64,000 nt of DNA from Escherichia coli (GTDB lineage Bacteria; Pseudomonadota; Gammaproteobacteria; Enterobacterales; Enterobacteriaceae). How positions within the stretch are numbered: position 1 is the first letter of the stretch; every line of letters starts with the position of its first letter. Of this stretch, positions 1 to 64,000 are shown one piece after another. A model generated the notes under the pieces. The model did not search any database. It was not told the DNA's origin and worked only from the letters and a program-made list of their open reading frames with translations. The DNA lies in the NCBI RefSeq assembly GCF_003790525.1, contig NZ_CP033635.1; one strand, given 5' to 3'. Both the position numbers and the translations under genes were made by a program.

Positions 1-53
1 TGGAAAACGGTCCTGTCATCAGGACCGTAAACAGCAATAAAGTGGATAAAAGT

Positions 54-344
54 CTATTCCATCAACTGCTTACTTAATGCCGGGTTGGCTTGAATCAAAC
101 GCATCAATTTTAGTTCGGCACTTGAAGGCTTCACGCGTCTGGATTCCCATTCCTTTACCATGGCGACTGATACGCCCAAAACCCGGGCGAAATCATCGAT
201 TTTTAACCCTGTCCCTTTTCGTAACTGCTCAATTTCGGTACAGGACGTTGTTCTGTGCGTCAGGGTAATTTTCTGCGTTTCATCTTTAAAAACAATCTGT
301 TCCAGGCTGCTCAACAGCTCATGCATTGGATCTTTATATTCCAT
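54..344 (-). CDS. yiaG: XRE-family HTH transcriptional regulator YiaG
   Basis: 96-aa ORF from the track; sequence recognised as E. coli YiaG; helix-turn-helix-like stretch DFARVLGVSVAMVKEW. Confidence 0.9.
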   Translation of the reverse strand: MEYKDPMHELLSSLEQIVFKDETQKITLTHRTTSCTEIEQLRKGTGLKIDDFARVLGVSVAMVKEWESRRVKPSSAELKLMRLIQANPALSKQLME

Positions 345-777
345 TGAAAACTCCTCAAATCACACTGCGGGATCGTGAATTGCATCGAAGCTCATTAAGA
401 ATAGTCGGGAAAAACAGACACAGCGGGGTGTAGTCAGGGCATGCTCTGGCTATGATTCGATTCAGCCAGTCATTTAGCGTGACTTATAGCCACCTAACGA
501 TCTGATAAATGCCGATATATCTCTTACCACTCCCGGTTTGTAAAGATTTCGAAAATCTAACGTTCTGAGAAGGCGTAAATCTCTGGCTACAAAAAAAGCA
601 ACGGCACTATCATTTTTTAACAATGAAACAACAAATTAACCTTGTTTCATTTTCTCCATGATTTTACCAGGAAGATTACGTAGAAAGGGTATCCTGCAAG
701 CCTGTCCTGGACTATCCTTGTCACGTCAGACACGCGTGTGTCGTTGTGCGCTTTTTTTGGGTGAAAGGAGTAAGAAA

Positions 778-1488
778 ATGGCGACAGGAAAGTCCTGCTC
801 TCGCTGGTTTGCGCCTCTTGCGGCGTTATTAATGGTAGTTAGCCTGAGTGGGTGTTTTGATAAAGAAGGCGATCAGCGTAAAGCGTTTATCGACTTCCTG
901 CAGAATACAGTGATGCGTAGCGGTGAACGTCTACCAACCCTGACTGCCGATCAGAAAAAACAGTTTGGTCCTTTTGTCTCTGATTACGCGATTCTGTATG
1001 GTTATTCTCAGCAGGTGAATCAGGCGATGGATTCCGGTCTGCGCCCGGTTGTAGACAGCGTTAACGCAATTCGCGTACCGCAGGATTACGTTACGCAAAG
1101 CGGCCCACTGCGTGAAATGAACGGTTCTCTGGGTGTGCTGGCGCAACAGCTGCAAAATGCGAAGTTGCAGGCCGATGCTGCACACTCTGCGCTAAAACAG
1201 AGCGATGACCTGAAACCGGTTTTCGATCAGGCATTCACCAAAGTGGTAACGACGCCAGCTGATGCATTGCAACCGTTGATTCCGGCGGCACAAACTTTCA
1301 CGCAACAACTGGTGATGGTTGGAGACTACATTGCTCAGCAAGGTACTCAGGTGAGCTTTGTCGCAAATGGCATCCAGTTCCCGACGTCACAGCAGGCAAG
1401 TGAATATAACAAACTGATTGCGCCATTACCGGCACAGCATCAGGCGTTTAATCAGGCCTGGACTACAGCAGTTACTGCAACCCAATAA
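778..1488 (+). CDS. yiaF: lipoprotein YiaF (DUF3053 family)
   Basis: Track ORF 658-1488 trimmed to ATG at 778 (MATGKSC...), preceded by AAAGGAG RBS; lipobox LSGC; 236 aa as in K-12 YiaF. Confidence 0.88.
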   Translation: MATGKSCSRWFAPLAALLMVVSLSGCFDKEGDQRKAFIDFLQNTVMRSGERLPTLTADQKKQFGPFVSDYAILYGYSQQVNQAMDSGLRPVVDSVNAIRVPQDYVTQSGPLREMNGSLGVLAQQLQNAKLQADAAHSALKQSDDLKPVFDQAFTKVVTTPADALQPLIPAAQTFTQQLVMVGDYIAQQGTQVSFVANGIQFPTSQQASEYNKLIAPLPAQHQAFNQAWTTAVTATQ

Positions 1489-1496
1489 AGAGTAAA

Positions 1497-1520
1497 AGCC
1501 CGAGCGATTATCGGGCTTTA
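1497..1520. terminator. hairpin between convergent yiaF and ghrB (putative bidirectional terminator)
   Basis: inverted repeat AGCCCGA / TCGGGCT with 7-nt loop followed by TTT. Confidence 0.4.
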
Positions 1521-1537
1521 CTCCACGCAGTCGCGGC

Positions 1538-2512
1538 TTAGTCCGCGACGTGCGGATTCACACAGTTCTTCTCAACCTTTCCTTGTAACGCATCAATCAA
1601 ATTATCCACGGCACAGGCGGCCATGCCATAACGCGTCTCATGGGTGGCAGATCCAATATGCGGTACTGCGACGACGTTGGCCATTGAGAGCAACGGCGAA
1701 TCTACAGACAGTGGCTCTTGTTCGAAGACATCCAGCCCGGCGGCGTGAATTTCCCCTTTCTGCAATGCAGCAATCAGTGCATTTTCATCAACCACCGGGC
1801 CACGTCCGGCATTAATGAAAATAGCGGAGGATTTCATTTTGGCGAATTGTTCTGCGCCAAACAGATGATGCGTTTCATCAGTTAACGGCAGGATCAGGCA
1901 AACGAAATCTGACTCTTGTAACAGTGTATCCAAATCGCAGTAGCGGGCGTTGAAGCGTTCTTCTGCTTCTTTATGGTGGCGACGTGCGTTATAGAGGATG
2001 GGCATGTTGAAGCCAAATTGCGCACGTTGTGCCAGCGCCATGCCGATCCGTCCCATCCCGACAATGCCCAGTGTTTTATGGTGAACGTCAGTGCCGTACC
2101 AGTCCGGGCCTATGCTCGCGGTCCATTCGCCTGCTTTTACCCGTTCTGCTACCTCCACAACCCGACGAGCGGTAGACAACACCAGCGCCATCAGCGTATC
2201 GGCGACGGTTTCTGTTAATACGGTTGGTGTGTGCATCAGCAGAATTTTTCGGGCGGTAAGCGCATCGACATCAAAATTGTCATAGCCGACGGAGATCGTT
2301 GATGTGGCACGCAGTTTCGGCATTTTTTCCAGCAATGCGGCATCAACATTCTCATTTGAACCCAGCAAGCCTTCAGCTTCGGCAAAAATTGCTGCATTTT
2401 GTTCGACGGTTTGTGGGCTGAGGTTTGCCACCTGGTGAACGGTGAAATGTTCTTGCAGGCGTTGCAGTAAATCATCAGGTAAGGCTTTGTAGAGGATAAC
2501 GGACGGCTTCAT
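1538..2512 (-). CDS. ghrB: glyoxylate/hydroxypyruvate reductase B (2-ketoaldonate reductase)
   Basis: Track ORF 1538-2524 trimmed to [14 protein letters not shown] start (324 aa); D-isomer 2-hydroxyacid dehydrogenase family, NAD-binding GxGxxG (GIVGMGRIG). Confidence 0.93.
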
Positions 2513-2615
2513 GCTTCTCTCCATTCACTGATAAGGCGATCACCTTAGCCTGAAATATGATGAAGGAAAACTGAAGAATGCCAGGTGATTTCTGTATCAC
2601 CTGACATGAAAGGGA

Positions 2616-3275
2616 TTACAGTGGGCTTAAGGTAATTTCTACACGGCGGTTTTGCGCCTTACCTTCTGCGGTGCTGTTGCTGGCGATTGGGTTAGCCGGG
2701 CCAAGGCCTTGAGTACGGATGCGGCTGGCGTCCACGCCCTGGGTGATCAACGCGCTGGCAACGGAATCCGCACGCTGCTGGGAGAGACGCATGTTCAGGT
2801 CGTGCCCCCCCGTGCTGTCGGTATAACCAATCACGTTAACCGCCGTTTTCGGATACTCTTTCAGTACCATTGCCACGCCGGTCAGGGTGTTAGCGCCCGC
2901 CGGTTTCAGGGTTGCGCTGCTGCTGTCGAAGGTCACATTGTTCGGCATATTGAGGATAATGTTATCCCCGCTGCGGGTTACGCTAACACCAGTGCCGCGC
3001 ATTTTGTCACGCAGCTTCGCTTCCTGCACATCCATGTAATAACCAACGCCGCCGCCCAGAGCTGCGCCTGCTGCTGCGCCAATGAGCGCGCCTTTACCGC
3101 GATCTTTCTTCGAAGAAGAGAGCGCACCAATACCCGCGCCAACGAGAGAGCCCAGACCTGCGCCGATAGCAGATTTACCTGCTTCGCGTTCGCCGGTGTA
3201 AGGGTTAGTTGTACAGCCAGATACCGCCAGAGCGCCACTCACTACGGCGGCAATAAGATAAACACGTTTCTTCAT
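2616..3275 (-). CDS. yiaD: OmpA-family outer membrane lipoprotein YiaD
   Basis: 219-aa ORF; lipobox AVSGC; C-terminal OmpA-like peptidoglycan-binding region; matches YiaD. Confidence 0.92.
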   Translation of the reverse strand: MKKRVYLIAAVVSGALAVSGCTTNPYTGEREAGKSAIGAGLGSLVGAGIGALSSSKKDRGKGALIGAAAGAALGGGVGYYMDVQEAKLRDKMRGTGVSVTRSGDNIILNMPNNVTFDSSSATLKPAGANTLTGVAMVLKEYPKTAVNVIGYTDSTGGHDLNMRLSQQRADSVASALITQGVDASRIRTQGLGPANPIASNSTAEGKAQNRRVEITLSPL

Positions 3276-3427
3276 TGTTAATCCTTAATAACCTTTTTAT
3301 TCTTTGCCACGGGTTCCGTGGCGGGAGATTATGCCGCGTGAACATGAAGATTATTCCTGGGAATACTCGGAAATTTGTAAGTAATATTTAACTGCTCAAT
3401 ACATCTAACCTTTCAGGAGTCTTCGGT

Positions 3428-5761
3428 TTGGCCAACTCATCCTCACGATATTCCGTTCTGACTGCCGCCCACTGGGGGCCTATGCTGGTTGAAACCGACG
3501 GCGAAACCGTGTTTAGCTCGCGTGGCGCGTTAGCCACAGGAATGGAAAACTCCTTGCAGAGCGCGGTTCGCGACCAGGTTCACAGCAATACGCGGGTGCG
3601 ATTTCCAATGGTGCGCAAAGGCTTTCTTGCGTCACCGGAAAATCCGCAAGGCATTCGTGGGCAGGATGAATTTGTTCGCGTGAGTTGGGATGAGGCGCTG
3701 GAGCTTATTCACCATCAACATAAACGCATTCGTGAGGCTTATGGTCCGGCATCGATTTTTGCGGGTTCCTACGGCTGGCGTTCAAACGGCGTGCTGCATA
3801 AGGCCTCGACATTATTACAACGCTATATGGCGCTGGCAGGCGGTTATACTGGGCATCTGGGGGATTATTCGACCGGCGCGGCACAGGCGATCATGCCGTA
3901 TGTCGTGGGGGGCAGCGAAGTTTATCAACAGCAAACCAGTTGGCCGCTGGTGCTGGAACATAGCGATGTCGTGGTGCTGTGGAGTGCTAACCCACTCAAT
4001 ACGCTGAAAATTGCGTGGAATGCATCCGATGAGCAGGGGCTTTCTTACTTTTCCGCACTGCGTGACAGCGGGAAAAAGCTGATCTGCATTGATCCAATGC
4101 GATCGGAAACCGTCGATTTCTTTGGCGATAAAATGGAATGGGTGGCACCGCACATGGGCACCGATGTTGCGCTGATGCTGGGGATCGCCTATACGCTGGT
4201 GGAAAATGGTTGGCACGACGAAGCGTTTCTGGCGCGTTGCACCACAGGTTATGCCGTCTTCGCCTCTTATTTGCTGGGCGAGAGTGACGGAATAGCGAAA
4301 AACGCCGAATGGGCGGCAGAGATTTGTGGTGTTGGCGCAGCGAAAATCCGCGAGCTGGCGGCTCTTTTCCACCAAAATACCACCATGCTGATGGCTGGCT
4401 GGGGAATGCAACGTCAACAGTTTGGCGAGCAAAAGCACTGGATGATCGTCACGCTGGCGGCAATGTTGGGGCAAATCGGCACACCCGGCGGCGGTTTTGG
4501 TCTTTCTTACCATTTTGCCAATGGTGGTAACCCCACGCGCCGCGCTGCGGTGCTCTCTTCCATGCAGGGTAGCTTGCCTGGCGGCACCGATGCGGTGGAT
4601 AAAATCCCTGTTGCCCGCATTGTTGAAGCACTGGAAAACCCCGGTGGCGCATATCAACATAACGGTATGGACCGACATTTCCCGGATATTCGTTTTATCT
4701 GGTGGGCGGGCGGTGCCAACTTTACTCATCATCAGGATACCAATCGCCTGATCCGTGCCTGGCAAAAACCGGAGCTGGTGGTGATCTCTGAATGCTTCTG
4801 GACGGCTGCGGCGAAACACGCGGATATCGTTCTGCCTGCGACCACTTCGTTTGAGCGTAATGATCTCACCATGACCGGCGATTACAGTAATCAGCATCTG
4901 GTGCCGATGAAGCAAGTGGTGCCTCCACGTTATGAAGCGCGTAATGATTTTGATGTCTTTGCCGAGTTGAGTGAACGTTGGGAGAAGGGCGGCTATGCGC
5001 GGTTTACGGAAGGAAAAAGTGAGCTGCAATGGCTGGAAACGTTTTATAACGTTGCCCGGCAGCGCGGGGCAAGCCAGCAGGTTGAATTGCCGCCATTTGC
5101 TGAGTTCTGGGAAGCCAACCAGTTAATTGAGATGCCGGAAAACCCGGACAGCGAGCGGTTTATTCGCTTCGCCGATTTTCGCCGCGATCCGCAGGCGCAT
5201 CCATTAAAAACCGCCAGCGGTAAGATTGAAATCTTCTCGCAGCGTATTGCCGATTACGCTTATCCGGATTGCCCTGGGCATCCAATGTGGCTGGAGCCGG
5301 ACGAATGGCAGGGCAATGCCGAACCGGAACAGTTGCAGGTACTTTCTGCTCATCCGGCACATCGTCTGCACAGCCAGCTGAATTACAGTTCTCTGCGCGA
5401 ATTGTACGCGGTGGCAAATCGTGAGCCTGTCACCATTCATCCTGACGATGCCCAGGCGCGCGGCATACAAGATGGCGATATTGTTCGGTTGTGGAACGCA
5501 CGCGGGCAAATTCTTGCCGGAGCGGTCATTAGCGAGGGAATTAAACCTGGCGTGATTTGCATTCATGAAGGGGCATGGCCGGATCTGGATTTAACCGCTG
5601 ACGGTATTTGTAAAAACGGCGCGGTGAACGTTCTGACCAAAGATCTCCGCAGCTCGCGGCTGGGGAATGGCTGTGCGGGTAATACGGCGCTGGCATGGCT
5701 GGAAAAATACAACGGTCCGGAACTGACACTTACAGCGTTTGAACCACCGGCCAGCTCATAA
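3428..5761 (+). CDS. bisC: biotin sulfoxide reductase (molybdopterin oxidoreductase)
   Basis: 777-aa ORF beginning at TTG ([11 protein letters not shown]...), recognised as BisC; DMSO-reductase-family molybdoenzyme. Confidence 0.93.
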
Positions 5762-6170
5762 TCCAGGTGGGTAGTTGGGTTTCATCTTGCCATGCGCAGT
5801 CGACAATGTGAAAACCCTGCGCATGGTAAAAATCTATCGCCGGTTGATTTTTTTGATAAACCTCCAGCATCAGATGGGGATGGCGCTGCTGCACATACTG
5901 CATTAGCGCCTTACCAATACCGCGTCTGACGGCCTTCGGTGCGACAAACATTGCAGCCAGAAACCGGCCTTCCATAATGCTGACAAAACCGAGAAGCTTA
6001 CCGTCTTCTTCCCAGACCCAGTTTTGCGCGTTGGCAAGATAGGCATCCCGCACCAGCGGAATGCAATCACGCCAGTAATTCGCTTTTATAAAGGGATGCC
6101 CCCAGGTTGTACTTTCCAGCCACAGTTCGAGGATCGCGGGGAGTTCTGAACGTTGCGCTTCCCGAATCAT
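5730..6170 (-). CDS. yiaC: GNAT family N-acetyltransferase YiaC
   Basis: 146-aa ORF; GNAT acetyl-CoA-binding motif (RRGIGKALM); 3' end overlaps bisC 3' end convergently. Confidence 0.92.
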
Positions 6171-6730
6171 GGTTTATTTCCCGGATAGCAACAGCAGCCA
6201 ACCACATGATCATTCACCAGCCCACATGCCTGCATAAAGGAGTAACAGATTGTGGTACCAACAAACTTAAAACCACGCTTTTTCAGGGCTTTAGATAGAG
6301 CGTCGGAGGCGGGCGTAGATGTAGGGATTTCGCTCAACGTTGTGGCTTGTGTCACCTGTGGTTGATGATTGACAAACGACCAGACAAAGTCGGCAAACGG
6401 TTCGCCGTTCTGTTCCATTTGCAGGTACGCCCGCGCATTACCAATAATTGCCTGAATTTTCCCGCGATGGCGGATAATCCCGGCGTCCTGTACCAGTCTT
6501 TCGACATCCTCTTCCTGCATTGCTGCCACCTTCACCGGATCGAACTGATGAAAGCTGGCGCGATAGTTTTCGCGTTTTTTGAGGACGGTGATCCACGATA
6601 ATCCAGCCTGCTGCCCTTCCAGGCAGATCATTTCGAACAGTTTTTTACTGTCAGTTTCAGGCACGCCCCATTCATTATCATGGTAGGCAATATAAAGCGG
6701 ATCCTGACTCACCCAGCCGCAACGTTCCAT
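6167..6730 (-). CDS. tag: DNA-3-methyladenine glycosylase I
   Basis: Track ORF 6167-6967 (266 aa) trimmed to MERCGWVSQDPLY start at 6730, giving 187 aa as in Tag; 4-bp overlap with yiaC start. Confidence 0.92.
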   Translation of the reverse strand: MERCGWVSQDPLYIAYHDNEWGVPETDSKKLFEMICLEGQQAGLSWITVLKKRENYRASFHQFDPVKVAAMQEEDVERLVQDAGIIRHRGKIQAIIGNARAYLQMEQNGEPFADFVWSFVNHQPQVTQATTLSEIPTSTPASDALSKALKKRGFKFVGTTICYSFMQACGLVNDHVVGCCCYPGNKP

Positions 6731-6881
6731 ACTTTCCCTCGCTATGTACCCGATCGTAAAAATTTCAGCCGCTTTTCTTGACGCATCGGTGAAAAAGTCA
6801 ATATTTAATACAGGGCTACTATGCCCGATATCCTTCATACAATGACAATAATATTGCCGAATTCGGCTCTTCCCTGGAGTC

Positions 6882-7586
6882 GTGTTAATGATCATAAAAA
6901 AAAGCGGTGGTCGCTGGCAGCTAAGCCTGCTGGTGAGCGTGGTAATCAGTGCCTTTTTTCTCAACACAGCTTACGCCTGGCAACAAGAATATATCGTTGA
7001 TACGCAACCCGGACATTCCACAGAGCGTTACACCTGGGATAGCGATCATCAACCTGATTACAACGATATTTTGTCGCAACGTATTCAAAGTAGCCAAAGG
7101 GCGCTGGGACTGGAAGTCAATCTGGCGGAAGAAACCCCTGTGGATGTCACCAGTAGTATGAGTATGGGGTGGAATTTTCCTTTATATCAACAGGTTACAA
7201 CCGGTCCGGTCGCGGCATTACATTACGATGGCACAACCACCTCGATGTATAACGAGTTTGGCGACAGTACTACCACGCTGACCGATCCGTTATGGCATGC
7301 CAGCGTGAGTACTTTAGGCTGGCGTGTTGACTCCCGGCTTGGCGATCTCCGACCCTGGGCGCAAATCAGCTATAACCAGCAATTTGGCGAGAATATCTGG
7401 AAGGCGCAATCAGGCCTGAGCCGGATGACGGCGACAAACCAGAACGGCAACTGGCTGGATGTCACCGTAGGCGCTGATATGTTGCTCAATCAAAATATTG
7501 CTGCCTATGCGGCGCTATCTCAGGCAGAAAATACCACTAACAATAGCGACTATCTGTATACGATGGGGGTTAGTGCCAGATTTTAA
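6882..7586 (+). CDS. yhjY: YhjY, autotransporter beta-barrel-like outer membrane protein without recognisable passenger domain
   Basis: 234-aa ORF; N-terminal signal peptide; C-terminus ends in aromatic F (…GVSARF), typical of outer-membrane beta-barrels. Confidence 0.85.
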   Translation: MLMIIKKSGGRWQLSLLVSVVISAFFLNTAYAWQQEYIVDTQPGHSTERYTWDSDHQPDYNDILSQRIQSSQRALGLEVNLAEETPVDVTSSMSMGWNFPLYQQVTTGPVAALHYDGTTTSMYNEFGDSTTTLTDPLWHASVSTLGWRVDSRLGDLRPWAQISYNQQFGENIWKAQSGLSRMTATNQNGNWLDVTVGADMLLNQNIAAYAALSQAENTTNNSDYLYTMGVSARF

Positions 7587-7814
7587 CGTTATAGATACAA
7601 TTGAAACCCATAAATAACAACTAATGTGGCGATAGTGGGGACTAACTTACTAAATAATAAATTTGGCGAATAATTGTCGAGTCATTCATTCCTGAACTAA
7701 TGCATTTCATTCCGTTCTGATGGCATTTCATGCCGTTTTTCCCCAGGCATAAAGCGCACTTCGTTATGGTTGTCAGCAGAGATTTTTCCTTTTTATTACT
7801 GCAGGAATACTGCC

Positions 7815-9023
7815 ATGACACCTTCAAATTATCAGCGTACTCGCTGGCTGACACTCATCGGTACTATCATTACCCAGTTTGCTCTGGGGTCGGTTTATAC
7901 CTGGAGTCTGTTTAACGGTGCGCTTTCTGCCAAGCTGGGGGCTCCTGTAAGCCAGGTTGCTTTCTCTTTCGGCTTGTTAAGTCTGGGGCTGGCAATTTCA
8001 TCTTCTGTTGCGGGCAAATTGCAGGAACGTTTTGGTGTTAAACGCGTCACTATGGCTTCCGGCATTTTGCTGGGATTAGGTTTCTTCCTGACAGCACATT
8101 CCAACAACCTGATGATGCTGTGGTTAAGCGCCGGTGTGTTGGTTGGTCTGGCGGATGGTGCGGGTTACCTGTTGACGCTCTCTAACTGCGTGAAGTGGTT
8201 TCCGGAGCGTAAGGGACTTATCTCTGCTTTTGCTATCGGTTCTTATGGTCTGGGCAGCCTGGGTTTTAAATTTATCGACACGCACCTGCTCGAAACGGTG
8301 GGTCTGGAAAAAACCTTTGTTATTTGGGGCGCGATTGTACTGGTGATGATTGTCTTTGGCGCAACGTTAATGAAAGATGCGCCGAAGCAGGAAGTGAAAA
8401 CCAGCAATGGTGTGGTGGAGAAGGACTACACCCTGGCAGAGTCGATGCGTAAACCGCAGTACTGGATGTTAGCGGTTATGTTCCTGACTGCGTGCATGAG
8501 TGGTCTGTATGTGATTGGTGTAGCGAAAGATATCGCTCAAAGTCTGGCGCATCTTGATGCAATTTCCGCAGCCAATGCTGTGACGGTTATTTCCATCGCC
8601 AACCTTTCTGGTCGTCTGGTGCTGGGCATTCTGTCTGACAAAATCGCCCGTATCCGTGTTATCACCATTGGTCAGGTGATATCGCTGGTGGGTATGGCGG
8701 CCCTGCTGTTTGCACCATTGAATGCAGTGACGTTCTTTGCAGCGATTGCCTGCGTGGCGTTTAACTTTGGCGGCACTATCACGGTGTTCCCGTCACTGGT
8801 CAGTGAGTTCTTCGGCCTCAATAACCTGGCGAAAAACTACGGTGTGATTTATCTCGGTTTCGGTATCGGCAGCATTTGTGGGTCGATTATCGCCTCACTG
8901 TTTGGCGGCTTCTATGTGACTTTCTACGTCATTTTTGCCCTGCTGATTCTGTCTCTGGCGCTTTCAACGACCATTCGCCAGCCAGAGCAGAAAGTATTGC
9001 GTGAAGCGCATGGCTCCCTTTAA
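7815..9023 (+). CDS. yhjX: MFS transporter YhjX (oxalate/formate antiporter-like, pyruvate-inducible)
   Basis: Track ORF 7770-9023 trimmed to MTPSNYQRTRW start (402 aa); multiple TM helices. Confidence 0.92.
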   Translation: MTPSNYQRTRWLTLIGTIITQFALGSVYTWSLFNGALSAKLGAPVSQVAFSFGLLSLGLAISSSVAGKLQERFGVKRVTMASGILLGLGFFLTAHSNNLMMLWLSAGVLVGLADGAGYLLTLSNCVKWFPERKGLISAFAIGSYGLGSLGFKFIDTHLLETVGLEKTFVIWGAIVLVMIVFGATLMKDAPKQEVKTSNGVVEKDYTLAESMRKPQYWMLAVMFLTACMSGLYVIGVAKDIAQSLAHLDAISAANAVTVISIANLSGRLVLGILSDKIARIRVITIGQVISLVGMAALLFAPLNAVTFFAAIACVAFNFGGTITVFPSLVSEFFGLNNLAKNYGVIYLGFGIGSICGSIIASLFGGFYVTFYVIFALLILSLALSTTIRQPEQKVLREAHGSL

Positions 9024-9107
9024 TCATCTGCCGCGAGCTACTGGGCTTTAACCTTAGTGTGAATCAAACGCATCAACGCAATGTATAAACAATGACGCGT
9101 AAAATTT

Positions 9108-9130
9108 GGGCCAGTTAACTGGCCCTTTTT
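9108..9130 (+). terminator. rho-independent terminator downstream of yhjX
   Basis: perfect palindrome GGGCCAGTT/AACTGGCCC followed by TTTTT. Confidence 0.6.
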
Positions 9131-9346
9131 ACTGCTTTTTGTAACGCTAAAGTCTCTTTTCAAACTTGCATTTTTGTAAATTTGTGCTTCATGCACACTC
9201 TTTCCCCACACTTTTTCCCTTTGCTGTGGTCTACTTATTCGCGCGTGTAGATTTTACTTATCTGACTACCTCCGCACTTTTCCCCTGCCGGGCCTGAAAA
9301 GCCGCTAAGCAGGGTGTTATCACCTGTTTGTCCAGGGTTTGTTTGC

Positions 9347-11038
9347 ATGAGATACATCAAATCGATTACACAGCAGAAGCTGAGCTTTTTGCTTGCAATC
9401 TATATTGGCCTTTTTATGAATGGCGCGGTTTTTTACCGCCGCTTCGGCAGCTATGCGCACGATTTTACCGTCTGGAAAGGTATTTCTGCTGTTGTTGAAC
9501 TGGCCGCCACCGTACTGGTGACCTTCTTTTTACTGCGTCTTCTTTCGCTGTTTGGCCGCCGCAGCTGGCGTATTCTGGCATCGCTGGTGGTGCTCTTTTC
9601 CGCAGGTGCCAGCTATTACATGACCTTCCTTAATGTAGTCATTGGTTATGGCATCATCGCATCCGTCATGACCACCGATATCGACCTGTCAAAAGAAGTT
9701 GTTGGTCTGAACTTTATTCTCTGGTTAATCGCCGTAAGCGCGTTGCCTCTTATCCTTATCTGGAATAACCGCTGTCGTTACACCTTGCTCCGACAACTGC
9801 GAACCCCAGGGCAGCGTATTCGCAGCCTGGCGGTCGTCGTACTGGCAGGTATTATGGTTTGGGCACCGATTCGTTTGCTGGATATCCAGCAGAAGAAAGT
9901 GGAGAGGGCGACAGGTGTTGATTTGCCGAGTTATGGCGGCGTCGTCGCGAACTCTTATCTGCCATCAAACTGGCTTTCGGCATTAGGTCTTTATGCCTGG
10001 GCGCGGGTCGATGAATCTTCCGATAACAATTCTCTCCTTAACCCTGCGAAGAAGTTTACGTACCAGGCTCCACAAAACGTTGATGATACATATGTCGTTT
10101 TCATTATTGGTGAAACCACGCGCTGGGATCATATGGGCATTTTCGGCTATGAACGCAATACCACACCGAAACTGGCTCAGGAGAAAAATCTGGCGGCGTT
10201 CCGTGGTTACTCCTGTGATACTGCAACCAAACTCTCACTGCGTTGCATGTTTGTACGTCAGGGTGGAGCAGAAGATAATCCGCAGCGCACATTAAAAGAA
10301 CAGAATATTTTCGCGGTGCTGAAGCAGTTAGGATTCACTTCTGATCTCTACGCTATGCAAAGCGAAATGTGGTTCTACAGCAATACGATGGCGGACAACA
10401 TTGCTTATCGTGAGCAGATTGGTGCGGAGCCACGTAACCGTGGCAAACCGGTAGATGATATGTTGCTGGTAGACGAAATGCAGCAGTCGCTGGGGCGCAA
10501 CCCGGATGGTAAGCATCTGATCATTCTGCATACCAAAGGCTCACACTTTAACTACACCCAGCGTTACCCGCGCAGCTTTGCGCAGTGGAAGCCGGAATGT
10601 ATTGGTGTTGATAGCGGCTGTACCAAAGCGCAGATGATCAACTCATACGACAACTCGGTGACCTATGTGGATCACTTTATTTCCAGCGTGATTGATCAGG
10701 TTCGCGATAAGAAAGCGATTGTGTTCTATGCAGCTGACCACGGTGAGTCAATTAATGAACGCGAGCACCTGCACGGCACGCCGCGTGAACTGGCACCGCC
10801 GGAACAGTTCCGTGTGCCGATGATGGTCTGGATGTCGGATAAATATCTGGAAAATCCGGTCAATGCGCAGGCATTTGCGCAGCTGAAAAAAGAAGCCGAC
10901 ATGAAAGTGCCACGCCGTCATGTAGAGCTGTACGACACCATCATGGGGTGTCTTGGCTATACTTCACCGGATGGTGGAATTAACGAAAACAACAACTGGT
11001 GCCACATCCCGCAGGCAAAAGAGGCAGCGGCTAACTAA
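9347..11038 (+). CDS. eptB: Kdo2-lipid A phosphoethanolamine transferase
   Basis: Track ORF 9314-11038 trimmed to [10 protein letters not shown] start (563 aa); N-terminal TM helices plus sulfatase-type domain. Confidence 0.93.
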
Positions 11039-11088
11039 GAAGCCTGCTGACTTTCTCGCCGATCAAAAGGCATTTTGCTATTAAGGGA

Positions 11089-11117
11089 TTGACGAGGGCG
11101 TATCTGCGCAGTAAGAT
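11089..11117 (+). promoter_or_regulatory. sigma70 promoter of proK
   Basis: TTGACG (-35), 17-bp spacer, TAAGAT (-10), about 12 bp upstream of the mature tRNA 5' end. Confidence 0.6.
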
Positions 11118-11129
11118 GCGCCCCGCATT

Positions 11130-11206
<77 letters not shown>

Positions 11207-11213
11207 AATTCGA

Positions 11214-11241
11214 AAAGCCTGCTCAACGAGCAGGCTTTTTT
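11214..11241 (+). terminator. rho-independent terminator of proK
   Basis: stem AAAGCCTGCTC / GAGCAGGCTTT followed by T-run. Confidence 0.7.
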
Positions 11242-11289
11242 GCATCTGTAGCTCATGAGGAAGAGAACCCCCGGGGGCGGGGAGGTTCG

Positions 11290-11400
11290 ATTCGACGTAG
11301 GCCTGATAAGACGCGCCAGCGTCGCATCAGGCAAATGTACCGGCCCATTGTCGGATGCGGCGCGACCGCCTTATCCGATCTACACACCACACATTTCCCT
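11290..11400. repeat. REP/BIME-type extragenic palindromes
   Basis: GCCTGATAAGACGCGCCAGCGTCGCATCAGGC and TGTCGGATGCGGCGCGACCGCCTTATCCGATCTAC resemble the REP consensus. Confidence 0.6.
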
Positions 11401-11920
11401 GCCAAATTTGCGCCCCATATCTCACTATCCATTAACGGATTTGTGACAGAAACCATTGTCTTTTTTTATATTTGCTTAAATCTTTTTTTGCGTTACTTAT
11501 GGCTGGCGCTGGCATTTTCCGCTGTGCGTTTTAGCGTTCATGGTATTAATCGCTCAGATATCCACCTTTACCTCAGATTTTTTTCATTAAATGCATAAAA
11601 CTTAATCACCAAATGTTGCTAAATATTAAGCTGATTGTTCTGGTTGTGTTGGCGTAGCACAAATTTCTCTGCTGCAAATAGCTGTTTGAAGTTTTTTTAA
11701 TCTTTGTTTGTGGATTCTCACCGTTGGTGTAAATCCCGGTTGGCTGTATTGACGTTTTCACATTCTGTTGACAGATTGTAGGTCACGAGGGGCATTTTAT
11801 GGAGGATCCGCACTGTTACACTGATGTTAATTAGTACGGCATCCCCACCTCATAACGTTGACCCGACCGGGCAAAAAACAAAAAAGGTCAGGCAGCGACA
11901 ACCCACTGCAAAGGGTTAAA

Positions 11921-11949
11921 ACAACAAACATCACAATTGGAGCAGAATA
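11921..11949 (+). promoter_or_regulatory. dppA 5' leader C/A-rich element around the RBS (known GcvB sRNA target region)
   Basis: AAAACAACAAACATCACAATTGGAGCAGAATAATG; dppA is an established GcvB target; exact pairing site not verified here. Confidence 0.4.
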
Positions 11950-13557
11950 ATGCGTATTTCCTTGAAAAAGTCAGGGATGCTGAAGCTTGGTCTCAGCCTG
12001 GTGGCTATGACCGTCGCAGCAAGTGTTCAGGCTAAAACTCTGGTTTATTGCTCAGAAGGATCTCCGGAAGGGTTTAACCCGCAGCTGTTTACCTCCGGTA
12101 CCACCTATGACGCCTCTTCCGTACCGCTTTATAACCGCCTGGTTGAATTTAAAATCGGCACCACCGAAGTGATCCCGGGCCTCGCTGAAAAGTGGGAAGT
12201 CAGCGAAGACGGTAAAACCTATACCTTCCATCTGCGTAAAGGTGTGAAGTGGCACGACAATAAAGAATTCAAACCGACGCGCGAACTGAACGCCGATGAC
12301 GTGGTGTTCTCGTTCGATCGTCAGAAAAACGCGCAAAACCCGTACCATAAAGTTTCTGGCGGCAGCTACGAATACTTTGAAGGCATGGGCTTGCCGGAGC
12401 TGATCAGCGAAGTGAAAAAGGTGGACGATAACACCGTTCAGTTTGTGCTGACTCGCCCGGAAGCGCCGTTCCTCGCTGACCTGGCAATGGACTTCGCCTC
12501 TATTCTGTCAAAAGAATATGCTGACGCGATGATGAAAGCCGGTACACCGGAAAAACTGGATCTCAACCCAATCGGTACCGGCCCGTTCCAGTTACAGCAG
12601 TACCAGAAAGATTCCCGTATTCGCTATAAAGCGTTTGATGGCTACTGGGGCACCAAACCGAAGATCGATACGCTGGTCTTCTCTATTACTCCTGACGCTT
12701 CCGTGCGTTACGCGAAATTGCAGAAGAACGAATGCCAGGTGATGCCGTACCCGAACCCGGCAGATATCGCCCGCATGAAGCAGGATAAATCCATCAACCT
12801 GATGGAAATGCCGGGGCTGAATGTCGGTTATCTCTCGTATAACGTGCAGAAAAAACCACTGGATGACGTGAAAGTTCGCCAGGCTCTGACCTACGCGGTG
12901 AACAAAGACGCCATCATCAAAGCAGTTTATCAGGGCGCGGGCGTATCAGCGAAAAACCTGATCCCGCCAACCATGTGGGGCTATAACGACGACGTTCAGG
13001 ACTACACTTACGATCCTGAAAAAGCGAAAGCCTTGCTGAAAGAAGCGGGTCTGGAAAAAGGTTTCTCCATCGACTTGTGGGCAATGCCGGTACAACGTCC
13101 GTATAACCCGAACGCTCGCCGCATGGCGGAGATGATTCAGGCAGACTGGGCGAAAGTCGGCGTGCAGGCCAAAATCGTCACCTACGAATGGGGTGAGTAC
13201 CTCAAGCGTGCGAAAGATGGCGAGCATCAGACGGTAATGATGGGCTGGACTGGCGATAACGGGGATCCGGATAACTTCTTCGCCACCCTGTTCAGCTGCG
13301 CCGCCTCTGAACAAGGCTCCAACTACTCAAAATGGTGCTACAAACCGTTTGAAGATCTGATTCAACCGGCGCGTGCTACCGACGACCACAATAAACGTGT
13401 TGAACTGTACAAACAAGCACAGGTCGTGATGCACGATCAGGCTCCGGCACTGATCATCGCTCACTCCACCGTGTTTGAACCGGTACGCAAAGAAGTTAAA
13501 GGCTATGTGGTTGATCCATTAGGCAAACATCACTTCGAAAATGTCTCTATCGAATAA
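11950..13557 (+). CDS. dppA: dipeptide ABC transporter periplasmic binding protein
   Basis: 535-aa ORF with signal peptide; family-5 substrate-binding protein; heads the dppABCDF gene order. Confidence 0.96.
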   Translation: MRISLKKSGMLKLGLSLVAMTVAASVQAKTLVYCSEGSPEGFNPQLFTSGTTYDASSVPLYNRLVEFKIGTTEVIPGLAEKWEVSEDGKTYTFHLRKGVKWHDNKEFKPTRELNADDVVFSFDRQKNAQNPYHKVSGGSYEYFEGMGLPELISEVKKVDDNTVQFVLTRPEAPFLADLAMDFASILSKEYADAMMKAGTPEKLDLNPIGTGPFQLQQYQKDSRIRYKAFDGYWGTKPKIDTLVFSITPDASVRYAKLQKNECQVMPYPNPADIARMKQDKSINLMEMPGLNVGYLSYNVQKKPLDDVKVRQALTYAVNKDAIIKAVYQGAGVSAKNLIPPTMWGYNDDVQDYTYDPEKAKALLKEAGLEKGFSIDLWAMPVQRPYNPNARRMAEMIQADWAKVGVQAKIVTYEWGEYLKRAKDGEHQTVMMGWTGDNGDPDNFFATLFSCAASEQGSNYSKWCYKPFEDLIQPARATDDHNKRVELYKQAQVVMHDQAPALIIAHSTVFEPVRKEVKGYVVDPLGKHHFENVSIE

Positions 13558-13707
13558 TTAAAAGCCATACCCGGTGGCGCTGTGCCTCTGCGTGCAGCGC
13601 CATCCGGCAGCAATACTTCATTCCCTGTCCCACAAGGGCGGGAATTGATTTGTGAGCAATACAGACACGCAGTTCCAGGCTGCGGGTCATTATAGAGAAT
13701 CCGGGTT

Positions 13708-14727
13708 ATGTTGCAGTTTATTCTCCGACGTTTGGGACTCGTCATCCCCACGTTTATCGGTATTACCCTTCTCACATTTGCCTTTGTCCACATGATCCCG
13801 GGCGATCCGGTGATGATCATGGCGGGCGAGCGTGGGATCTCCCCAGAGCGTCACGCGCAATTGCTGGCTGAACTCGGCTTAGATAAACCGATGTGGCAGC
13901 AGTATCTCCATTACATTTGGGGCGTAATGCACGGTGATTTAGGCATTTCCATGAAAAGCCGAATTCCGGTATGGGAAGAGTTCGTGCCGCGCTTTCAGGC
14001 TACGCTGGAACTTGGCGTCTGCGCGATGATTTTTGCGACGGCAGTCGGTATTCCGGTTGGTGTGCTGGCTGCGGTTAAACGTGGTTCCATTTTCGATCAC
14101 ACAGCGGTTGGCCTGGCGCTGACCGGCTACTCGATGCCAATTTTCTGGTGGGGCATGATGCTGATCATGCTGGTTTCGGTGCACTGGAACCTGACGCCTG
14201 TCTCCGGTCGTGTGAGCGACATGGTGTTCCTCGATGATTCCAATCCGTTAACCGGTTTTATGCTGATCGACACCGCCATCTGGGGTGAAGACGGTAACTT
14301 TATCGATGCCGTCGCCCATATGATCCTACCCGCCATTGTGCTGGGTACCATCCCGCTGGCGGTCATTGTGCGTATGACGCGCTCCTCGATGCTGGAAGTG
14401 CTGGGCGAAGATTATATCCGCACCGCGCGTGCCAAAGGTCTTACCCGGATGCGGGTGATTATCGTCCATGCGCTGCGTAACGCGATGCTGCCGGTGGTGA
14501 CCGTTATCGGCCTGCAGGTGGGAACATTGCTGGCGGGGGCGATTCTGACTGAAACCATCTTCTCGTGGCCCGGTCTGGGGCGTTGGTTGATTGACGCACT
14601 GCAACGCCGCGATTATCCGGTAGTGCAGGGCGGCGTATTGCTGGTGGCGACGATGATTATCCTCGTCAACCTGCTGGTCGATTTGCTGTACGGCGTGGTG
14701 AACCCGCGTATTCGTCATAAGAAGTAA
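13708..14727 (+). CDS. dppB: dipeptide ABC transporter permease
   Basis: 339-aa polytopic membrane protein; ABC permease EAA-like region; operon position. Confidence 0.95.
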   Translation: MLQFILRRLGLVIPTFIGITLLTFAFVHMIPGDPVMIMAGERGISPERHAQLLAELGLDKPMWQQYLHYIWGVMHGDLGISMKSRIPVWEEFVPRFQATLELGVCAMIFATAVGIPVGVLAAVKRGSIFDHTAVGLALTGYSMPIFWWGMMLIMLVSVHWNLTPVSGRVSDMVFLDDSNPLTGFMLIDTAIWGEDGNFIDAVAHMILPAIVLGTIPLAVIVRMTRSSMLEVLGEDYIRTARAKGLTRMRVIIVHALRNAMLPVVTVIGLQVGTLLAGAILTETIFSWPGLGRWLIDALQRRDYPVVQGGVLLVATMIILVNLLVDLLYGVVNPRIRHKK

Positions 14728-14736
14728 GGGGACATC

Positions 14737-15639
14737 ATGTCACAGGTTACTGAAAATAAAGTGATTAGCGCACCGGTGCCGATGACCCCGTTACAGGAGT
14801 TCTGGCACTATTTTAAACGCAACAAAGGCGCGGTTGTCGGGCTGGTTTACGTCGTCATCGTGCTGTTTATCGCGATCTTTGCCAACTGGATTGCACCCTA
14901 TAACCCGGCGGAACAGTTCCGCGATGCACTGCTCGCCCCGCCAGCCTGGCAGGAAGGCGGCAGCATGGCGCACTTGCTGGGCACTGATGACGTGGGGCGT
15001 GATGTGCTGTCGCGGCTGATGTACGGCGCGCGCTTGTCGCTGCTGGTTGGCTGTCTGGTAGTGGTGTTATCGCTGATTATGGGCGTTATTCTCGGCCTGA
15101 TCGCTGGTTACTTTGGCGGTCTGGTCGATAACATCATCATGCGCGTGGTCGATATCATGCTGGCGCTGCCAAGTCTACTGCTGGCACTGGTGCTGGTGGC
15201 GATTTTCGGCCCGTCGATTGGTAACGCCGCGCTGGCGCTAACCTTCGTTGCGCTGCCGCATTATGTGCGCTTAACCCGCGCCGCCGTGCTGGTGGAAGTT
15301 AACCGCGATTACGTCACCGCGTCTCGCGTGGCGGGTGCCGGGGCAATGCGCCAGATGTTTATTAACATCTTCCCGAACTGCCTTGCGCCGCTGATTGTTC
15401 AGGCGTCGCTCGGTTTCTCTAACGCTATTCTCGATATGGCCGCCCTTGGCTTCCTCGGCATGGGGGCGCAGCCGCCAACGCCGGAGTGGGGCACCATGCT
15501 CTCTGACGTGTTGCAGTTCGCGCAAAGCGCCTGGTGGGTCGTGACCTTCCCGGGTCTGGCGATCCTGCTGACGGTGCTGGCATTTAACCTGATGGGTGAC
15601 GGTCTGCGTGACGCGCTCGATCCCAAACTGAAGCAGTAA
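14737..15639 (+). CDS. dppC: dipeptide ABC transporter permease
   Basis: 300-aa membrane protein; operon position after dppB. Confidence 0.95.
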
Positions 15640-15649
15640 GAGGTTCGAG

Positions 15650-16633
15650 ATGGCGTTATTAAATGTAGATAAATTATCGGTGCATTTCGGCGACGAAAGC
15701 GCACCGTTCCGCGCCGTAGACCGCATCAGCTACAGCGTAAAACAGGGCGAAGTAGTCGGGATTGTGGGTGAGTCCGGCTCTGGTAAATCGGTCAGTTCGC
15801 TGGCGATTATGGGGCTGATTGATTATCCGGGCCGCGTAATGGCGGAAAAGCTGGAGTTTAACGGTCAGGATTTACAGCGTATCTCAGAAAAAGAGCGCCG
15901 CAACCTGGTGGGTGCCGAAGTGGCGATGATCTTCCAGGACCCGATGACCAGCCTTAACCCGTGCTACACCGTGGGTTTCCAGATTATGGAAGCGATTAAG
16001 GTGCATCAGGGCGGCAACAAAAGTACCCGCCGTCAGCGGGCGATTGACCTGCTGAATCAGGTCGGTATTCCCGATCCGGCATCGCGTCTGGATGTTTACC
16101 CGCATCAGCTTTCCGGCGGCATGAGCCAGCGCGTGATGATCGCCATGGCGATTGCCTGTCGGCCAAAACTGCTGATTGCCGATGAACCAACCACTGCGCT
16201 GGACGTGACCATTCAGGCGCAAATCATTGAACTACTGCTGGAGCTACAGCAGAAAGAGAACATGGCGCTGGTGTTAATTACCCATGACCTGGCGCTGGTG
16301 GCGGAAGCGGCACATAAAATCATCGTGATGTATGCAGGTCAGGTGGTGGAAACGGGCGATGCGCACGCCATCTTCCATGCGCCGCGTCACCCGTATACTC
16401 AGGCATTGCTGCGTGCGCTGCCGGAATTTGCTCAGGATAAAGAACGTCTGGCGTCGTTGCCAGGTGTTGTTCCCGGCAAGTATGACCGTCCGAACGGCTG
16501 CCTGCTTAACCCGCGCTGTCCCTACGCCACTGACAAATGCCGCGCTGAAGAACCGGCGCTGAATATGCTCGCTGACGGGCGTCAGTCCAAATGCCACTAC
16601 CCACTTGATGATGCCGGGAGGCCGACACTATGA
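15650..16633 (+). CDS. dppD: dipeptide ABC transporter ATP-binding protein
   Basis: 327 aa; Walker A GESGSGKS, signature LSGGMSQR, Walker [13 protein letters not shown]. Confidence 0.95.
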
Positions 16634-17634
16634 GTACGCAAGAGGCCACCTCGCAACAACCGCTGTTGCAGGCTATCGACCTGAAAAAACATTATCCGGT
16701 GAAGAAAGGTATGTTCGCGCCGGAACGTCTGGTGAAGGCGCTGGACGGCGTTTCGTTTAACCTTGAACGTGGCAAAACGCTGGCAGTAGTAGGTGAATCT
16801 GGCTGCGGTAAATCGACCCTCGGTCGGTTACTGACGATGATCGAAACGCCCACCGGTGGTGAGCTGTATTACCAGGGGCAGGATCTGCTCAAGCACGATC
16901 CGCAGGCGCAGAAGTTGCGTCGGCAGAAAATCCAGATCGTCTTTCAGAATCCCTATGGTTCGCTAAATCCGCGTAAAAAAGTTGGGCAAATTCTTGAAGA
17001 GCCGCTGCTTATTAATACCAGCTTAAGCAAAGATCAGCGTCGGGAAAAAGCCCTGTCGATGATGGCGAAAGTCGGCCTGAAAACCGAGCATTACGACCGC
17101 TATCCGCATATGTTCTCCGGCGGTCAGCGTCAGCGTATCGCCATTGCCCGTGGTCTGATGCTCGACCCGGATGTGGTGATTGCCGATGAGCCGGTTTCCG
17201 CGCTGGACGTCTCAGTGCGTGCGCAGGTGCTGAATCTGATGATGGATTTGCAGCAGGAGTTGGGGCTGTCTTATGTCTTTATCTCCCACGACCTGTCAGT
17301 GGTTGAGCACATTGCCGATGAAGTGATGGTGATGTACCTGGGCCGCTGCGTGGAGAAGGGAACGAAGGACCAAATCTTCAATAACCCGCGTCATCCGTAC
17401 ACTCAGGCGCTACTCTCCGCGACGCCGCGCCTGAACCCGGACGATCGCCGCGAGCGCATCAAGCTCACCGGTGAACTGCCAAGCCCGCTCAATCCACCGC
17501 CGGGTTGCGCCTTCAACGCCCGCTGTCGTCGGCGCTTCGGCCCCTGCACCCAGTTGCAGCCGCAGCTAAAAGACTACGGCGGTCAACTGGTAGCTTGTTT
17601 TGCTGTTGATCAGGATGAAAATCCGCAGCGTTAA
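16630..17634 (+). CDS. dppF: dipeptide ABC transporter ATP-binding protein
   Basis: 334 aa; Walker [10 protein letters not shown], signature FSGGQRQR; 4-bp overlap with dppD stop. Confidence 0.95.
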
Positions 17635-17663
17635 CTCACAAAACCGGGGCCGTGCGCTCCGGT

Positions 17664-18935
17664 TTACTCAATCAGCTTCAACAGTGGCGACAAGCATAGC
17701 AAAATGCCGTAAAGCAGAATCAGCCAGGCTTTAAATCCGCGAAGTTTTTCCAGTTGTGCGACTTTATAGATCAGGAAAAACGGAATGAGGCACGACACAA
17801 TGCCATATAACGGGCTTCCCAACTGAAAGAACACCAGCACCGATACACGAAACGAAACCCAAATCGTCAACGTAATGACGATAAAAGCGCAGATCGCCAG
17901 AGTCAGCACGCGTGAATTAATTTTCTTGGTATCAATAATTCGGCTTAACAGATTGAGAATAATGCCTTTAATGGCCTCGTGGAAACCGAGATAAATGCCA
18001 AAGAATGCGGTCAGTACGGCAAAGATATTCAGCACCGTAGAGGTGATATGAATGATATGCCCAGGGATCACCTGCGCGGCCAGTGCCAGTGCCGAGATAT
18101 TTTGTTCAAAGGCAGAAACGGCTTCTTCGTGGCTAATTGAGAAGGTAAACGAAAAGGCAAAAAACAGGATCACCGCGATGAGCGTGACATAACTAATTCG
18201 GTGGGTACGCAGCGCGAGCCGGGTTGCCAGTACTTTATCCGCTTCCCGTTTACGATAGGCAATATTCATTGGGTTAAGTACCTGAATAAATACCGCAGAA
18301 AAGAAGCAAAAGGGAATGGTAAGCAGGACATCGCGGAAAAAGACGGAGGCTTGCGGGAAGGCGGTTATATTGGCGAAATTCCAGTGCGGGATCATCGCAA
18401 AACCGAACACGACGATAATCCCTACTTTGACCACCACCATTGGCCCGGAAATCTTAAACAGTAATCGTTCACCACCAGACGCAATTGCCACCAGTACGGC
18501 GAAAATGGCGACTTTATAAAGTAGAGATTGTGAAAGATCGGCATCGGTTAAACCGAAGGTTTTCAGGTACGAGGCGCTGTCGAAAACCACGGAGAGAGAG
18601 TAGATAAAAATCCCGTGGATAATCATCAAAAAGTAGATAACCCCGAGGAAAATTCCCCAGTTCTTCCCCAGGTAATGACTGATAATATCGGTGTAGTCAT
18701 TACAGGAATCGCTTTCAGAAAGGGTTTTTAAATAAATGTCCTGCACTACCCAGGTGGCAGGATAAGCAATGATCGCTGCGGTAATAAATACCCAAATTCC
18801 CTTCAAGCCAATTTGTACTGGCATCAGCACGGTTCCGGCACCAATCGCCATGCCTATGCATAATAAAACCCAGCCGAAGTCGTAGCGTGTAAACGGCAAT
18901 TTCTGATCGTGTTTCGGTAGTGTGTTGTGCTGCAT
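17664..18935 (-). CDS. yhjV: HAAAP-family amino acid transporter-like inner membrane protein YhjV
   Basis: Track ORF 17664-18998 trimmed to [11 protein letters not shown] start (423 aa); polytopic membrane protein. Confidence 0.9.
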
Positions 18936-19296
18936 AAAGTCCTGTCCAGAAAGAAGTCGGCCTCGCAAAAATGAATAAACCCAGTTTCTCTTGCGCAACA
19001 GGTGGAGAAGTCGAATACGCAGTATGTAAAAAATGAGGCAACAGATTCACTGGGGAGGTCGCGAGGAGGCGCAATTCTACAAAATTGCGCATTTCACTAC
19101 CAGTCTGGAGTCAGCCCGGATATGAACTGCAACTATTGCAAATAAAGAAATTAAGCTGGAATGCATCACGCAATGAGGAAGATTGCCGGGTGCTGACGGT
19201 AAAAAGCAATCGTAGAATCAGCGGCAAGCCGGAAAGGTTCCGGTGAGGCGCAATGTTGCGGGGGCTTAATCCCTGGTGGCATTGGTTGCTGGAGAG

Positions 19297-19362
19297 AGAA
19301 AACCCCCGCATATTGCAGGTATGCACCTGACAACATCACGGGGGCTAATCTTGAACCTAGAC
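19297..19362 (-). ncRNA. rdl: Rdl antisense RNA, copy 1 (approximate boundaries)
   Basis: Antisense to the ldr leader; minus-strand transcript would begin GUCUAGGUUCAAGAUUAGCCCCCGUG and end in a GC hairpin plus U-run; position inferred from K-12 ldrD/rdlD organisation. Confidence 0.4.
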
Positions 19363-19410
19363 CACTCAAGAATAGCCGCGAAACGTTGTCATTACAACAC
19401 AGGCGGCTAT

Positions 19411-19518
19411 ATGACGCTCGCAGAACTGGGCATGGCCTTCTGGCATGATTTAGCGGCTCCGGTCATTGCTGGCATTCTTGCCAGCATGATCGTGAACTGG
19501 CTGAATAAGCGGAAGTAA
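19411..19518 (+). CDS. ldr: type I toxin Ldr, 35-aa membrane peptide (copy 1)
   Basis: MTLAELGMAFWHDLAAPVIAGILASMIVNWLNKRK; near-identical to K-12 LdrD. Confidence 0.9.
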   Translation: MTLAELGMAFWHDLAAPVIAGILASMIVNWLNKRK

Positions 19519-19568
19519 CGTGTCAGACGGGCGTCAGGCTGCCGTAATGGCAATTTGCGCCCGGACCA

Positions 19569-19599
19569 GGCCGCAGGGATAAAACTCTGCGGCCTTTTT
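19569..19599 (+). terminator. rho-independent terminator of ldr copy 1
   Basis: GGCCGCAG / CTGCGGCC stem followed by TTTTT. Confidence 0.7.
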
Positions 19600-19779
19600 C
19601 GTAAGAAAAATGCAACGGTTGCAAGCGGATAATATTCTGCGGAATGCGCAGCACAGAGTGAAGACGTGACGGATTCCGGAACAGAAAAACAGTCGTAGAA
19701 TCAGCGGCAAGCCGGAAAGGTTCCGGTGAGGCGCAATGTTGCGGGGGCTTTATCCCTGGTGGCATTGGTTGCTGGAGAG

Positions 19780-19845
19780 AGAAAACCCCCGCACGTTGCA
19801 GGTATGCACCTGACAACACCACGGGGGCTAATCTTGACTCTAGAC
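19780..19845 (-). ncRNA. rdl: Rdl antisense RNA, copy 2 (approximate boundaries)
   Basis: Minus strand would start GUCUAGAGUCAAGAUUAGCCCCCGUGGUG and end …GCGGGGGUUUUCU; candidate promoter TTGTAA-17-TATTCT upstream on the minus strand. Confidence 0.45.
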
Positions 19846-19893
19846 CACTCAAGAATAGCCGCGAAACGTTGTCATTACAACACAGGCGGCTAT

Positions 19894-20001
19894 ATGACGC
19901 TCGCAGAGCTGGGCATGGCCTTCTGGCATGATTTAGCGGCTCCGGTCATTGCTGGCATTCTTGCCAGCATGATCGTGAACTGGCTGAACAAGCGGAAGTA
20001 A
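19894..20001 (+). CDS. ldr: type I toxin Ldr, 35-aa membrane peptide (copy 2)
   Basis: Peptide identical to copy 1. Confidence 0.9.
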   Translation: MTLAELGMAFWHDLAAPVIAGILASMIVNWLNKRK

Positions 20002-20051
20002 CGTGTCAGACGGGCGTCAGGCTGCCGTAATGGCAATTTGCGCCCGGACCA

Positions 20052-20082
20052 GGCCGCAGGGATAAAACTCTGCGGCCTTTTT
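20052..20082 (+). terminator. rho-independent terminator of ldr copy 2
   Basis: same hairpin plus T-run as copy 1. Confidence 0.7.
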
Positions 20083-20263
20083 CGTAAGAAAAATGCAACG
20101 GTTGCAAGCGGATAATATTCTGCGGAATGCGCAGCACAGAGTGAAGAAGTGATGGATTTCGACGAACAAAAATGGCCGTAGAATCAGCGGCAAGCCGGAA
20201 GGGTTCCGGTGAGGCGCAATGTTGCGGGGGGCTTTATCCCTGGTGGCATTGGTTGCTGGAGAG

Positions 20264-20329
20264 AGAAAACCCCCGCACGTTGCAGGTATGCACCTGACAA
20301 CACCACGGGGGCTAATCTTGACTCTAGAC
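20264..20329 (-). ncRNA. rdl: Rdl antisense RNA, copy 3 (approximate boundaries)
   Basis: same position relative to the ldr ORF as in copy 2; sequence essentially identical. Confidence 0.45.
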
Positions 20330-20377
20330 CACTCAAGAATAGCCGCGAAACGTTGTCATTACAACACAGGCGGCTAT

Positions 20378-20485
20378 ATGACGCTCGCAGAGCTGGGCAT
20401 GGCCTTCTGGCATGATTTAGCGGCTCCGGTCATTGCTGGCATTCTTGCCAGTCTGATCGTGAACTGGCTGAACAAGCGGAAGTAA
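20378..20485 (+). CDS. ldr: type I toxin Ldr, 35-aa membrane peptide (copy 3, M26L variant)
   Basis: MTLAELGMAFWHDLAAPVIAGILASLIVNWLNKRK. Confidence 0.9.
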   Translation: MTLAELGMAFWHDLAAPVIAGILASLIVNWLNKRK

Positions 20486-20535
20486 CGTGTCAGACGGGCG
20501 TCAGGCTGCCGTAATGGCAATTTGCGCCCGGATCA

Positions 20536-20566
20536 GGCCGCAGGGATAAAACTCTGCGGCCTTTTT
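20536..20566 (+). terminator. rho-independent terminator of ldr copy 3
   Basis: GGCCGCAG / CTGCGGCC stem plus TTTTT. Confidence 0.7.
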
Positions 20567-20747
20567 CGTAAGAAAAATGCAACGGTTGCAAGCGGATAAT
20601 ATTCTGCGGAATGCGCAGCACAGAGTGAAGACGTGACGGATTCCGGAACAGAAAAACAGTCGTAGAATCAGTGGCAAGCCGGAAGGGTTCCGGTGAGGCG
20701 CAATGTTGCGGGGGGCTTAATCCCTGGTGGCATTGGTTGCTGGAGAG

Positions 20748-20813
20748 AGAAAACCCCCGCACGTTGCAGGTATGCACCTGACAACATCACGGGGGCTAAT
20801 CTTGAACCTTAAC
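20748..20813 (-). ncRNA. rdl: Rdl antisense RNA, copy 4 (approximate; 5' region diverged)
   Basis: Homologous position, but the predicted 5' end/promoter-proximal sequence is CTTGAACCTTAACAACTC instead of CTTGACTCTAGACCACTC. Confidence 0.3.
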
Positions 20814-20861
20814 AACTCAAGAATAGCCGCGAAACGTTGTCATTACAACAGAGGCGGCTAT

Positions 20862-20969
20862 ATGACGCTCGCAGAACTGGGCATGGCCTTCTGGCATGAT
20901 TTAGCGGCTCCGGTCATTGCTGGCATTCTTGCCAGTCTGATCGTGAACTCGCTGAATAAGCGGAAGTAA
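20862..20969 (+). CDS. ldr: type I toxin Ldr, 35-aa peptide (copy 4, M26L and W30S variant)
   Basis: MTLAELGMAFWHDLAAPVIAGILASLIVNSLNKRK. Confidence 0.85.
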   Translation: MTLAELGMAFWHDLAAPVIAGILASLIVNSLNKRK

Positions 20970-21019
20970 CGTGTCATGCGGGCGTCAGGCTGCCGTAATG
21001 GCAAGTTGCGCCCGGACCA

Positions 21020-21050
21020 GGCCGCAGGGGTGAAACTCTGCGGCCTTTTT
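21020..21050. terminator. terminator of ldr copy 4, 5 bp from the bcsG stop codon (possibly bidirectional)
   Basis: GGCCGCAG / CTGCGGCC stem plus TTTTT; bcsG stop codon at 21056-21058 on the opposite strand. Confidence 0.6.
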
Positions 21051-21055
21051 CGTTC

Positions 21056-22735
21056 TTATTGCGGGTAAGGCACCCAGTCGCCGCCGTTCAGGCGAACGTA
21101 CGGTTTATCCTGGTATTGAATAACTACTGCATTTGAGTTCTCGGAGACCGGTGCTGTTTGTGGCAACCCACTGGTGAGTTTTTTCCAGTCAACATTGTCT
21201 TCGGTGAAAATCTTGCCATCAAGAACCCGAACCACCAGATCGGAGATAGCCAGGAAGCTGCTCGGTTGGTCGATGACAATCGGTGCCCCCTGATGTGGTG
21301 CCTTCATGCCGAAGAATTTCACCCCAACGGGGACGTCTGTGATAGACGGGCTAGGGATATCACGTAGGCCAGATACCTGCATTCTGTCGCCCTTCAGCGC
21401 GCCGCCGTGTTCTGGCACCACGACCACCATCACTTTACGACCCGATTTCTCCAGTTCAGTAAAGAAGGCGTCCAGTTCATCAAAGAATTTCTGCGCCCGC
21501 GCTTTGTAATCCGCTGTTTTGCTGACGCCCGGATAATGGTTGCCGTCATGCAGTGGAAGCGTGTTGTAGAACGTGGCACTACGGCTGTTTTTATCTTTTT
21601 CGGTAACGTCCAGCCAGCGGTTAAGCACGGCGGTATCGTCATAAACCGGCGAACCATCAAAGCCCAGCAAAATAACCGGCAGATTTGTTTGATCCATCAA
21701 TTCGGTCTGCATGCCACCATTTTCGCGAACTTCTTTCAAAAAACCGCCGAACTGGCCGTTATGTCCCATCATCAGGTGCTGGGTAAAGCCCAGTTTCGAC
21801 AGGTTATCAAACAGATAGCAGTCATTATTTGCCGGTTGATACAGATTAGTGTGCGAAGTCTGCCCGCAGCTGGCGCGCAGTAAACGGATCGCCGCCGGGC
21901 CACTGTGGGAGGTGGCGGAGTTAAAGTTCTTGAACTCAATATCGAAATGCGACCACAGCGGATGCGACATCAACCCGGCGGCTTCAATATCCGACCAGGA
22001 AAGCGAACAGATATTAATCACCAGTAGTTCAAATGGCTGAGCATCAGCGGGCAGCGAAGACGGGAAGGTCGATTTACGTTTCGCCTCCGCGTTATAGAAA
22101 TTATTCAGCCAGGCGTTAAGGTTCGCCGTTGTTGGCGGTGCAGTTTGTGCGGGCATATCACCCACTACCGGTGCGCCACCCGTCGCCGCAACGGTTGCCG
22201 CTGCGTTACCACCCGTCGTTGTTACAGTGGTCGTCGGTTGACCGGCAGGCCACAAGGAGAAACTTGGTCCCGCCAGGGTAAGTACGTTCAGCCATAGCAG
22301 AATGGCAACCACAAAAACGGTAATGCGAATCCATTGTGACAGGAATAACCAGGCCACTAATAAAACAAAAATGGCCCCAATCATCTGCCAGTTAATAAAG
22401 CGTGTGACAAGGTCGATTAAATAATCGGTACTGAACCCCGCCACCTGCGAACCCTGGCTCATTATGCTTTCCGGGCCAGGCAACCAGGTGTCATGCCAGA
22501 ACAAAGCAAAGCCGATCGGCAGGGCAATCCAGTGGCGTAAGCGATGCAGGCTGTAGCGCGGAATGGGCATCAGCAGAAACGCGGCAAACACCAGATTGAG
22601 GAGCGGATGGAAGTTAAGATATCCTGCCCACAACAGGCCGAACTTAACCAGAAAATAGAAGTTCCAGCCGGAAAGGCCGCGCCAGTATTGCCAGAGGGAA
22701 GAAGGCATGGCGGTATTTTGCGTAAATTGAGTCAT
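21056..22735 (-). CDS. bcsG: cellulose phosphoethanolamine transferase
   Basis: 559-aa ORF; N-terminal TM helices, C-terminal alkaline-phosphatase-like domain; position next to bcsF/bcsE. Confidence 0.93.
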
Positions 22736-22923
22736 TTTTTGGTTGCCCTGGCTTTTTCCGTGCGGCGTAACGTCCCGGCCGGTTTAACATAACGAGGTTT
22801 AGCAAAGAACAAACGTAAGGTGTCGCGAATGCGTCGCAAAGAGTGCCGCGCCAGATAGCCCAGCGGGAAAAATATCAGTGCGCAAACGACAATAATTTCA
22901 ATGATATCGCTGATGGTCATCAT
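22732..22923 (-). CDS. bcsF: cellulose biosynthesis small membrane protein
   Basis: 63-aa single-TM ORF overlapping the bcsG start and bcsE stop by 4 bp each. Confidence 0.85.
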
Positions 22924-24491
22924 GATGAGCGCTCCACAGCATCATCTAACAGTCGCATTGGTTCTGGTATTCGTCGCCAGTGGCGACCATCGTGCTCGGC
23001 ATTGATGACCGGTTTAGAACTTTGCGTTAAAGGCAGCGGCATGCCCCATTGTTCTGGGGCAAGCAGGCGCATCTGCACCAGCTCGGCACTGATTTGATCA
23101 TCTTCAAACCAGACCATACGGTTTGAGAAAATGTCGCCAGTCGGCAATGGGAAAATATGATTCAACGCGGTATCCAGATCGTTAATCCGACAGAATGAGA
23201 GAAACAGCACCAGCCGATTACCGCCAATGGTCATGATATCGCCAGTGCGATTAGGGCGACATAGCGTCAGGGCTTGCTCAACGCGGATACCCGGTACCGG
23301 ACGTAGGGCAACCAGAACGCCTTTACCGTGGGCAGGTAATAGAGGGTTATTCATCATGTTGTTGACGGCATTACAGAACACATCCCACTTCTGGAAACCA
23401 CGCAGTTTGAGCGGCTGGGTCATTGACAGCAAGGTAGTGATATCTTCCGGCACATAGCGACTAAACTTCTGCCCTTGCACGCTTTCGATCATCGTCAGAC
23501 AGCGGGAGAGTGGGGCATTCCATGGGATAACCATATTTGCACCGCAGGCCAATAACAAACGTTCATCGGTGGCGCGCAGGCTAGCGGTATTTTCCCGTAC
23601 GAGGATTTTCATCGCACTACCGCGCTGGCGACGCAGAGTATGAATGCTGCGGGCCAGTGGCTCGATTTGCGCATTTTGTTGTAAAGAAAAGACCACCGTC
23701 GCCGCCTGAGCGGTACGGGCTTCATTAAACAGGACTTCGTTATTGTTGAACAGTTGCCAGTGTTCCGATAGCGGCGGCGCACCTTCAAGTACAGAAACAT
23801 TACTCAGAATGCGTTTTTCGTCGCTGCGTGGTTGGATTTCCGCCTCTTGGTGTTGAACTAATGTCCAGCAACCATTTTGTTGCTGAACGCTAAGCTGCTG
23901 ACGGGCGCTGACCCCTTTTTCGTTGCACCAGAAAGCAATATCCAGCAAATGTTGGTCGCCCTGAAAACGCAAACTGGCAAGACCAAAAAGTGAACGGTAT
24001 TCCTCAAGTAACAATGAAAATTGTTTATCGTTATTATTTCCGGAATTAATTACCAAAAGCGAACAATGGTTTAGCCGGCTCCATTTATTCATTTTATCCA
24101 ACCATGAGCGAAGCCGCTCGGCAGGAATGTTTTGCCATGCGTTATTTGCGCAAACAAGAATAAAAAGGTAATTATGGGGATCAATAGAACACTGCAAATC
24201 ACGGGCCAAATAGTATAGACCTTTTTCATGATTTAGCATTGAAAATAATGTTATTTTTCCCGGCCCTTGAGAATCATCTAATTGAAAGATTTTCGCTGGA
24301 TCGCTGTCCATGCTAATGACCGCGACGTGTGCGGTTTCAGCCTGGGATGCAATTGTTTGATTCGCCAGACTGATAGCATCTTCATGGCGATCGACGTTAA
24401 ACCACCAGACGCCGCCTGCTGGCATATGTCGCAGCTCATCCCATAATGATGAGATACCGATAGAGAATACAGGGTCCACAATGTCCCTCAT
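22920..24491 (-). CDS. bcsE: c-di-GMP-binding cellulose biosynthesis protein (GIL domain)
   Basis: 523-aa ORF recognised as BcsE; divergent from bcsR. Confidence 0.93.
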
Positions 24492-24762
24492 GTCAACATT
24501 TTGTCTGATTATCAGTTTACTAGCGAAAGCTAAGAAATAAACCTACCATTGAAATTAAAACTTATCAGATTTAGCATGTGAATCAATTTAGCAGGTCACA
24601 AGACATGTGATTTTAGTCTTTTCGTTTTTAACTTTTTCTGTTGCGTAACGGAAAGTCAAAAAGTGAGCACATTCCCGTCTCGCCGTAAACAATAAACCGG
24701 CGAAATGCTCACGGTTAGAATTGTCTCATGAACGGTACGGTTATTTCATAGGGATCAAGCAA

Positions 24763-24951
24763 ATGAATAACAATGAACCAGATACTCTGCCTGATCCCGC
24801 GATAGGCTATATCTTCCAGAATGATATTTTGGCGTTAAAGCAGGCATTTTCACTGCCTGATATTGATTATGCCGATATTTCCCAACGCGAACAGTTGGCC
24901 GCGGCATTAAAACGCTGGCCGTTGCTGGCAGAGTTTGCGCAACAAAAGTAG
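24763..24951 (+). CDS. bcsR: cellulose biosynthesis regulator BcsR
   Basis: Track ORF 24721-24951 trimmed to MNNNEPDTLPDP start (62 aa). Confidence 0.85.
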   Translation: MNNNEPDTLPDPAIGYIFQNDILALKQAFSLPDIDYADISQREQLAAALKRWPLLAEFAQQK

Positions 24952-24962
24952 GGGATTGGTGA

Positions 24963-25715
24963 ATGGCCGTACTGGGATTGCAGGGGGTGCGGGGAGGCGT
25001 GGGGACAACAACCATCACCGCCGCATTAGCCTGGTCATTACAAATGTTGGGAGAAAATGTCCTGGTGGTCGATGCCTGCCCGGACAACTTGTTGCGCCTG
25101 TCATTTAACGTTGATTTTACCCACCGTCAGGGCTGGGCCAGAGCTATGCTGGATGGCCAGGACTGGCGTGACGCCGGGTTGCGCTATACCTCGCAGCTCG
25201 ATTTGCTGCCTTTTGGTCAGTTATCCATTGAAGAACAAGAAAATCCACAGCACTGGCAAACCCGGCTGAGCGATATTTGCTCCGGCTTACAGCAACTAAA
25301 AGCCAGCGGGCGTTACCAGTGGATTTTAATTGACTTACCGCGTGATGCCTCACAGATAACCCACCAGCTGCTGAGTTTGTGCGATCACTCGCTGGCAATC
25401 GTCAATGTGGATGCCAACTGCCATATCCGACTGCATCAGCAAGCGCTGCCGGATGGCGCGCATATTTTGATTAATGACTTCCGTATCGGCAGTCAGGTTC
25501 AGGACGATATTTACCAGCTTTGGTTGCAAAGCCAGCGCCGATTACTGCCAATACTCATTCATCGTGATGAAGCGATGGCTCAATGCCTGGCGGCTAAGCA
25601 ACCAGTCGGTGAATACCGCAGTGATGCGCTGGCGGCTGAAGAGATACTGACGCTGGCTAACTGGTGCCTGTTGAACTATTCCGGGCTGAAAACGCCAGTC
25701 GGGAGTGCATCATGA
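24963..25715 (+). CDS. bcsQ: cellulose synthase operon ParA/MinD-like ATPase BcsQ, full length
   Basis: 250-aa uninterrupted ORF; codon 7 is CAG (Gln) in MAVLGLQG…; P-loop-like GVRGGVGTTT. Confidence 0.92.
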   Translation: MAVLGLQGVRGGVGTTTITAALAWSLQMLGENVLVVDACPDNLLRLSFNVDFTHRQGWARAMLDGQDWRDAGLRYTSQLDLLPFGQLSIEEQENPQHWQTRLSDICSGLQQLKASGRYQWILIDLPRDASQITHQLLSLCDHSLAIVNVDANCHIRLHQQALPDGAHILINDFRIGSQVQDDIYQLWLQSQRRLLPILIHRDEAMAQCLAAKQPVGEYRSDALAAEEILTLANWCLLNYSGLKTPVGSAS

Positions 25716-28330
25716 GTATCCTGACCCGGTGGTTGCTTATCCCGCCGGTCAACGCGCGGCTTATCGGGCGTTATCGCGATTATCGTCGTCACGGTGCGTC
25801 GGCTTTCAGCGCGACGCTCGGCTGTTTTTGGTTGATCCTGGCCTGGATTTTTATTCCGCTGGAGCACCCGCGCTGGCAGCGTATTCGCGCAGAACATAAA
25901 AACCTGTATCCGCATATCAACGCCTCGCGTCCGCGTCCGCTGGACCCGGTCCGTTATCTCATTCAAACATGCTGGTTACTGATCGGTACATCGCGCAAAG
26001 AAACGCCGAAACCGCGCAGGCGGACATTTTCAGGTCTGCAGAATATTCGTGGACGTTACCATCAATGGATGAACGAGCTGCCTGAGCGCGTTAGCCATAA
26101 AACACAGCATCTCGATGAGAAAAAAGAACTCGGCCATTTGAGCGCCGGGGCGCGGCGGTTGATCCTCGGTATCATCGTCACCTTCTCGCTGATTCTGGCG
26201 TTAATCTGCGTTACCCAGCCGTTTAACCCGCTGGCGCAGTTTATCTTCCTGATGCTGCTGTGGGGTGTAGCGCTGATCGTACGGCGGATGCCGGGGCGCT
26301 TCTCGGCGCTAATGTTGATTGTGCTGTCGCTGACCGTTTCTTGCCGTTATATCTGGTGGCGCTACACCTCTACGCTGAACTGGGACGATCCGGTCAGCCT
26401 GGTGTGCGGGCTTATTCTGCTGTTCGCCGAAACGTACGCGTGGATTGTGCTGGTGCTCGGTTACTTCCAGGTGGTATGGCCGCTGAATCGTCAGCCGGTG
26501 CCATTGCCGAAAGATATGTCGCTGTGGCCGTCGGTGGATATCTTTGTCCCGACTTACAACGAAGATCTCAACGTGGTGAAAAATACGATTTACGCCTCGC
26601 TGGGTATCGACTGGCCGAAAGACAAGCTGAACATCTGGATCCTCGATGACGGCGGCAGGGAAGAGTTTCGCCAGTTTGCGCAAAACGTGGGGGTGAAATA
26701 TATCGCCCGTACCACTCATGAACATGCGAAAGCGGGCAACATCAACAATGCGCTGAAATATGCCAAAGGCGAGTTCGTGTCGATTTTCGACTGCGACCAC
26801 GTACCAACGCGATCGTTCCTGCAAATGACCATGGGCTGGTTCCTGAAAGAAAAACAACTGGCGATGATGCAGACGCCGCACCACTTCTTCTCACCGGACC
26901 CGTTTGAACGCAACCTGGGACGTTTCCGTAAAACACCGAACGAAGGCACGCTGTTCTATGGTCTGGTGCAGGACGGCAACGATATGTGGGACGCCACCTT
27001 CTTCTGCGGTTCATGTGCGGTGATTCGCCGTAAACCGCTGGATGAAATTGGCGGCATTGCTGTCGAAACGGTAACTGAAGATGCGCATACTTCTCTGCGT
27101 TTGCACCGTCGTGGCTATACCTCCGCGTATATGCGTATTCCGCAGGCGGCGGGGCTGGCGACCGAAAGTCTGTCGGCGCATATCGGTCAGCGTATTCGCT
27201 GGGCGCGCGGGATGGTACAAATCTTCCGTCTCGATAACCCGCTCACCGGTAAAGGGCTGAAGTTTGCTCAGCGGCTATGTTACGTCAACGCCATGTTCCA
27301 CTTCTTGTCGGGCATTCCACGGCTGATCTTCCTGACTGCGCCGCTGGCGTTCCTGCTGCTTCATGCCTACATCATCTATGCGCCAGCGTTGATGATTGCC
27401 CTGTTCGTGCTGCCGCATATGATCCATGCCAGCCTGACCAACTCCAAGATCCAGGGCAAATATCGCCACTCTTTCTGGAGTGAAATCTACGAAACGGTGC
27501 TGGCGTGGTATATCGCACCACCGACGCTGGTGGCGCTGATTAACCCGCACAAAGGCAAATTTAACGTCACCGCCAAAGGTGGACTGGTGGAAGAAGAGTA
27601 CGTCGACTGGGTGATCTCGCGGCCCTACATCTTCCTTGTTCTGCTCAACCTGGTGGGCGTTGCGGTAGGCATCTGGCGCTACTTCTATGGCCCGCCAACC
27701 GAGATGCTCACCGTGGTCGTCAGTATGGTGTGGGTGTTCTACAACCTGATTGTTCTTGGCGGCGCAGTTGCGGTATCGGTAGAAAGCAAACAGGTACGCC
27801 GATCGCACCGCGTGGAGATGACGATGCCCGCGGCAATTGCCCGCGAAGATGGTCACCTCTTTTCGTGTACCGTTCAGGATTTCTCCGACGGTGGTTTGGG
27901 GATCAAGATCAACGGTCAGGCGCAGATTCTGGAAGGGCAGAAAGTGAATCTGTTGCTTAAACGTGGTCAGCAGGAATACGTCTTCCCGACCCAGGTGGCG
28001 CGCGTGATGGGTAATGAAGTTGGGCTGAAATTAATGCCGCTCACCACCCAGCAACATATCGATTTTGTGCAGTGTACGTTTGCCCGTGCGGATACATGGG
28101 CGCTCTGGCAGGACAGCTATCCGGAAGATAAGCCGCTGGAAAGTCTGCTGGATATTCTGAAGCTCGGCTTCCGTGGCTACCGCCATCTGGCGGAGTTTGC
28201 GCCTTCTTCGGTGAAGGGCATATTCCGTGTGCTGACTTCTCTGGTTTCCTGGGTTGTATCGTTTATTCCGCGCCGCCCGGAGCGGAGCGAAACGGCACAA
28301 CCATCGGATCAGGCTTTGGCTCAACAATGA
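25712..28330 (+). CDS. bcsA: cellulose synthase catalytic subunit (GT-2, PilZ domain)
   Basis: Track ORF 25664-28330 trimmed to MSILTRWLL start (872 aa); DCD and TED motifs, QRIRW (QxxRW), C-terminal PilZ region. Confidence 0.95.
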   Translation: MSILTRWLLIPPVNARLIGRYRDYRRHGASAFSATLGCFWLILAWIFIPLEHPRWQRIRAEHKNLYPHINASRPRPLDPVRYLIQTCWLLIGTSRKETPKPRRRTFSGLQNIRGRYHQWMNELPERVSHKTQHLDEKKELGHLSAGARRLILGIIVTFSLILALICVTQPFNPLAQFIFLMLLWGVALIVRRMPGRFSALMLIVLSLTVSCRYIWWRYTSTLNWDDPVSLVCGLILLFAETYAWIVLVLGYFQVVWPLNRQPVPLPKDMSLWPSVDIFVPTYNEDLNVVKNTIYASLGIDWPKDKLNIWILDDGGREEFRQFAQNVGVKYIARTTHEHAKAGNINNALKYAKGEFVSIFDCDHVPTRSFLQMTMGWFLKEKQLAMMQTPHHFFSPDPFERNLGRFRKTPNEGTLFYGLVQDGNDMWDATFFCGSCAVIRRKPLDEIGGIAVETVTEDAHTSLRLHRRGYTSAYMRIPQAAGLATESLSAHIGQRIRWARGMVQIFRLDNPLTGKGLKFAQRLCYVNAMFHFLSGIPRLIFLTAPLAFLLLHAYIIYAPALMIALFVLPHMIHASLTNSKIQGKYRHSFWSEIYETVLAWYIAPPTLVALINPHKGKFNVTAKGGLVEEEYVDWVISRPYIFLVLLNLVGVAVGIWRYFYGPPTEMLTVVVSMVWVFYNLIVLGGAVAVSVESKQVRRSHRVEMTMPAAIAREDGHLFSCTVQDFSDGGLGIKINGQAQILEGQKVNLLLKRGQQEYVFPTQVARVMGNEVGLKLMPLTTQQHIDFVQCTFARADTWALWQDSYPEDKPLESLLDILKLGFRGYRHLAEFAPSSVKGIFRVLTSLVSWVVSFIPRRPERSETAQPSDQALAQQ

Positions 28331-28340
28331 TGATAACGCG

Positions 28341-30680
28341 ATGAAAAGAAAACTATTCTGGATTTGTGCAGTGGCTATGGGGATGAGTGCGTTCCCCTCT
28401 TTCATGACGCAGGCGACGCCAGCAACGCAACCACTGATCAATGCTGAGCCAGCTGTAGCCGCCCAGACGGAACAAAATCCGCAGGTGGGGCAAGTGATGC
28501 CGGGCGTGCAGGGCGCTGATGCCCCCATCGTGGCGCAGAACGGTCCTTCGCGTGATGTGAAGCTGACCTTTGCGCAAATTGCGCCGCCGCCGGGCAGCAT
28601 GGTGCTACGTGGCATTAACCCGAACGGCAGCATTGAGTTTGGTATGCGCAGTGATGAAGTGGTGACGAAGGCGATGCTCAACCTCGAATACACGCCATCG
28701 CCATCGTTACTGCCTGTCCAGTCGCAGTTAAAGGTTTATCTCAATGATGAACTGATGGGCGTGCTGCCAGTGACCAAAGAACAGTTGGGTAAAAAAACGC
28801 TGGCGCAAATGCCCATTAACCCACTGTTTATTACCGACTTCAACCGTGTGCGGCTGGAGTTTGTCGGCCATTATCAGGACGTGTGCGAAAACCCGGCCAG
28901 CACCACGCTTTGGCTGGATGTTGGGCGGAGCAGTGGACTGGATTTGACCTATCAGACCCTGAATGTGAAGAATGACCTGTCACACTTCCCGGTGCCATTC
29001 TTTGACCCGCGTGATAACCGCACCAACACCTTGCCGATGGTCTTTGCGGGTGCGCCGGATGTTGGGCTGCAACAAGCATCTGCCATTGTCGCCTCGTGGT
29101 TTGGTTCGCGTTCTGGCTGGCGTGGGCAGAACTTCCCGGTGCTCTATAACCAACTGCCGGATCGCAATGCCATTGTTTTTGCCACTAATGACAAACGGCC
29201 GGACTTCCTGCGCGATCATCCGGCGGTAAAAGCCCCGGTGATTGAAATGATCAACCATCCGCAGAATCCTTACGTCAAACTGCTGGTGGTCTTTGGTCGT
29301 GACGACAAAGACCTGTTGCAGGCAGCGAAAGGTATCGCTCAGGGTAACATTCTGTTCCGTGGTGAAAGCGTGGTAGTGAATGAAGTGAAACCGCTGCTAC
29401 CGCGTAAGCCGTACGATGCGCCGAACTGGGTGCGTACCGATCGTCCGGTCACCTTTGGTGAACTGAAAACCTATGAAGAACAGTTACAATCCAGCGGTCT
29501 TGAGCCAGCAGCGATTAACGTTTCGCTAAATCTGCCGCCGGATCTCTACCTGATGCGCAGTACCGGCATTGATATGGATATCAACTATCGCTACACCATG
29601 CCGCCGGTGAAAGACAGTTCGCGGATGGATATCAGCCTGAATAACCAGTTCCTGCAATCCTTCAACCTGAGCAGTAAACAGGAGGCGAACCGCCTGCTGC
29701 TGCGGATTCCGGTATTACAAGGTTTGCTGGATGGCAAAACGGATGTCTCTATTCCGGCGCTGAAACTGGGCGCGACCAACCAGTTGCGGTTCGACTTTGA
29801 GTATATGAACCCGATGCCGGGCGGTTCGGTGGATAACTGTATTACCTTCCAGCCGGTGCAGAATCATGTGGTGATTGGTGACGACTCCACCATCGACTTC
29901 TCGAAGTATTACCACTTCATCCCGATGCCGGATCTACGCGCCTTTGCTAACGCGGGCTTCCCGTTCAGCCGGATGGCGGATCTGTCACAAACCATCACCG
30001 TGATGCCGAAAGCGCCTAACGAAGCACAGATGGAAACCTTGCTGAATACCGTTGGCTTTATCGGTGCGCAGACGGGCTTCCCGGCGATTAACCTGACGGT
30101 GACCGATGATGGCAGCACCATTCAGGGCAAAGATGCCGACATCATGATCGTCGGTGGTATCCCGGACAAACTGAAAGACGACAAGCAGATCGACCTGTTG
30201 GTGCAGGCGACCGAAAGCTGGGTGAAAACGCCGATGCGCCAGACCCCATTCCCCGGCATTGTACCGGACGAGAGCGATCGCGCGGCAGAAACTCAGTCAA
30301 CGCTGACCTCTTCCGGTGCGATGGCAGCGGTGATTGGCTTCCAGTCGCCGTATAACGACCAGCGTAGCGTGATTGCGCTGCTGGCAGATAGCCCACGCGG
30401 TTATGAAATGCTTAACGATGCGGTGAACGATAGCGGCAAACGCGCCACCATGTTCGGTTCGGTCGCGGTGATCCGCGAGTCCGGTATCAATAGCCTGCGT
30501 GTTGGCGACGTCTATTACGTTGGCCATCTGCCGTGGTTCGAACGCTTATGGTATGCCCTGGCAAACCATCCGATTCTGCTGGCGGTGCTGGCGGCAATCA
30601 GCGTCGTGCTGCTGGCATGGGTACTGTGGCGTTTGCTGCGTATTATCAGCCGTCGTCGTCTTAACCCGGATAACGAGTAA
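28341..30680 (+). CDS. bcsB: cellulose synthase periplasmic subunit B
   Basis: Track ORF 28254-30680 trimmed to MKRKLFWICAVAMGMSA start (779 aa); signal peptide; C-terminal TM anchor. Confidence 0.95.
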   Translation: MKRKLFWICAVAMGMSAFPSFMTQATPATQPLINAEPAVAAQTEQNPQVGQVMPGVQGADAPIVAQNGPSRDVKLTFAQIAPPPGSMVLRGINPNGSIEFGMRSDEVVTKAMLNLEYTPSPSLLPVQSQLKVYLNDELMGVLPVTKEQLGKKTLAQMPINPLFITDFNRVRLEFVGHYQDVCENPASTTLWLDVGRSSGLDLTYQTLNVKNDLSHFPVPFFDPRDNRTNTLPMVFAGAPDVGLQQASAIVASWFGSRSGWRGQNFPVLYNQLPDRNAIVFATNDKRPDFLRDHPAVKAPVIEMINHPQNPYVKLLVVFGRDDKDLLQAAKGIAQGNILFRGESVVVNEVKPLLPRKPYDAPNWVRTDRPVTFGELKTYEEQLQSSGLEPAAINVSLNLPPDLYLMRSTGIDMDINYRYTMPPVKDSSRMDISLNNQFLQSFNLSSKQEANRLLLRIPVLQGLLDGKTDVSIPALKLGATNQLRFDFEYMNPMPGGSVDNCITFQPVQNHVVIGDDSTIDFSKYYHFIPMPDLRAFANAGFPFSRMADLSQTITVMPKAPNEAQMETLLNTVGFIGAQTGFPAINLTVTDDGSTIQGKDADIMIVGGIPDKLKDDKQIDLLVQATESWVKTPMRQTPFPGIVPDESDRAAETQSTLTSSGAMAAVIGFQSPYNDQRSVIALLADSPRGYEMLNDAVNDSGKRATMFGSVAVIRESGINSLRVGDVYYVGHLPWFERLWYALANHPILLAVLAAISVVLLAWVLWRLLRIISRRRLNPDNE

Positions 30681-30686
30681 TTGAAG

Positions 30687-31793
30687 ATGAATGTGTTGCG
30701 TAGTGGACTCGTGACGATGCTGCTGCTGGCTGCCTTTAGTGTTCAGGCAGCCTGCAACTGGCCTGCCTGGGAGCAATTCAAAAAGGATTACATCAGTCAG
30801 GAAGGGCGCGTCATTGACCCAAGTGACGCGCGTAAAATCACCACTTCCGAAGGGCAAAGTTACGGCATGTTCTTTGCCCTGGCGGCTAACGACCGTGCAG
30901 CTTTCGATAATATTCTCGACTGGACGCAGAACAATCTCGCTCAGGGTTCTTTAAAAGAACGTTTGCCCGCATGGCTGTGGGGCAAGAAAGAGAACAGTAA
31001 GTGGGAAGTGCTGGACAGCAATTCGGCCTCCGATGGTGATGTCTGGATGGCCTGGTCGTTGCTGGAGGCGGGGCGTTTGTGGAAAGAGCAGCGTTATACC
31101 GACATCGGCAGCGCGTTGTTAAAACGTATTGCGCGGGAGGAAGTGGTGACGGTGCCTGGGCTGGGTTCCATGTTGTTGCCGGGCAAAGTGGGATTTGCAG
31201 AGGATAACAGCTGGCGTTTTAACCCCAGCTACCTGCCGCCGACGCTGGCGCAGTATTTCACCCGCTTTGGCGCGCCGTGGACTACGCTGCGCGAAACCAA
31301 TCAACGTTTATTGCTGGAAACCGCCCCGAAAGGCTTTTCGCCAGACTGGGTGCGCTATGAGAAAGACAAAGGCTGGCAGCTAAAAGCCGAAAAAACATTG
31401 ATCAGCAGCTACGACGCGATCCGCGTTTACATGTGGGTAGGCATGATGCCTGACAGCGATCCGCAAAAAGCGCGGATGCTCAACCGGTTTAAACCGATGG
31501 CGACATTCACCGAGAAAAACGGTTATCCGCCGGAAAAAGTGGATGTGGCTACGGGGAAAGCACAGGGTAAAGGACCGGTCGGTTTTTCTGCCGCCATGCT
31601 GCCCTTTTTACAAAACCGCGATGCGCAGGCCGTTCAGCGCCAGCGCGTGGCCGATAACTTTCCCGGCAGCGATGCCTATTACAACTATGTGCTGACCCTG
31701 TTTGGACAAGGCTGGGATCAACACCGTTTCCGCTTCTCGACAAAAGGTGAGTTATTACCTGACTGGGGCCAGGAATGCGCAAATTCACACTAA
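30687..31793 (+). CDS. bcsZ: periplasmic endo-1,4-beta-glucanase (GH8)
   Basis: ATG at 30687 (MNVLRSGLV…), 368 aa with signal peptide; recognised as BcsZ. Confidence 0.94.
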
Positions 31794-34700
31794 ACATATT
31801 CACGCTTTCCCTCGGTCTGGCCGTCATGCCGATGGTCGAGGCAGCACCAACCGCTCAGCAACAGTTGCTGGAGCAAGTTCGGTTAGGCGAAGCGACCCAT
31901 CGTGAAGACCTGGTGCAACAGTCGTTGTATCGTCTGGAACTTATTGATCCGAATAACCCGGACGTCGTTGCCGCCCGTTTCCGTTCTCTGTTACGTCAGG
32001 GCGATATTGATGGCGCGCAAAAACAGCTCGATCGGCTGTCGCAGTTAGCGCCGAGTTCAAATGCGTATAAATCGTCGCGGACCACAATGTTGCTTTCCAC
32101 GCCGGATGGTCGTCAGGCACTGCAACAGGCAAGATTGCAGGCGACTACTGGTCATGCAGAAGAAGCTGTGGCGAGTTACAACAAACTGTTCAACGGTGCG
32201 CCGCCGGAAGGTGACATTGCCGTCGAGTACTGGAGTACGGTGGCGAAAATTCCGGCTCGCCGTGGCGAAGCGATTAATCAGCTAAAACGCATTAATGCGG
32301 ATACGCCGGGCAATACGGGCCTGCAAAACAATCTGGCGCTATTGCTGTTTAGTAGCGATCGCCGTGACGAAGGTTTTGCCGTCCTGGAACAGATGGCGAA
32401 ATCGAACGCCGGGCGCGAAGGGGCCTCTAAAATCTGGTACGGGCAGATTAAAGACATGCCCGTCAGCGATGCCAGTGTGTCGGCACTGAAAAAATATCTC
32501 TCGATCTTTAGCGATGGCGATAGCGTGGCGGCTGCACAATCGCAACTGGCAGAACAGCAAAAACAGCTGGCCGACCCTGCTTTCCGCGCTCGTGCGCAAG
32601 GTTTAGCGGCGGTGGACTCTGGTATGGCGGGTAAAGCCATTCCCGAACTACAACAGGCGGTGCGGGCAAACCCGAAAGACAGTGAGGCTCTGGGGGCGCT
32701 GGGCCAGGCGTATTCTCAGAAAGGCGATCGCGCCAATGCGGTGGCGAATCTGGAAAAAGCCCTCGCACTGGACCCGCACAGCAGCAACAACGACAAATGG
32801 AACAGTCTGCTGAAAGTAAACCGCTACTGGCTGGCAATCCAGCAGGGCGATGCTGCGCTGAAAGCCAATAATCCTGACCGGGCAGAACGCCTGTTCCAGC
32901 AGGCGCGTAATGTCGATAACACCGACAGCTATGCAGTGCTTGGGCTGGGCGATGTGGCGATGGCGCGCAAAGATTACCCCGCCGCTGAACGCTATTATCA
33001 GCAGACCCTGCGTATGGACAGCGGCAACACTAACGCCGTGCGCGGGCTGGCAAATATTTACCGCCAGCAATCGCCAGAAAAAGCTGAAGCGTTTATCGCC
33101 TCGCTCTCTGCCAGTCAGCGGCGTAGCATTGATGATATCGAACGCAGCCTACAAAACGACCGTCTGGCACAGCAGGCAGAGGCACTGGAAAACCAGGGCA
33201 AATGGGGGCAGGCGGCAGCACTTCAGCGGCAACGACTGGCGCTGGATCCCGGCAGCGTATGGATTACTTACCGACTTTCGCAGGATCTCTGGCAGGCCGG
33301 ACAACGCAGCCAGGCTGATACATTAATGCGCAATCTGGCACAGCAGAAGCCGAACGACCCGGAGCAGGTTTACGCTTACGGGCTGTATCTCTCTGGTCAT
33401 GACCAGGACAGAGCGGCGCTGGCGCATATCAACAGCCTGCCGCGCGCGCAGTGGAACAGCAATATTCAGGAACTGGTTAATCGCCTGCAAAGCGATCAGG
33501 TGCTGGAAACCGCTAATCGCCTGCGAGAAAACGGCAAAGAAGCTGAAGCGGAAGCGATGCTGCGCCAGCAACCACCTTCCACGCGCATAGACCTCACGCT
33601 GGCTGACTGGGCGCAACAACGACGTGATTACACCGCCGCTCGCGCTGCATATCAGAATGTCCTGACGCGGGAGCCAACTAACGCCGATGCCATTCTTGGT
33701 CTGACGGAAGTGGATATTGCTGCCGGTGACAAAGCGGCGGCACGTAGCCAGCTGGCGAAACTGCCCGCCACTGATAACGCCTCGCTGAACACTCAGCGGC
33801 GCGTGGCGCTGGCACAGGCGCAGCTTGGCGATACCGCAGCGGCGCAGCAGACGTTTAATAAGTTGATCCCGCAGGCAAAATCTCAGCCACCGTCGATGGA
33901 AAGCGCGATGGTGCTGCGCGACGGTGCGAAGTTTGAAGCGCAGGCGGGCGATCCAACGCAGGCGCTGGAAACCTACAAAGACGCGATGGTCGCATCCGGT
34001 GTGACCACGACGCGTCCGCAGGATAACGACACCTTTACCCAGCTGACCCGTAACGACGAGAAAGATGACTGGCTGAAACGCGGCGTGCGCAGCGATGCAG
34101 CGGACCTCTATCGCCAGCAGGATCTTAACGTCACCCTCGAGCACGATTACTGGGGTTCGAGCGGCACCGGTGGTTACTCCGATCTGAAAGCGCACACCAC
34201 TATGTTGCAGGTGGATGCGCCGTATTCTGACGGGCGGATGTTCTTTCGCAGTGATTTCGTCAATATGAACGTCGGCAGTTTCTCCACTAATGCCGATGGT
34301 AAATGGGATGACAACTGGGGCACCTGTACATTACAGGATTGTAGCGGCAACCGCAGCCAGTCGGATTCCGGTGCCAGCGTGGCGGTCGGCTGGCGAAATG
34401 ACGTCTGGAGCTGGGATATCGGTACCACGCCGATGGGCTTCAACGTGGTGGATGTGGTTGGCGGCATCAGTTACAGCGATGATATCGGGCCGCTGGGTTA
34501 CACCGTTAACGCCCATCGTCGGCCCATCTCCAGTTCTTTGCTGGCCTTTGGTGGGCAAAAAGACTCTCCGAGCAATACCGGGAAAAAATGGGGCGGCGTG
34601 CGTGCCGACGGCGTGGGGCTAAGTCTGAGTTACGATAAAGGTGAAGCAAACGGCGTCTGGGCATCGCTTAGCGGTGATCAGTTAACTGGTAAAAATGTCG

Positions 34701-35248
34701 AAGATAACTGGCGCGTGCGCTGGATGACGGGCTATTACTATAAGGTCATCAACCAGAATAATCGCCGTGTGACCATTGGTCTTAACAATATGATCTGGCA
34801 TTACGACAAAGACCTGAGTGGCTACTCACTTGGTCAGGGCGGTTACTACAGCCCGCAGGAATACCTGTCGTTTGCCATACCGGTGATGTGGCGGGAGCGG
34901 ACGGAAAACTGGTCGTGGGAGCTGGGGGCGTCTGGCTCGTGGTCGCATTCACGCACCAAAACCATGCCGCGTTATCCGCTGATGAATCTGATCCCGACCG
35001 ACTGGCAGGAAGAAGCTGCGCGGCAATCCAACGATGGCGGCAGCAGTCAGGGCTTTGGCTACACGGCGCGGGCATTACTTGAACGACGTGTTACCTCCAA
35101 CTGGTTTGTCGGCACGGCAATTGATATCCAGCAGGCAAAAGATTACGCACCCAGCCATTTCCTGCTCTACGTACGTTATTCCGCCGCCGGATGGCAGGGT
35201 GACATGGATTTACCGCCGCAGCCGCTGATACCTTACGCCGACTGGTAA
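31775..35248 (+). CDS. bcsC: cellulose synthase outer membrane subunit (TPR plus beta-barrel)
   Basis: 1157-aa ORF; signal peptide, long TPR-rich region, C-terminal beta-barrel ending in aromatic W; 19-bp overlap with bcsZ. Confidence 0.95.
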
Positions 35249-35329
35249 GTTTTCAGATAGCGCCTCTCTTAATGCCGCTGCGATCGGGTATACTCGGGCG
35301 GCAATCTGGGATTTCCGGGGGGAGACAAT

Positions 35330-37318
35330 TTGCGCGTAAGTCGCTCGTTAACAATCAAGCAGATGGCAATGGTGGCAGCCGTTGTCCTGGTGTTCGTTTT
35401 TATTTTTTGCACCGTTTTGCTGTTCCATCTGGTCCAGCAGAATCGCTATAACACGGCTACGCAACTGGAAAGCATTGCTCGCTCTGTCCGCGAACCCTTA
35501 TCTTCTGCCATTTTGAAAGGCGATATTCCCGAAGCGGAAGCTATTCTTGCCAGCATTAAACCGGCAGGCGTGGTCAGCCGTGCCGATGTGGTGCTGCCTA
35601 ACCAGTTCCAGGCGCTGCGTAAAAGTTTTATTCCAGAGCGTCCGGTGCCGGTAATGGTTACTCGCCTGTTTGAGCTACCGGTGCAAATCTCGCTGGGCGT
35701 TTACTCGCTGGAACGTCCGGCAAACCCGCAGCCAATTGCCTATCTGGTGCTACAGGCGGATTCCTTCCGCATGTATAAGTTCGTGATGAGCACCCTCTCA
35801 ACGTTAGTGACCATTTACTTACTTTTGTCGTTAATATTGACGGTGGCGATTAGCTGGTGCATTAACCGCCTGATTTTGCATCCATTACGCAATATTGCTC
35901 GCGAACTTAACGCCATCCCAGCCCAGGAGCTTGTTGGTCACCAACTGGCATTACCGCGTCTGCATCAGGACGATGAAATCGGTATGTTGGTGCGCAGTTA
36001 CAACCTCAACCAGCAATTGCTGCAGCGCCATTATGAAGAACAGAACGAAAATGCGATGCGCTTCCCGGTGTCGGATTTGCCGAACAAAGCCTTGCTGATG
36101 GAGATGCTGGAGCAGGTGGTGGCGCGTAAACAAACCACCGCGCTGATGATCATCACCTGTGAAACCCTGCGTGATACTGCGGGTGTGCTGAAAGAGGCGC
36201 AACGAGAAATTCTGCTGCTGACGCTGGTGGAAAAACTCAAATCGGTACTGTCGCCACGTATGATCCTCGCGCAGATTAGCGGTTATGACTTTGCTGTCAT
36301 TGCCAACGGTGTACAGGAACCGTGGCACGCAATCACTTTGGGTCAGCAAGTGCTCACTATCATGAGCGAGCGCCTGCCGATTGAACGTATTCAACTCCGT
36401 CCGCACTGTAGCATTGGCGTGGCGATGTTCTACGGCGATCTCACCGCCGAACAGCTTTATAGCCGCGCTATTTCTGCGGCATTTACCGCTCGCCATAAAG
36501 GCAAGAATCAGATTCAGTTCTTTGATCCGCAGCAGATGGAAGCAGCCCAACAGCGGTTGACGGAAGAGAGCGATATCCTTAATGCACTGGAAAATCATCA
36601 GTTTGCGATTTGGTTACAGCCACAGGTCGAGATGACCAGCGGTAAACTGGTCAGTGCGGAAGTGTTACTGCGTATCCAGCAACCGGATGGCAGTTGGGAT
36701 CTGCCGGATGGCTTAATCGATCGCATTGAATGCTGTGGGCTGATGGTTACCGTTGGTCACTGGGTGCTGGAAGAGTCCTGTCGACTGCTTGCTGCCTGGC
36801 AAGAGCGCGGCATTATGCTGCCCTTGTCGGTAAACCTCTCAGCGCTGCAACTGATGCACCCGAATATGGTGGCGGATATGCTGGAACTGTTAACCCGCTA
36901 TCGCATTCAGCCGGGAACACTGATTCTGGAAGTGACAGAAAGCCGACGTATTGACGACCCTCATGCTGCGGTGGCAGTCCTCCGTCCGCTGCGCAATGCC
37001 GGCGTTCGGGTGGCGCTGGATGATTTCGGCATGGGCTATGCGGGGCTGCGTCAGCTGCAGCATATGAAATCGTTGCCAATCGACGTACTGAAAATCGACA
37101 AAATGTTTGTTGAAGGCTTGCCGGAAGATAGCAGCATGATTGCTGCAATTATCATGCTGGCGCAGAGCCTGAACTTACAAATGATTGCCGAAGGCGTGGA
37201 GACTGAAGCACAACGCGACTGGCTGGCAAAAGCGGGCGTTGGTATTGCCCAGGGCTTCCTTTTTGCTCGCCCACTCCCTATTGAAATCTTCGAAGAGAGT
37301 TACCTGGAAGAAAAGTAG
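35330..37318 (+). CDS. pdeK: c-di-GMP phosphodiesterase PdeK (HAMP, degenerate GGDEF, EAL)
   Basis: ORF from TTG at 35330 (662 aa); alternative ATG starts at 35363/35369 would give about 651/649 aa; N-terminal TM and C-terminal EAL domain features. Confidence 0.9.
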
Positions 37319-37464
37319 CTACCCCAAACTGATTACAAAACTTTAAAAAGTGCTGGTTTGTGCGAGCCAGCTCAAACTTTTTAACCTTTTTGTTTCAATT
37401 ATGATCCAGGTACATTTCTGTGATGTTGTCTGGGTGTTATTTTAAGGCCGCAGGTACCCCATAA

Positions 37465-38787
<1,323 letters not shown>

Positions 38788-38801
38788 TCTCACCACTTAT
38801 G

Positions 38802-38833
38802 CCCGCACTCCCTTCCCCGAGTGCGGGTGTTTG
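38802..38833 (+). terminator. terminator downstream of dctA
   Basis: CCCGCACTC / GAGTGCGGG hairpin followed by TGTTTG. Confidence 0.5.
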
Positions 38834-39006
38834 CGCATAATTGACCCCTGTGCCTGAACTTACCACCTGGGTGAGTTCAGGTTTATTTCACTTCTTCCGT
38901 GACATTTTCATGTTCTTGCGGTCTAACACGAAGTGTTTTTAACGTCATTTAGACTGACCGACAACGGGCAGTTTTTTATTACCAGGATAGTTGATCAGGG
39001 GTTCAC

Positions 39007-40503
39007 ATGCAGGGCACAAAAATTCGACTTTTAGCGGGCGGTTTGCTGATGATGGCCACTGCTGGCTATGTGCAGGCAGATGCGCTCCAGCCTGATCCAG
39101 CATGGCAACAGGGGACGCTTTCCAACGGTTTACAGTGGCAAGTGCTGACTACACCCCAGCGTCCCAGCGATCGTGTTGAAATTCGCCTGCTGGTTAATAC
39201 CGGTTCGCTCGCCGAAAGTACACAACAGAGCGGTTACAGTCACGCCATCCCTCGTATTGCGCTAACGCAAAGCGGTGGCCTTGACGCAGCGCAGGCGCGT
39301 TCATTGTGGCAGCAGGGGATCGACCCTAAACGCCCGATGCCGCCGGTAATTGTCTCTTATGACACCACGCTGTTTAACCTGAGTTTGCCCAATAACCGTA
39401 ACGACTTGCTGAAAGAAGCGCTCTCTTATCTGGCAAATGCCACTGGCAAACTGACTATCACGCCAGAAACCATCAACCACGCGCTGCAAAGTCAGGACAT
39501 GGTGGCAACCTGGCCTGCCGATACTAAAGAGGGCTGGTGGCGTTATCGTCTGAAAGGATCAACCTTGTTAGGTCACGATCCTGCCGATCCGCTGAAACAA
39601 CCCGTTGAAGCGGAAAAGATTAAAGATTTCTATCAGAAATGGTACACCCCGGATGCAATGACGCTGCTGGTGGTGGGAAACGTGGATGCGCGCTCGGTCG
39701 TCGACCAAATCAATAAAACGTTTGGCGAACTGAAAGGCAAACGTGAAACACCGGCTCCGGTGCCGACGCTTTCTCCGCTGCGTGCGGAAGCGGTGAGTAT
39801 TATGACCGACGCGGTGCGTCAGGACCGGTTATCTATCATGTGGGATACGCCGTGGCAGCCGATTCGTGAATCAGCCGCACTGCTGCGCTACTGGCGTGCG
39901 GACCTGGCCCGTGAGGCGCTGTTCTGGCACGTTCAGCAAGCGTTAAGCGCCAGTAACAACAAAGAAATCGGTCTTGGATTTGATTGCCGTGTGCTGTATC
40001 TGCGTGCGCAGTGTGCCATCAACATCGAATCACCAAACGACAAGCTGAACAGCAACCTTAATCTGGTGGCGCGTGAACTGGCAAAGGTTCGCGATAAAGG
40101 TCTGCCGGAAGAAGAGTTCAATGCGTTAGTGGCGCAAAAGAAACTGGAGCTGCAGAAACTGTTTGCCGCCTATGCGCGAGCTGATACCGATATTCTGATG
40201 GGGCAGCGGATGCGTTCGTTGCAAAATCAGGTCGTCGATATCGCGCCGGAGCAATATCAGAAACTGCGTCAGGATTTCCTTAACAGCCTGACGGTGGAGA
40301 TGTTAAATCAGGATCTGCGTCAGCAGTTGTCGAATGATATGGCGTTAATACTGCTGCAGCCGAAAGGCGAGCCGGAATTTAACATGAAAGCGTTGCAGGC
40401 GGCCTGGGATCAAATCATGGCCCCATCGACTGCGGCTGCCGCCACATCTGTCGCCACGGATGACGTACATCCTGAAGTGACGGATATTCCACCCGCACAG
40501 TGA
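39007..40503 (+). CDS. yhjJ: M16-family peptidase-like periplasmic protein YhjJ
   Basis: 498-aa ORF with signal peptide; recognised as YhjJ. Confidence 0.9.
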   Translation: MQGTKIRLLAGGLLMMATAGYVQADALQPDPAWQQGTLSNGLQWQVLTTPQRPSDRVEIRLLVNTGSLAESTQQSGYSHAIPRIALTQSGGLDAAQARSLWQQGIDPKRPMPPVIVSYDTTLFNLSLPNNRNDLLKEALSYLANATGKLTITPETINHALQSQDMVATWPADTKEGWWRYRLKGSTLLGHDPADPLKQPVEAEKIKDFYQKWYTPDAMTLLVVGNVDARSVVDQINKTFGELKGKRETPAPVPTLSPLRAEAVSIMTDAVRQDRLSIMWDTPWQPIRESAALLRYWRADLAREALFWHVQQALSASNNKEIGLGFDCRVLYLRAQCAINIESPNDKLNSNLNLVARELAKVRDKGLPEEEFNALVAQKKLELQKLFAAYARADTDILMGQRMRSLQNQVVDIAPEQYQKLRQDFLNSLTVEMLNQDLRQQLSNDMALILLQPKGEPEFNMKALQAAWDQIMAPSTAAAATSVATDDVHPEVTDIPPAQ

Positions 40504-40510
40504 TAAATAA

Positions 40511-40539
40511 CCCGGCAGCGTTTCTTCTGCGCTGCCGGG
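40511..40539 (+). terminator. hairpin downstream of yhjJ (no T-run; possible terminator)
   Basis: CCCGGCAGCG / CGCTGCCGGG inverted repeat with 9-nt loop. Confidence 0.35.
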
Positions 40540-40685
40540 ATTAACGGTAATTAATAAGTTACCGTGATATACCCGCAGAGATTTTTCCCGGCACGGCGGT
40601 AGCGTGCAGATAATTACTGACTGCTGTGGTTTATAGAAAAGGAAGTAACCACACTTTGTGAACGTAACGTGCTAAAGGAATATGA

Positions 40686-41216
40686 ATGCGCTACAAAGTC
40701 ACACTGTTCTTGCTGACTATGATTCTCTGCTTAACAGGGTTCTATTCCTGCAACAAGAACTTCCTCTTACTCTGGGATGCCAATAATATGTATGTCAGCA
40801 CAAGAAATAATATCGATAAAGACAAGGTAAAAATAGAATTCGGTATCAGCGTCAACACGATCAACCGAGAGACGGATGCCGAATTATTTACTGACAGAGC
40901 GAAGTATAGAATTATCTTCGATGGTAACCTAAAAAACAGGATGATAAATGAGTACGGCGAAAATGATTTTTTAATTACCTACGATGACCGCTGCTATTTA
41001 TCATTTCGTCAATTTAAAACCAATCGTCGTCATCAACATGACTATTATTTTGACTTCTTTAACAACAATGGGAATGTCTTTGTCACAGTCGAAATCAAAG
41101 GCGAGAACCCACTTAAATTTACGCGTAGTTTAAATGATATGCGTCAGCAGTTTTCACCAACTCGTGAGGATAGCCCTTCTCACTCCTGCAAGGTTATTTC
41201 TTCAGATCCTTCTTAA
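40686..41216 (+). CDS. hypothetical protein, AT-rich gene, N-terminal signal/anchor-like hydrophobic segment
   Basis: 176-aa ORF with AAAGGA RBS 5 nt upstream of ATG; markedly AT-rich by eye; N-terminus MRYKVTLFLLTMILCLTGFYSC; no K-12 counterpart recalled. Confidence 0.6.
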   Translation: MRYKVTLFLLTMILCLTGFYSCNKNFLLLWDANNMYVSTRNNIDKDKVKIEFGISVNTINRETDAELFTDRAKYRIIFDGNLKNRMINEYGENDFLITYDDRCYLSFRQFKTNRRHQHDYYFDFFNNNGNVFVTVEIKGENPLKFTRSLNDMRQQFSPTREDSPSHSCKVISSDPS

Positions 41217-43236
41217 ACACTGGATCTGGACAATCACGACCAAAATGCGCAGACCAGTCAAAAACTTTACCGTTTTTCACGTAGCGTTGATAAATTAATG
41301 CACCGGTTTCTGTATCACGATATCTGACCCAACTTGCAGCATGGCATAACACGGCAGCCCAAGCCTGGGTTTTAGGGTGAAGTAAATCGGCAGATTGTCC
41401 GGCCCATTCCGCAGCCTGCCAGCGGTAATGCAAAAAATGATCATCAGCGGTGGGGATTGCATGGCGAATACGTTGTTTTTCTTTACGACTTATCCACTGA
41501 TCGTTATTTCTGTATTCAAAGAGTGCTGAATACTGCCCACTGGAAATAGCATTATCGGGATACATTTCATAAGCCACCAATTCGATACCACTGAAACGTA
41601 AAAGCCGCGCAGCTTCGTATTGCGCCTGGGCGCGTTGTTTATCAGGGATATTTTTATTTTTTGCTATCGCCATTAAATCAGCCAGTTTTTGTGCGGCCTG
41701 GCGATGATCGGGAATATCAAACCAATTGATGGCCTGCTGATACTGACCATTACGTATTAATCGTCTACCTAATAGTGCACGTAATTTAACATCCGTGGGA
41801 ATGATATCTGGCGAAATATAATAACCGTAACTGCTCTTGTTTAAATCTATAGGTTTTAAAGGATGCTGAGGTGCTGGTACGTTTTTTTCAACAAACGCGT
41901 GTAACTCTGACAAGGTCAAAACGTTTTCTGCCACCCAGGCTAAATCAGCCCAATAGAGATCTTTGGCCTGGTAAAATAATGCGGTGGCCTGAAGATAATC
42001 ATCGCGTTTTAATGCCACAATCGCCTGTTCACTGGCAATACGGCAAGACGGGATGGTAACTTTATCGGCATGATAATAAGGGCTTTCCGGGTCCATACTT
42101 CCCCAGACTTCATCGGTAGAGAACAGCGGGGCTGCGCGAGCATAGTGACGCGTTGCCAGTGGAATATCTCCGGCTCGTAATGCCATTTTTGCTTTTAACC
42201 ATTCGCTTAATCCACTTTCTGGCGCATCCTGCAACAGCGTTTGTGCTAACGAATAATTTCCTGCCCGATACGCCAGTGCTGCCAGGCGATCGCTATAACT
42301 AAATCCTTTAACTCTGTGTTGACTTAGCAACTTAATTAAACGGTCGCGATGCGTTGGACAGGTATAATCTACAAGGTCCTTAGTACAGGCTTCGCTAACA
42401 TACCCCCAGTCATGACGAATAAAGAGCTCTGCGATTACCAGTTGCTGAACCAGAGAATCATTAATAACCGACTCCAGCAGTGGTAAATTTTTCTCCCTGG
42501 TTATATACAGCGAAATCATCCGTAGCGACGCTTTCCCGGAGGGCGAACCCTGGGCCGCTTGCCGGGCATACATTTTTACTGCCGCAGCGACATCACCTTT
42601 TTTCAGATAATAATGCCCAATCTGACCGAGACTGGCGAGAGAGAGCAATTCAGGATCGGCTGCTCCATTACGCACTTCTTCAATGATTTGCTGATAACGC
42701 TGTATGGCCTGCTCAGCAAGTTCCTGATTAAAGCCGCCTTTATTGATTATAAGATCGAGATTGTCGTCAGTGGCATCAAATCCCCCCCTTGCCAGACTAT
42801 ATAGCGTAGCAAGACGCCATTCCCCTTGCTCTGTTTTCGGCAAGGCTAATAATTGCTGAAAGTAAGGGCTATCGTATTTTCCCTGATGAAAATCCTTAGC
42901 TCCTGAATAATAAAGCCTCTGCGCCTTAGATAATGGCTTCTGCAATTTTTGCGTGATTTCCAGTATCCGATTTTGCGCAGGAGGCTCAGCATCATCATCT
43001 GTATTTGCCTGCGTTGCCTCCGCGGGCGTATCTTCATGCCATATCGGTAAATCAGGATCGCGTTTAGCCAACTGTTGTACTTCAAAGACAAAACTGCCAT
43101 TTGGCATTTCCAGCAGTGCGCTATTGCGGTCAGTTAACAGATGGTTAGGAATAAATGGTCCACAGGCATTAACGTTGGCGCTAATTAGTGAGAGAAATAC
43201 AATAACGGAAAGCCGCGATATTTTAGGGGATAACAT
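41194..43236 (-). CDS. hypothetical secreted protein, predicted signal peptide and helical-repeat (TPR/Sel1-like?) character
   Basis: 680-aa ORF; strong RBS (AGGAG, 6-nt spacing); N-terminus MLSPKISRLSVIVFLSLISANVNA; low-complexity acidic linker then Tyr/Ala/Leu-rich segments; start overlaps the upstream ORF by 14 nt. Confidence 0.75.
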   Translation of the reverse strand: MLSPKISRLSVIVFLSLISANVNACGPFIPNHLLTDRNSALLEMPNGSFVFEVQQLAKRDPDLPIWHEDTPAEATQANTDDDAEPPAQNRILEITQKLQKPLSKAQRLYYSGAKDFHQGKYDSPYFQQLLALPKTEQGEWRLATLYSLARGGFDATDDNLDLIINKGGFNQELAEQAIQRYQQIIEEVRNGAADPELLSLASLGQIGHYYLKKGDVAAAVKMYARQAAQGSPSGKASLRMISLYITREKNLPLLESVINDSLVQQLVIAELFIRHDWGYVSEACTKDLVDYTCPTHRDRLIKLLSQHRVKGFSYSDRLAALAYRAGNYSLAQTLLQDAPESGLSEWLKAKMALRAGDIPLATRHYARAAPLFSTDEVWGSMDPESPYYHADKVTIPSCRIASEQAIVALKRDDYLQATALFYQAKDLYWADLAWVAENVLTLSELHAFVEKNVPAPQHPLKPIDLNKSSYGYYISPDIIPTDVKLRALLGRRLIRNGQYQQAINWFDIPDHRQAAQKLADLMAIAKNKNIPDKQRAQAQYEAARLLRFSGIELVAYEMYPDNAISSGQYSALFEYRNNDQWISRKEKQRIRHAIPTADDHFLHYRWQAAEWAGQSADLLHPKTQAWAAVLCHAASWVRYRDTETGALIYQRYVKNGKVFDWSAHFGRDCPDPVFKKDLKK

Positions 43237-44428
43237 TAAACTCTCCTTGAATTTTTTGATTGCAGCGCGCCCATCCCAGCGGACTGCTTTCTCCGGCGCG
43301 TAGTTGCCTGGCGCTTCCTCTCACAAAATTCAGGCTGGATGGTCCAGGTTGCACCTGATAGTGGCTGGCTCCATCAGCGAATAGACAATCTGCATTGGAC
43401 ATAATTATTTGTTTTGGCAATGGCGCATCAATTACGCCGCTGTTTTTAAAGGCCAGATCAAAAAGTTGCTTGTCTGCATGTTGAGTAATTATTAACGACC
43501 AGCGCGGAGTCAGCGGTTGATGTTGAATCACAGCTTCAAGCGTTGTCAGGGACCAGGCGCGGCGATCGCCTGCTAATGGTAGCCGAAACCATACCAACCC
43601 CTGTAATCCATGCGGTGGTTGCTGTTCTAAATATTGAATGAAATCGGCAATTGTTTGCGGCGACACACTTAATTCACGCATCTCTTCGGCAACGTATAAC
43701 GGAGCTTCACTCTCGACGCGATTATCACTGGTGAGCGCAGAACCGTAAGCGGGCAATGCGATGAAAAAAGGATGCGTGGTTTGTCTGGCATATTGCTTTA
43801 CCCAACGCTGCGCCAGACTGGCATCTAACAGGCCTTTTTCGGGCGATAGCACGTTATGTACCTGCAAAACCGAAGTGTCCGCAATCCGCAATAATCGGGC
43901 GAGATGTGGTGATTCAAGCCAGGTAGGCAGGACGGTAATGCTAAGTTTTATATTTGTAGGAAGTGCCTGATGTAACGTACTAAGTAGGGTCAGATAGTCC
44001 GGCAATTTTGCTGTTGGCGCGTCATAATCAATTTCTACCCCTACCAGCGTAATACCAGCTTTTTGCCACTCACGTAGGGTTTGTTGAATATGCTGGATAA
44101 TTTGCTGGTTATTAAGCCGTGTAAGCTGACCTTCGAGTCGCGCGACCAGCCAGACCGGGCGACCATCTTGCTTAATAAGTGAAGTATTAACCGTAAAGTG
44201 TCGGATGCCTTCTTGCGGGTGAAATTGCATCCCGAGTACGCGAAGCGTAGAGAAAAGCGGGCGGCTTCGTTTGAGTGCCTCGTTATGTTCTGCCGTCCAG
44301 ACGCGTTGCCAGATATAGACTTGCTGATCAAAGCGAAGCGGTTGTGAAGGGGTAAATAAAATATGCAGCCCGTAGCCCAGGCAGATCAGAAGAAGTGAAG
44401 CTGCAAAAATCCTTTTGCAAGATGGCAT
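43223..44428 (-). CDS. hypothetical protein with N-terminal signal peptide or membrane anchor
   Basis: 401-aa ORF; N-terminus MPSCKRIFAASLLLICLGYGLHILF; no family assigned from sequence alone; lies 94 bp downstream of kdgK on the same strand. Confidence 0.7.
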   Translation of the reverse strand: MPSCKRIFAASLLLICLGYGLHILFTPSQPLRFDQQVYIWQRVWTAEHNEALKRSRPLFSTLRVLGMQFHPQEGIRHFTVNTSLIKQDGRPVWLVARLEGQLTRLNNQQIIQHIQQTLREWQKAGITLVGVEIDYDAPTAKLPDYLTLLSTLHQALPTNIKLSITVLPTWLESPHLARLLRIADTSVLQVHNVLSPEKGLLDASLAQRWVKQYARQTTHPFFIALPAYGSALTSDNRVESEAPLYVAEEMRELSVSPQTIADFIQYLEQQPPHGLQGLVWFRLPLAGDRRAWSLTTLEAVIQHQPLTPRWSLIITQHADKQLFDLAFKNSGVIDAPLPKQIIMSNADCLFADGASHYQVQPGPSSLNFVRGSARQLRAGESSPLGWARCNQKIQGEFNVIP

Positions 44429-44522
44429 ATTGTTACGGAATTACGATTATCAACAAGCTGATAGTATACCGACGAAACTATTAACGGAGAACGAATATCT
44501 ACCCGTTCTCCGTCAAAAACCA

Positions 44523-45452
44523 TTACGCAGGCATCGCTTCACGCGGGATAATCGCGCCGCGATACTGAATAACGGTACTTGCGGTCAGGTGCCCGCGTTT
44601 CGCTGCGTCTTCCGCACTGCCGCCCGTCAAACGTACCGCCAGATAACCGGCACTGAAAGAGTCGCCAGCTGCGGTGGTATCGATCACTTTTTCTTTCGGC
44701 AGTTTTACCGCCGGAACATCCACTAACCCTTCGCCAGCAATGGACACCAGGCAAGAATCCGCCCCGCGTTTCACCACCACTTCTTTCACGCCCGCGTTAT
44801 GGGTGCGCGCAATGACGTCTTCCACCGGCTGTTGACCCCACAGCGCGTCTTCATCGTCCAGCGTCAGGAAGGCGATATCCGTGCATTCCAGCATTTGTTG
44901 GTACACCTGCTGTGTCTCTTCTTTGCTGGCCCACAGGCGCGGACGATAGTTATTGTCGAAAATCACTTTTCCGCCGTTGGCGCGGCATTCGCGCAGCAGG
45001 GAAAGCAGCTTTTCGCGGCTGGTCGGGCTTAAGATCGCCAGGCTAATCCCGCTCAGGTAGAGATAATCGAAATTCGCCAGCTCTTCACAAATCGCCGCGG
45101 ATTGCTCACTCTCCAGCCAGAATTTGGCGGCGGCTTCGTTACGCCAGTAGTAGAACGTACGTTCGCCGGTGCTGTCGGTTTCAATGTAGTAAAGGCCCGG
45201 CAGACGGTTTTCCATCCGTTGGGTCAGGGAAGTATCAACGTTCTCGCCGTGCCAGGCGTCCAGCATCTGCTGGCTAAAACTGTCCGTTCCCAGCGCCGTT
45301 ACGTAATGAACGGTTAATGCCGCAGGATCGACCTGACGGGCGATATAGACGGAAGTGTTCAGGGTATCGCCGCCGAAACCGCGCTTAACGTCCGCGCCTT
45401 TCTCGGAAAGCTCAATCATGCATTCGCCAATCACGGCAATCTTTTTGGACAT
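44523..45452 (-). CDS. kdgK: 2-dehydro-3-deoxygluconokinase
   Basis: Track ORF 44523-45800 trimmed to MSKKIAVIGECMIEL start at 45452 (309 aa); PfkB sugar-kinase family. Confidence 0.94.
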   Translation of the reverse strand: MSKKIAVIGECMIELSEKGADVKRGFGGDTLNTSVYIARQVDPAALTVHYVTALGTDSFSQQMLDAWHGENVDTSLTQRMENRLPGLYYIETDSTGERTFYYWRNEAAAKFWLESEQSAAICEELANFDYLYLSGISLAILSPTSREKLLSLLRECRANGGKVIFDNNYRPRLWASKEETQQVYQQMLECTDIAFLTLDDEDALWGQQPVEDVIARTHNAGVKEVVVKRGADSCLVSIAGEGLVDVPAVKLPKEKVIDTTAAGDSFSAGYLAVRLTGGSAEDAAKRGHLTASTVIQYRGAIIPREAMPA

Positions 45453-45608
45453 AGTCGTGAACCTGATCTGTAAAAAATTAGCGTTAGTTTGCGCTGTGGT
45501 GGTTTGCTGGTCAACCATATTAAAACAGTGTTCCATTATTTTTTTGAGCCAGAACGTATTCCTGAAAGATTCCGTTGTGGAGTGGGGAAATTTACCCCGG
45601 CCAGGCGG

Positions 45609-45635
45609 TAAAGTTCTGCCCTTGCGCGCCGATAA
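45609..45635 (+). promoter_or_regulatory. sigma28 (FliA) class III flagellar promoter of pdeH
   Basis: TAAA, 15-bp spacer, GCCGATAA, exact match to the sigma28 consensus, about 50 bp upstream of the pdeH ATG. Confidence 0.7.
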
Positions 45636-45683
45636 TCTTTGTCGAGTCCGGGCAGCATCACTTTTAAACACAGGACATCTTTG

Positions 45684-46451
45684 ATGATAAGGCAGGTTAT
45701 CCAGCGAATAAGCAACCCTGAAGCAAGCATCGAGAGCTTGCAGGAACGGCGTTTTTGGTTGCAGTGTGAGCGTGCTTACACCTGGCAGCCGATCTATCAA
45801 ACATGCGGGCGGTTAATGGCCGTGGAGCTATTAACGGTGGTCACGCATCCCTTGAACCCTTCGCAACGCCTGCCGCCGGATCGCTATTTTACTGAAATCA
45901 CCGTTAGCCATCGGATGGAGGTTGTGAAAGAGCAGATTGATTTGCTGGCGCAAAAAGCCGACTTCTTTGTAGAGCACGGCCTGCTGGCATCGGTCAATAT
46001 TGATGGCCCTACGCTCATCGCCCTGCGTCAGCAACCAAAAATCCTGCGCCAGATTGAGGATCTTCCCTGGCTGCGTTTCGAACTGGTGGAACACATCCGC
46101 CTGCCGAAAGATTCAACCTTTGCCTCGATGTGTGAATTTGGCCCGCTGTGGCTGGATGATTTTGGTACCGGGATGGCAAATTTCTCTGCACTAAGTGAAG
46201 TGCGTTATGACTACATCAAAATCGCGCGAGAACTGTTTGTGATGCTGCGTCAGTCACCGGAAGGACGCACACTCTTTTCTCAGCTTTTACATCTCATGAA
46301 TCGCTATTGTCGCGGGGTGATTGTTGAGGGCGTAGAAACGCCGGAAGAGTGGCGTGATGTTCAGAACTCGCCCGCATTCGCCGCACAAGGCTGGTTTCTT
46401 TCACGCCCGTCACCGATAGAAACGCTGAATACGGCGGTTCTGGCGCTATAA
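45684..46451 (+). CDS. pdeH: c-di-GMP phosphodiesterase PdeH (EAL only)
   Basis: Track ORF 45639-46451 trimmed to MIRQVIQRISN start (255 aa); EAL-domain motifs. Confidence 0.94.
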   Translation: MIRQVIQRISNPEASIESLQERRFWLQCERAYTWQPIYQTCGRLMAVELLTVVTHPLNPSQRLPPDRYFTEITVSHRMEVVKEQIDLLAQKADFFVEHGLLASVNIDGPTLIALRQQPKILRQIEDLPWLRFELVEHIRLPKDSTFASMCEFGPLWLDDFGTGMANFSALSEVRYDYIKIARELFVMLRQSPEGRTLFSQLLHLMNRYCRGVIVEGVETPEEWRDVQNSPAFAAQGWFLSRPSPIETLNTAVLAL

Positions 46452-46520
46452 GCTGCCTCATTTTCCGCCTGGCTGGACTATCTTTAGGACTGGCACAGGA
46501 AGAATATGAGGAAGCGAACG

Positions 46521-48581
46521 ATGAGCAAGGCAGGCAAAATAACCGCTGCGATTTCAGGGGCTTTCTTGTTGTTGATTGTCGTGGCGATCATTTTGATTGC
46601 AACTTTTGACTGGAATCGACTCAAACCGACCATCAACCAGAAAGTCTCTGCGGAGTTGAATCGTCCGTTCGCTATCCGTGGCGATCTGGGCGTGGTGTGG
46701 GAGCGGCAAAAACAAGAAACTGGCTGGCGCAGCTGGGTACCGTGGCCCCATGTACACGCGGAAGACATCATTCTTGGCAATCCACCGGATATTCCCGAAG
46801 TCACAATGGTGCATTTGCCGCGAGTAGAAGCGACGCTGGCCCCGCTGGAGCTGCTGACCAAAACGGTCTGGTTGCCGTGGATCAAGCTCGAAAAGCCCGA
46901 CGCGCGCCTGATTCGCCTCTCCGAAAAGAACAATAACTGGACGTTTAATCTCGGCAACGATGACAACAAAGACGCGAATGCAAAGCCGTCGGCGTGGTCG
47001 TTTCGGCTGGATAATATTCTGTTCGATCAAGGGCGGATCGCCATTGATGACAAAGTAAGCAAAGCGGATCTGGAAATTTTTGTCGATCCGTTAGGCAAGC
47101 CGCTGCCGTTCAGCGAAGTTACCGGATCGAAAGGTAAAGCGGATAAAGAAAAGGTGGGCGATTACGTTTTTGGCCTGAAGGCGCAGGGACGTTATAACGG
47201 TGAACCGCTCACTGGTACGGGAAAAATAGGCGGTATGCTGGCGCTGCGTGGCGAAGGTACGCCGTTTCCGGTACAGGCTGATTTCCGCTCTGGTAACACC
47301 CGTGTTGCTTTTGATGGCGTTGTGAATGACCCAATGAAGATGGGGGGTGTCGATTTACGGCTTAAATTTTCTGGCGATTCGCTGGGTGATCTCTATGAAC
47401 TGACGGGCGTTCTGCTGCCCGATACCCCGCCGTTTGAAACGGATGGTCGGCTGGTAGCGAAAATCGACACTGAAAAATCGTCGGTCTTTGATTATCGCGG
47501 TTTTAATGGGCGCATTGGCGATAGCGATATCCACGGTTCTCTGATCTACACCACCGGCAAGCCACGACCAAAACTGGAAGGTGATGTCGAGTCGCGGCAA
47601 TTGCGGCTGGCGGACCTGGGACCGTTGATTGGCGTTGATTCCGGGAAAGGAGCTGAAAAGTCGACACGGTCTGAACAGAAGAAGGGTGAAAAAAGCGTTC
47701 AGCCTGCGGGCAAAGTGCTGCCTTATGACCGCTTCGAAACCGATAAATGGGATGTCATGGATGCCGATGTTCGCTTCAAAGGGCGGCGCATTGAACATGG
47801 CAGTAGCCTGCCGATTAGCGATCTTTCTACTCATATCATCCTCAAAAATGCTGACCTGCGCCTGCAACCGCTGAAATTTGGCATGGCGGGCGGCAGCATT
47901 GCGGCGAATATTCATCTGGAAGGCGATAAAAAGCCGATGCAGGGGCGGGCAGATATTCAGGCTCGTCGACTGAAACTGAAAGAACTGATGCCCGATGTAG
48001 AACTGATGCAGAAGACGCTGGGGGAAATGAACGGTGACGCGGAACTACGCGGTAGCGGTAACTCGGTGGCGGCGCTTTTAGGCAACAGTAACGGCAACCT
48101 GAAACTGTTGATGAATGACGGGCTGGTGAGCCGCAACCTGATGGAGATTGTCGGGCTGAATGTCGGCAACTACATTGTCGGTGCGATATTTGGTGACGAT
48201 GAGGTGCGGGTGAACTGCGCGGCGGCGAATCTTGATATTGCCAACGGCGTGGCGCGCCCGCAGATCTTTGCTTTCGATACGGAGAACGCGTTGATTAACG
48301 TTACCGGCACGGCAAGTTTTGCTTCGGAACAGCTGGATTTGACTATCGATCCAGAAAGTAAAGGGATTCGGATTATCACACTGCGTTCGCCGCTGTATGT
48401 GCGTGGGACGTTTAAAAATCCGCAGGCTGGGGTAAAAGCCGGACCGTTGATTGCTCGCGGAGCCGTCGCGGCGGCACTGGCAACGCTGGTTACGCCAGCG
48501 GCGGCGTTACTGGCGCTGATCTCTCCTTCCGAAGGGGAGGCTAATCAGTGTCGGACGATTTTGTCGCAGATGAAGAAGTGA
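46521..48581 (+). CDS. yhjG: AsmA-family inner membrane-anchored protein YhjG
   Basis: Track ORF trimmed to MSKAGKITAAISGAF start (686 aa); N-terminal TM helix. Confidence 0.9.
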   Translation: MSKAGKITAAISGAFLLLIVVAIILIATFDWNRLKPTINQKVSAELNRPFAIRGDLGVVWERQKQETGWRSWVPWPHVHAEDIILGNPPDIPEVTMVHLPRVEATLAPLELLTKTVWLPWIKLEKPDARLIRLSEKNNNWTFNLGNDDNKDANAKPSAWSFRLDNILFDQGRIAIDDKVSKADLEIFVDPLGKPLPFSEVTGSKGKADKEKVGDYVFGLKAQGRYNGEPLTGTGKIGGMLALRGEGTPFPVQADFRSGNTRVAFDGVVNDPMKMGGVDLRLKFSGDSLGDLYELTGVLLPDTPPFETDGRLVAKIDTEKSSVFDYRGFNGRIGDSDIHGSLIYTTGKPRPKLEGDVESRQLRLADLGPLIGVDSGKGAEKSTRSEQKKGEKSVQPAGKVLPYDRFETDKWDVMDADVRFKGRRIEHGSSLPISDLSTHIILKNADLRLQPLKFGMAGGSIAANIHLEGDKKPMQGRADIQARRLKLKELMPDVELMQKTLGEMNGDAELRGSGNSVAALLGNSNGNLKLLMNDGLVSRNLMEIVGLNVGNYIVGAIFGDDEVRVNCAAANLDIANGVARPQIFAFDTENALINVTGTASFASEQLDLTIDPESKGIRIITLRSPLYVRGTFKNPQAGVKAGPLIARGAVAAALATLVTPAAALLALISPSEGEANQCRTILSQMKK

Positions 48582-48589
48582 TGATAATT

Positions 48590-48750
48590 GCCGGATGTCT
48601 GACATCCGGCAATTAAACAGATTTAGATTGTTGGCAAAGTGTGCTTTGTTCATGCCGGATGCGGCGTGAACGCCTCCGGCTTACAAATCCTTGCTAATTC
48701 AATATATTGTATGGAAATTCTGGCCTGATAAGCGTAGCGCATCAGGCTTT
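48590..48750. repeat. REP/BIME cluster between yhjG and yhjE
   Basis: GCCGGATGTCTGACATCCGGC palindrome, GCCGGATGCGGCGTGAACGCC, and CCTGATAAGCGTAGCGCATCAGGC resemble REP consensus sequences. Confidence 0.6.
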
Positions 48751-48759
48751 TCACTCTTA

Positions 48760-50082
48760 TTACAACGACTGATGTCGCGTCTCATGGGTCAGCAGCAGGG
48801 CGATTAACGTCAAGCCAGCCATCGCCGCCAGATATAGCCCCACCGCACCTAACCCGTAGTTAGTCTGCAACCAGGCTGCGATATACGGCGCAACGGAAGC
48901 CCCGAGAATCGACGATACGTTGTAAGAGAACGATGCTCCGGTGTAACGCACTTCTGTCGGGAACAGCTCTGGTAACAGCGCGCCCATCGGACCGAAGGTC
49001 AGCCCCATCAGACTTAACCCCAGCAGCAGGAAGGCAAAAACCAGAATCGGGTTGCCAGAACCGAGCAACGGGTTAAAGGCGAACAGCGCGAACAGGATGA
49101 TCAGCGTGGTGATGATTACCATGCTTTTACGGCGACCAAAGGCATCAGCCAGTAATCCGGCGACTGGCACCATCACGCCAAAACCAATAACTGCCATCAT
49201 CAGCATCCACAACACTTCGTTACGCGGCAGGCCAAGCCCAACTGGCGCGGCGGCGGTACTAAAGGTCATAGAGTAGACCGTCATGATGTAAAACAGCGTA
49301 TAGGTTGCCAGCATAATGAACGTACCCAGTACGGTTACGCGAACATGTTTGGTCAGCAGCGTACCCAGCGGGATCTTCACCTGTTTTTTCGCTTTAGCGA
49401 CTTTCTCAAACACCGGCGACTCATGCAGCGACACGCGAACATACAGGCCGATAATGACCAGCACCGCCGAGAAGATAAACGGCACGCGCCAGCCCCAGCT
49501 CATAAACTGCTCGTCGGTCAGTAGCCAGGAAAGCAGCAAGAAAGTGCCGTTGGCAAAGAAGAAGCCAATCGGTGCGCCCAGCTGCGGGAAGGAGCCATAC
49601 AGTGCACGTTTGCGCGGTGGGGCGTTTTCAGTCGCCAGCAGCGCCGCGCCGCCCCATTCGCCGCCTAAACCCAGACCCTGACCAAATCGAGCCAGCGCCA
49701 GCAGCAGCGGGGCGAAAATACCAATCGTGGCATAGCCCGGCAGCAGACCAATCACCACGGTCGAAATCCCCATCGTTAGCAACGAGGCGACCAGCGTCGC
49801 TTTACGCCCAACGCGATCGCCAAAATGACCAAAAACGGCAGAGCCAATGGGGCGCGCGACGAAGGCGATGGCGAAGGTGGCAAGCGACTGTAGCGTTGCT
49901 GCCGTAGGATCACCCTGCGGGAAGAAGATATGCGGAAACACAATAACGGCCGCAGTGGCGTAAATGTAAAAGTCGAAGAACTCAATGGCCGTGCCAATGA
50001 GAGAGGCGACAAGGACTTTATTACGCGAGTTGATCGGCGTGTATTCTTGCTCGTGGTCGAGTGTTGTGGCTGTTGCTTGCAT
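48760..50082 (-). CDS. yhjE: MFS metabolite:H+ symporter family transporter YhjE
   Basis: 440-aa polytopic ORF recognised as YhjE. Confidence 0.92.
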   Translation of the reverse strand: MQATATTLDHEQEYTPINSRNKVLVASLIGTAIEFFDFYIYATAAVIVFPHIFFPQGDPTAATLQSLATFAIAFVARPIGSAVFGHFGDRVGRKATLVASLLTMGISTVVIGLLPGYATIGIFAPLLLALARFGQGLGLGGEWGGAALLATENAPPRKRALYGSFPQLGAPIGFFFANGTFLLLSWLLTDEQFMSWGWRVPFIFSAVLVIIGLYVRVSLHESPVFEKVAKAKKQVKIPLGTLLTKHVRVTVLGTFIMLATYTLFYIMTVYSMTFSTAAAPVGLGLPRNEVLWMLMMAVIGFGVMVPVAGLLADAFGRRKSMVIITTLIILFALFAFNPLLGSGNPILVFAFLLLGLSLMGLTFGPMGALLPELFPTEVRYTGASFSYNVSSILGASVAPYIAAWLQTNYGLGAVGLYLAAMAGLTLIALLLTHETRHQSL

Positions 50083-50473
50083 AATCTTTTCTTATTTTTT
50101 GGCTAACGAATAGCCATATTACGCACAGCAAAAGTGATATTTCAATGTGTAACAAATCGCGGAAATGGTCAAAAATCAGGCAAAAAGGGGATAATGTTTA
50201 GGCCAGTGATTTTTCTTCTATGAAATGCTTCACATAATTTTATAAATAGTGGATAAAACTGGTTTCAGGTTAAATAAAAGTTACCAACTGGATTTATATG
50301 CTGGGGTTATGAGTTGGAATGAAATTGTTTGCTCCTGAAGAGATGTAGTTTCAGGTGGTTATGTGCATGTCATTGCCTGGTCTCTGGCTGGCTTGTACCC
50401 CCTCACCCTAATCCTCTCCCCGAAGGGGCGAGGGGATCGACCGTGCGTTTATCAGGCATTATAAACCAATGAA

Positions 50474-51487
50474 TTACCGCTGCGTTTTCCCCGGCATTCG
50501 CGGGTCGTCTTTATATTCGGCGGTGGCAATCCACGCCGCGCAAAACAGCGTCAAACGGGCGAAGAAGTAGAAAAATGCCATCAGCCCCAGCACGGAACCA
50601 AATGCTGCGCCAGAGGGGGATTTCATCAGCGATGGCAGGGTGTAAGTCATCACAATTTTAATCACTTCAAAACCAATAGCAGCCAGAAATGTTCCGCGAA
50701 TCAGGGCTTTTTTGCGCGGACGGTGGCGCGGTAACCGCCAGAAGATCCAGAAGAAAAGCAGATAGTTGGCGAAGATGGAAATCGCCAGGCCAATCAACCG
50801 CCACGTCGGTTTCAGCCACTCAATGCTGTTCAGGTGCAGGGCGCTAATAATCATTTGCTGCGCAGAACCGGCAACCGAGGTGATAGAAAGCGTCACAATC
50901 AGCGCAATCAACAAACCAATCAGCGAAATAAAATCACGCAGATATTTTACCCAGAACTTCTCCTGATCTTGCGGCGAGCGTTCCCAGACATCGCGCGACT
51001 GGGCACGAATCGCTTCACGCAGGTTACCCATCCAGTTGATGCCGGAATAAAGTGCCACCGCCAGGCCGACAAGCCCTACAGTCGTACGCTGCTGAACGGC
51101 GGTGTTGATGGTGTTTTTCAACGTGGCGGCTAGCGTCGGATCGCTGATGTTTTGCAGAATTTTGTCGAAGATATCCTGTAGCAACATCGGATGGGAGGCC
51201 AGCACAAAGCCCCCTGCGGCAAACGACACCATCAAAATCGGGATCATCGACAAAAATGAGAAATAGGTGATAGCCGCACCAAACTGGTTACCCAGCCGAT
51301 CGTTAAAGCGTTCTGTCGCGCGAATCAGGTGCGCAATAACCGGTTGGCGTTGGACTTTCTCGGCAGTAGTGGTGACGGTTTCCAGCGCCTGGCTAACTTT
51401 GCCGCCTTTCTCGCTATTATCCAACTGCTTAATCGGCTCGTGCTCCAGATCCTGGGTGGGACGTTTGATCTCGTTTTCCTGCGTCAT
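50474..51487 (-). CDS. yhjD: YihY/BrkB-family inner membrane protein YhjD
   Basis: 337-aa ORF; recognised as YhjD. Confidence 0.9.
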   Translation of the reverse strand: MTQENEIKRPTQDLEHEPIKQLDNSEKGGKVSQALETVTTTAEKVQRQPVIAHLIRATERFNDRLGNQFGAAITYFSFLSMIPILMVSFAAGGFVLASHPMLLQDIFDKILQNISDPTLAATLKNTINTAVQQRTTVGLVGLAVALYSGINWMGNLREAIRAQSRDVWERSPQDQEKFWVKYLRDFISLIGLLIALIVTLSITSVAGSAQQMIISALHLNSIEWLKPTWRLIGLAISIFANYLLFFWIFWRLPRHRPRKKALIRGTFLAAIGFEVIKIVMTYTLPSLMKSPSGAAFGSVLGLMAFFYFFARLTLFCAAWIATAEYKDDPRMPGKTQR

Positions 51488-51535
51488 CCGCTCTTTTGTC
51501 CTTCTGTCGTGGTCATTCTTAAAAAGTATAGTCGG

Positions 51536-52435
51536 TCAGTCCAGGTACTCTTTCATTACGCCAGCCAGCCACTGCATAAACAGGTTTACACGCCGGGAAA
51601 GCTCCCGACGCTGCGGATAAACCAGTGAAAGGGACAGCGGCTCGGCACGGTAGCCAGGCAACACTTCAATAAGCCGCCCGGCACGCAGGGCTTCGCGCAC
51701 GGCAATGCGCGGGATCTGAATAATCCCCAGACCGGCAAGACCGGCGGCGAGATAGTTTTCGCGACTGTTTACCGTCAACATGCCGCCAGACTTAAACCAC
51801 TGGACGCCATTAACGCTGGCAACCTCAAAACCTAACGGATGTACACCCAGGTGCGGTGTGTAACGCACTATTGCGTGCGAAGTCAGATCGTCGGGGCTTT
51901 GAGGATAACCAAAGCGCGTCAGATAGTGTGGACTGGCACAATTGACCACGGTCAGTTTGCCGAGGGGACGGGCGATAACGCCATCTTCCGGTAATGCGCC
52001 AGTGCGTATCACGCAATCAAAACCATCGTGAAGAATATCTACCGGACGGTCATGGCTACTCAGCTCCAGCTCAATTCCCGGATGCAGATAGAGAAATTCC
52101 GACAGGCGCGGCAGTAACAGGCTTTTCGCGATTCCTGGCGGGATGTCGATGCGTAATTTACCGCTGATACTGGTGGCATCCTGTTGAAACAGACCGTCCA
52201 GTTCGTTGAGATTACTCAACACATCTTTTGCCCGTTGATAATAGGTCATGCCTTCTGGCGTGAGTTTGACCCGCCGCGTGGTGCGCTGGAGAAGCTGGGT
52301 GCCAAGTTGATGTTCCAGTGCCTGTATCTGGCGCGAAACACTTCCCTTTGGCAAAGCAAAGAAATCCGCTGCGCGGGAAAAACTTTCCAGCTCAGCGACT
52401 TTGATGAACAACTGCATTGCGTGAATTTTATCCAT
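51536..52435 (-). CDS. yhjC: LysR-family transcriptional regulator YhjC
   Basis: Track ORF 51536-52507 trimmed to MDKIHAMQLFIKVAE start (299 aa); N-terminal HTH, LysR substrate-binding domain. Confidence 0.9.
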   Translation of the reverse strand: MDKIHAMQLFIKVAELESFSRAADFFALPKGSVSRQIQALEHQLGTQLLQRTTRRVKLTPEGMTYYQRAKDVLSNLNELDGLFQQDATSISGKLRIDIPPGIAKSLLLPRLSEFLYLHPGIELELSSHDRPVDILHDGFDCVIRTGALPEDGVIARPLGKLTVVNCASPHYLTRFGYPQSPDDLTSHAIVRYTPHLGVHPLGFEVASVNGVQWFKSGGMLTVNSRENYLAAGLAGLGIIQIPRIAVREALRAGRLIEVLPGYRAEPLSLSLVYPQRRELSRRVNLFMQWLAGVMKEYLD

Positions 52436-52954
52436 TTCTTTGACCGATTGTTGTTCACAGCGAAACAGTAGCGCGCATATCGCATTGTTTATTGTTTTTT
52501 CTAACATCTAATGCCGGGTTTCACAATGTTGTCATGACGAATGTGGCGATTTCTCAGCAGGAAAAGGGCGGAATAGCTTTATGAGAAAGGTGAATTTCCC
52601 TAAACAGAACGTTTTTTTCAGCGATTCCCTTTAAAGTGAACAGAGGACGTGTTGGCTATTTGTGCTTATTTTTGTCTCATTGCCATTTGTTATTTTTGCT
52701 TGTGGTCGCGGAGTTTCATTTTTAATTGCATGCGTACTAACCATCAATATAAGGAAATCCTCAAAATTGTTTTAAATAGTGCCCTCGACATGTAATTTCA
52801 GGCGTTTAGCTGTAACTATTTATATCGGTAACTATTTTCTACGCGTCATCTCTGTAGAATGGCCACCGCCAAATGGCGAATTCTTATTTTTTCTCGCGGG
52901 TAATACCCTTCCACTACTTAAGTCTTTTTAACGTATTCAGGTGGAGATTCAGTT

Positions 52955-53557
52955 ATGCAAATAGTCATGTTTGACAGGCAGTCAATATTTATTCATGGAA
53001 TGAAAATCAGTTTACAGCAGCGTATTCCAGGAGTGAGTATTCAGGGGGCCGGTCAGGCAGACGAGTTATGGCAAAAGCTGGAAAGTTACCCTGAAGCCTT
53101 AGTTATGCTCGATGGCGATCAGGATGGTGAGTTTTGCTACTGGTTGCTGCAAAAAACCGTGGTGCAGTTTCCTGAGGTTAAGGTGTTAATTACGGCGACG
53201 GATTGCAATAAACGGTGGTTACAGGAAGTTATCCATTTTAATGTGCTGGCCATTGTGCCTCGTGATTCAACCGTTGAGACATTTGCGTTGGCGGTAAATA
53301 GTGCGGCGATGGGGATGATGTTTCTGCCGGGAGACTGGCGAACGACGCCGGAAAAGGACATTAAAGATCTCAAATCGTTAAGCGCCCGCCAGCGGGAGAT
53401 TTTAACCATGTTAGCGGCGGGCGAATCAAATAAGGAGATCGGCAGGGCGCTGAATATCAGTACCGGAACGGTAAAAGCGCATCTGGAATCCCTGTATCGC
53501 CGTCTGGAAGTGAAAAATCGCACCCAGGCGGCAATGATGTTAAATATCTCCTCCTGA
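52955..53557 (+). CDS. yhjB: LuxR/FixJ-type orphan response-regulator-like protein YhjB
   Basis: 200-aa ORF; C-terminal LuxR HTH (LSARQREILTMLAAGESNKEIGRALNISTGTVKAH). Confidence 0.9.
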   Translation: MQIVMFDRQSIFIHGMKISLQQRIPGVSIQGAGQADELWQKLESYPEALVMLDGDQDGEFCYWLLQKTVVQFPEVKVLITATDCNKRWLQEVIHFNVLAIVPRDSTVETFALAVNSAAMGMMFLPGDWRTTPEKDIKDLKSLSARQREILTMLAAGESNKEIGRALNISTGTVKAHLESLYRRLEVKNRTQAAMMLNISS

Positions 53558-53570
53558 AGAGGATAATTTT

Positions 53571-53600
53571 ACAGCCAGCAGGAAGTTAGCGGCTGGCTGT
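53571..53600. terminator. bidirectional terminator between convergent yhjB and treF
   Basis: ACAGCCAGC / GCTGGCTGT hairpin flanked by AATTTT upstream and AAAAATATT downstream. Confidence 0.5.
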
Positions 53601-53607
53601 AAAAATA

Positions 53608-55287
<1,680 letters not shown>

Positions 55288-55540
55288 TTATCGGGCTTTT
55301 CTTTAAGGGTAGTCATTCGCTCCGCCTGGTGGGCGACAAAGCGTGCGGTGGATCACGTTTATTAACCTGCCAAAAAATATAACGCACTAATATCAATGGA
55401 ATTTATAAAAATACGGATTTCGTGTTGTTTTTCATTTTCAGAACATTCAATCCTGCTCTCGCCGCAATCATGATATGCCATTCCTGATCTGGGTAATAGG
55501 CACAGGCTATCTTATTGATAGTTTATATTCATGTAATTGA

Positions 55541-55554
55541 TTGATTCCTATCAA
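55541..55554. promoter_or_regulatory. FNR binding site upstream of yhjA
   Basis: TTGATTCCTATCAA, a perfect TTGAT-N4-ATCAA box about 108 bp upstream of the yhjA ATG; yhjA is known to be FNR/OxyR-activated. Confidence 0.6.
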
Positions 55555-55661
55555 AAAGCGTATTTCCCTGTTTTTTATGATGGCTTTGTCTCGCAGAGAC
55601 GTTTGCAGCATTCTGGAAAATTTTCTGGGTCACAATAACTCACCACCGTGAGGGAAGAATA

Positions 55662-57059
55662 ATGAAAATGGTCTCACGTATTACCGCGATCGGCCTGGCT
55701 GGCGTCGCGATTTGCTATTTAGGGTTATCTGGTTATGTGTGGTACCACGATAATAAACGCAGTAAGCAGGCCGATGTTCAGGCATCTGCTGTCAGTGAAA
55801 ATAATCAGGTTTTAGGTTTTCTTCGCGAAAAAGGATGCGACTATTGCCATACGCCTTCGGCAGAATTACCCGCCTATTATTATATTCCTGGCGCGAAACA
55901 GTTGATGGATTACGACATTAAGCTTGGATATAAATCTTTTAACCTCGAGGCCGTGCGTGCGGCTCTGCTGGCTGATAAACCCGTTTCGCAAAGCGATCTG
56001 AATAAGATTGAATGGGTAATGCAGTATGAAACCATGCCACCAACGCGTTATACCGCGCTACACTGGGCGGGTAAGGTGAGTGATGAAGAGCGGGCGGAAA
56101 TACTCGCCTGGATTGCAAAACAACGCGCAGAATATTACGCCAGTAATGATACTGCTCCGGAGCATCGCAATGAACCGGTGCAGCCCATCCCGCAAAAACT
56201 GCCTACCGATGCGCAAAAAGTGGCGTTGGGCTTTGCGCTGTATCACGATCCCCGTTTATCGGCTGATAGCACCATTTCATGCGCTCATTGCCATGCGTTG
56301 AATGCGGGGGGCGTCGATGGCAGAAAAACATCGATTGGTGTTGGTGGCGCAGTTGGGCCGATTAACGCGCCGACGGTATTTAACTCAGTATTTAACGTTG
56401 AGCAGTTCTGGGATGGTCGTGCGGCAACATTGCAGGATCAGGCGGGTGGACCGCCGTTGAACCCGATTGAAATGGCGTCGAAATCCTGGGACGAAATTAT
56501 TGCTAAGCTGGAAAAAGATCCGCAGCTTAAAGCGCAGTTCCTCGAAGTCTATCCGCAAGGTTTCAGCGGTGAAAATATTACTGATGCCATTGCTGAATTT
56601 GAAAAAACATTAATTACGCCGGATTCCCCATTTGATAAATGGTTGCGTGGAGATGAGAATGCGCTGACGGCACAACAGAAAAAAGGCTATCAATTATTTA
56701 AAGATAATAAATGTGCAACTTGTCATGGTGGTATTATTCTCGGCGGACGTTCCTTCGAACCGTTGGGGCTGAAAAAAGACTTTAACTTTGGTGAAATTAC
56801 GGCGGCGGATATTGGTCGTATGAATGTGACTAAAGAAGAGCGCGATAAATTGCGTCAGAAAGTACCCGGTTTACGTAACGTTGCACTAACGGCACCGTAC
56901 TTCCATCGCGGTGATGTGCCGACGCTGGACGGGGCGGTGAAACTGATGTTGCGCTATCAGGTAGGCAAAGAGCTGCCGCAGGAGGATGTGGATGATATCG
57001 TAGCTTTCCTGCACAGTCTGAACGGGGTTTACACGCCGTATATGCAGGATAAACAATAA
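55662..57059 (+). CDS. yhjA: tri-haem cytochrome c peroxidase
   Basis: 465-aa ORF; three CxxCH haem motifs (CDYCH, CAHCH, CATCH); N-terminal TM anchor. Confidence 0.94.
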   Translation: MKMVSRITAIGLAGVAICYLGLSGYVWYHDNKRSKQADVQASAVSENNQVLGFLREKGCDYCHTPSAELPAYYYIPGAKQLMDYDIKLGYKSFNLEAVRAALLADKPVSQSDLNKIEWVMQYETMPPTRYTALHWAGKVSDEERAEILAWIAKQRAEYYASNDTAPEHRNEPVQPIPQKLPTDAQKVALGFALYHDPRLSADSTISCAHCHALNAGGVDGRKTSIGVGGAVGPINAPTVFNSVFNVEQFWDGRAATLQDQAGGPPLNPIEMASKSWDEIIAKLEKDPQLKAQFLEVYPQGFSGENITDAIAEFEKTLITPDSPFDKWLRGDENALTAQQKKGYQLFKDNKCATCHGGIILGGRSFEPLGLKKDFNFGEITAADIGRMNVTKEERDKLRQKVPGLRNVALTAPYFHRGDVPTLDGAVKLMLRYQVGKELPQEDVDDIVAFLHSLNGVYTPYMQDKQ

Positions 57060-57170
57060 TTAATTTAATCGCCCGAACAGGAATGTTTGGGCGATTTTTA
57101 TTACGATAATAAAGTCTGTTTTTAATATTATCATGTTAAATGTTTATATTATAAAAAGTCGTTTTTCTGC

Positions 57171-57190
57171 TTAGGATTTTGTTATTTAAA
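57171..57190 (+). promoter_or_regulatory. GAD box (GadE binding site) of the gadA promoter
   Basis: TTAGGATTTTGTTATTTAAA, identical to the 20-bp gad box as I recall it, about 80 bp upstream of the gadA ATG. Confidence 0.65.
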
Positions 57191-57269
57191 TTAAGCCTGT
57201 AATACCTTGCTTCCATTGCGGATAAATCCTACTTTTTTATTGCCTTCAAATAAATTTAAGGAGTTCGAA

Positions 57270-58670
57270 ATGGACCAGAAGCTGTTAACGGATTTCCGCT
57301 CAGAACTACTCGATTCACGTTTTGGCGCAAAGGCCATTTCTACTATCGCGGAGTCAAAACGATTTCCGCTGCACGAAATGCGAGATGATGTTGCATTTCA
57401 GATTATCAATGATGAATTATATCTTGATGGCAACGCTCGTCAGAACCTGGCCACTTTCTGCCAGACCTGGGACGACGAAAACGTCCATAAATTGATGGAT
57501 TTGTCGATCAATAAAAACTGGATCGACAAAGAAGAATATCCGCAATCTGCAGCCATCGACCTGCGTTGCGTAAACATGGTTGCCGATCTGTGGCATGCGC
57601 CTGCACCGAAAAATGGTCAGGCCGTTGGCACCAACACCATTGGTTCTTCCGAGGCCTGTATGCTCGGCGGGATGGCGATGAAATGGCGTTGGCGCAAGCG
57701 TATGGAAGCCGCAGGTAAGCCGACCAACAAACCAAACCTGGTGTGCGGTCCGGTACAAATCTGCTGGCATAAATTCGCCCGCTACTGGGATGTGGAGCTG
57801 CGTGAGATCCCTATGCGCCCCGGTCAGTTGTTTATGGACCCGAAACGCATGATTGAAGCCTGCGACGAAAACACCATCGGCGTGGTGCCGACTTTTGGCG
57901 TGACCTACACCGGTAACTATGAGTTCCCACAGCCGCTGCACGATGCGCTGGATAAATTCCAGGCCGACACCGGTATCGACATCGACATGCACATCGACGC
58001 TGCCAGCGGTGGCTTCCTGGCACCGTTCGTCGCCCCGGATATCGTCTGGGACTTCCGCCTGCCGCGTGTGAAATCGATCAGTGCTTCAGGCCATAAATTC
58101 GGTCTGGCTCCGCTGGGCTGCGGCTGGGTTATCTGGCGTGATGAAGAAGCGCTGCCGCAGGAACTGGTGTTCAACGTTGACTATCTGGGTGGTCAGATTG
58201 GGACTTTCGCCATCAACTTCTCCCGCCCGGCAGGTCAGGTGATTGCACAGTACTATGAATTCCTGCGCCTTGGCCGTGAAGGCTATACCAAAGTACAGAA
58301 CGCTTCCTACCAGGTTGCTGCCTATCTGGCGGATGAAATCGCCAAACTGGGGCCGTATGAGTTCATCTGTACCGGTCGCCCGGACGAAGGCATCCCGGCG
58401 GTTTGCTTCAAACTGAAAGATGGTGAAGACCCGGGATACACCCTCTACGACCTCTCTGAACGTCTGCGCCTGCGCGGCTGGCAGGTTCCGGCCTTCACTC
58501 TCGGCGGTGAAGCCACTGACATCGTGGTGATGCGCATTATGTGTCGTCGCGGCTTCGAAATGGACTTTGCTGAACTGTTGCTGGAAGACTACAAAGCCTC
58601 CCTGAAATATCTCAGCGATCACCCGAAACTGCAGGGTATTGCCCAGCAGAACAGCTTTAAACATACCTGA
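57270..58670 (+). CDS. gadA: glutamate decarboxylase A (PLP-dependent)
   Basis: Track ORF 57207-58670 trimmed to [19 protein letters not shown] start (466 aa), TAAGGAG RBS; called gadA rather than gadB from linkage to gadX/gadW. Confidence 0.95.
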
Positions 58671-58687
58671 TAACATAACGTTGTAAA

Positions 58688-58729
58688 AACCGAATGCCCA
58701 ACCTTTAAAAAACAGTTGGGCATTCGGTT
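58688..58729 (+). terminator. terminator hairpin downstream of gadA
   Basis: AACCGAATGCCCAAC / GTTGGGCATTCGGTT inverted repeat. Confidence 0.5.
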
Positions 58730-59029
58730 GCTTATTAATCGCAATAATATATTGGCTGTCTATTCATCGTGTTGATAAGATATATGTTATATGAATGTTT
58801 ATTCAATGTAACGGATATTCTTAATATCACTACAAGAGATTATTTGCTTACTATTAATTTCACTGCGTTCTTAAACACGCCTTTTGTATTATAAATCCAG
58901 TCATCCTGCCCGTAGATTATCATCCTGTTTTCCCGCGTCGTTTAAATTTATTTATCAATCAATTTGACTTAAGAGGGCGGCGTGCTACATTAATAAACAG
59001 TAATATGTTTATGTAATATTAAGTCAACT

Positions 59030-59854
59030 ATGCAACCACTACATGGTAATTGTCTAATTGCGTACGCAAGACATAAATATATTCTCACCATGGTTAATGG
59101 TGAATATCGCTATTTTAATGGCGGTGATCTGGTTTTTGCGGATGCAAGCCAAATTCAAGTGGATAAGTGTGTTGAGAATTTCGTATTAGTTTCAAGAGAC
59201 ACGCTTTCATTATTTCTCCCGATGCTCAAGGAGGAGGCATTAAAACTTCATGCACATAAAAAAGTTCCTTCATTACTCGTTCATCACTGTACCAGAGATA
59301 TTCCTGTTTTTCAGGAAGTTGCGCAACTATCGCAGAATAAGAATCTTCGCTATGCAGAAATGCTACGTAAAAGGGCATTAATCTTTGCGTTGTTATCTGT
59401 TTTTCTTGAGGATACGCAGTTTATACCGTTACTTCTGAACGTGTTGCAACCGAATATGCGAACACGAGTTTGTACGGTCATCAATAATAATATCGCCCAT
59501 GAGTGGACATTAGCCCGAATTGCTAGCGAATTGTTGATGAGTCCAAGCCTGTTAAAGAAAAAATTGCGCGAAGAAGGTACGTCATATTCACAGTTGCTTA
59601 CTGAGTGTAGGATGCAGCGTGCTTTACAACTTATTGTTATATATGGGGTTTCAATTAAGCGAGTTGCAGTATCCTGTGGATATCACAGCGTGTCGTATTT
59701 CATTTACGTTTTTCGAAATTATTATGGGATGACGCCCACAGAGTATCAGGAGCGATCGGCGCAGGAATTACCGAACTGTGGCCCGGCGGCAAGTATAGCT
59801 GCGCAAGGGAATTTTTACGGCACTGACCGTTCTGCGGAAGGAATAAGATTATAG
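59030..59854 (+). CDS. gadX: AraC-family acid-resistance regulator GadX
   Basis: 274-aa ORF; AT-rich gene; C-terminal AraC HTH; recognised as GadX. Confidence 0.94.
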   Translation: MQPLHGNCLIAYARHKYILTMVNGEYRYFNGGDLVFADASQIQVDKCVENFVLVSRDTLSLFLPMLKEEALKLHAHKKVPSLLVHHCTRDIPVFQEVAQLSQNKNLRYAEMLRKRALIFALLSVFLEDTQFIPLLLNVLQPNMRTRVCTVINNNIAHEWTLARIASELLMSPSLLKKKLREEGTSYSQLLTECRMQRALQLIVIYGVSIKRVAVSCGYHSVSYFIYVFRNYYGMTPTEYQERSAQELPNCGPAASIAAQGNFYGTDRSAEGIRL

Positions 59855-59870
59855 AGTTTTACTCAGACAT

Positions 59871-59976
59871 AAAAAAAACCCGGCATAGGGGACCGGGAAG
59901 AGGATAGTCTGCCGTCTCCAGACTAATAAACCGTTATAACACTCCCTGTTGGCACGGGAAACTTTGTGCTCTCAGT
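59871..59976 (-). ncRNA. gadY: GadY small RNA (antisense to the gadX 3' UTR)
   Basis: Minus strand reads ACTGAGAGCACAAAGTTTCCCGTGCCAACAGGGAGTG…CCCGGTCCCCTATGCCGGGTTTTTTTT, matching the GadY sequence as recalled, with terminal hairpin and U8. Confidence 0.8.
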
Positions 59977-60222
59977 AAGTTAAATATAACTTTTACTGGA
60001 AATAAGATCAGCCATTTTTTTATAAACATAAGCTATACGCTGTGCGAAAATATATTCGTGTTGCATTTACTTATTGTCAATTAACTGTTATGCAAAACTA
60101 CTTTGTGGATAAATTTTGGTCCTACCAAATCTGGCAGTTTTTGCGCTAAGAAACAGTCTGGCATCATTTCATTAGTATACTGAAATTGAAATAATCGCAG
60201 TAATGAAATATAAGGGATAGTC

Positions 60223-60951
60223 ATGACTCATGTCTGCTCGGTGATCCTCGTTCGTCGTTCATTCGATATTTATCATGAACAGCAAAAAATATCGTTGCAT
60301 AACGAGAGTATCCTGCTGCTGGATAAAAATTTGGCAGACGATTTTGCGTTTTGTTCACCGGATACGCGACGACTGGATATCGATGAGCTGACAGTTTGCC
60401 ATTACTTACAAAATATTCGTCAGATACCACGCAATTTAGGGTTACATAGCAAAGACCGTCTGTTAATTAACCAGTCACCCCCCATGCCGCTGGTGACGGC
60501 GATTTTTGATAGTTTCAATGACCCCCGGGTCAATTCGCCGATACTGAGCAAAATGCTCTACCTTTCCTGTTTATCAATGTTTTCTCATAAGAAAGAACTG
60601 ATCCCCTTACTTTTCAATAGTATCAGTACTGTTTCAGGAAAAGTTGAACGCCTTATTAGCTTTGATATCGCCAAACGTTGGTATCTGCGCGATATCGCAG
60701 AAAGAATGTATACCAGCGAGAGTCTCATCAAAAAAAAGTTGCAGGATGAAAATACCTGTTTCAGTAAAATATTACTCGCCTCCAGGATGTCGATGGCCAG
60801 ACGATTACTCGAGTTACGTCAAATTCCTCTGCATACTATTGCGGAAAAATGTGGATATAGCAGTACGTCGTACTTTATAAACACATTTCGACAATATTAT
60901 GGTGTAACGCCACATCAGTTTGCGCAACATTCGCCAGGTACCTTTTCCTGA
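60223..60951 (+). CDS. gadW: AraC-family acid-resistance regulator GadW
   Basis: 242-aa ORF, AT-rich, C-terminal AraC HTH; recognised as GadW. Confidence 0.94.
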   Translation: MTHVCSVILVRRSFDIYHEQQKISLHNESILLLDKNLADDFAFCSPDTRRLDIDELTVCHYLQNIRQIPRNLGLHSKDRLLINQSPPMPLVTAIFDSFNDPRVNSPILSKMLYLSCLSMFSHKKELIPLLFNSISTVSGKVERLISFDIAKRWYLRDIAERMYTSESLIKKKLQDENTCFSKILLASRMSMARRLLELRQIPLHTIAEKCGYSSTSYFINTFRQYYGVTPHQFAQHSPGTFS

Positions 60952-61313
60952 CATATTTTGCATTTGAATATTGGTCAGGATCTCACACCTGCTTCATGTG
61001 AAACTCTTCCCTGATGATTTCTGCCGGGCTACCGGCTAATTCTCTTTCGCAGTTTGCCAGGCGGTATAGGTATTTTCAGGAGGAAAAGACTCGGCATGTT
61101 TGGGATTATTAAGCTGACAATTCATACGATTACGGGAATGTGGGTCAGTATTGTGCTGTTCAAATTGATGACGAATGGCTGGAGTGGTTTCTACTTTCAG
61201 TGCTGTGTACTAAGCCTGGTATTCCTGACGGTTAGCTGGTTGTTGAGTGGTGAATGGTTAGCAGGAAAGAGTAAGGCTGAACCTTCACGTTCAACCTTAC
61301 TCTCATTTACACG

Positions 61314-64000
61314 TTACGCTTTTTTAAAGCGGGCAAAGAGATGTTCCACTACAACGAAAAAGACCGGAACGAAGTAAATTGCCAGCACTGTTGCGGCAAA
61401 CATCCCGCCCATCACGCCGGTACCTACCGCGTTTTGCGCGCCAGAACCGGCACCATGACTGATAACCAGCGGCAGCACGCCGAGAATAAAGGCCAGAGAG
61501 GTCATCAGGATTGGGCGTAAACGCATTCGCGCCGCTTCGATGATCGCCTCTATCGGCGTTTTCCCTTCTTTCTGCATCATCTCAACGGCAAATTCGACAA
61601 TCAGGATGGCGTTTTTGGCGGAAAGCCCGATGGTGGTCAGCAAACCAACCTGGAAGTAGACGTCATTACTTAAGCCGCGTAGATCGGTGGCCAGTAATGC
61701 GCCAACGACGCCTAACGGTACAACCAACATCACCGAGAACGGAATTGACCAGCTCTCATAAAGTGCGGCGAGGGCGAGGAACACCACGACCAGTGAAATG
61801 GCATACAGCGCGGGAGCCTGATTTGAGGATAACGCTTCCTGATACGACAGTCCGGTCCATGAGTAGCCGACGCCTGCCGGAAGTTTAGCGACCAGGTCTG
61901 CCATAAATTTCATGGCGTCACCGGTACTTTTACCGGCCGCCGCTTCACCTAAAATCTCCATTGACGGGATGCCGTTGTAGCGTTCCAGTCGCGGTGAACC
62001 ATAGGTCCATTCGGTAGACGAGTAGGCAGAAAGCGGTGCCATCGTGCCAGAGGCGTTGCGTACATACCATTGGTTGATGTTATCCGGCAACATACGGAAC
62101 GGCGTGCCTGCCTGGACATACACTTTTTTCACCCGCCCCTGGTTGAGGAAGTCGTTCACGTAGCTGCTGCCGAAGGCGGTGGAAATTGTCTGGTTGATAT
62201 CAGACAGCGCCACGCCCATAGCCTCGGCTTTCGCAGCGTTGACGTTCACTTTGAACATCGGCGTATCTTCCAGGCCGTTCGGGCGAACCCCGGTGACCTG
62301 ATTCGGTGATTGCGCTGCCAGTGATAACAGCTCGTTTCGCGCCTGGGTCAGTTTTTCGTGCCCCAGGTTGCCGTTGTCCAGCAGTTCCATATCAAAACCT
62401 GACGCGGTACCCAGTTCAGCCACCGCGGGTAAGTTGAACGGGAAGACGACGGCTTTATTGATACTGCTTAACGCAATCATTGCCCGCTGAATGATCGCGG
62501 TAACCGAGTTTTCCTCACCGACACGTTCAGACCACGGTTTGAGGCTGATAAACGCCAGACCGTTGTTTTGCCCCTGGCCGCTGAAGCCAAAGCCGCCAAC
62601 GGTAAACACCGACTGAACATTATCTTTCTCTTTAGTCAGATAATAATCCGTCACCTGTTGCAGCACTTTCGTGGTGTTAACCATGGTGGCACCGGAAGGT
62701 AACTGAGCGGTGGTCATAAATACCCCCTGATCCTCTTCTGGTAAGAAAGAGGTCGGCGTACGCAGGAACAGCACCGCCATCCCGGCGCAAATCAGCAGGT
62801 AGACCACCATGTAGCGACCGGTACAACGCAACAGCGAACGGGTGCTGTCGGTATAGTGCTGAGTTGATTTTTCAAACAGCGTGTTGAAGCGTGCGAACAG
62901 GGCGTTAGGTTTGTGACCGCCTTCCGGCGCGGCTTTCAGAATGGTGGCGCACAGGGCAGGGGTCAGGCTCATTGCCACAAATACTGAAAGCAGCATGGAG
63001 GAGATCAGCGTGATGGAGAACTGTCGGTAGATCTCCCCGGTTGCACCGCTCATAAAGGCCATCGGCATAAACACTGCGGAAAGAACAACGGCAATCCCGA
63101 CCAGCGCACGTTGGATCTGCCTCATCGATTTATGCGTCGCTTCCTTCGGCGGTAGCTTATCTTCCGCAATGACACGCTCGACGTTCTCCACCACCACGAT
63201 GGCGTCATCCACCAGTAACCCTATCGCCAGCACCATCCCGAACATAGTTAACGTGTTGATGGTGAAACCGACCGCCGACAAGATCGCAAACGTCCCGAGA
63301 ATAACCACCGGTACGGCAATCGTCGGGATGATTGTGGCGCGGAAATTCTGCAAAAACAGATACATGACCAGGAAGACGAGGATGATAGCCTCAACCAGCG
63401 TTTTGAAAACTTCCTGAATAGAAATTTTGATAAACGGTGTGGTGTCGTAAGGATAAACCGTCTTCAGGCTTGCAGGGAAATAAGCCGATAAACGGTTCAG
63501 CTCCTCTTTCACCGCTCGCGAGGTATCCAGGGCGTTTGCTCCGGTAGCCAGTTTGATGGCGATCCCGGCAGCAGGTTTGCCGTTATAGCGCGCCACGGTG
63601 GAATAATCTTCCGCCCCAAGTTCGACGCGGGCGACATCACGCAGCAGCACTTGCGAACCATCTTGCTGAACTTTCAACAGGATTTTGCCAAATTCTTCCG
63701 GTGTTTGCAGACGCGTCTGCACAATGATCGAGGCGTTCAGTTGCTGGTCTGCCGCCTGTGGCATGCCACCCAGTTGACCACCGGAAATCTGGTTGTTTTG
63801 CACCTTAATCTGGGAAATAACATCGGAAGGTACCAGGTTATATTTATTGAGTTTTTGCGGGTCCAGCCAGATACGCATGGCGTACTCGGAACCAAAGAGC
63901 TGTACGCTACCAACGCCCGCGGTACGGCTTAGCGGGTCTTTGATATTAGACGCTACATAGTCCGCGATATCGTACTGGTTGAGGCTGCCGTTATCAGAAA
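61314..64000 (-). CDS. mdtF: RND multidrug efflux permease MdtF (3' portion; N-terminus lies beyond the window end)
   Basis: Reading frame open to the window edge; the 854 aa visible from the first in-window Met align to the AcrB/MdtF C-terminal region; adjacency to gadW. Confidence 0.93.

Follow-up and report, generated by a model that had tools for sequence, protein, structure and literature searches.

The element TAAAGTTCTGCCCTTGCGCGCCGATAA at 45609-45635 on the plus strand of the window (the whole 64-kb stretch of Escherichia coli DNA analysed here) is almost certainly the FliA-dependent class 3 flagellar promoter of pdeH (yhjH). The pdeH FliA promoter is already known biology. Since it is the known class 3 promoter of this gene, there is nothing novel in its occurrence here and it involves no new mechanism. 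Its presence indicates that the strain keeps intact the link from the flagellar cascade to c-di-GMP degradation, a central node of the motility-to-biofilm switch.

The promoter element and its setting

A first-pass annotation of this DNA had reported an exact match to TAAA-N15-GCCGATAA upstream of pdeH. This is confirmed, and the match is the only exact one on either strand of the window, against a chance expectation of 0.01 from dinucleotide-preserving shuffles. The fuller published sigma-28 consensus is TAAAGTTT-n11-GCCGATAA (PMC2859248); the pdeH promoter agrees with it at 15 of 16 positions, with an 11-nt spacer, and the single mismatch falls at position 8 of the -35 element, where C replaces T. 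A weight matrix derived from the 51 other E. coli K-12 FliA ChIP-seq sites, with the pdeH site left out, scores the promoter at 23.6 bits. The runner-up in the window scores 15.0 and the top score among 20 shuffled windows is 18.0 bits. The list of matches with two mismatches is swollen by three copies within one tandem repeat.

The annotated positions of pdeH on the plus strand and kdgK on the minus strand place the promoter within their divergent intergenic region of 231 bp (Table 1). The divergent arrangement was thus described correctly at the outset, and it recurs in all 78 loci in which it could be scored; in these, 129-172 nt separate the kdgK ATG from the -35 element. The pdeH ATG lies 48 nt beyond the end of the -10 element, in the same orientation. 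PdeH differs from its K-12 counterpart by three substitutions, and its EAL domain (PF00563) spans residues 26-242 (Pfam, E = 2.6e-32); catalytic activity is predicted.

Table 1 Features of the pdeH locus and the neighbouring island, in window coordinates
Feature	Coordinates	Strand	Basis or content
Strain-variable island between yhjJ and kdgK	40686-44428		ORFs of 176 aa (+), 680 aa (-) and 401 aa (-)
kdgK, divergent neighbour	44523..45452	-	annotation; ATG at 45452
sigma-28 -35 element TAAAGTTC (consensus TAAAGTTT)	45609..45616	+	sequence and conservation
11-nt spacer TGCCCTTGCGC	45617..45627	+	constant length, free sequence
sigma-28 -10 element GCCGATAA, 8/8 consensus	45628..45635	+	invariant; within K-12 yhjH FliA ChIP-seq motif
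Predicted transcription start zone	45641..45644	+	inferred RegulonDB +1; FliA promoter spacing
Inferred 42-nt pdeH leader	45642..45683	+	conserved 5' block GTCGAGTCC from 45641; Shine-Dalgarno AGGA at 45673-45676
pdeH (yhjH), 255 aa, stand-alone EAL c-di-GMP phosphodiesterase	45684..46451	+	RefSeq annotation, Pfam EAL

The transcription start is placed by two lines of reasoning. RegulonDB puts the +1 of yhjHp at 3677252 in NC_000913.2, with the codes HIPP/AIPP that denote an inferred position (Table S3, PMC4183435); this corresponds to window position 45642, the T of TTTGTCGAG, seven nucleotides past the -10 octamer. Flagellar FliA promoters start 18-22 bp downstream of the motif centre. Full-text searches of the literature, including the supplements of Kim 2012 and Cho 2014, returned no experimentally mapped single-nucleotide start for pdeH/yhjH. 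In most related loci the pdeH leader is 40-45 nt long. An exception in a relative is Citrobacter amalonaticus S646 (locus L009, positions 1266-1480), which keeps the sigma-28 promoter intact and has an insert of about 187 nt between it and the Shine-Dalgarno sequence of pdeH, making the leader roughly 230 nt.

FliA control in K-12 and conservation across enterobacteria

Experiments on the same promoter in K-12 address its function directly. This evidence can be summarised as (i) a FliA ChIP-seq peak upstream of yhjH with the motif TAAAGTTCTGCCCTTACGCGCCGATAAT (Fitzgerald et al. 2014, PMC4183435), whose fold-above-threshold of 67 is joint fifth among 52 K-12 sites (PMC4183435); (ii) ChIP-qPCR values at the promoter of 10.1 vs 0.31 (PMC4183435 supplements); (iii) a significant fall in yhjH RNA from 511 in the motile wild type to 2 in the fliA deletion (PMC4183435); (iv) qRT-PCR that puts yhjH in the fliA deletion at 0.027 of wild type (PMC4183435); (v) an independent microarray in which yhjH changes by -9.6-fold with the fliA deletion and rises 1.9-fold on sigma-F induction (Zhao et al. 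2007, PMC1935009). Comparison with FliA regulon data had been suggested as one check, and the K-12 ChIP-seq, ChIP-qPCR, RNA-seq, qRT-PCR and microarray results agree on FliA binding and dependence. The proposal that pdeH is a class III flagellar gene that lowers c-di-GMP is likewise supported, by this dependence, by the EAL domain and by the description of yhjH as a class 3 gene whose product is the major phosphodiesterase (Serra et al. 2013, PMC3604763).

K-12 departs from the window at only two intergenic bases, 45585 and spacer base 45625 (G here, A in K-12), and all 16 consensus positions are the same. We infer that the strain here behaves like K-12 in FliA binding and dependence. K-12 yhjHp (RegulonDB ECK120009896) also shares the locus, the distance to the ATG and the divergent kdgK; apart from the two bases, this strain differs from it by the extra island beyond kdgK.

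The promoter has the TAAAGTTT-N11-GCCGATAA architecture of the canonical class 3 FliA promoters (tar, tsr, flgMN, fliC, motA). Its match to consensus is level with tsr and flgMN and below that of tar (16/16). It differs from these promoters in that the gene it controls encodes a signalling enzyme, not a part of the flagellum or of the chemotaxis system, and in that no genus examined has the consensus T at position 8 of the -35 element, only C or A. The promoter of ycgR, a c-di-GMP effector gene and the functional partner of PdeH in motor control, is like that of yhjH in being FliA-bound (fold-above-threshold also 67) with FliA-dependent RNA (104 to 0), although with TTAAGTTT and ACCGATAA it is weaker in consensus match (14/16).

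A scan for PdeH with one genome per species gave 80 loci with protein identities of 67-92%, drawn from about 25 genera of enterobacteria; 79 have upstream DNA for comparison, and the 80 sites yield 75 distinct sequences. All 79 carry TAAAGTT[C/A]-N11-GCCGATAA. The -10 octamer is invariant and the spacer is 11 nt long throughout (79/79 for each), while among the 75 distinct sequences the -35 element varies only at position 8, between C and A. The spacer sequence is free, with 57 distinct variants and only its first T invariant. Pairwise identity among the distinct sequences is 1.0 in the -10 element, 0.98 in the -35 element, 0.45 in the spacer and about 0.5 (up to 0.53) in the flanks. Both promoter elements stand out in the multiple alignment as islands of identity. 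This is a clean textbook sigma-28 footprint that methods for finding promoters might use as a positive control. Of 5426 complete E. coli genomes, 5421 have the 116-bp promoter region at ≥95% identity; the longer stretch 45300-45960 is found in 5422 and is 100% identical in several. One record in the comparison (L057, CACSKA010000004.1) is titled Chryseobacterium sp. 18061, yet its kdgK-pdeH locus, promoter included, is typical of enterobacteria; this assembly is probably mislabelled or contaminated.

In the resulting model, RNA polymerase carrying FliA (sigma-28) would recognise TAAAGTTC and GCCGATAA, 11 bp apart, and would begin transcription about 6-8 nt past the -10 element, near 45641-45644, which corresponds to 3679230-3679227 in NC_000913.3. 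The transcript would consist of a leader of roughly 42 nt followed by pdeH. FliA is made under FlhDC control and freed from FlgM on completion of the hook-basal body, and PdeH would therefore be made together with the late flagellar proteins. yhjH is not among the FlhDC site table entries examined. PdeH would then lower c-di-GMP, keep the YcgR brake off the motor and delay the expression of curli and CsgD.

Alternative explanations

At many E. coli FliA ChIP sites the RNA of the associated gene does not change, and the pdeH match could in principle be a chance or non-productive site of this kind, like the many weak intragenic ones, with another promoter driving pdeH. The +1, a predicted position, leaves some room for this. 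The site is, however, intergenic, correctly oriented and close to the ATG, K-12 loses nearly all yhjH RNA without FliA, and a promoter scan of 45300-46600 detected no sigma-70-like promoter. Its perfect conservation across genera also speaks for function, whereas non-functional FliA sites are reportedly not conserved. We consider a chance site extremely improbable. Equally improbable is the idea that the strain-specific island, or the control region of kdgK, alters pdeH promoter activity in this strain. The island is 1.18 kb away and a KdgR-like operator does lie in the same intergenic region, but the whole of kdgK stands between island and promoter, the island-free ATCC 11775 has the same intergenic sequence (100% identity), and the centre of the KdgR-like box lies towards kdgK, about 114 nt upstream of the predicted start.

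A different kind of alternative accepts the sigma-28 promoter as real and adds a second layer of control on the leader, in which GACGAGTCC pairs with the Shine-Dalgarno sequence CAGGAC or binds a small RNA or protein. The block at 45641-45649 (GTCGAGTCC here, GACGAGTCC in most genera) has six positions more than 90% conserved in 21 genera, in contrast with the remainder of the leader, and RNAalifold proposes a 4-bp GUCC:GGAC pairing. Against this, the consensus energy is only -1.75 kcal/mol, RNAalifold finds no compensatory changes or covariation across the genera, and the single sequence folds no better than its shuffles (z = +0.75). Pairing of the leader with the Shine-Dalgarno sequence is thus unsupported, there being neither covariation nor an energy excess, and for the same reasons we rejected leader secondary structure as a supported feature. 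Neither promoter nor leader matches an Rfam family, and conservation beside the +1 could equally reflect a constraint on promoter escape or start-site choice. A second layer of this sort seems unlikely. Conservation does extend strictly beyond the consensus, to the non-consensus ninth-position context TAAAGTT[C/A]T and to the GC-rich bases that immediately precede the -10 element. That these, together with the leader GACGAGTCC, mark an extra control of pdeH is a long shot; such control, for example by leader-Shine-Dalgarno pairing or through binding of a small RNA or protein, would tune the amount of phosphodiesterase made per pulse of FliA. The simple FliA-dependent class 3 promoter is the reading we retain.

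The neighbouring island and other features of the window

The distance of about 1.2 kb first given between promoter and island is correct: 1181 bp, with kdgK in between, separate the -35 element from the end of the nearest island ORF (43223-44428). Because kdgK intervenes, this proximity has no demonstrated meaning, and since genomes that have the island and genomes that lack it share an identical promoter region, it has no evident functional meaning either; no sign of a functional link between the island and the pdeH promoter was found. The island is a separate question, on which the pdeH promoter does not bear. Of 5426 complete E. coli genomes, 30 (SMS-3-5 among them) have the whole island and 200 have part of it; K-12 and ATCC 11775 lack it. 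Pfam identifies DUF3142 in the 401-aa ORF and gives no match for the 176-aa and 680-aa ORFs.

On the kdgK side of the intergenic region, a block at 45507-45550 hardly varies among 21 genera. The palindrome at its core, TATTAAAACAGTGTTCCATTA (45518-45538), agrees at 15 of 20 positions with the KdgR operator consensus AAATGAAACAnTGTTTCATTT and is followed by a conserved T-run. Judged by sequence, the block is probably the operator of kdgK and not part of pdeH control.

Downstream, the spacer between pdeH and yhjG (46452-46515) can form a long imperfect hairpin (-30 kcal/mol, z = -3.6). The Shine-Dalgarno sequence of yhjG lies within this hairpin, and no T-run follows it. Across genera, RNAalifold detects no common structure in this spacer, although a core ACTATCTTTA is conserved.

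Elsewhere in the window, 19202-21053 is a 484-bp tandem repeat of 3.8 copies with four Rfam matches to the rdlD antitoxin RNA on the minus strand (19297-19362, 19780-19845, 20264-20329 and 20748-20813). The repeat is an expanded array of the ldr/rdl type I toxin-antitoxin kind (LDR), at a locus where K-12 has a single copy.

What the first reader, a model, noticed from the sequence alone, without database searches (positions are those of the whole stretch)
50398..50440. GC-rich imperfect palindrome in the yhjE-yhjD intergenic region
CCCCTCACCCTAATCCTCTCCCCGAAGGGGCGAGGGGATCG is a GC-rich element with partial dyad symmetry (CCTCTCCCC … GGGGCGAGGGG) embedded in otherwise AT-rich intergenic DNA. 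It resembles small intergenic repeat families of E. coli (possibly box C-like) rather than a canonical terminator, since there is no T-run. Its function is unknown.
Basis: seen in the sequence. Interest (0 to 1): 0.2.

Follow-up and report, generated by a model that had tools for sequence, protein, structure and literature searches.

The report
Box C repeat after yhjD
The GC-rich palindrome is an ordinary, slightly decayed copy of "Box C", a small repeat scattered about 20 times through E. coli genomes whose function is still unproven; in this strain's lineage it sits where most E. coli carry a different repeat (REP/BIME).

Summary
The sequence is real (exact match at 50399-50439). It lies 35 nt downstream of the yhjD stop codon, in the yhjD-yhjE spacer of E. 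coli SMS-3-5. Read on the yhjD sense (-) strand it is CCCTCGCCC-cttcg-GGGAGAGGa-tta-GGGTGAGGG. That is the three-block Box C / PIT / TMECO motif, type A, with one base off the published strict consensus.

A profile built from 14 other copies finds it with E = 1.6e-14 over 56 nt (50396-50451), the published Box C length. A 66-nt query finds a median of 18 places per E. coli genome.

New here:
- This copy is present in only 600 of 5426 complete E. coli genomes.
- 4809 genomes, and four other Escherichia species-level representatives, carry a REP/BIME at the same spot, so the Box C allele is derived.
- Most other enterobacterial genera have a simple conserved hairpin there.

Most likely it is a passive structured repeat that gives yhjD mRNA a stable 3' stem-loop (-26.5 kcal/mol). 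Published tests found no promoter or terminator activity for the family. This is a known family and of low interest.

The parts
50396..50451 (-). Complete 56-nt Box C unit: conserved left flank TAAACGCACGGTCGATC, then the three-block core, then GGTA.
   Evidence: nhmmer with a profile of 14 paralogous copies (window copy excluded): 49.3 bits, E = 1.6e-14. It is the only significant hit in the 64 kb window.
50426..50434 (-). Block 1, CCCTCGCCC: the pyrimidine block, which pairs with block 2 or with block 3.
   Evidence: Pattern match; sequence read directly.
50421..50425 (-). Loop 1, CTTCG.
   Evidence: the published consensus allows N3-6 here.
50412..50420 (-). Block 2, GGGAGAGGa. The last base (window 50412) is A where the family consensus has G. 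This is a derived point mutation.
   Evidence: Orthologous alleles in strains 405 and K_EC180 carry G at this position.
50409..50411 (-). Loop 2, TTA, which defines 'type A' TMECO.
50400..50408 (-). Block 3, GGGTGAGGG. It is the third strand of the in-vitro triplex. In RNA it is the preferred pairing partner of block 1, through a G-U pair.
   Evidence: RNA minimum-free-energy structures.
50367..50473 (.). Allele-specific segment of about 107 nt that replaces the REP/BIME found at this position in most E. coli. It holds the Box C unit plus unique filler sequence.
   Evidence: Alignment with K-12 and with other Escherichia. Megablast finds this segment in 600 of 5426 genomes, once each.
50375..50381 (+). 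GCCTGGT, a REP-like heptamer. It may be a stub of the ancestral BIME. It is an inverted partner of 50451-50457.
   Evidence: Sequence and alignment. The evidence is only suggestive; one search shows no general association of Box C with REP.
50451..50457 (+). ATCAGGC, a REP-like heptamer on the yhjD side of the Box C unit.
   Evidence: (repeat D4). The evidence is only suggestive.
50474..51487 (-). yhjD coding sequence. Its stop codon TAA (50476-50474) lies 35 nt upstream of the quoted 41-mer (39 nt upstream of block 1) and 22 nt upstream of the 56-nt unit, on the sense strand.
48760..50082 (-). yhjE coding sequence, the downstream gene on the same strand. The spacer 50083-50345 next to it is conserved in nearly all E. 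coli.

Best explanation
The element is one copy of the Box C repeat family, also published as PIT elements and as TMECO. It is type A, with the usual G·A central mismatch plus one extra G-to-A change at the end of block 2.

Shown:
- It belongs to a dispersed family of about 56-nt intergenic repeats, present in about 10-30 copies per E. coli genome and in many other Enterobacteriaceae.
- At this locus it is a derived allele. It replaced the REP/BIME that nearly all other Escherichia carry immediately after the yhjD stop codon.
- It is now decaying by point mutation and small deletion in different strains.

Inferred mechanism: the element has no sequence-specific regulatory job at this locus.
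- It is most likely transcribed as the tail of the yhjD mRNA. There block 1 pairs with block 3 to give a stem of about 12 bp (-26.5 kcal/mol).
- That stem would stand in for the REP stem-loops (other E. coli) or the simple hairpin (other genera) found at the same position. It would act as a generic 3' stem-loop that shields the transcript end from 3' exonucleases. It would not act as an intrinsic terminator.
- At the DNA level, the G-rich strand can fold into a purine-motif intrastrand triplex when single-stranded. This has been shown only in vitro, in the literature. It is the published explanation for why Box C loci, this one included, are unusually polymorphic between strains.
For: Identity:
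- The core matches CCCTCNCCC-N3-6-GGGNGAGGG-N3-GGGNGAGGG with one substitution (consensus from PMC4666352; pattern match).
- A profile of 14 paralogous copies gives E = 1.6e-14 over exactly 56 nt, including the conserved left flank.
- A 66-nt query finds a median of 18 places per genome in 5425 of 5426 genomes.
- The literature gives Box C as 56 bp with 32 copies (PMC2267715) and counts 23 strict TMECOs in K-12 and 7 in SMS-3-5.

Derived allele:
- 600 genomes carry it and 4809 carry the K-12-type BIME.
- E. albertii, E. whittamii and the other Escherichia representatives all have REP/BIME there.

Decay:
- Strains 405 and K_EC180 keep the consensus G at block 2.
- HS-02 has lost block 3.

Structure:
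- The sense-strand RNA folds at -26.5 kcal/mol, z = -2.2, with 4 of 200 shuffles as good. The antisense strand gives -19.4 kcal/mol, z = -1.1.

Positional equivalence:
- In 79 orthologous loci, 87% have a significantly structured first 90 nt after the yhjD stop.
- Most genera show a conserved hairpin GGGCTGAA...TTCAGCCC about 10 nt after the stop.

Not a terminator or promoter:
- There is no T-run and no consensus site.
- PIT elements showed no promoter or terminator activity (cited in PMC4666352).
Against: - The proposed 3'-end-protection role is inferred from position and folding only. No transcript data were available here. The folding z-score is modest, and stem-loops after stop codons are common, so positional equivalence could simply reflect a permissive insertion site.
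- The published work found no effect of PIT elements on RNA polymerase and no functional class of neighbouring genes. That fits 'no function' as well as it fits a weak generic function.
- Watson-Crick DNA folds of either strand are no better than shuffles.
- In-vivo DMS footprinting in the literature did not detect the triplex.
- The strict published regular expression is missed by one base, which is why this copy is absent from the published SMS-3-5 list.
Confidence: 0.9

Rival explanations
1. It is the intrinsic (Rho-independent) terminator of yhjD.
For: It is a GC-rich stem-loop beginning 22-39 nt after the yhjD stop, on the sense strand. Other genera have a hairpin at the same place.
Against: No U/T tract follows the stem; the next bases are GGGGGTACAAGCC. 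The terminator scan finds nothing here. Published reporter tests of PIT/Box C elements found no terminator activity (cited in PMC4666352).
Confidence: 0.08
2. It is, or was, a mobile miniature element that specifically targeted the REP/BIME at this site. IS1397-type elements target BIMEs in this way.
For: - The Box C unit is bracketed by REP-like heptamers, GCCTGGT (50375-50381) and ATCAGGC (50451-50457). The site holds a BIME in all relatives.
- Box C core sequences are nearly identical across genera.
- The recA-recX spacer shows a clean filled-versus-empty polymorphism.
Against: - There is no general association of Box C with REP-like heptamers: 2 of 39 copies, against 6.4% of random windows.
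- The DNA inserted at yhjD and at recA-recX shares only about 60 nt of Box C, and the rest is unrelated.
- No clear target-site duplication is visible.
- The literature found no link to transposons, phages or plasmids. Only 52 of 90,050 places are on plasmids.
Confidence: 0.07
3. It is a regulatory protein-binding site for the downstream yhjE promoter.
For: It lies about 320-370 nt upstream of the yhjE start codon, on the promoter side of the spacer.
Against: It is absent from 89% of E. coli genomes, whereas the spacer next to yhjE (50083-50345) is conserved in nearly all of them and across genera. The family shows no functional class of neighbouring genes and no preferred distance to ORFs.
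Confidence: 0.03
4. It is a chance GC-rich palindrome, or part of a small + strand ORF (50329-50472, 47 aa).
For: The ORF finder mechanically lists two short + strand ORFs over it.
Against: The family profile gives E = 1.6e-14 and the pattern is expected 0.00 times by chance. The ORFs lie in a segment missing from 89% of genomes and start with TTG or GTG.
Confidence: 0.01

Closest known systems
Box C repeat of E. coli, also published as PIT (potential intrastrand triplex) elements (Hoyne/Maher 2000) and as TMECO (Holder et al. 2015, PMC4666352)
   Same: - Three-block core CCCTCNCCC / GGGNGAGGG / GGGNGAGGG with a TTA second loop (type A).
- A 56-nt unit with the conserved left flank (A-rich, then GCRCGGWCRGTC).
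- Intergenic location and multi-copy dispersal.
- The locus is polymorphic between strains, as the 2015 paper reports for the family.
   Different: - One extra substitution (GGGAGAGGa) puts it outside the strict published regular expression, so it is missing from the published SMS-3-5 list of 7 copies. It would have two non-canonical triplets of nine instead of one.
- It is a solitary copy, not an A+B inverted pair.
REP / BIME (PU) elements
   Same: - Small GC-rich palindromic intergenic repeats placed just after stop codons.
- They occupy exactly this site in 4809 of 5426 E. coli genomes and in other Escherichia species.
- REP stem-loops are known to protect upstream mRNA from 3' exonucleases (established knowledge, not tested here).
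   Different: - There is no sequence homology to REP in the core.
- Only two 7-nt REP-like stubs flank it.
- No RAYT-type transposase or IHF/gyrase binding is known for Box C.
Intrinsic terminators
   Same: A GC-rich stem-loop shortly after a stop codon, on the sense strand.
   Different: There is no U tract. The family has been reported to lack terminator activity.
ERIC/IRU and other enterobacterial MITE-like repeats
   Same: Dispersed, intergenic, structured, transcribed within UTRs, and showing presence/absence polymorphism between strains.
   Different: ERIC is about 127 bp with terminal inverted repeats and has a different sequence. Box C has no recognised terminal inverted repeats or target-site duplication.

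Membership tests
Box C / PIT / TMECO | Strict core consensus CCCTCNCCC-N3-6-GGGNGAGGG-N3-GGGNGAGGG (Holder 2015). | tested here: inconclusive
   The window copy matches all but one specified base (block 2 is GGGAGAGGa; one search used a pattern relaxed at that base). The orthologous allele in strain 405 (L090) meets the strict consensus. The miss is therefore a later point mutation in a true member.
Box C / PIT / TMECO | Sequence homology to other family copies, including the flanks (unit of about 56 bp). | tested here: met
   A profile HMM of 14 paralogous copies from SMS-3-5 and other strains (window copy excluded) hits 50396-50451 (-) with 49.3 bits and E = 1.6e-14 over a 56-nt alignment.
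Box C / PIT / TMECO | Dispersed, multi-copy presence in the genome. | tested here: met
   A 66-nt query finds a median of 18 and up to 33 places per genome in 5425 of 5426 E. coli genomes. Seven strict copies are listed for SMS-3-5 in the literature; five of them were recovered by pattern match in the stretches fetched, and the other two as inexact or shifted matches.
Box C / PIT / TMECO | Intergenic location. | tested here: met
   The element lies between the yhjD stop (50474) and the yhjE start (50082).
Box C / PIT / TMECO | The G-rich strand forms an intrastrand purine-motif triplex as single-stranded DNA in vitro. | not testable with these tools
   The available folding tools model Watson-Crick and G-U pairs only. 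By inspection, 7 of 9 triplets would be canonical in this copy.
REP / BIME | REP consensus palindrome (GCCGGATG...CATCCGGC or GCCTGATG...CATCAGGC, followed by CTAC). | tested here: not met
   The core has no REP sequence. Only the isolated heptamers GCCTGGT and ATCAGGC flank it. The K-12 allele at the same site does contain two full REPs.
Intrinsic terminator | A GC-rich stem-loop followed directly by a run of T/U. | tested here: not met
   The terminator scan reports nothing at 50380-50473 on either strand. The sequence after the stem is GGGGGTACAAGCC.
Any curated Rfam RNA family | A covariance-model match at or above the gathering score. | tested here: not met
   The best overlapping hit is Antizyme_FSE at 18.6 bits against a gathering score of 40, E = 0.42, which is chance level.

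The most novel reading that the evidence does not exclude
The yhjD 3' end may be a site where three unrelated structured elements have replaced one another during enterobacterial evolution: a simple hairpin in most genera, REP/BIME in Escherichia, Salmonella and Citrobacter, and Box C in one E. coli lineage. If selection maintains 'some stable stem-loop' there, Box C would be a functional substitute for REP as an mRNA 3'-end stabiliser. That would give the family its first demonstrated cellular role. Alternatively, the replacement may record Box C invading a BIME, which would be a clue to its unknown mode of spread.
Probability: 0.12. Interest if true: 0.4.

Novelty: already known. Interest (0 to 1): 0.1.

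Why it matters
It matters little. The element is an ordinary member of a repeat family described in the 1990s and re-analysed in 2000-2002 and 2015. No phenotype is attached to the family.

There are three modest points of value:
- Strict-consensus catalogues miss decayed copies such as this one.
- The yhjD-yhjE spacer is a clean, nearly biallelic natural experiment: Box C in 600 genomes and BIME in 4809. It could be used to test whether Box C affects mRNA 3' ends, yhjE expression or local mutation rate.
- It is one more documented case of the strain-to-strain instability reported for Box C loci.

Tried and rejected
- Rfam search of the spacer at a permissive threshold gave only chance-level hits.
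- My first fixed-spacing pattern found nothing because the spacing was wrong. The corrected three-block pattern found the element.
- The promoter/terminator scan found nothing overlapping the element.
- Watson-Crick DNA folding of either strand was no better than shuffles, so a plain DNA cruciform is not a distinguishing property.
- REP-targeting hypothesis: the REP-like heptamers flanking this copy are not a family trait (2 of 39 copies against 6.4% background).
- I looked for this copy in the published catalogue. It is absent from the SMS-3-5 list. I could not establish whether the yhjD locus is among the paper's 63 loci in other strains. Two supplement queries failed on syntax.
- The literature search for later functional work on Box C/PIT/TMECO returned nothing beyond the 2015 paper. 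The other 'boxC' hits concern the unrelated nut/rrn antitermination boxC.
- The short + strand ORFs over the element were rejected, because they lie in a segment missing from 89% of genomes.

Full report
**Observation.** The quoted 41-mer is present once, at 50399-50439 on the + strand, and never in shuffled sequence. The window is E. coli SMS-3-5: the spacer is 100% identical to NC_010498.1. The flanking ORFs are yhjE (48760-50082) and yhjD (50474-51487), both on the - strand.

The element is 62-69% GC in a spacer that is otherwise 35.5% GC. A second dyad, 50399-50408 with 50426-50435, is also present, so the element has three blocks.

**What it is.** On the yhjD sense (-) strand the sequence reads CCCTCGCCC-CTTCG-GGGAGAGGA-TTA-GGGTGAGGG-G. 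Holder et al. 2015 (PMC4666352) give the consensus CCCTCNCCC-N3-6-GGGNGAGGG-N3-GGGNGAGGG for the E. coli element. It was first named Box C, then PIT, and they call it TMECO. A TTA second loop defines type A, and a G at the N of block 1 gives the common 'mm' subtype. The window copy fits with one further substitution, at the last base of block 2.

I fetched the stretches holding the seven copies that paper lists for SMS-3-5 (pattern matching there recovered eight copies, one of them unlisted), plus six copies from four loci in other strains: entC-fepB, recA-recX, alx-sstT and cstA-ybdD. The copies share the core, a left flank (A-rich, then GCRCGGWCRGTC) and a short right flank.

A profile of the 14 paralogous copies, built without the window copy, hits 50396-50451 (-) at E = 1.6e-14. 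It aligns 56 nt and finds nothing else in the 64 kb. Fifty-six base pairs is the published Box C length (PMC2267715).

A 66-nt query finds a median of 18 places per genome in essentially every E. coli genome, almost all of them chromosomal. The same profile finds copies with near-identical cores in the following genera:
- Klebsiella
- Enterobacter
- Pluralibacter
- Phytobacter
- Pseudocitrobacter
- Kosakonia
- Huaxiibacter

Membership of the Box C family is therefore established. The single departure from the strict consensus explains why this copy is not among the seven listed for SMS-3-5.

**The locus.** Only 600 of 5426 complete E. coli genomes carry this segment, once each and always next to yhjD, at 97-100% identity. 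In 4809 genomes the same position holds a REP/BIME with two inverted REPs, as in K-12.

Orthologous loci were recovered through YhjD. They show REP/BIME after the yhjD stop in E. albertii, E. whittamii and three other Escherichia representatives. The Box C allele is therefore derived within E. coli. Its carriers include SMS-3-5 and a strain named ST648. From my own knowledge these belong to phylogroup F, but phylogroups were not tested here.

Most other genera have only 47-59 nt between the stop codon and the conserved yhjE upstream block. That stretch is occupied by a conserved simple hairpin, GGGCTGAA-loop-TTCAGCCC. Salmonella and Citrobacter mostly have REPs there.

Within the Box C allele, strains 405 and K_EC180 keep the consensus G where SMS-3-5 has A, K_EC180 has a different substitution, and HS-02 has lost block 3. 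The copy is decaying. This matches the 'TMECO mutated/missing' classes and the elevated local variability reported for the family.

**How it probably works.** Two things were shown here.
- As RNA on the yhjD sense strand, the 56-nt unit folds with block 1 paired to block 3. The energy is -26.5 kcal/mol with z = -2.2. The antisense strand is weaker, at -19.4 kcal/mol with z = -1.1.
- There is no U tract and no promoter-like or terminator-like site.

From the literature:
- The G-rich single strand forms a stable purine-motif triplex in vitro, but no triplex was detected in vivo.
- PIT elements had no promoter or terminator activity and no effect on RNA polymerase.
- Box C loci are more variable between strains than control spacers.

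My inference is that the element is a passive structured repeat. Its one likely local consequence is a stable stem-loop in the yhjD 3' UTR. That stem-loop would be functionally equivalent to the REP stem-loops or the simple hairpin that occupy the same spot elsewhere. In support, 87% of 79 orthologous loci are significantly structured in the first 90 nt after the stop. This positional argument is weak, because stem-loops and repeats commonly sit after stop codons.

**Rivals.**
- A terminator is unlikely: there is no U run and the published assays were negative.
- A yhjE regulatory site is unlikely, because the element is absent from 89% of genomes while the adjacent spacer is conserved.
- A REP-targeting mobile element is suggested only by two REP-like heptamers bracketing this copy. 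It is not supported family-wide (2 of 39 copies).
- Chance is excluded.

**Novelty.** The family, its triplex-type architecture, its lack of known function and the instability of its loci are all published. This copy is an uncatalogued, slightly degenerate member. The nearly biallelic BIME/Box C polymorphism at yhjD is a small new detail that could serve as a natural experiment. Interest is low.

Noticed in passing
window 50346-50476, compared with L001 1764-1913 (K-12): K-12 and 4809 of 5426 E. coli genomes have a two-REP BIME at the exact place where SMS-3-5 has Box C. The last sense codon of yhjD also differs (CGG here, CCT in K-12, AAT or CAT in other Escherichia), so the variable zone reaches into the reading frame.
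   Followed up: yes
L012-L086, first ~60 nt after the yhjD stop (for example L012 3530-3590): Most enterobacterial genera share a conserved hairpin, (AT)CGGGCTGAA-loop(4-14 nt)-TTCAGCCCG(AT), followed by TCATCATTTCAGCA, about 10 nt after the yhjD stop. It is probably the ancestral yhjD 3' structure, later displaced by REP/BIME or Box C.
   Followed up: partly
window 50083-50345; CRP-like site at 50219-50234: The roughly 260 nt upstream of yhjE are conserved in nearly all E. coli, and long blocks are recognisable across genera. They include TGTGAAGCATTTCATA on the - strand, which resembles the CRP consensus TGTGA-N6-TCACA (from my own knowledge). They also include a promoter-like TTGAAA-18-TAATAT at 50145-50116.
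   Followed up: no
L007 5237-5297 and 5433-5491; L012 5121-5245; L051 5497-5558; L036 5195-5253; L047 5437-5488; L065 5118-5166: Box C copies, often A+B inverted pairs, sit immediately after the yhjE stop codon in E. coli E69, Pseudocitrobacter, Enterobacter, Phytobacter, Huaxiibacter and Kosakonia. The window has none in its yhjE-yhjG spacer. Other copies lie about 2 kb upstream of yhjD in Klebsiella, Pluralibacter and Enterobacter. This neighbourhood acquires Box C repeatedly.
   Followed up: partly
L093 550-790 (TUM18780), compared with L096 341-408 (K-12): The recA-recX spacer is polymorphic. TUM18780 carries an insertion of about 175 bp, holding a type A Box C plus a degenerate inverted second copy, between the recA stop and the recA terminator hairpin. 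K-12 has the empty site. The sequences at the two junctions look like diverged copies of the K-12 spacer (possibly a duplication), but this is unclear.
   Followed up: partly
L087 601-697 (strain HS-02): This is a rearranged version of the Box C allele at yhjD. Block 3 is deleted (7 nt) and the left flank is reshuffled. It was the only one of the 600 carriers with less than 95% identity.
   Followed up: partly
window ~50340-50350, compared with L001 ~1764-1783: K-12 and several Escherichia have a 20-nt stretch on the yhjE side of the repeat (sense strand GTCCCCAGAGCCTCTTCAGC) that SMS-3-5 and the Escherichia representative L008 lack. It is an older indel, independent of the BIME/Box C difference.
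   Followed up: no
L092 636-764; L094 630-767; L003 11820-11953: Paired Box C copies (type A plus type B, inverted) share a conserved spacer, GAACAGGCCAGCACTGGTGCGAA, that is itself palindromic (CCAGCACTGG). The right flank of the window copy (GTACAAGCCAGCC) resembles the start of this spacer. The window copy may therefore derive from a composite element that lost its second half.
   Followed up: partly

Follow-up and report, generated by a model that had tools for sequence, protein, structure and literature searches.

The window, the whole 64,000-nucleotide stretch of Escherichia coli chromosome analysed here, contains a 404-bp intergenic region (55258-55661) between two divergent genes, treF and ccp (yhjA). 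The original prediction had named both genes and their divergent arrangement, and the open reading frame list, family matches and the RefSeq annotation all agree with it. The ccp product matches di-haem peroxidase and MauG families, with scores that fall under the curated family cut-offs. Downstream of ccp lies gadA. The features of the locus are as follows.

53608-55257, minus strand: treF, from the open reading frame list and a match to NCBIfam TreF (1216 bits).
55496-55532, plus strand: OxyR-type motif ATAGGCACAGGCTATCTTATTGATAGTTTATATTCAT, read as ATAG-N7-CTAT-N7-ATAG-N7-CTAT with two mismatches, both in the fourth tetrad.
55541-55554, no strand assigned: FNR box TTGATTCCTATCAA, a perfect TTGAT-N4-ATCAA, centred at 55547.5, about -40.5 from the predicted start.
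55576-55581, plus strand: -10-like hexamer TATGAT, read from the sequence, a 5/6 match to TATAAT, separated from the FNR box by 21 bp (55555-55575).
55588, plus strand: predicted ccp transcription start, placed 7 nt after the -10 hexamer.
55588-55600, plus strand: inverted repeat GTCTC-GCA-GAGAC at the predicted mRNA 5' end, beginning exactly at the predicted ccp +1.
55639-55652, plus strand: inverted repeat CTCAC-CACC-GTGAG; its 3' arm runs into the ccp Shine-Dalgarno sequence, GAGGG at 55650-55654.
55662-57059, plus strand: ccp (yhjA), the regulated gene, 465 aa, from the open reading frame list and the RefSeq entry 'ccp, cytochrome c peroxidase'.

The palindrome at 55541-55554 is, as originally described, a perfect TTGAT-N4-ATCAA, and it is the sole one within the window. 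Chance alone would give 0.16 perfect boxes per window, and at least one box arose in 15 of 100 shuffles; the box count by itself is not significant at whole-window scale. Scaled from the shuffle figure, about 0.001 would be expected in the 404-bp intergenic region. The A of the ccp ATG lies 108 bp beyond the last base of the box and 114.5 bp beyond its centre, and the earlier figure of about 108 bp upstream of the yhjA start is right if counted from the box's 3' end. CRP sites and FNR sites are told apart by their half-sites, GTGA/TCAC for CRP and TTGAT for FNR. CRP was rejected as the binding protein, the half-site here being TTGAT and not GTGA/TCAC.

A second motif stands directly upstream. 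The OxyR-type motif ends 8 bp before the FNR box, at about -92 to -56 from the predicted ccp start. It is the only match in the window at three or fewer mismatches, where 0.10 would be expected by chance.

At class II FNR-activated promoters the FNR site typically lies at about -41.5. With the ccp start predicted from the -10 hexamer at about 55588, the box centre would fall at about -40.5, a spacing that corresponds to class II FNR geometry. The ccp promoter has no recognisable -35 element, and a generic sigma-70 promoter scan of the intergenic region called no plus-strand promoter. We did not count the missing call against the assignment, because an activator-dependent promoter without a -35 is expected to escape such a scan. 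The inverted repeat that begins at the predicted +1 occurs in the same place in Escherichia sp., Citrobacter, Trabulsiella and Hafnia with altered sequence (GTCT/AGAC, GTCC/GGAC, GTCCT/AGGAC, GGCCAA/TTGGCC), and is absent in Providencia. These changes in the stem look compensatory, and the repeat could either form a hairpin that stabilises the 5' end of the mRNA or serve as a palindromic operator.

We asked how far this arrangement extends. A Ccp protein scan of species-representative genomes found 41 loci, 36 of them enterobacterial. At 34 of the 36 enterobacterial loci, the 450 bp upstream of the ccp match contain both an FNR-like box with no more than 2 mismatches and an OxyR-like motif with no more than 4. 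Among the more distant relatives recovered by the Ccp scan, no convincing module was found in Saezia, the Lachnospiraceae MAGs or Chloracidobacterium, nor in an uncultured-bacterium contig with less than 450 bp of upstream sequence. For an alignment of promoters, 23 of these loci were combined with the window to give 24. In 22 of the 23 other promoters the offset from the start of the OxyR motif to the FNR box is exactly 45 bp; the promoters come from Escherichia, Citrobacter, Pluralibacter, Providencia, Trabulsiella, Entomohabitans, Hafnia, Enterobacillus, Buttiauxella, Yersinia and one Enterobacteriaceae MAG. The exception is Providencia burhodogranariea, in which the OxyR motif lies 56 bp upstream of the box.

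The -10 element keeps its place as well. A -10-like nAnnAT hexamer follows the box by 21-23 bp in 22 of the 23 other promoters, which would put the box centre at -40.5 to -42.5; Entomohabitans copy 1 has a poorer -10 fit, at 26 bp. Mean pairwise identity was taken from an ungapped alignment, anchored on the box, of 15 representative promoters from 11 genera. Identity is 89% at the ten FNR half-site positions versus 34% in the N4 spacer between them. It reaches 93% in the first three OxyR tetrads; positions outside the motifs, from the OxyR start through to the FNR end, show 43%, and the 50 nt that follow 30%. An OxyR-FNR-(-10) module with the same base-pair spacing across several enterobacterial families goes modestly beyond the original prediction.

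The same spacing bears on where ccp transcription begins. The original prediction would fail with a start that leaves the box outside class I and class II positions, and the sequence points elsewhere: TATGAT lies 21 bp downstream, the box centre falls at about -40.5 and the geometry recurs in 22 of the 23 other promoters. A related alternative is that FNR does bind, and that the true start differs from the predicted one, so that FNR would repress ccp or would work from a class I site. It draws on a start site that is itself only predicted and on the generic scan that called no plus-strand promoter. Yet no alternative -10 lies at a conserved distance, in contrast to the 21-23 bp nAnnAT spacing, and the hairpin begins at the predicted +1 in several genera. 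The curated literature also has FNR as an activator of yhjA under anaerobiosis, with OxyR as a further activator (PMC4207228). We regard a different start of this kind as very improbable.

The intergenic region 55258-55661 is matched at 95% identity or more in 5422 of 5426 complete E. coli genomes. The box was followed with exact 28-nt words from a 34-nt query (55531-55564), each of which necessarily includes the whole FNR box, and it is exact in at least 5391 of the 5426. Four sampled E. coli variants carry changes at non-motif positions only. Over 231 aligned bp (55440-55670, which take in the OxyR motif and reach the ATG) the window differs from MG1655 at one base, which is a spacer base between the FNR box and the -10. 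The window carries the standard, known yhjA/ccp control region in another E. coli strain.

One E. coli strain has a disrupted box. In fS54a (NZ_CM176577.1; L006 1540-2760) the IS5-like element ISKpn26 has split the FNR box and duplicated CTAT. About 1.2 kb now lies between the upstream part, with the OxyR motif and the TTGAT half-site, and the ATCAA half-site with the ccp promoter. This is the one case of an insertion in the FNR box among the matches listed.

Since the two genes are divergent, the box could instead serve treF, or serve it besides ccp. treF was predicted as a high-confidence FNR target by DISTILLER, and ChIP-qPCR was positive there; the intergenic region is shared, so treF and yhjA are indistinguishable in that assay (PMC2690998). 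Myers et al. 2013 list treF among genes that respond to O2 in the hns/stpA mutant alone (Table S11, value 0.498; PMC3688515). Against this, 290 bp separate the treF ATG from the centre of the box, and the sole minus-strand promoter-like site (55316-55287) stands about 230 bp away from the box and about 267 bp from its centre; both distances are too great for class I or class II activation. Synteny points the same way. Only Escherichia and Citrobacter have treF next to ccp on its upstream side, and the module is kept upstream of ccp in nine genera without an adjacent treF. Because the module persists where treF is not adjacent, it belongs to ccp and not to treF. A treF-directed role was rejected on distance and synteny, and we consider it very unlikely.

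Regulation of ccp by both proteins has been published. The original prediction held that yhjA is induced anaerobically through FNR and by peroxide through OxyR and that this was already known, and papers citing Partridge, Poole and Green 2007 support it. Dual control is attributed to that study (Microbiology 153:1499) in PMC10301912, PMC4207228 and PMC2690998, the first of which describes 'double regulation by OxyR ... and by ... FNR'. ccp is also listed in the OxyR regulon (PMC8115020 Table 1; PMC4207228). PMC8115020 and PMC12051229 describe Ccp as OxyR-induced under hypoxia, with the respiratory chain thereby using H2O2 as terminal oxidant. Compared with the K-12 yhjA (ccp) promoter of Partridge, Poole and Green 2007, the window has the same locus, for which the citing papers report the same dual FNR/OxyR control, and nothing of substance differs; it is another E. 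coli strain. The FNR/OxyR regulation at ccp is ordinary and already known.

Published measurements of FNR occupancy in vivo conflict. Lemmens et al. 2009 applied FNR ChIP-qPCR at yhjA and treF and reported in vivo binding (PMC2690998). FNR ChIP-seq, which the original prediction had proposed as a check, came out the other way: Table S6 of Myers et al. 2013 lists the exact site TTGATAGGAATCAA for yhjA/treF (coordinate 3667319, MG1655 U00096.2; PatSer 14.16) as a predicted site at which anaerobic cultures in glucose minimal medium gave no FNR ChIP-seq peak (PMC3688515). In the same study the site is overlapped by H-NS and IHF ChIP-chip enrichment. The anaerobic H-NS region (3661953-3667384) spans 5.4 kb over gadX-gadA-ccp and ends 65 bp past the site, and the IHF region (3667035-3667586) covers it (PMC3688515). 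The hns/stpA-mutant peak table has no entry named yhjA or treF. In Table S12 the expression of yhjA differs between aerobically and anaerobically grown wild type, with a listed ratio of 0.50 (PMC3688515).

These data lend something to the view that the consensus match arose by chance or is 'silent', being unused by FNR in vivo, and that anaerobic control of ccp is indirect. Shuffling yields at least one box per 64 kb in 15 of 100 cases, the site has no ChIP-seq peak and lies under H-NS and IHF signal, and at least five other perfect TTGAT-N4-ATCAA boxes in Table S6 also lack a peak (PMC3688515). The ccp box is listed among the silent FNR sites of Myers et al. and shares with them the H-NS and IHF overlap. 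Unlike the silent sites that lie within genes, it stands in a deeply conserved promoter, at a class II distance, and FNR dependence of that promoter has been published. Against an unused site, the half-sites of the ccp box keep a fixed distance from the -10 and the OxyR motif in at least four families even as the spacers drift. ChIP-qPCR was positive (PMC2690998), FNR regulation is published (PMC4207228, PMC10301912), and the ChIP-seq was done without H2O2, a condition in which the promoter would be off. We give an unused site hardly any credence.

We read the missing ChIP-seq peak as a condition-dependent false negative and not as a refutation, because the cultures lacked H2O2, where the promoter is expected to be off, and because Myers et al. 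argue that nucleoid proteins mask functional FNR sites (PMC3688515). The disagreement between the two occupancy measurements is nonetheless real. A perfect consensus box with published function that is scored as unoccupied is a caution against taking ChIP-seq under a single condition as a refutation, and this too goes modestly beyond the original prediction.

Taken as a whole, the palindrome is very probably the FNR operator of the ccp (yhjA) promoter, acting by class II activation at -40.5 with OxyR directly upstream. The motifs, their geometry and their conservation come from the present analysis, and the dependence on FNR and OxyR comes from the literature. The start site, the polymerase contacts and the help given by OxyR are what we infer. 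Without oxygen, dimeric [4Fe-4S]-FNR would bind TTGAT-N4-ATCAA about 40.5 bp upstream of the start. Bound FNR would overlap the position of the missing -35 and recruit RNA polymerase as a class II activator, and OxyR at about -92 to -56 would add a requirement for H2O2. The result would be an AND gate, in which ccp is made only with oxygen absent and H2O2 present. Such expression suits an enzyme for which H2O2 is a respiratory electron acceptor. The control region would restrict a quinol-dependent periplasmic peroxidase to anoxic, peroxide-containing niches, and this has little import beyond annotation.

A further possibility concerns the order of binding. In anoxic cells the FNR box may stay empty until oxidised OxyR has bound alongside it, with OxyR either clearing H-NS and IHF or loading FNR cooperatively. 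If so, the logic of no O2 and H2O2 would be set by access of FNR to its site and not by two independent contacts with RNA polymerase. It would explain the rigid 45-bp offset from Escherichia to Yersinia, and it would reconcile a ChIP-seq result that is negative without H2O2 with the genetics. We hold this proposal to be doubtful.

The class II arrangement has well-known counterparts. nirB and narG are class II promoters, with FNR at -41.5 and NarL/NarP upstream. By analogy, the ccp promoter appears to be built like these two, with the FNR box over the -35 region and a second, signal-specific regulator directly upstream. As at nirB/narG-type promoters, the nucleoid proteins IHF and H-NS lie over the ccp region. 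In contrast to nirB and narG, the co-regulator at ccp is OxyR, a LysR-type tetramer that senses H2O2, and not a nitrate response regulator. The arrangement also departs from that of typical OxyR promoters: there OxyR abuts the -35, whereas at ccp FNR sits between OxyR and the polymerase.

Entomohabitans teleogrylli carries two ccp homologues (L029 and L030). The OxyR-FNR module precedes one of them, its box degenerate (TTGACGGTGGTCAA); the second is without a box at the usual distance and has a weak OxyR-like match only.

An Rfam scan of 55200-55720 returned no RNA family at E up to 1. The inverted repeat CTCAC-CACC-GTGAG ahead of the ccp start codon is kept in Escherichia, Citrobacter and Pluralibacter, with one U-G change in Citrobacter sp. 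Awk 4. Where it overlaps the Shine-Dalgarno sequence, it might limit the initiation of ccp translation.

Follow-up and report, generated by a model that had tools for sequence, protein, structure and literature searches.

The gadY small RNA gene forms an island of conservation between gadX and gadW in Escherichia coli

Is the short minus-strand element at positions 59871–59976, between the regulator genes gadX and gadW, the small RNA gene gadY itself or a mere lookalike, and what does its sequence conservation tell us about the RNA? We addressed these questions in a 64-kb stretch of Escherichia coli DNA (64,000 nt; hereafter the window). A first-pass annotation, made from the letters alone, had recognised gadY at this place on the minus strand and a 20-bp gad box upstream of gadA, and had seen in them an intact acid-resistance regulatory circuit within an AT-rich island typical of H-NS silencing.

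Identity of the gadY gene

The first-pass annotation had named an Rfam scan and an alignment with K-12 gadY as the ways to check its assignment, and both bear it out. When the whole 64-kb window was scanned against all 4227 Rfam families (cmscan, Rfam 15), the GadY family RF00122 matched at 59866–59979 (−) over model positions 1–114 of 114, scoring 150 bits against a gathering score of 45 (E = 8.3e-32) and agreeing with the consensus at every position. The ncRNA gadY of K-12 MG1655 (b4452, 3664864–3664969; formerly called IS183) is identical to window positions 59976..59871 at 106 of 106 nucleotides, and the two ends of the proposed element coincide exactly with the boundaries of the K-12 annotation. 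A longer alignment with K-12 MG1655, spanning window positions 59840–59996 (−), likewise revealed no difference at any aligned base. The gadY gene is thus placed at 59871..59976 on the minus strand by both the full-length RF00122 match and the identity to b4452. Its minus-strand read is ACUGAGAGCACAAAGUUUCCCGUGCCAACAGGGAGUGUUAUAACGGUUUAUUAGUCUGGAGACGGCAGACUAUCCUCUUCCCGGUCCCCUAUGCCGGGUUUUUUUU, with the 5′ end at the A at 59976 and the 3′ end in the run of eight U residues at 59878–59871.

The GC-rich hairpin followed by U8 with which the RNA had been said to end is also present. Terminator scan, minimum-free-energy (MFE) fold and Rfam consensus structure all place the intrinsic terminator hairpin of GadY at 59879..59897 (−), where CCCGGU-CCCCUAU-GCCGGG forms six pairs, five of them G–C, around a 7-nt loop; the U tract UUUUUUUU follows on its 3′ side at 59878–59871, and the scan finds this Rho-independent terminator on the minus strand only. 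The predicted secondary structure of GadY as a whole rests on the Rfam model. Its MFE, −28.6 kcal/mol, is indistinguishable from that of shuffled sequence (z = −0.73), and stability alone would not identify GadY. In the Rfam stems, 97% of cells are paired across six distinct Escherichia sequences; 25 of the 28 pairs are invariant and a two-sided change occurs in none, a count that is uninformative in sequences so close to invariant. As the sequence hardly varies, there is no covariation signal either way. Membership of the GadY family rests instead on sequence identity, covariance-model score and synteny, and with these we regard it as almost certain that the element at 59871–59976 is E. coli gadY itself, an Hfq-binding sRNA of about 105 nt, rather than something that merely resembles it.

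Gene neighbourhood and promoter of gadY

Gene order was read from the open reading frames (ORFs) and from the annotation of E. coli SMS-3-5, which shares a 5.7-kb stretch with the window without a difference: positions 56800–62500 are 100% identical in SMS-3-5 and in at least 14 other strains. On the plus strand lie ccp (55662–57059), gadA (57270..58670; glutamate decarboxylase A, 466 aa, of which 465 are identical to K-12 GadA), gadX (59030..59854; AraC-family activator, 257 of 274 aa identical to K-12) and gadW (60223..60951; AraC-family regulator, 235 of 242 aa identical), gadX and gadW being supported by both the ORFs and the SMS-3-5 annotation and gadA by the latter; mdtF follows on the minus strand from 61314 onward and is cut by the window end. 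The order ccp–gadA–gadX–(gadY antisense)–gadW–mdtF is common to the window and K-12. gadY begins 17 nt beyond the gadX stop codon and is antisense to the gadX 3′ UTR, that is, to the gadX–gadW intercistronic RNA. Because it is encoded opposite this UTR, GadY is perfectly complementary to it.

Of the regulatory circuit that had been called intact, the part in the window holds up: gadA, gadX and gadW are all full length. The circuit as a whole exceeds the window: gadE, mdtE, hdeD, hdeAB and yhiD follow after position 64000, and gadBC has a separate place in the genome. In SMS-3-5, the closest sequenced relative, yhiD–hdeBA–hdeD–gadE–mdtEF is annotated just beyond the point that matches the window end. 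Still further out in SMS-3-5 and outside the window (NC_010498.1, 3870640–3876548), a chu/shu heme-uptake cluster lies directly next to yhiD, where the acid fitness island reaches its far end; this insertion is known from some non-K-12 E. coli lineages.

The AT-richness noted for gadX and gadW is confirmed by base composition. The GC content is 41.2% in gadX, 41.7% in gadW and 35.9% in the spacer between them, and the block 58671–60951 stands at 39.0% against 51.3% for the whole window, a value within the bottom 0.15% for stretches of its length; the minimum among all such stretches belongs to the one starting at 58651, which overlaps the block almost wholly. gadA and mdtF are not AT-rich (54% GC each). 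Repression of gad genes by H-NS is documented (PMC2887963, PMC3937726, PMC3708157), H-NS sites have been described at gadA (PMC2887963), and under some conditions gadY is included in extended protein-occupancy domains (PMC11230228).

Upstream of gadY, positions −1 to −84 are the same as in K-12. Read from the sequence, a putative −10 hexamer, TATATT, lies at 59983..59988 (−), −12 to −7 from the annotated 5′ end. A scan with the sigma-70 consensus found no full −35/−10 pair for gadY, nor was a good −35 seen by eye; the lack of a canonical sigma-70 promoter is expected because the gadY promoter is RpoS- and activator-dependent, and is not positive evidence for it. A pattern search predicted a GadX/GadW binding site with two mismatches at 59996..60015 (−), or −20 to −39 of gadY, although with five matches observed at up to three mismatches against 2.6 expected, such hits are weak evidence when taken alone.

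The GAD box and the gadA promoter

The 20-bp gad box placed upstream of gadA proved to be exact, unique and the same as in K-12. The sequence TTAGGATTTTGTTATTTAAA at 57171..57190 (+) equals the published GAD box (PMC4918353), and it is the sole match in the 64-kb window even with three mismatches allowed, where shuffles lead one to expect 0. Its distance to the gadA ATG is that of K-12, so that it shares both the 20 bp and the spacing to the gadA start codon with the box known from the gadA and gadBC promoters. The box is bound by the RcsB/GadE heterodimer and not by GadE alone, and is required for gadA activation; its centre lies 63 bp ahead of the transcription start, and 16 bp separate it from the −35 element downstream (PMC2887963). 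Applied to the window sequence, this geometry would put the −35 element of gadA at TTGCTT, 57207..57212 (+), 16 bp downstream of the box, and the transcription start probably about 27 nt before the ATG. A further predicted GadX/GadW motif match with two mismatches, again weak evidence alone, lies upstream of the box at 57112..57131 (+); GadX/GadW boxes at the gadA promoter appear in the model of PMC2887963. Near the GAD box, which is itself unchanged, a single substitution sets the window apart from K-12: position 57204 carries A in place of G, in the gap that separates the box from the inferred −35. Two more substitutions relative to K-12, at 57067 and 57081, fall in or near a stem–loop downstream of ccp. 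Both gadY and the GAD box were thus correctly identified from the outset; they are already known and in themselves add nothing new to the biology.

Conservation of gadY

Of 5426 complete E. coli genomes, 5412 carry gadY at 99% identity or more, in every case on the chromosome. None of 30 RefSeq records sampled carried an annotation for it ("features under the match": none in 30 of 30). Recognising the gene is useful for annotation, as the RefSeq/PGAP records of most E. coli genomes omit it. Beyond E. coli, searching one genome from each of 100,044 species (298 Gb) for an exact 17-mer returned 33 loci, six of them in Escherichia: E. albertii, E. whittamii, Escherichia sp. E1V33, Escherichia sp. 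MOD1-EC7003 and two species representatives labelled E. coli. All six hold a full-length Rfam GadY (117–150 bits) lying antisense between gadX and gadW homologues. The remaining 27 loci, from unrelated phyla, were set aside as chance occurrences of the 17-mer: about this number is expected in 298 Gb, and the nine that we tested as controls gave no Rfam GadY match.

Within E. coli, the invariance of gadY stands out against its surroundings. The window and K-12 are 93.9% identical in gadX (50 of 825 nt and 17 of 274 aa differ) and 91.9% in the gadA–gadX spacer, and they show zero differences from 59800 to 60060, a block that takes in gadY and its promoter. Relative to the window, gadX is at least 99% identical in 1421 E. 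coli genomes and 90–95% identical in 3795, so that gadX occurs in two allele classes about 6% apart within the species; gadY is at least 99% identical across both.

The same contrast extends to the other species. Compared with E. albertii, E. whittamii and Escherichia sp. E1V33, nucleotide identity is 92–98% in gadY and 85–92% in its promoter (−1 to −60), against 74–76% in gadX, 73–77% in gadW, 66–67% in the rest of the gadX–gadW spacer and 25–44% in the 16 nt that separate the gadX stop from the 3′ end of gadY. At the protein level, GadX and GadW of other Escherichia species are only about 74–82% identical to those of the window, and even strain E69, labelled E. coli, reaches just 74% for GadX, whereas GadA is 97–100% identical in all loci that contain it and MdtF 97–99% where present. 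(For mdtF, tblastn was used; pairwise MAFFT was unreliable, giving 22–27% for loci L012 and L018 and 71% for L010 against 97–99% at the protein level.) The seven gadY sequences, from the window and the six loci, are 95% identical per column. Thus, gadY is a sharp conservation island between diverging gadX and gadW. In Escherichia sp. MOD1-EC7003, only the C-terminal 83 codons of gadX (aa 192–274) are detectable, at 1526–1774 of the locus, beside a gadY that is 100% identical (1788–1901); this looks like a partial gadX deletion that spared gadY and gadW.

The antisense mechanism alone demands no such conservation, because an RNA transcribed from the strand opposite its target is complementary to it by construction. 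As complementarity would hold for any sequence and gadY is nevertheless nearly frozen, the pattern suggests that sequence-specific properties of the RNA (how it binds proteins, is processed or acts on trans targets) are under constraint, or else that overlapping DNA sites are. One possible explanation, to which we give somewhat less than even chances, is that selection acts on functions of GadY that depend on its sequence and go beyond gadX–gadW pairing, for example the binding of Hfq or CsrA, action on targets in trans or recognition by nucleases.

The 260-bp conserved block might instead be kept mainly for roles of the plus strand or of the DNA, with the minus-strand RNA secondary. Candidates for such roles are the gadX 3′ UTR, gadX–gadW processing signals, and the GadX/GadW, ArcA and AppY sites of the divergent gadY and gadW promoters. 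Conservation does reach into the gadY promoter, where positions −1 to −60 are 85–100% identical across species, where the GadX/GadW motif match lies at −20 to −39 and where several regulators are reported to bind (PMC10057817, PMC11230228). However, identity peaks within transcribed gadY (92–100%), falls to 25–81% over the 16 nt from the gadX stop to the start of the conserved RNA at its 3′ end and is 66–92% in the remaining spacer. This peak, and the drop outside it, mean that the boundaries of the conserved block track the minus-strand RNA and its promoter and not the whole gadX 3′ UTR. Moreover, GadY has been detected experimentally in K-12 as an abundant Hfq-bound RNA (PMC11300174, PMC11230228). 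We therefore consider it unlikely that the block is kept chiefly for the plus strand or for its DNA sites.

Sequence-specific roles of GadY, if they are real, would extend known work, in which trans roles have already been proposed, and would not constitute a new kind of system. An invariant gadY beside fast-diverging gadX and gadW is in this sense a small evolutionary observation, one that fits sequence-dependent roles beyond antisense pairing. gadY may also act as a recombination boundary between fast-evolving regulator alleles.

Expected action of GadY in this strain

By analogy with K-12, where the experiments concern an identical sequence, this strain would be expected to express GadY, to bind it to Hfq, to process it with RNase III and to have protein bound at the GAD box. 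The RNA shows no difference from K-12 gadY (RF00122), and its strand, both ends, terminator, promoter region and neighbouring genes agree with K-12 as well. On this basis, GadY would be transcribed from the minus strand of the gadX–gadW spacer, from 59976 down to the hairpin and U8 at 59871. It is reported (Opdyke 2004) to occur as 5′-processed isoforms of about 105, 90 and 59 nt. The RNA would accumulate in stationary phase from its RpoS-dependent promoter. In published work, gadY is induced via RpoS as cells enter stationary phase and not by low pH, and its promoter is also controlled by GadX, GadW, ArcA and AppY (PMC11230228, PMC10057817).

GadY would then pair with the gadX–gadW transcript, and RNase III, along with one or more further nucleases, would cut the duplex. 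GadY-dependent processing and stabilisation of the gadX–gadW mRNA is reported to involve RNase III (PMC3937726, PMC3919570, PMC11230228); the enzyme takes part, though cleavage also occurs in its absence (PMC3919570, PMC11230228). Cleavage would yield stabler gadX and gadW mRNAs and more GadX and GadW, which in turn would activate gadA, gadBC, gadE and gadY itself. Separately, the RcsB/GadE heterodimer would activate the gadA promoter from the GAD box at 57171–57190. In trans, GadY is reported to titrate CsrA, affecting pgaABCD and biofilm formation (PMC10057817), and to target sdiA (PMC11300174).

In part this design recalls lambda OOP, acting on cII–O, and the antitoxins Sok, IstR and OrzO, which like GadY are encoded opposite their targets, pair with them extensively or perfectly and lead to cutting by RNase III (PMC3919570). 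GadY differs from lambda OOP and the type I antitoxins in its positive outcome, in that processed gadX and gadW mRNAs accumulate, and in that it binds Hfq and has the reported trans roles in CsrA titration and at sdiA (PMC10057817, PMC11300174).

Could gadY be present in this strain and yet be silent or without function? The AT-rich region is reported to be silenced under some conditions (PMC11230228), but K-12, which expresses the RNA, has the very same promoter and RNA sequence, and the target genes gadX and gadW are intact; a silent or functionless gadY is accordingly very improbable. That the hairpin at 59879–59897 is instead a plus-strand terminator of gadX, with its likeness to GadY incidental, we reject as scarcely credible: it does stand 25 nt downstream of the gadX stop codon, but the plus strand has A8 before the hairpin and AAGAGGAUAG after it, with no U tract, the terminator scan calls it on the minus strand only, and a 114-position Rfam match at E = 8e-32 is not incidental. 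The missing U tract on the plus strand, by which the hairpin is not a classical gadX terminator, agrees with the reported co-transcription of gadX and gadW as a gadXW mRNA (PMC3937726, PMC11230228).

Other RNA elements in the window and its relatives

Far from gadY, between bcsG and yhjV (19202–21053), the window carries four tandem 484-bp units of the Ldr/Rdl type I toxin–antitoxin family (TRF: 3.8 copies, 96% matches). Each unit comprises a 35-aa Ldr ORF and an rdlD RNA scoring 86–88 bits. The rdlD matches from Rfam lie on the minus strand at 19297–19362, 19780–19845, 20264–20329 and 20748–20813, and the ldr ORFs start on the plus strand at 19411, 19894, 20378 and 20862. SMS-3-5 has five units at this locus against four in the window, and K-12 presumably has a single ldrD–rdlD, so the copy number of Ldr/Rdl varies between close relatives. 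Over the dpp–bcs flank (9470–22986), the window is 99.8% identical to SMS-3-5 (NC_010498.1), with one ldr/rdl unit fewer, differences that rule out its being the SMS-3-5 record itself.

In the same flank, a tRNA at 11130–11203 (+), annotated as tRNA-Pro in SMS-3-5, is followed at 11300–11380 (−) by an Rfam match to naRNA4/CssrE (70.5 bits against a gathering score of 59.5), which is ordinary for the locus; naRNA4 is a family of nucleoid-associated RNAs derived from REP elements. Finally, two of the Escherichia loci gave a 100-bit match to the ES205 sRNA (RF02754), at 6009–6080 of L012 and 4081–4152 of L018. Both matches lie upstream of the mdtF segment that was aligned, in acid fitness island sequence past the end of the window.
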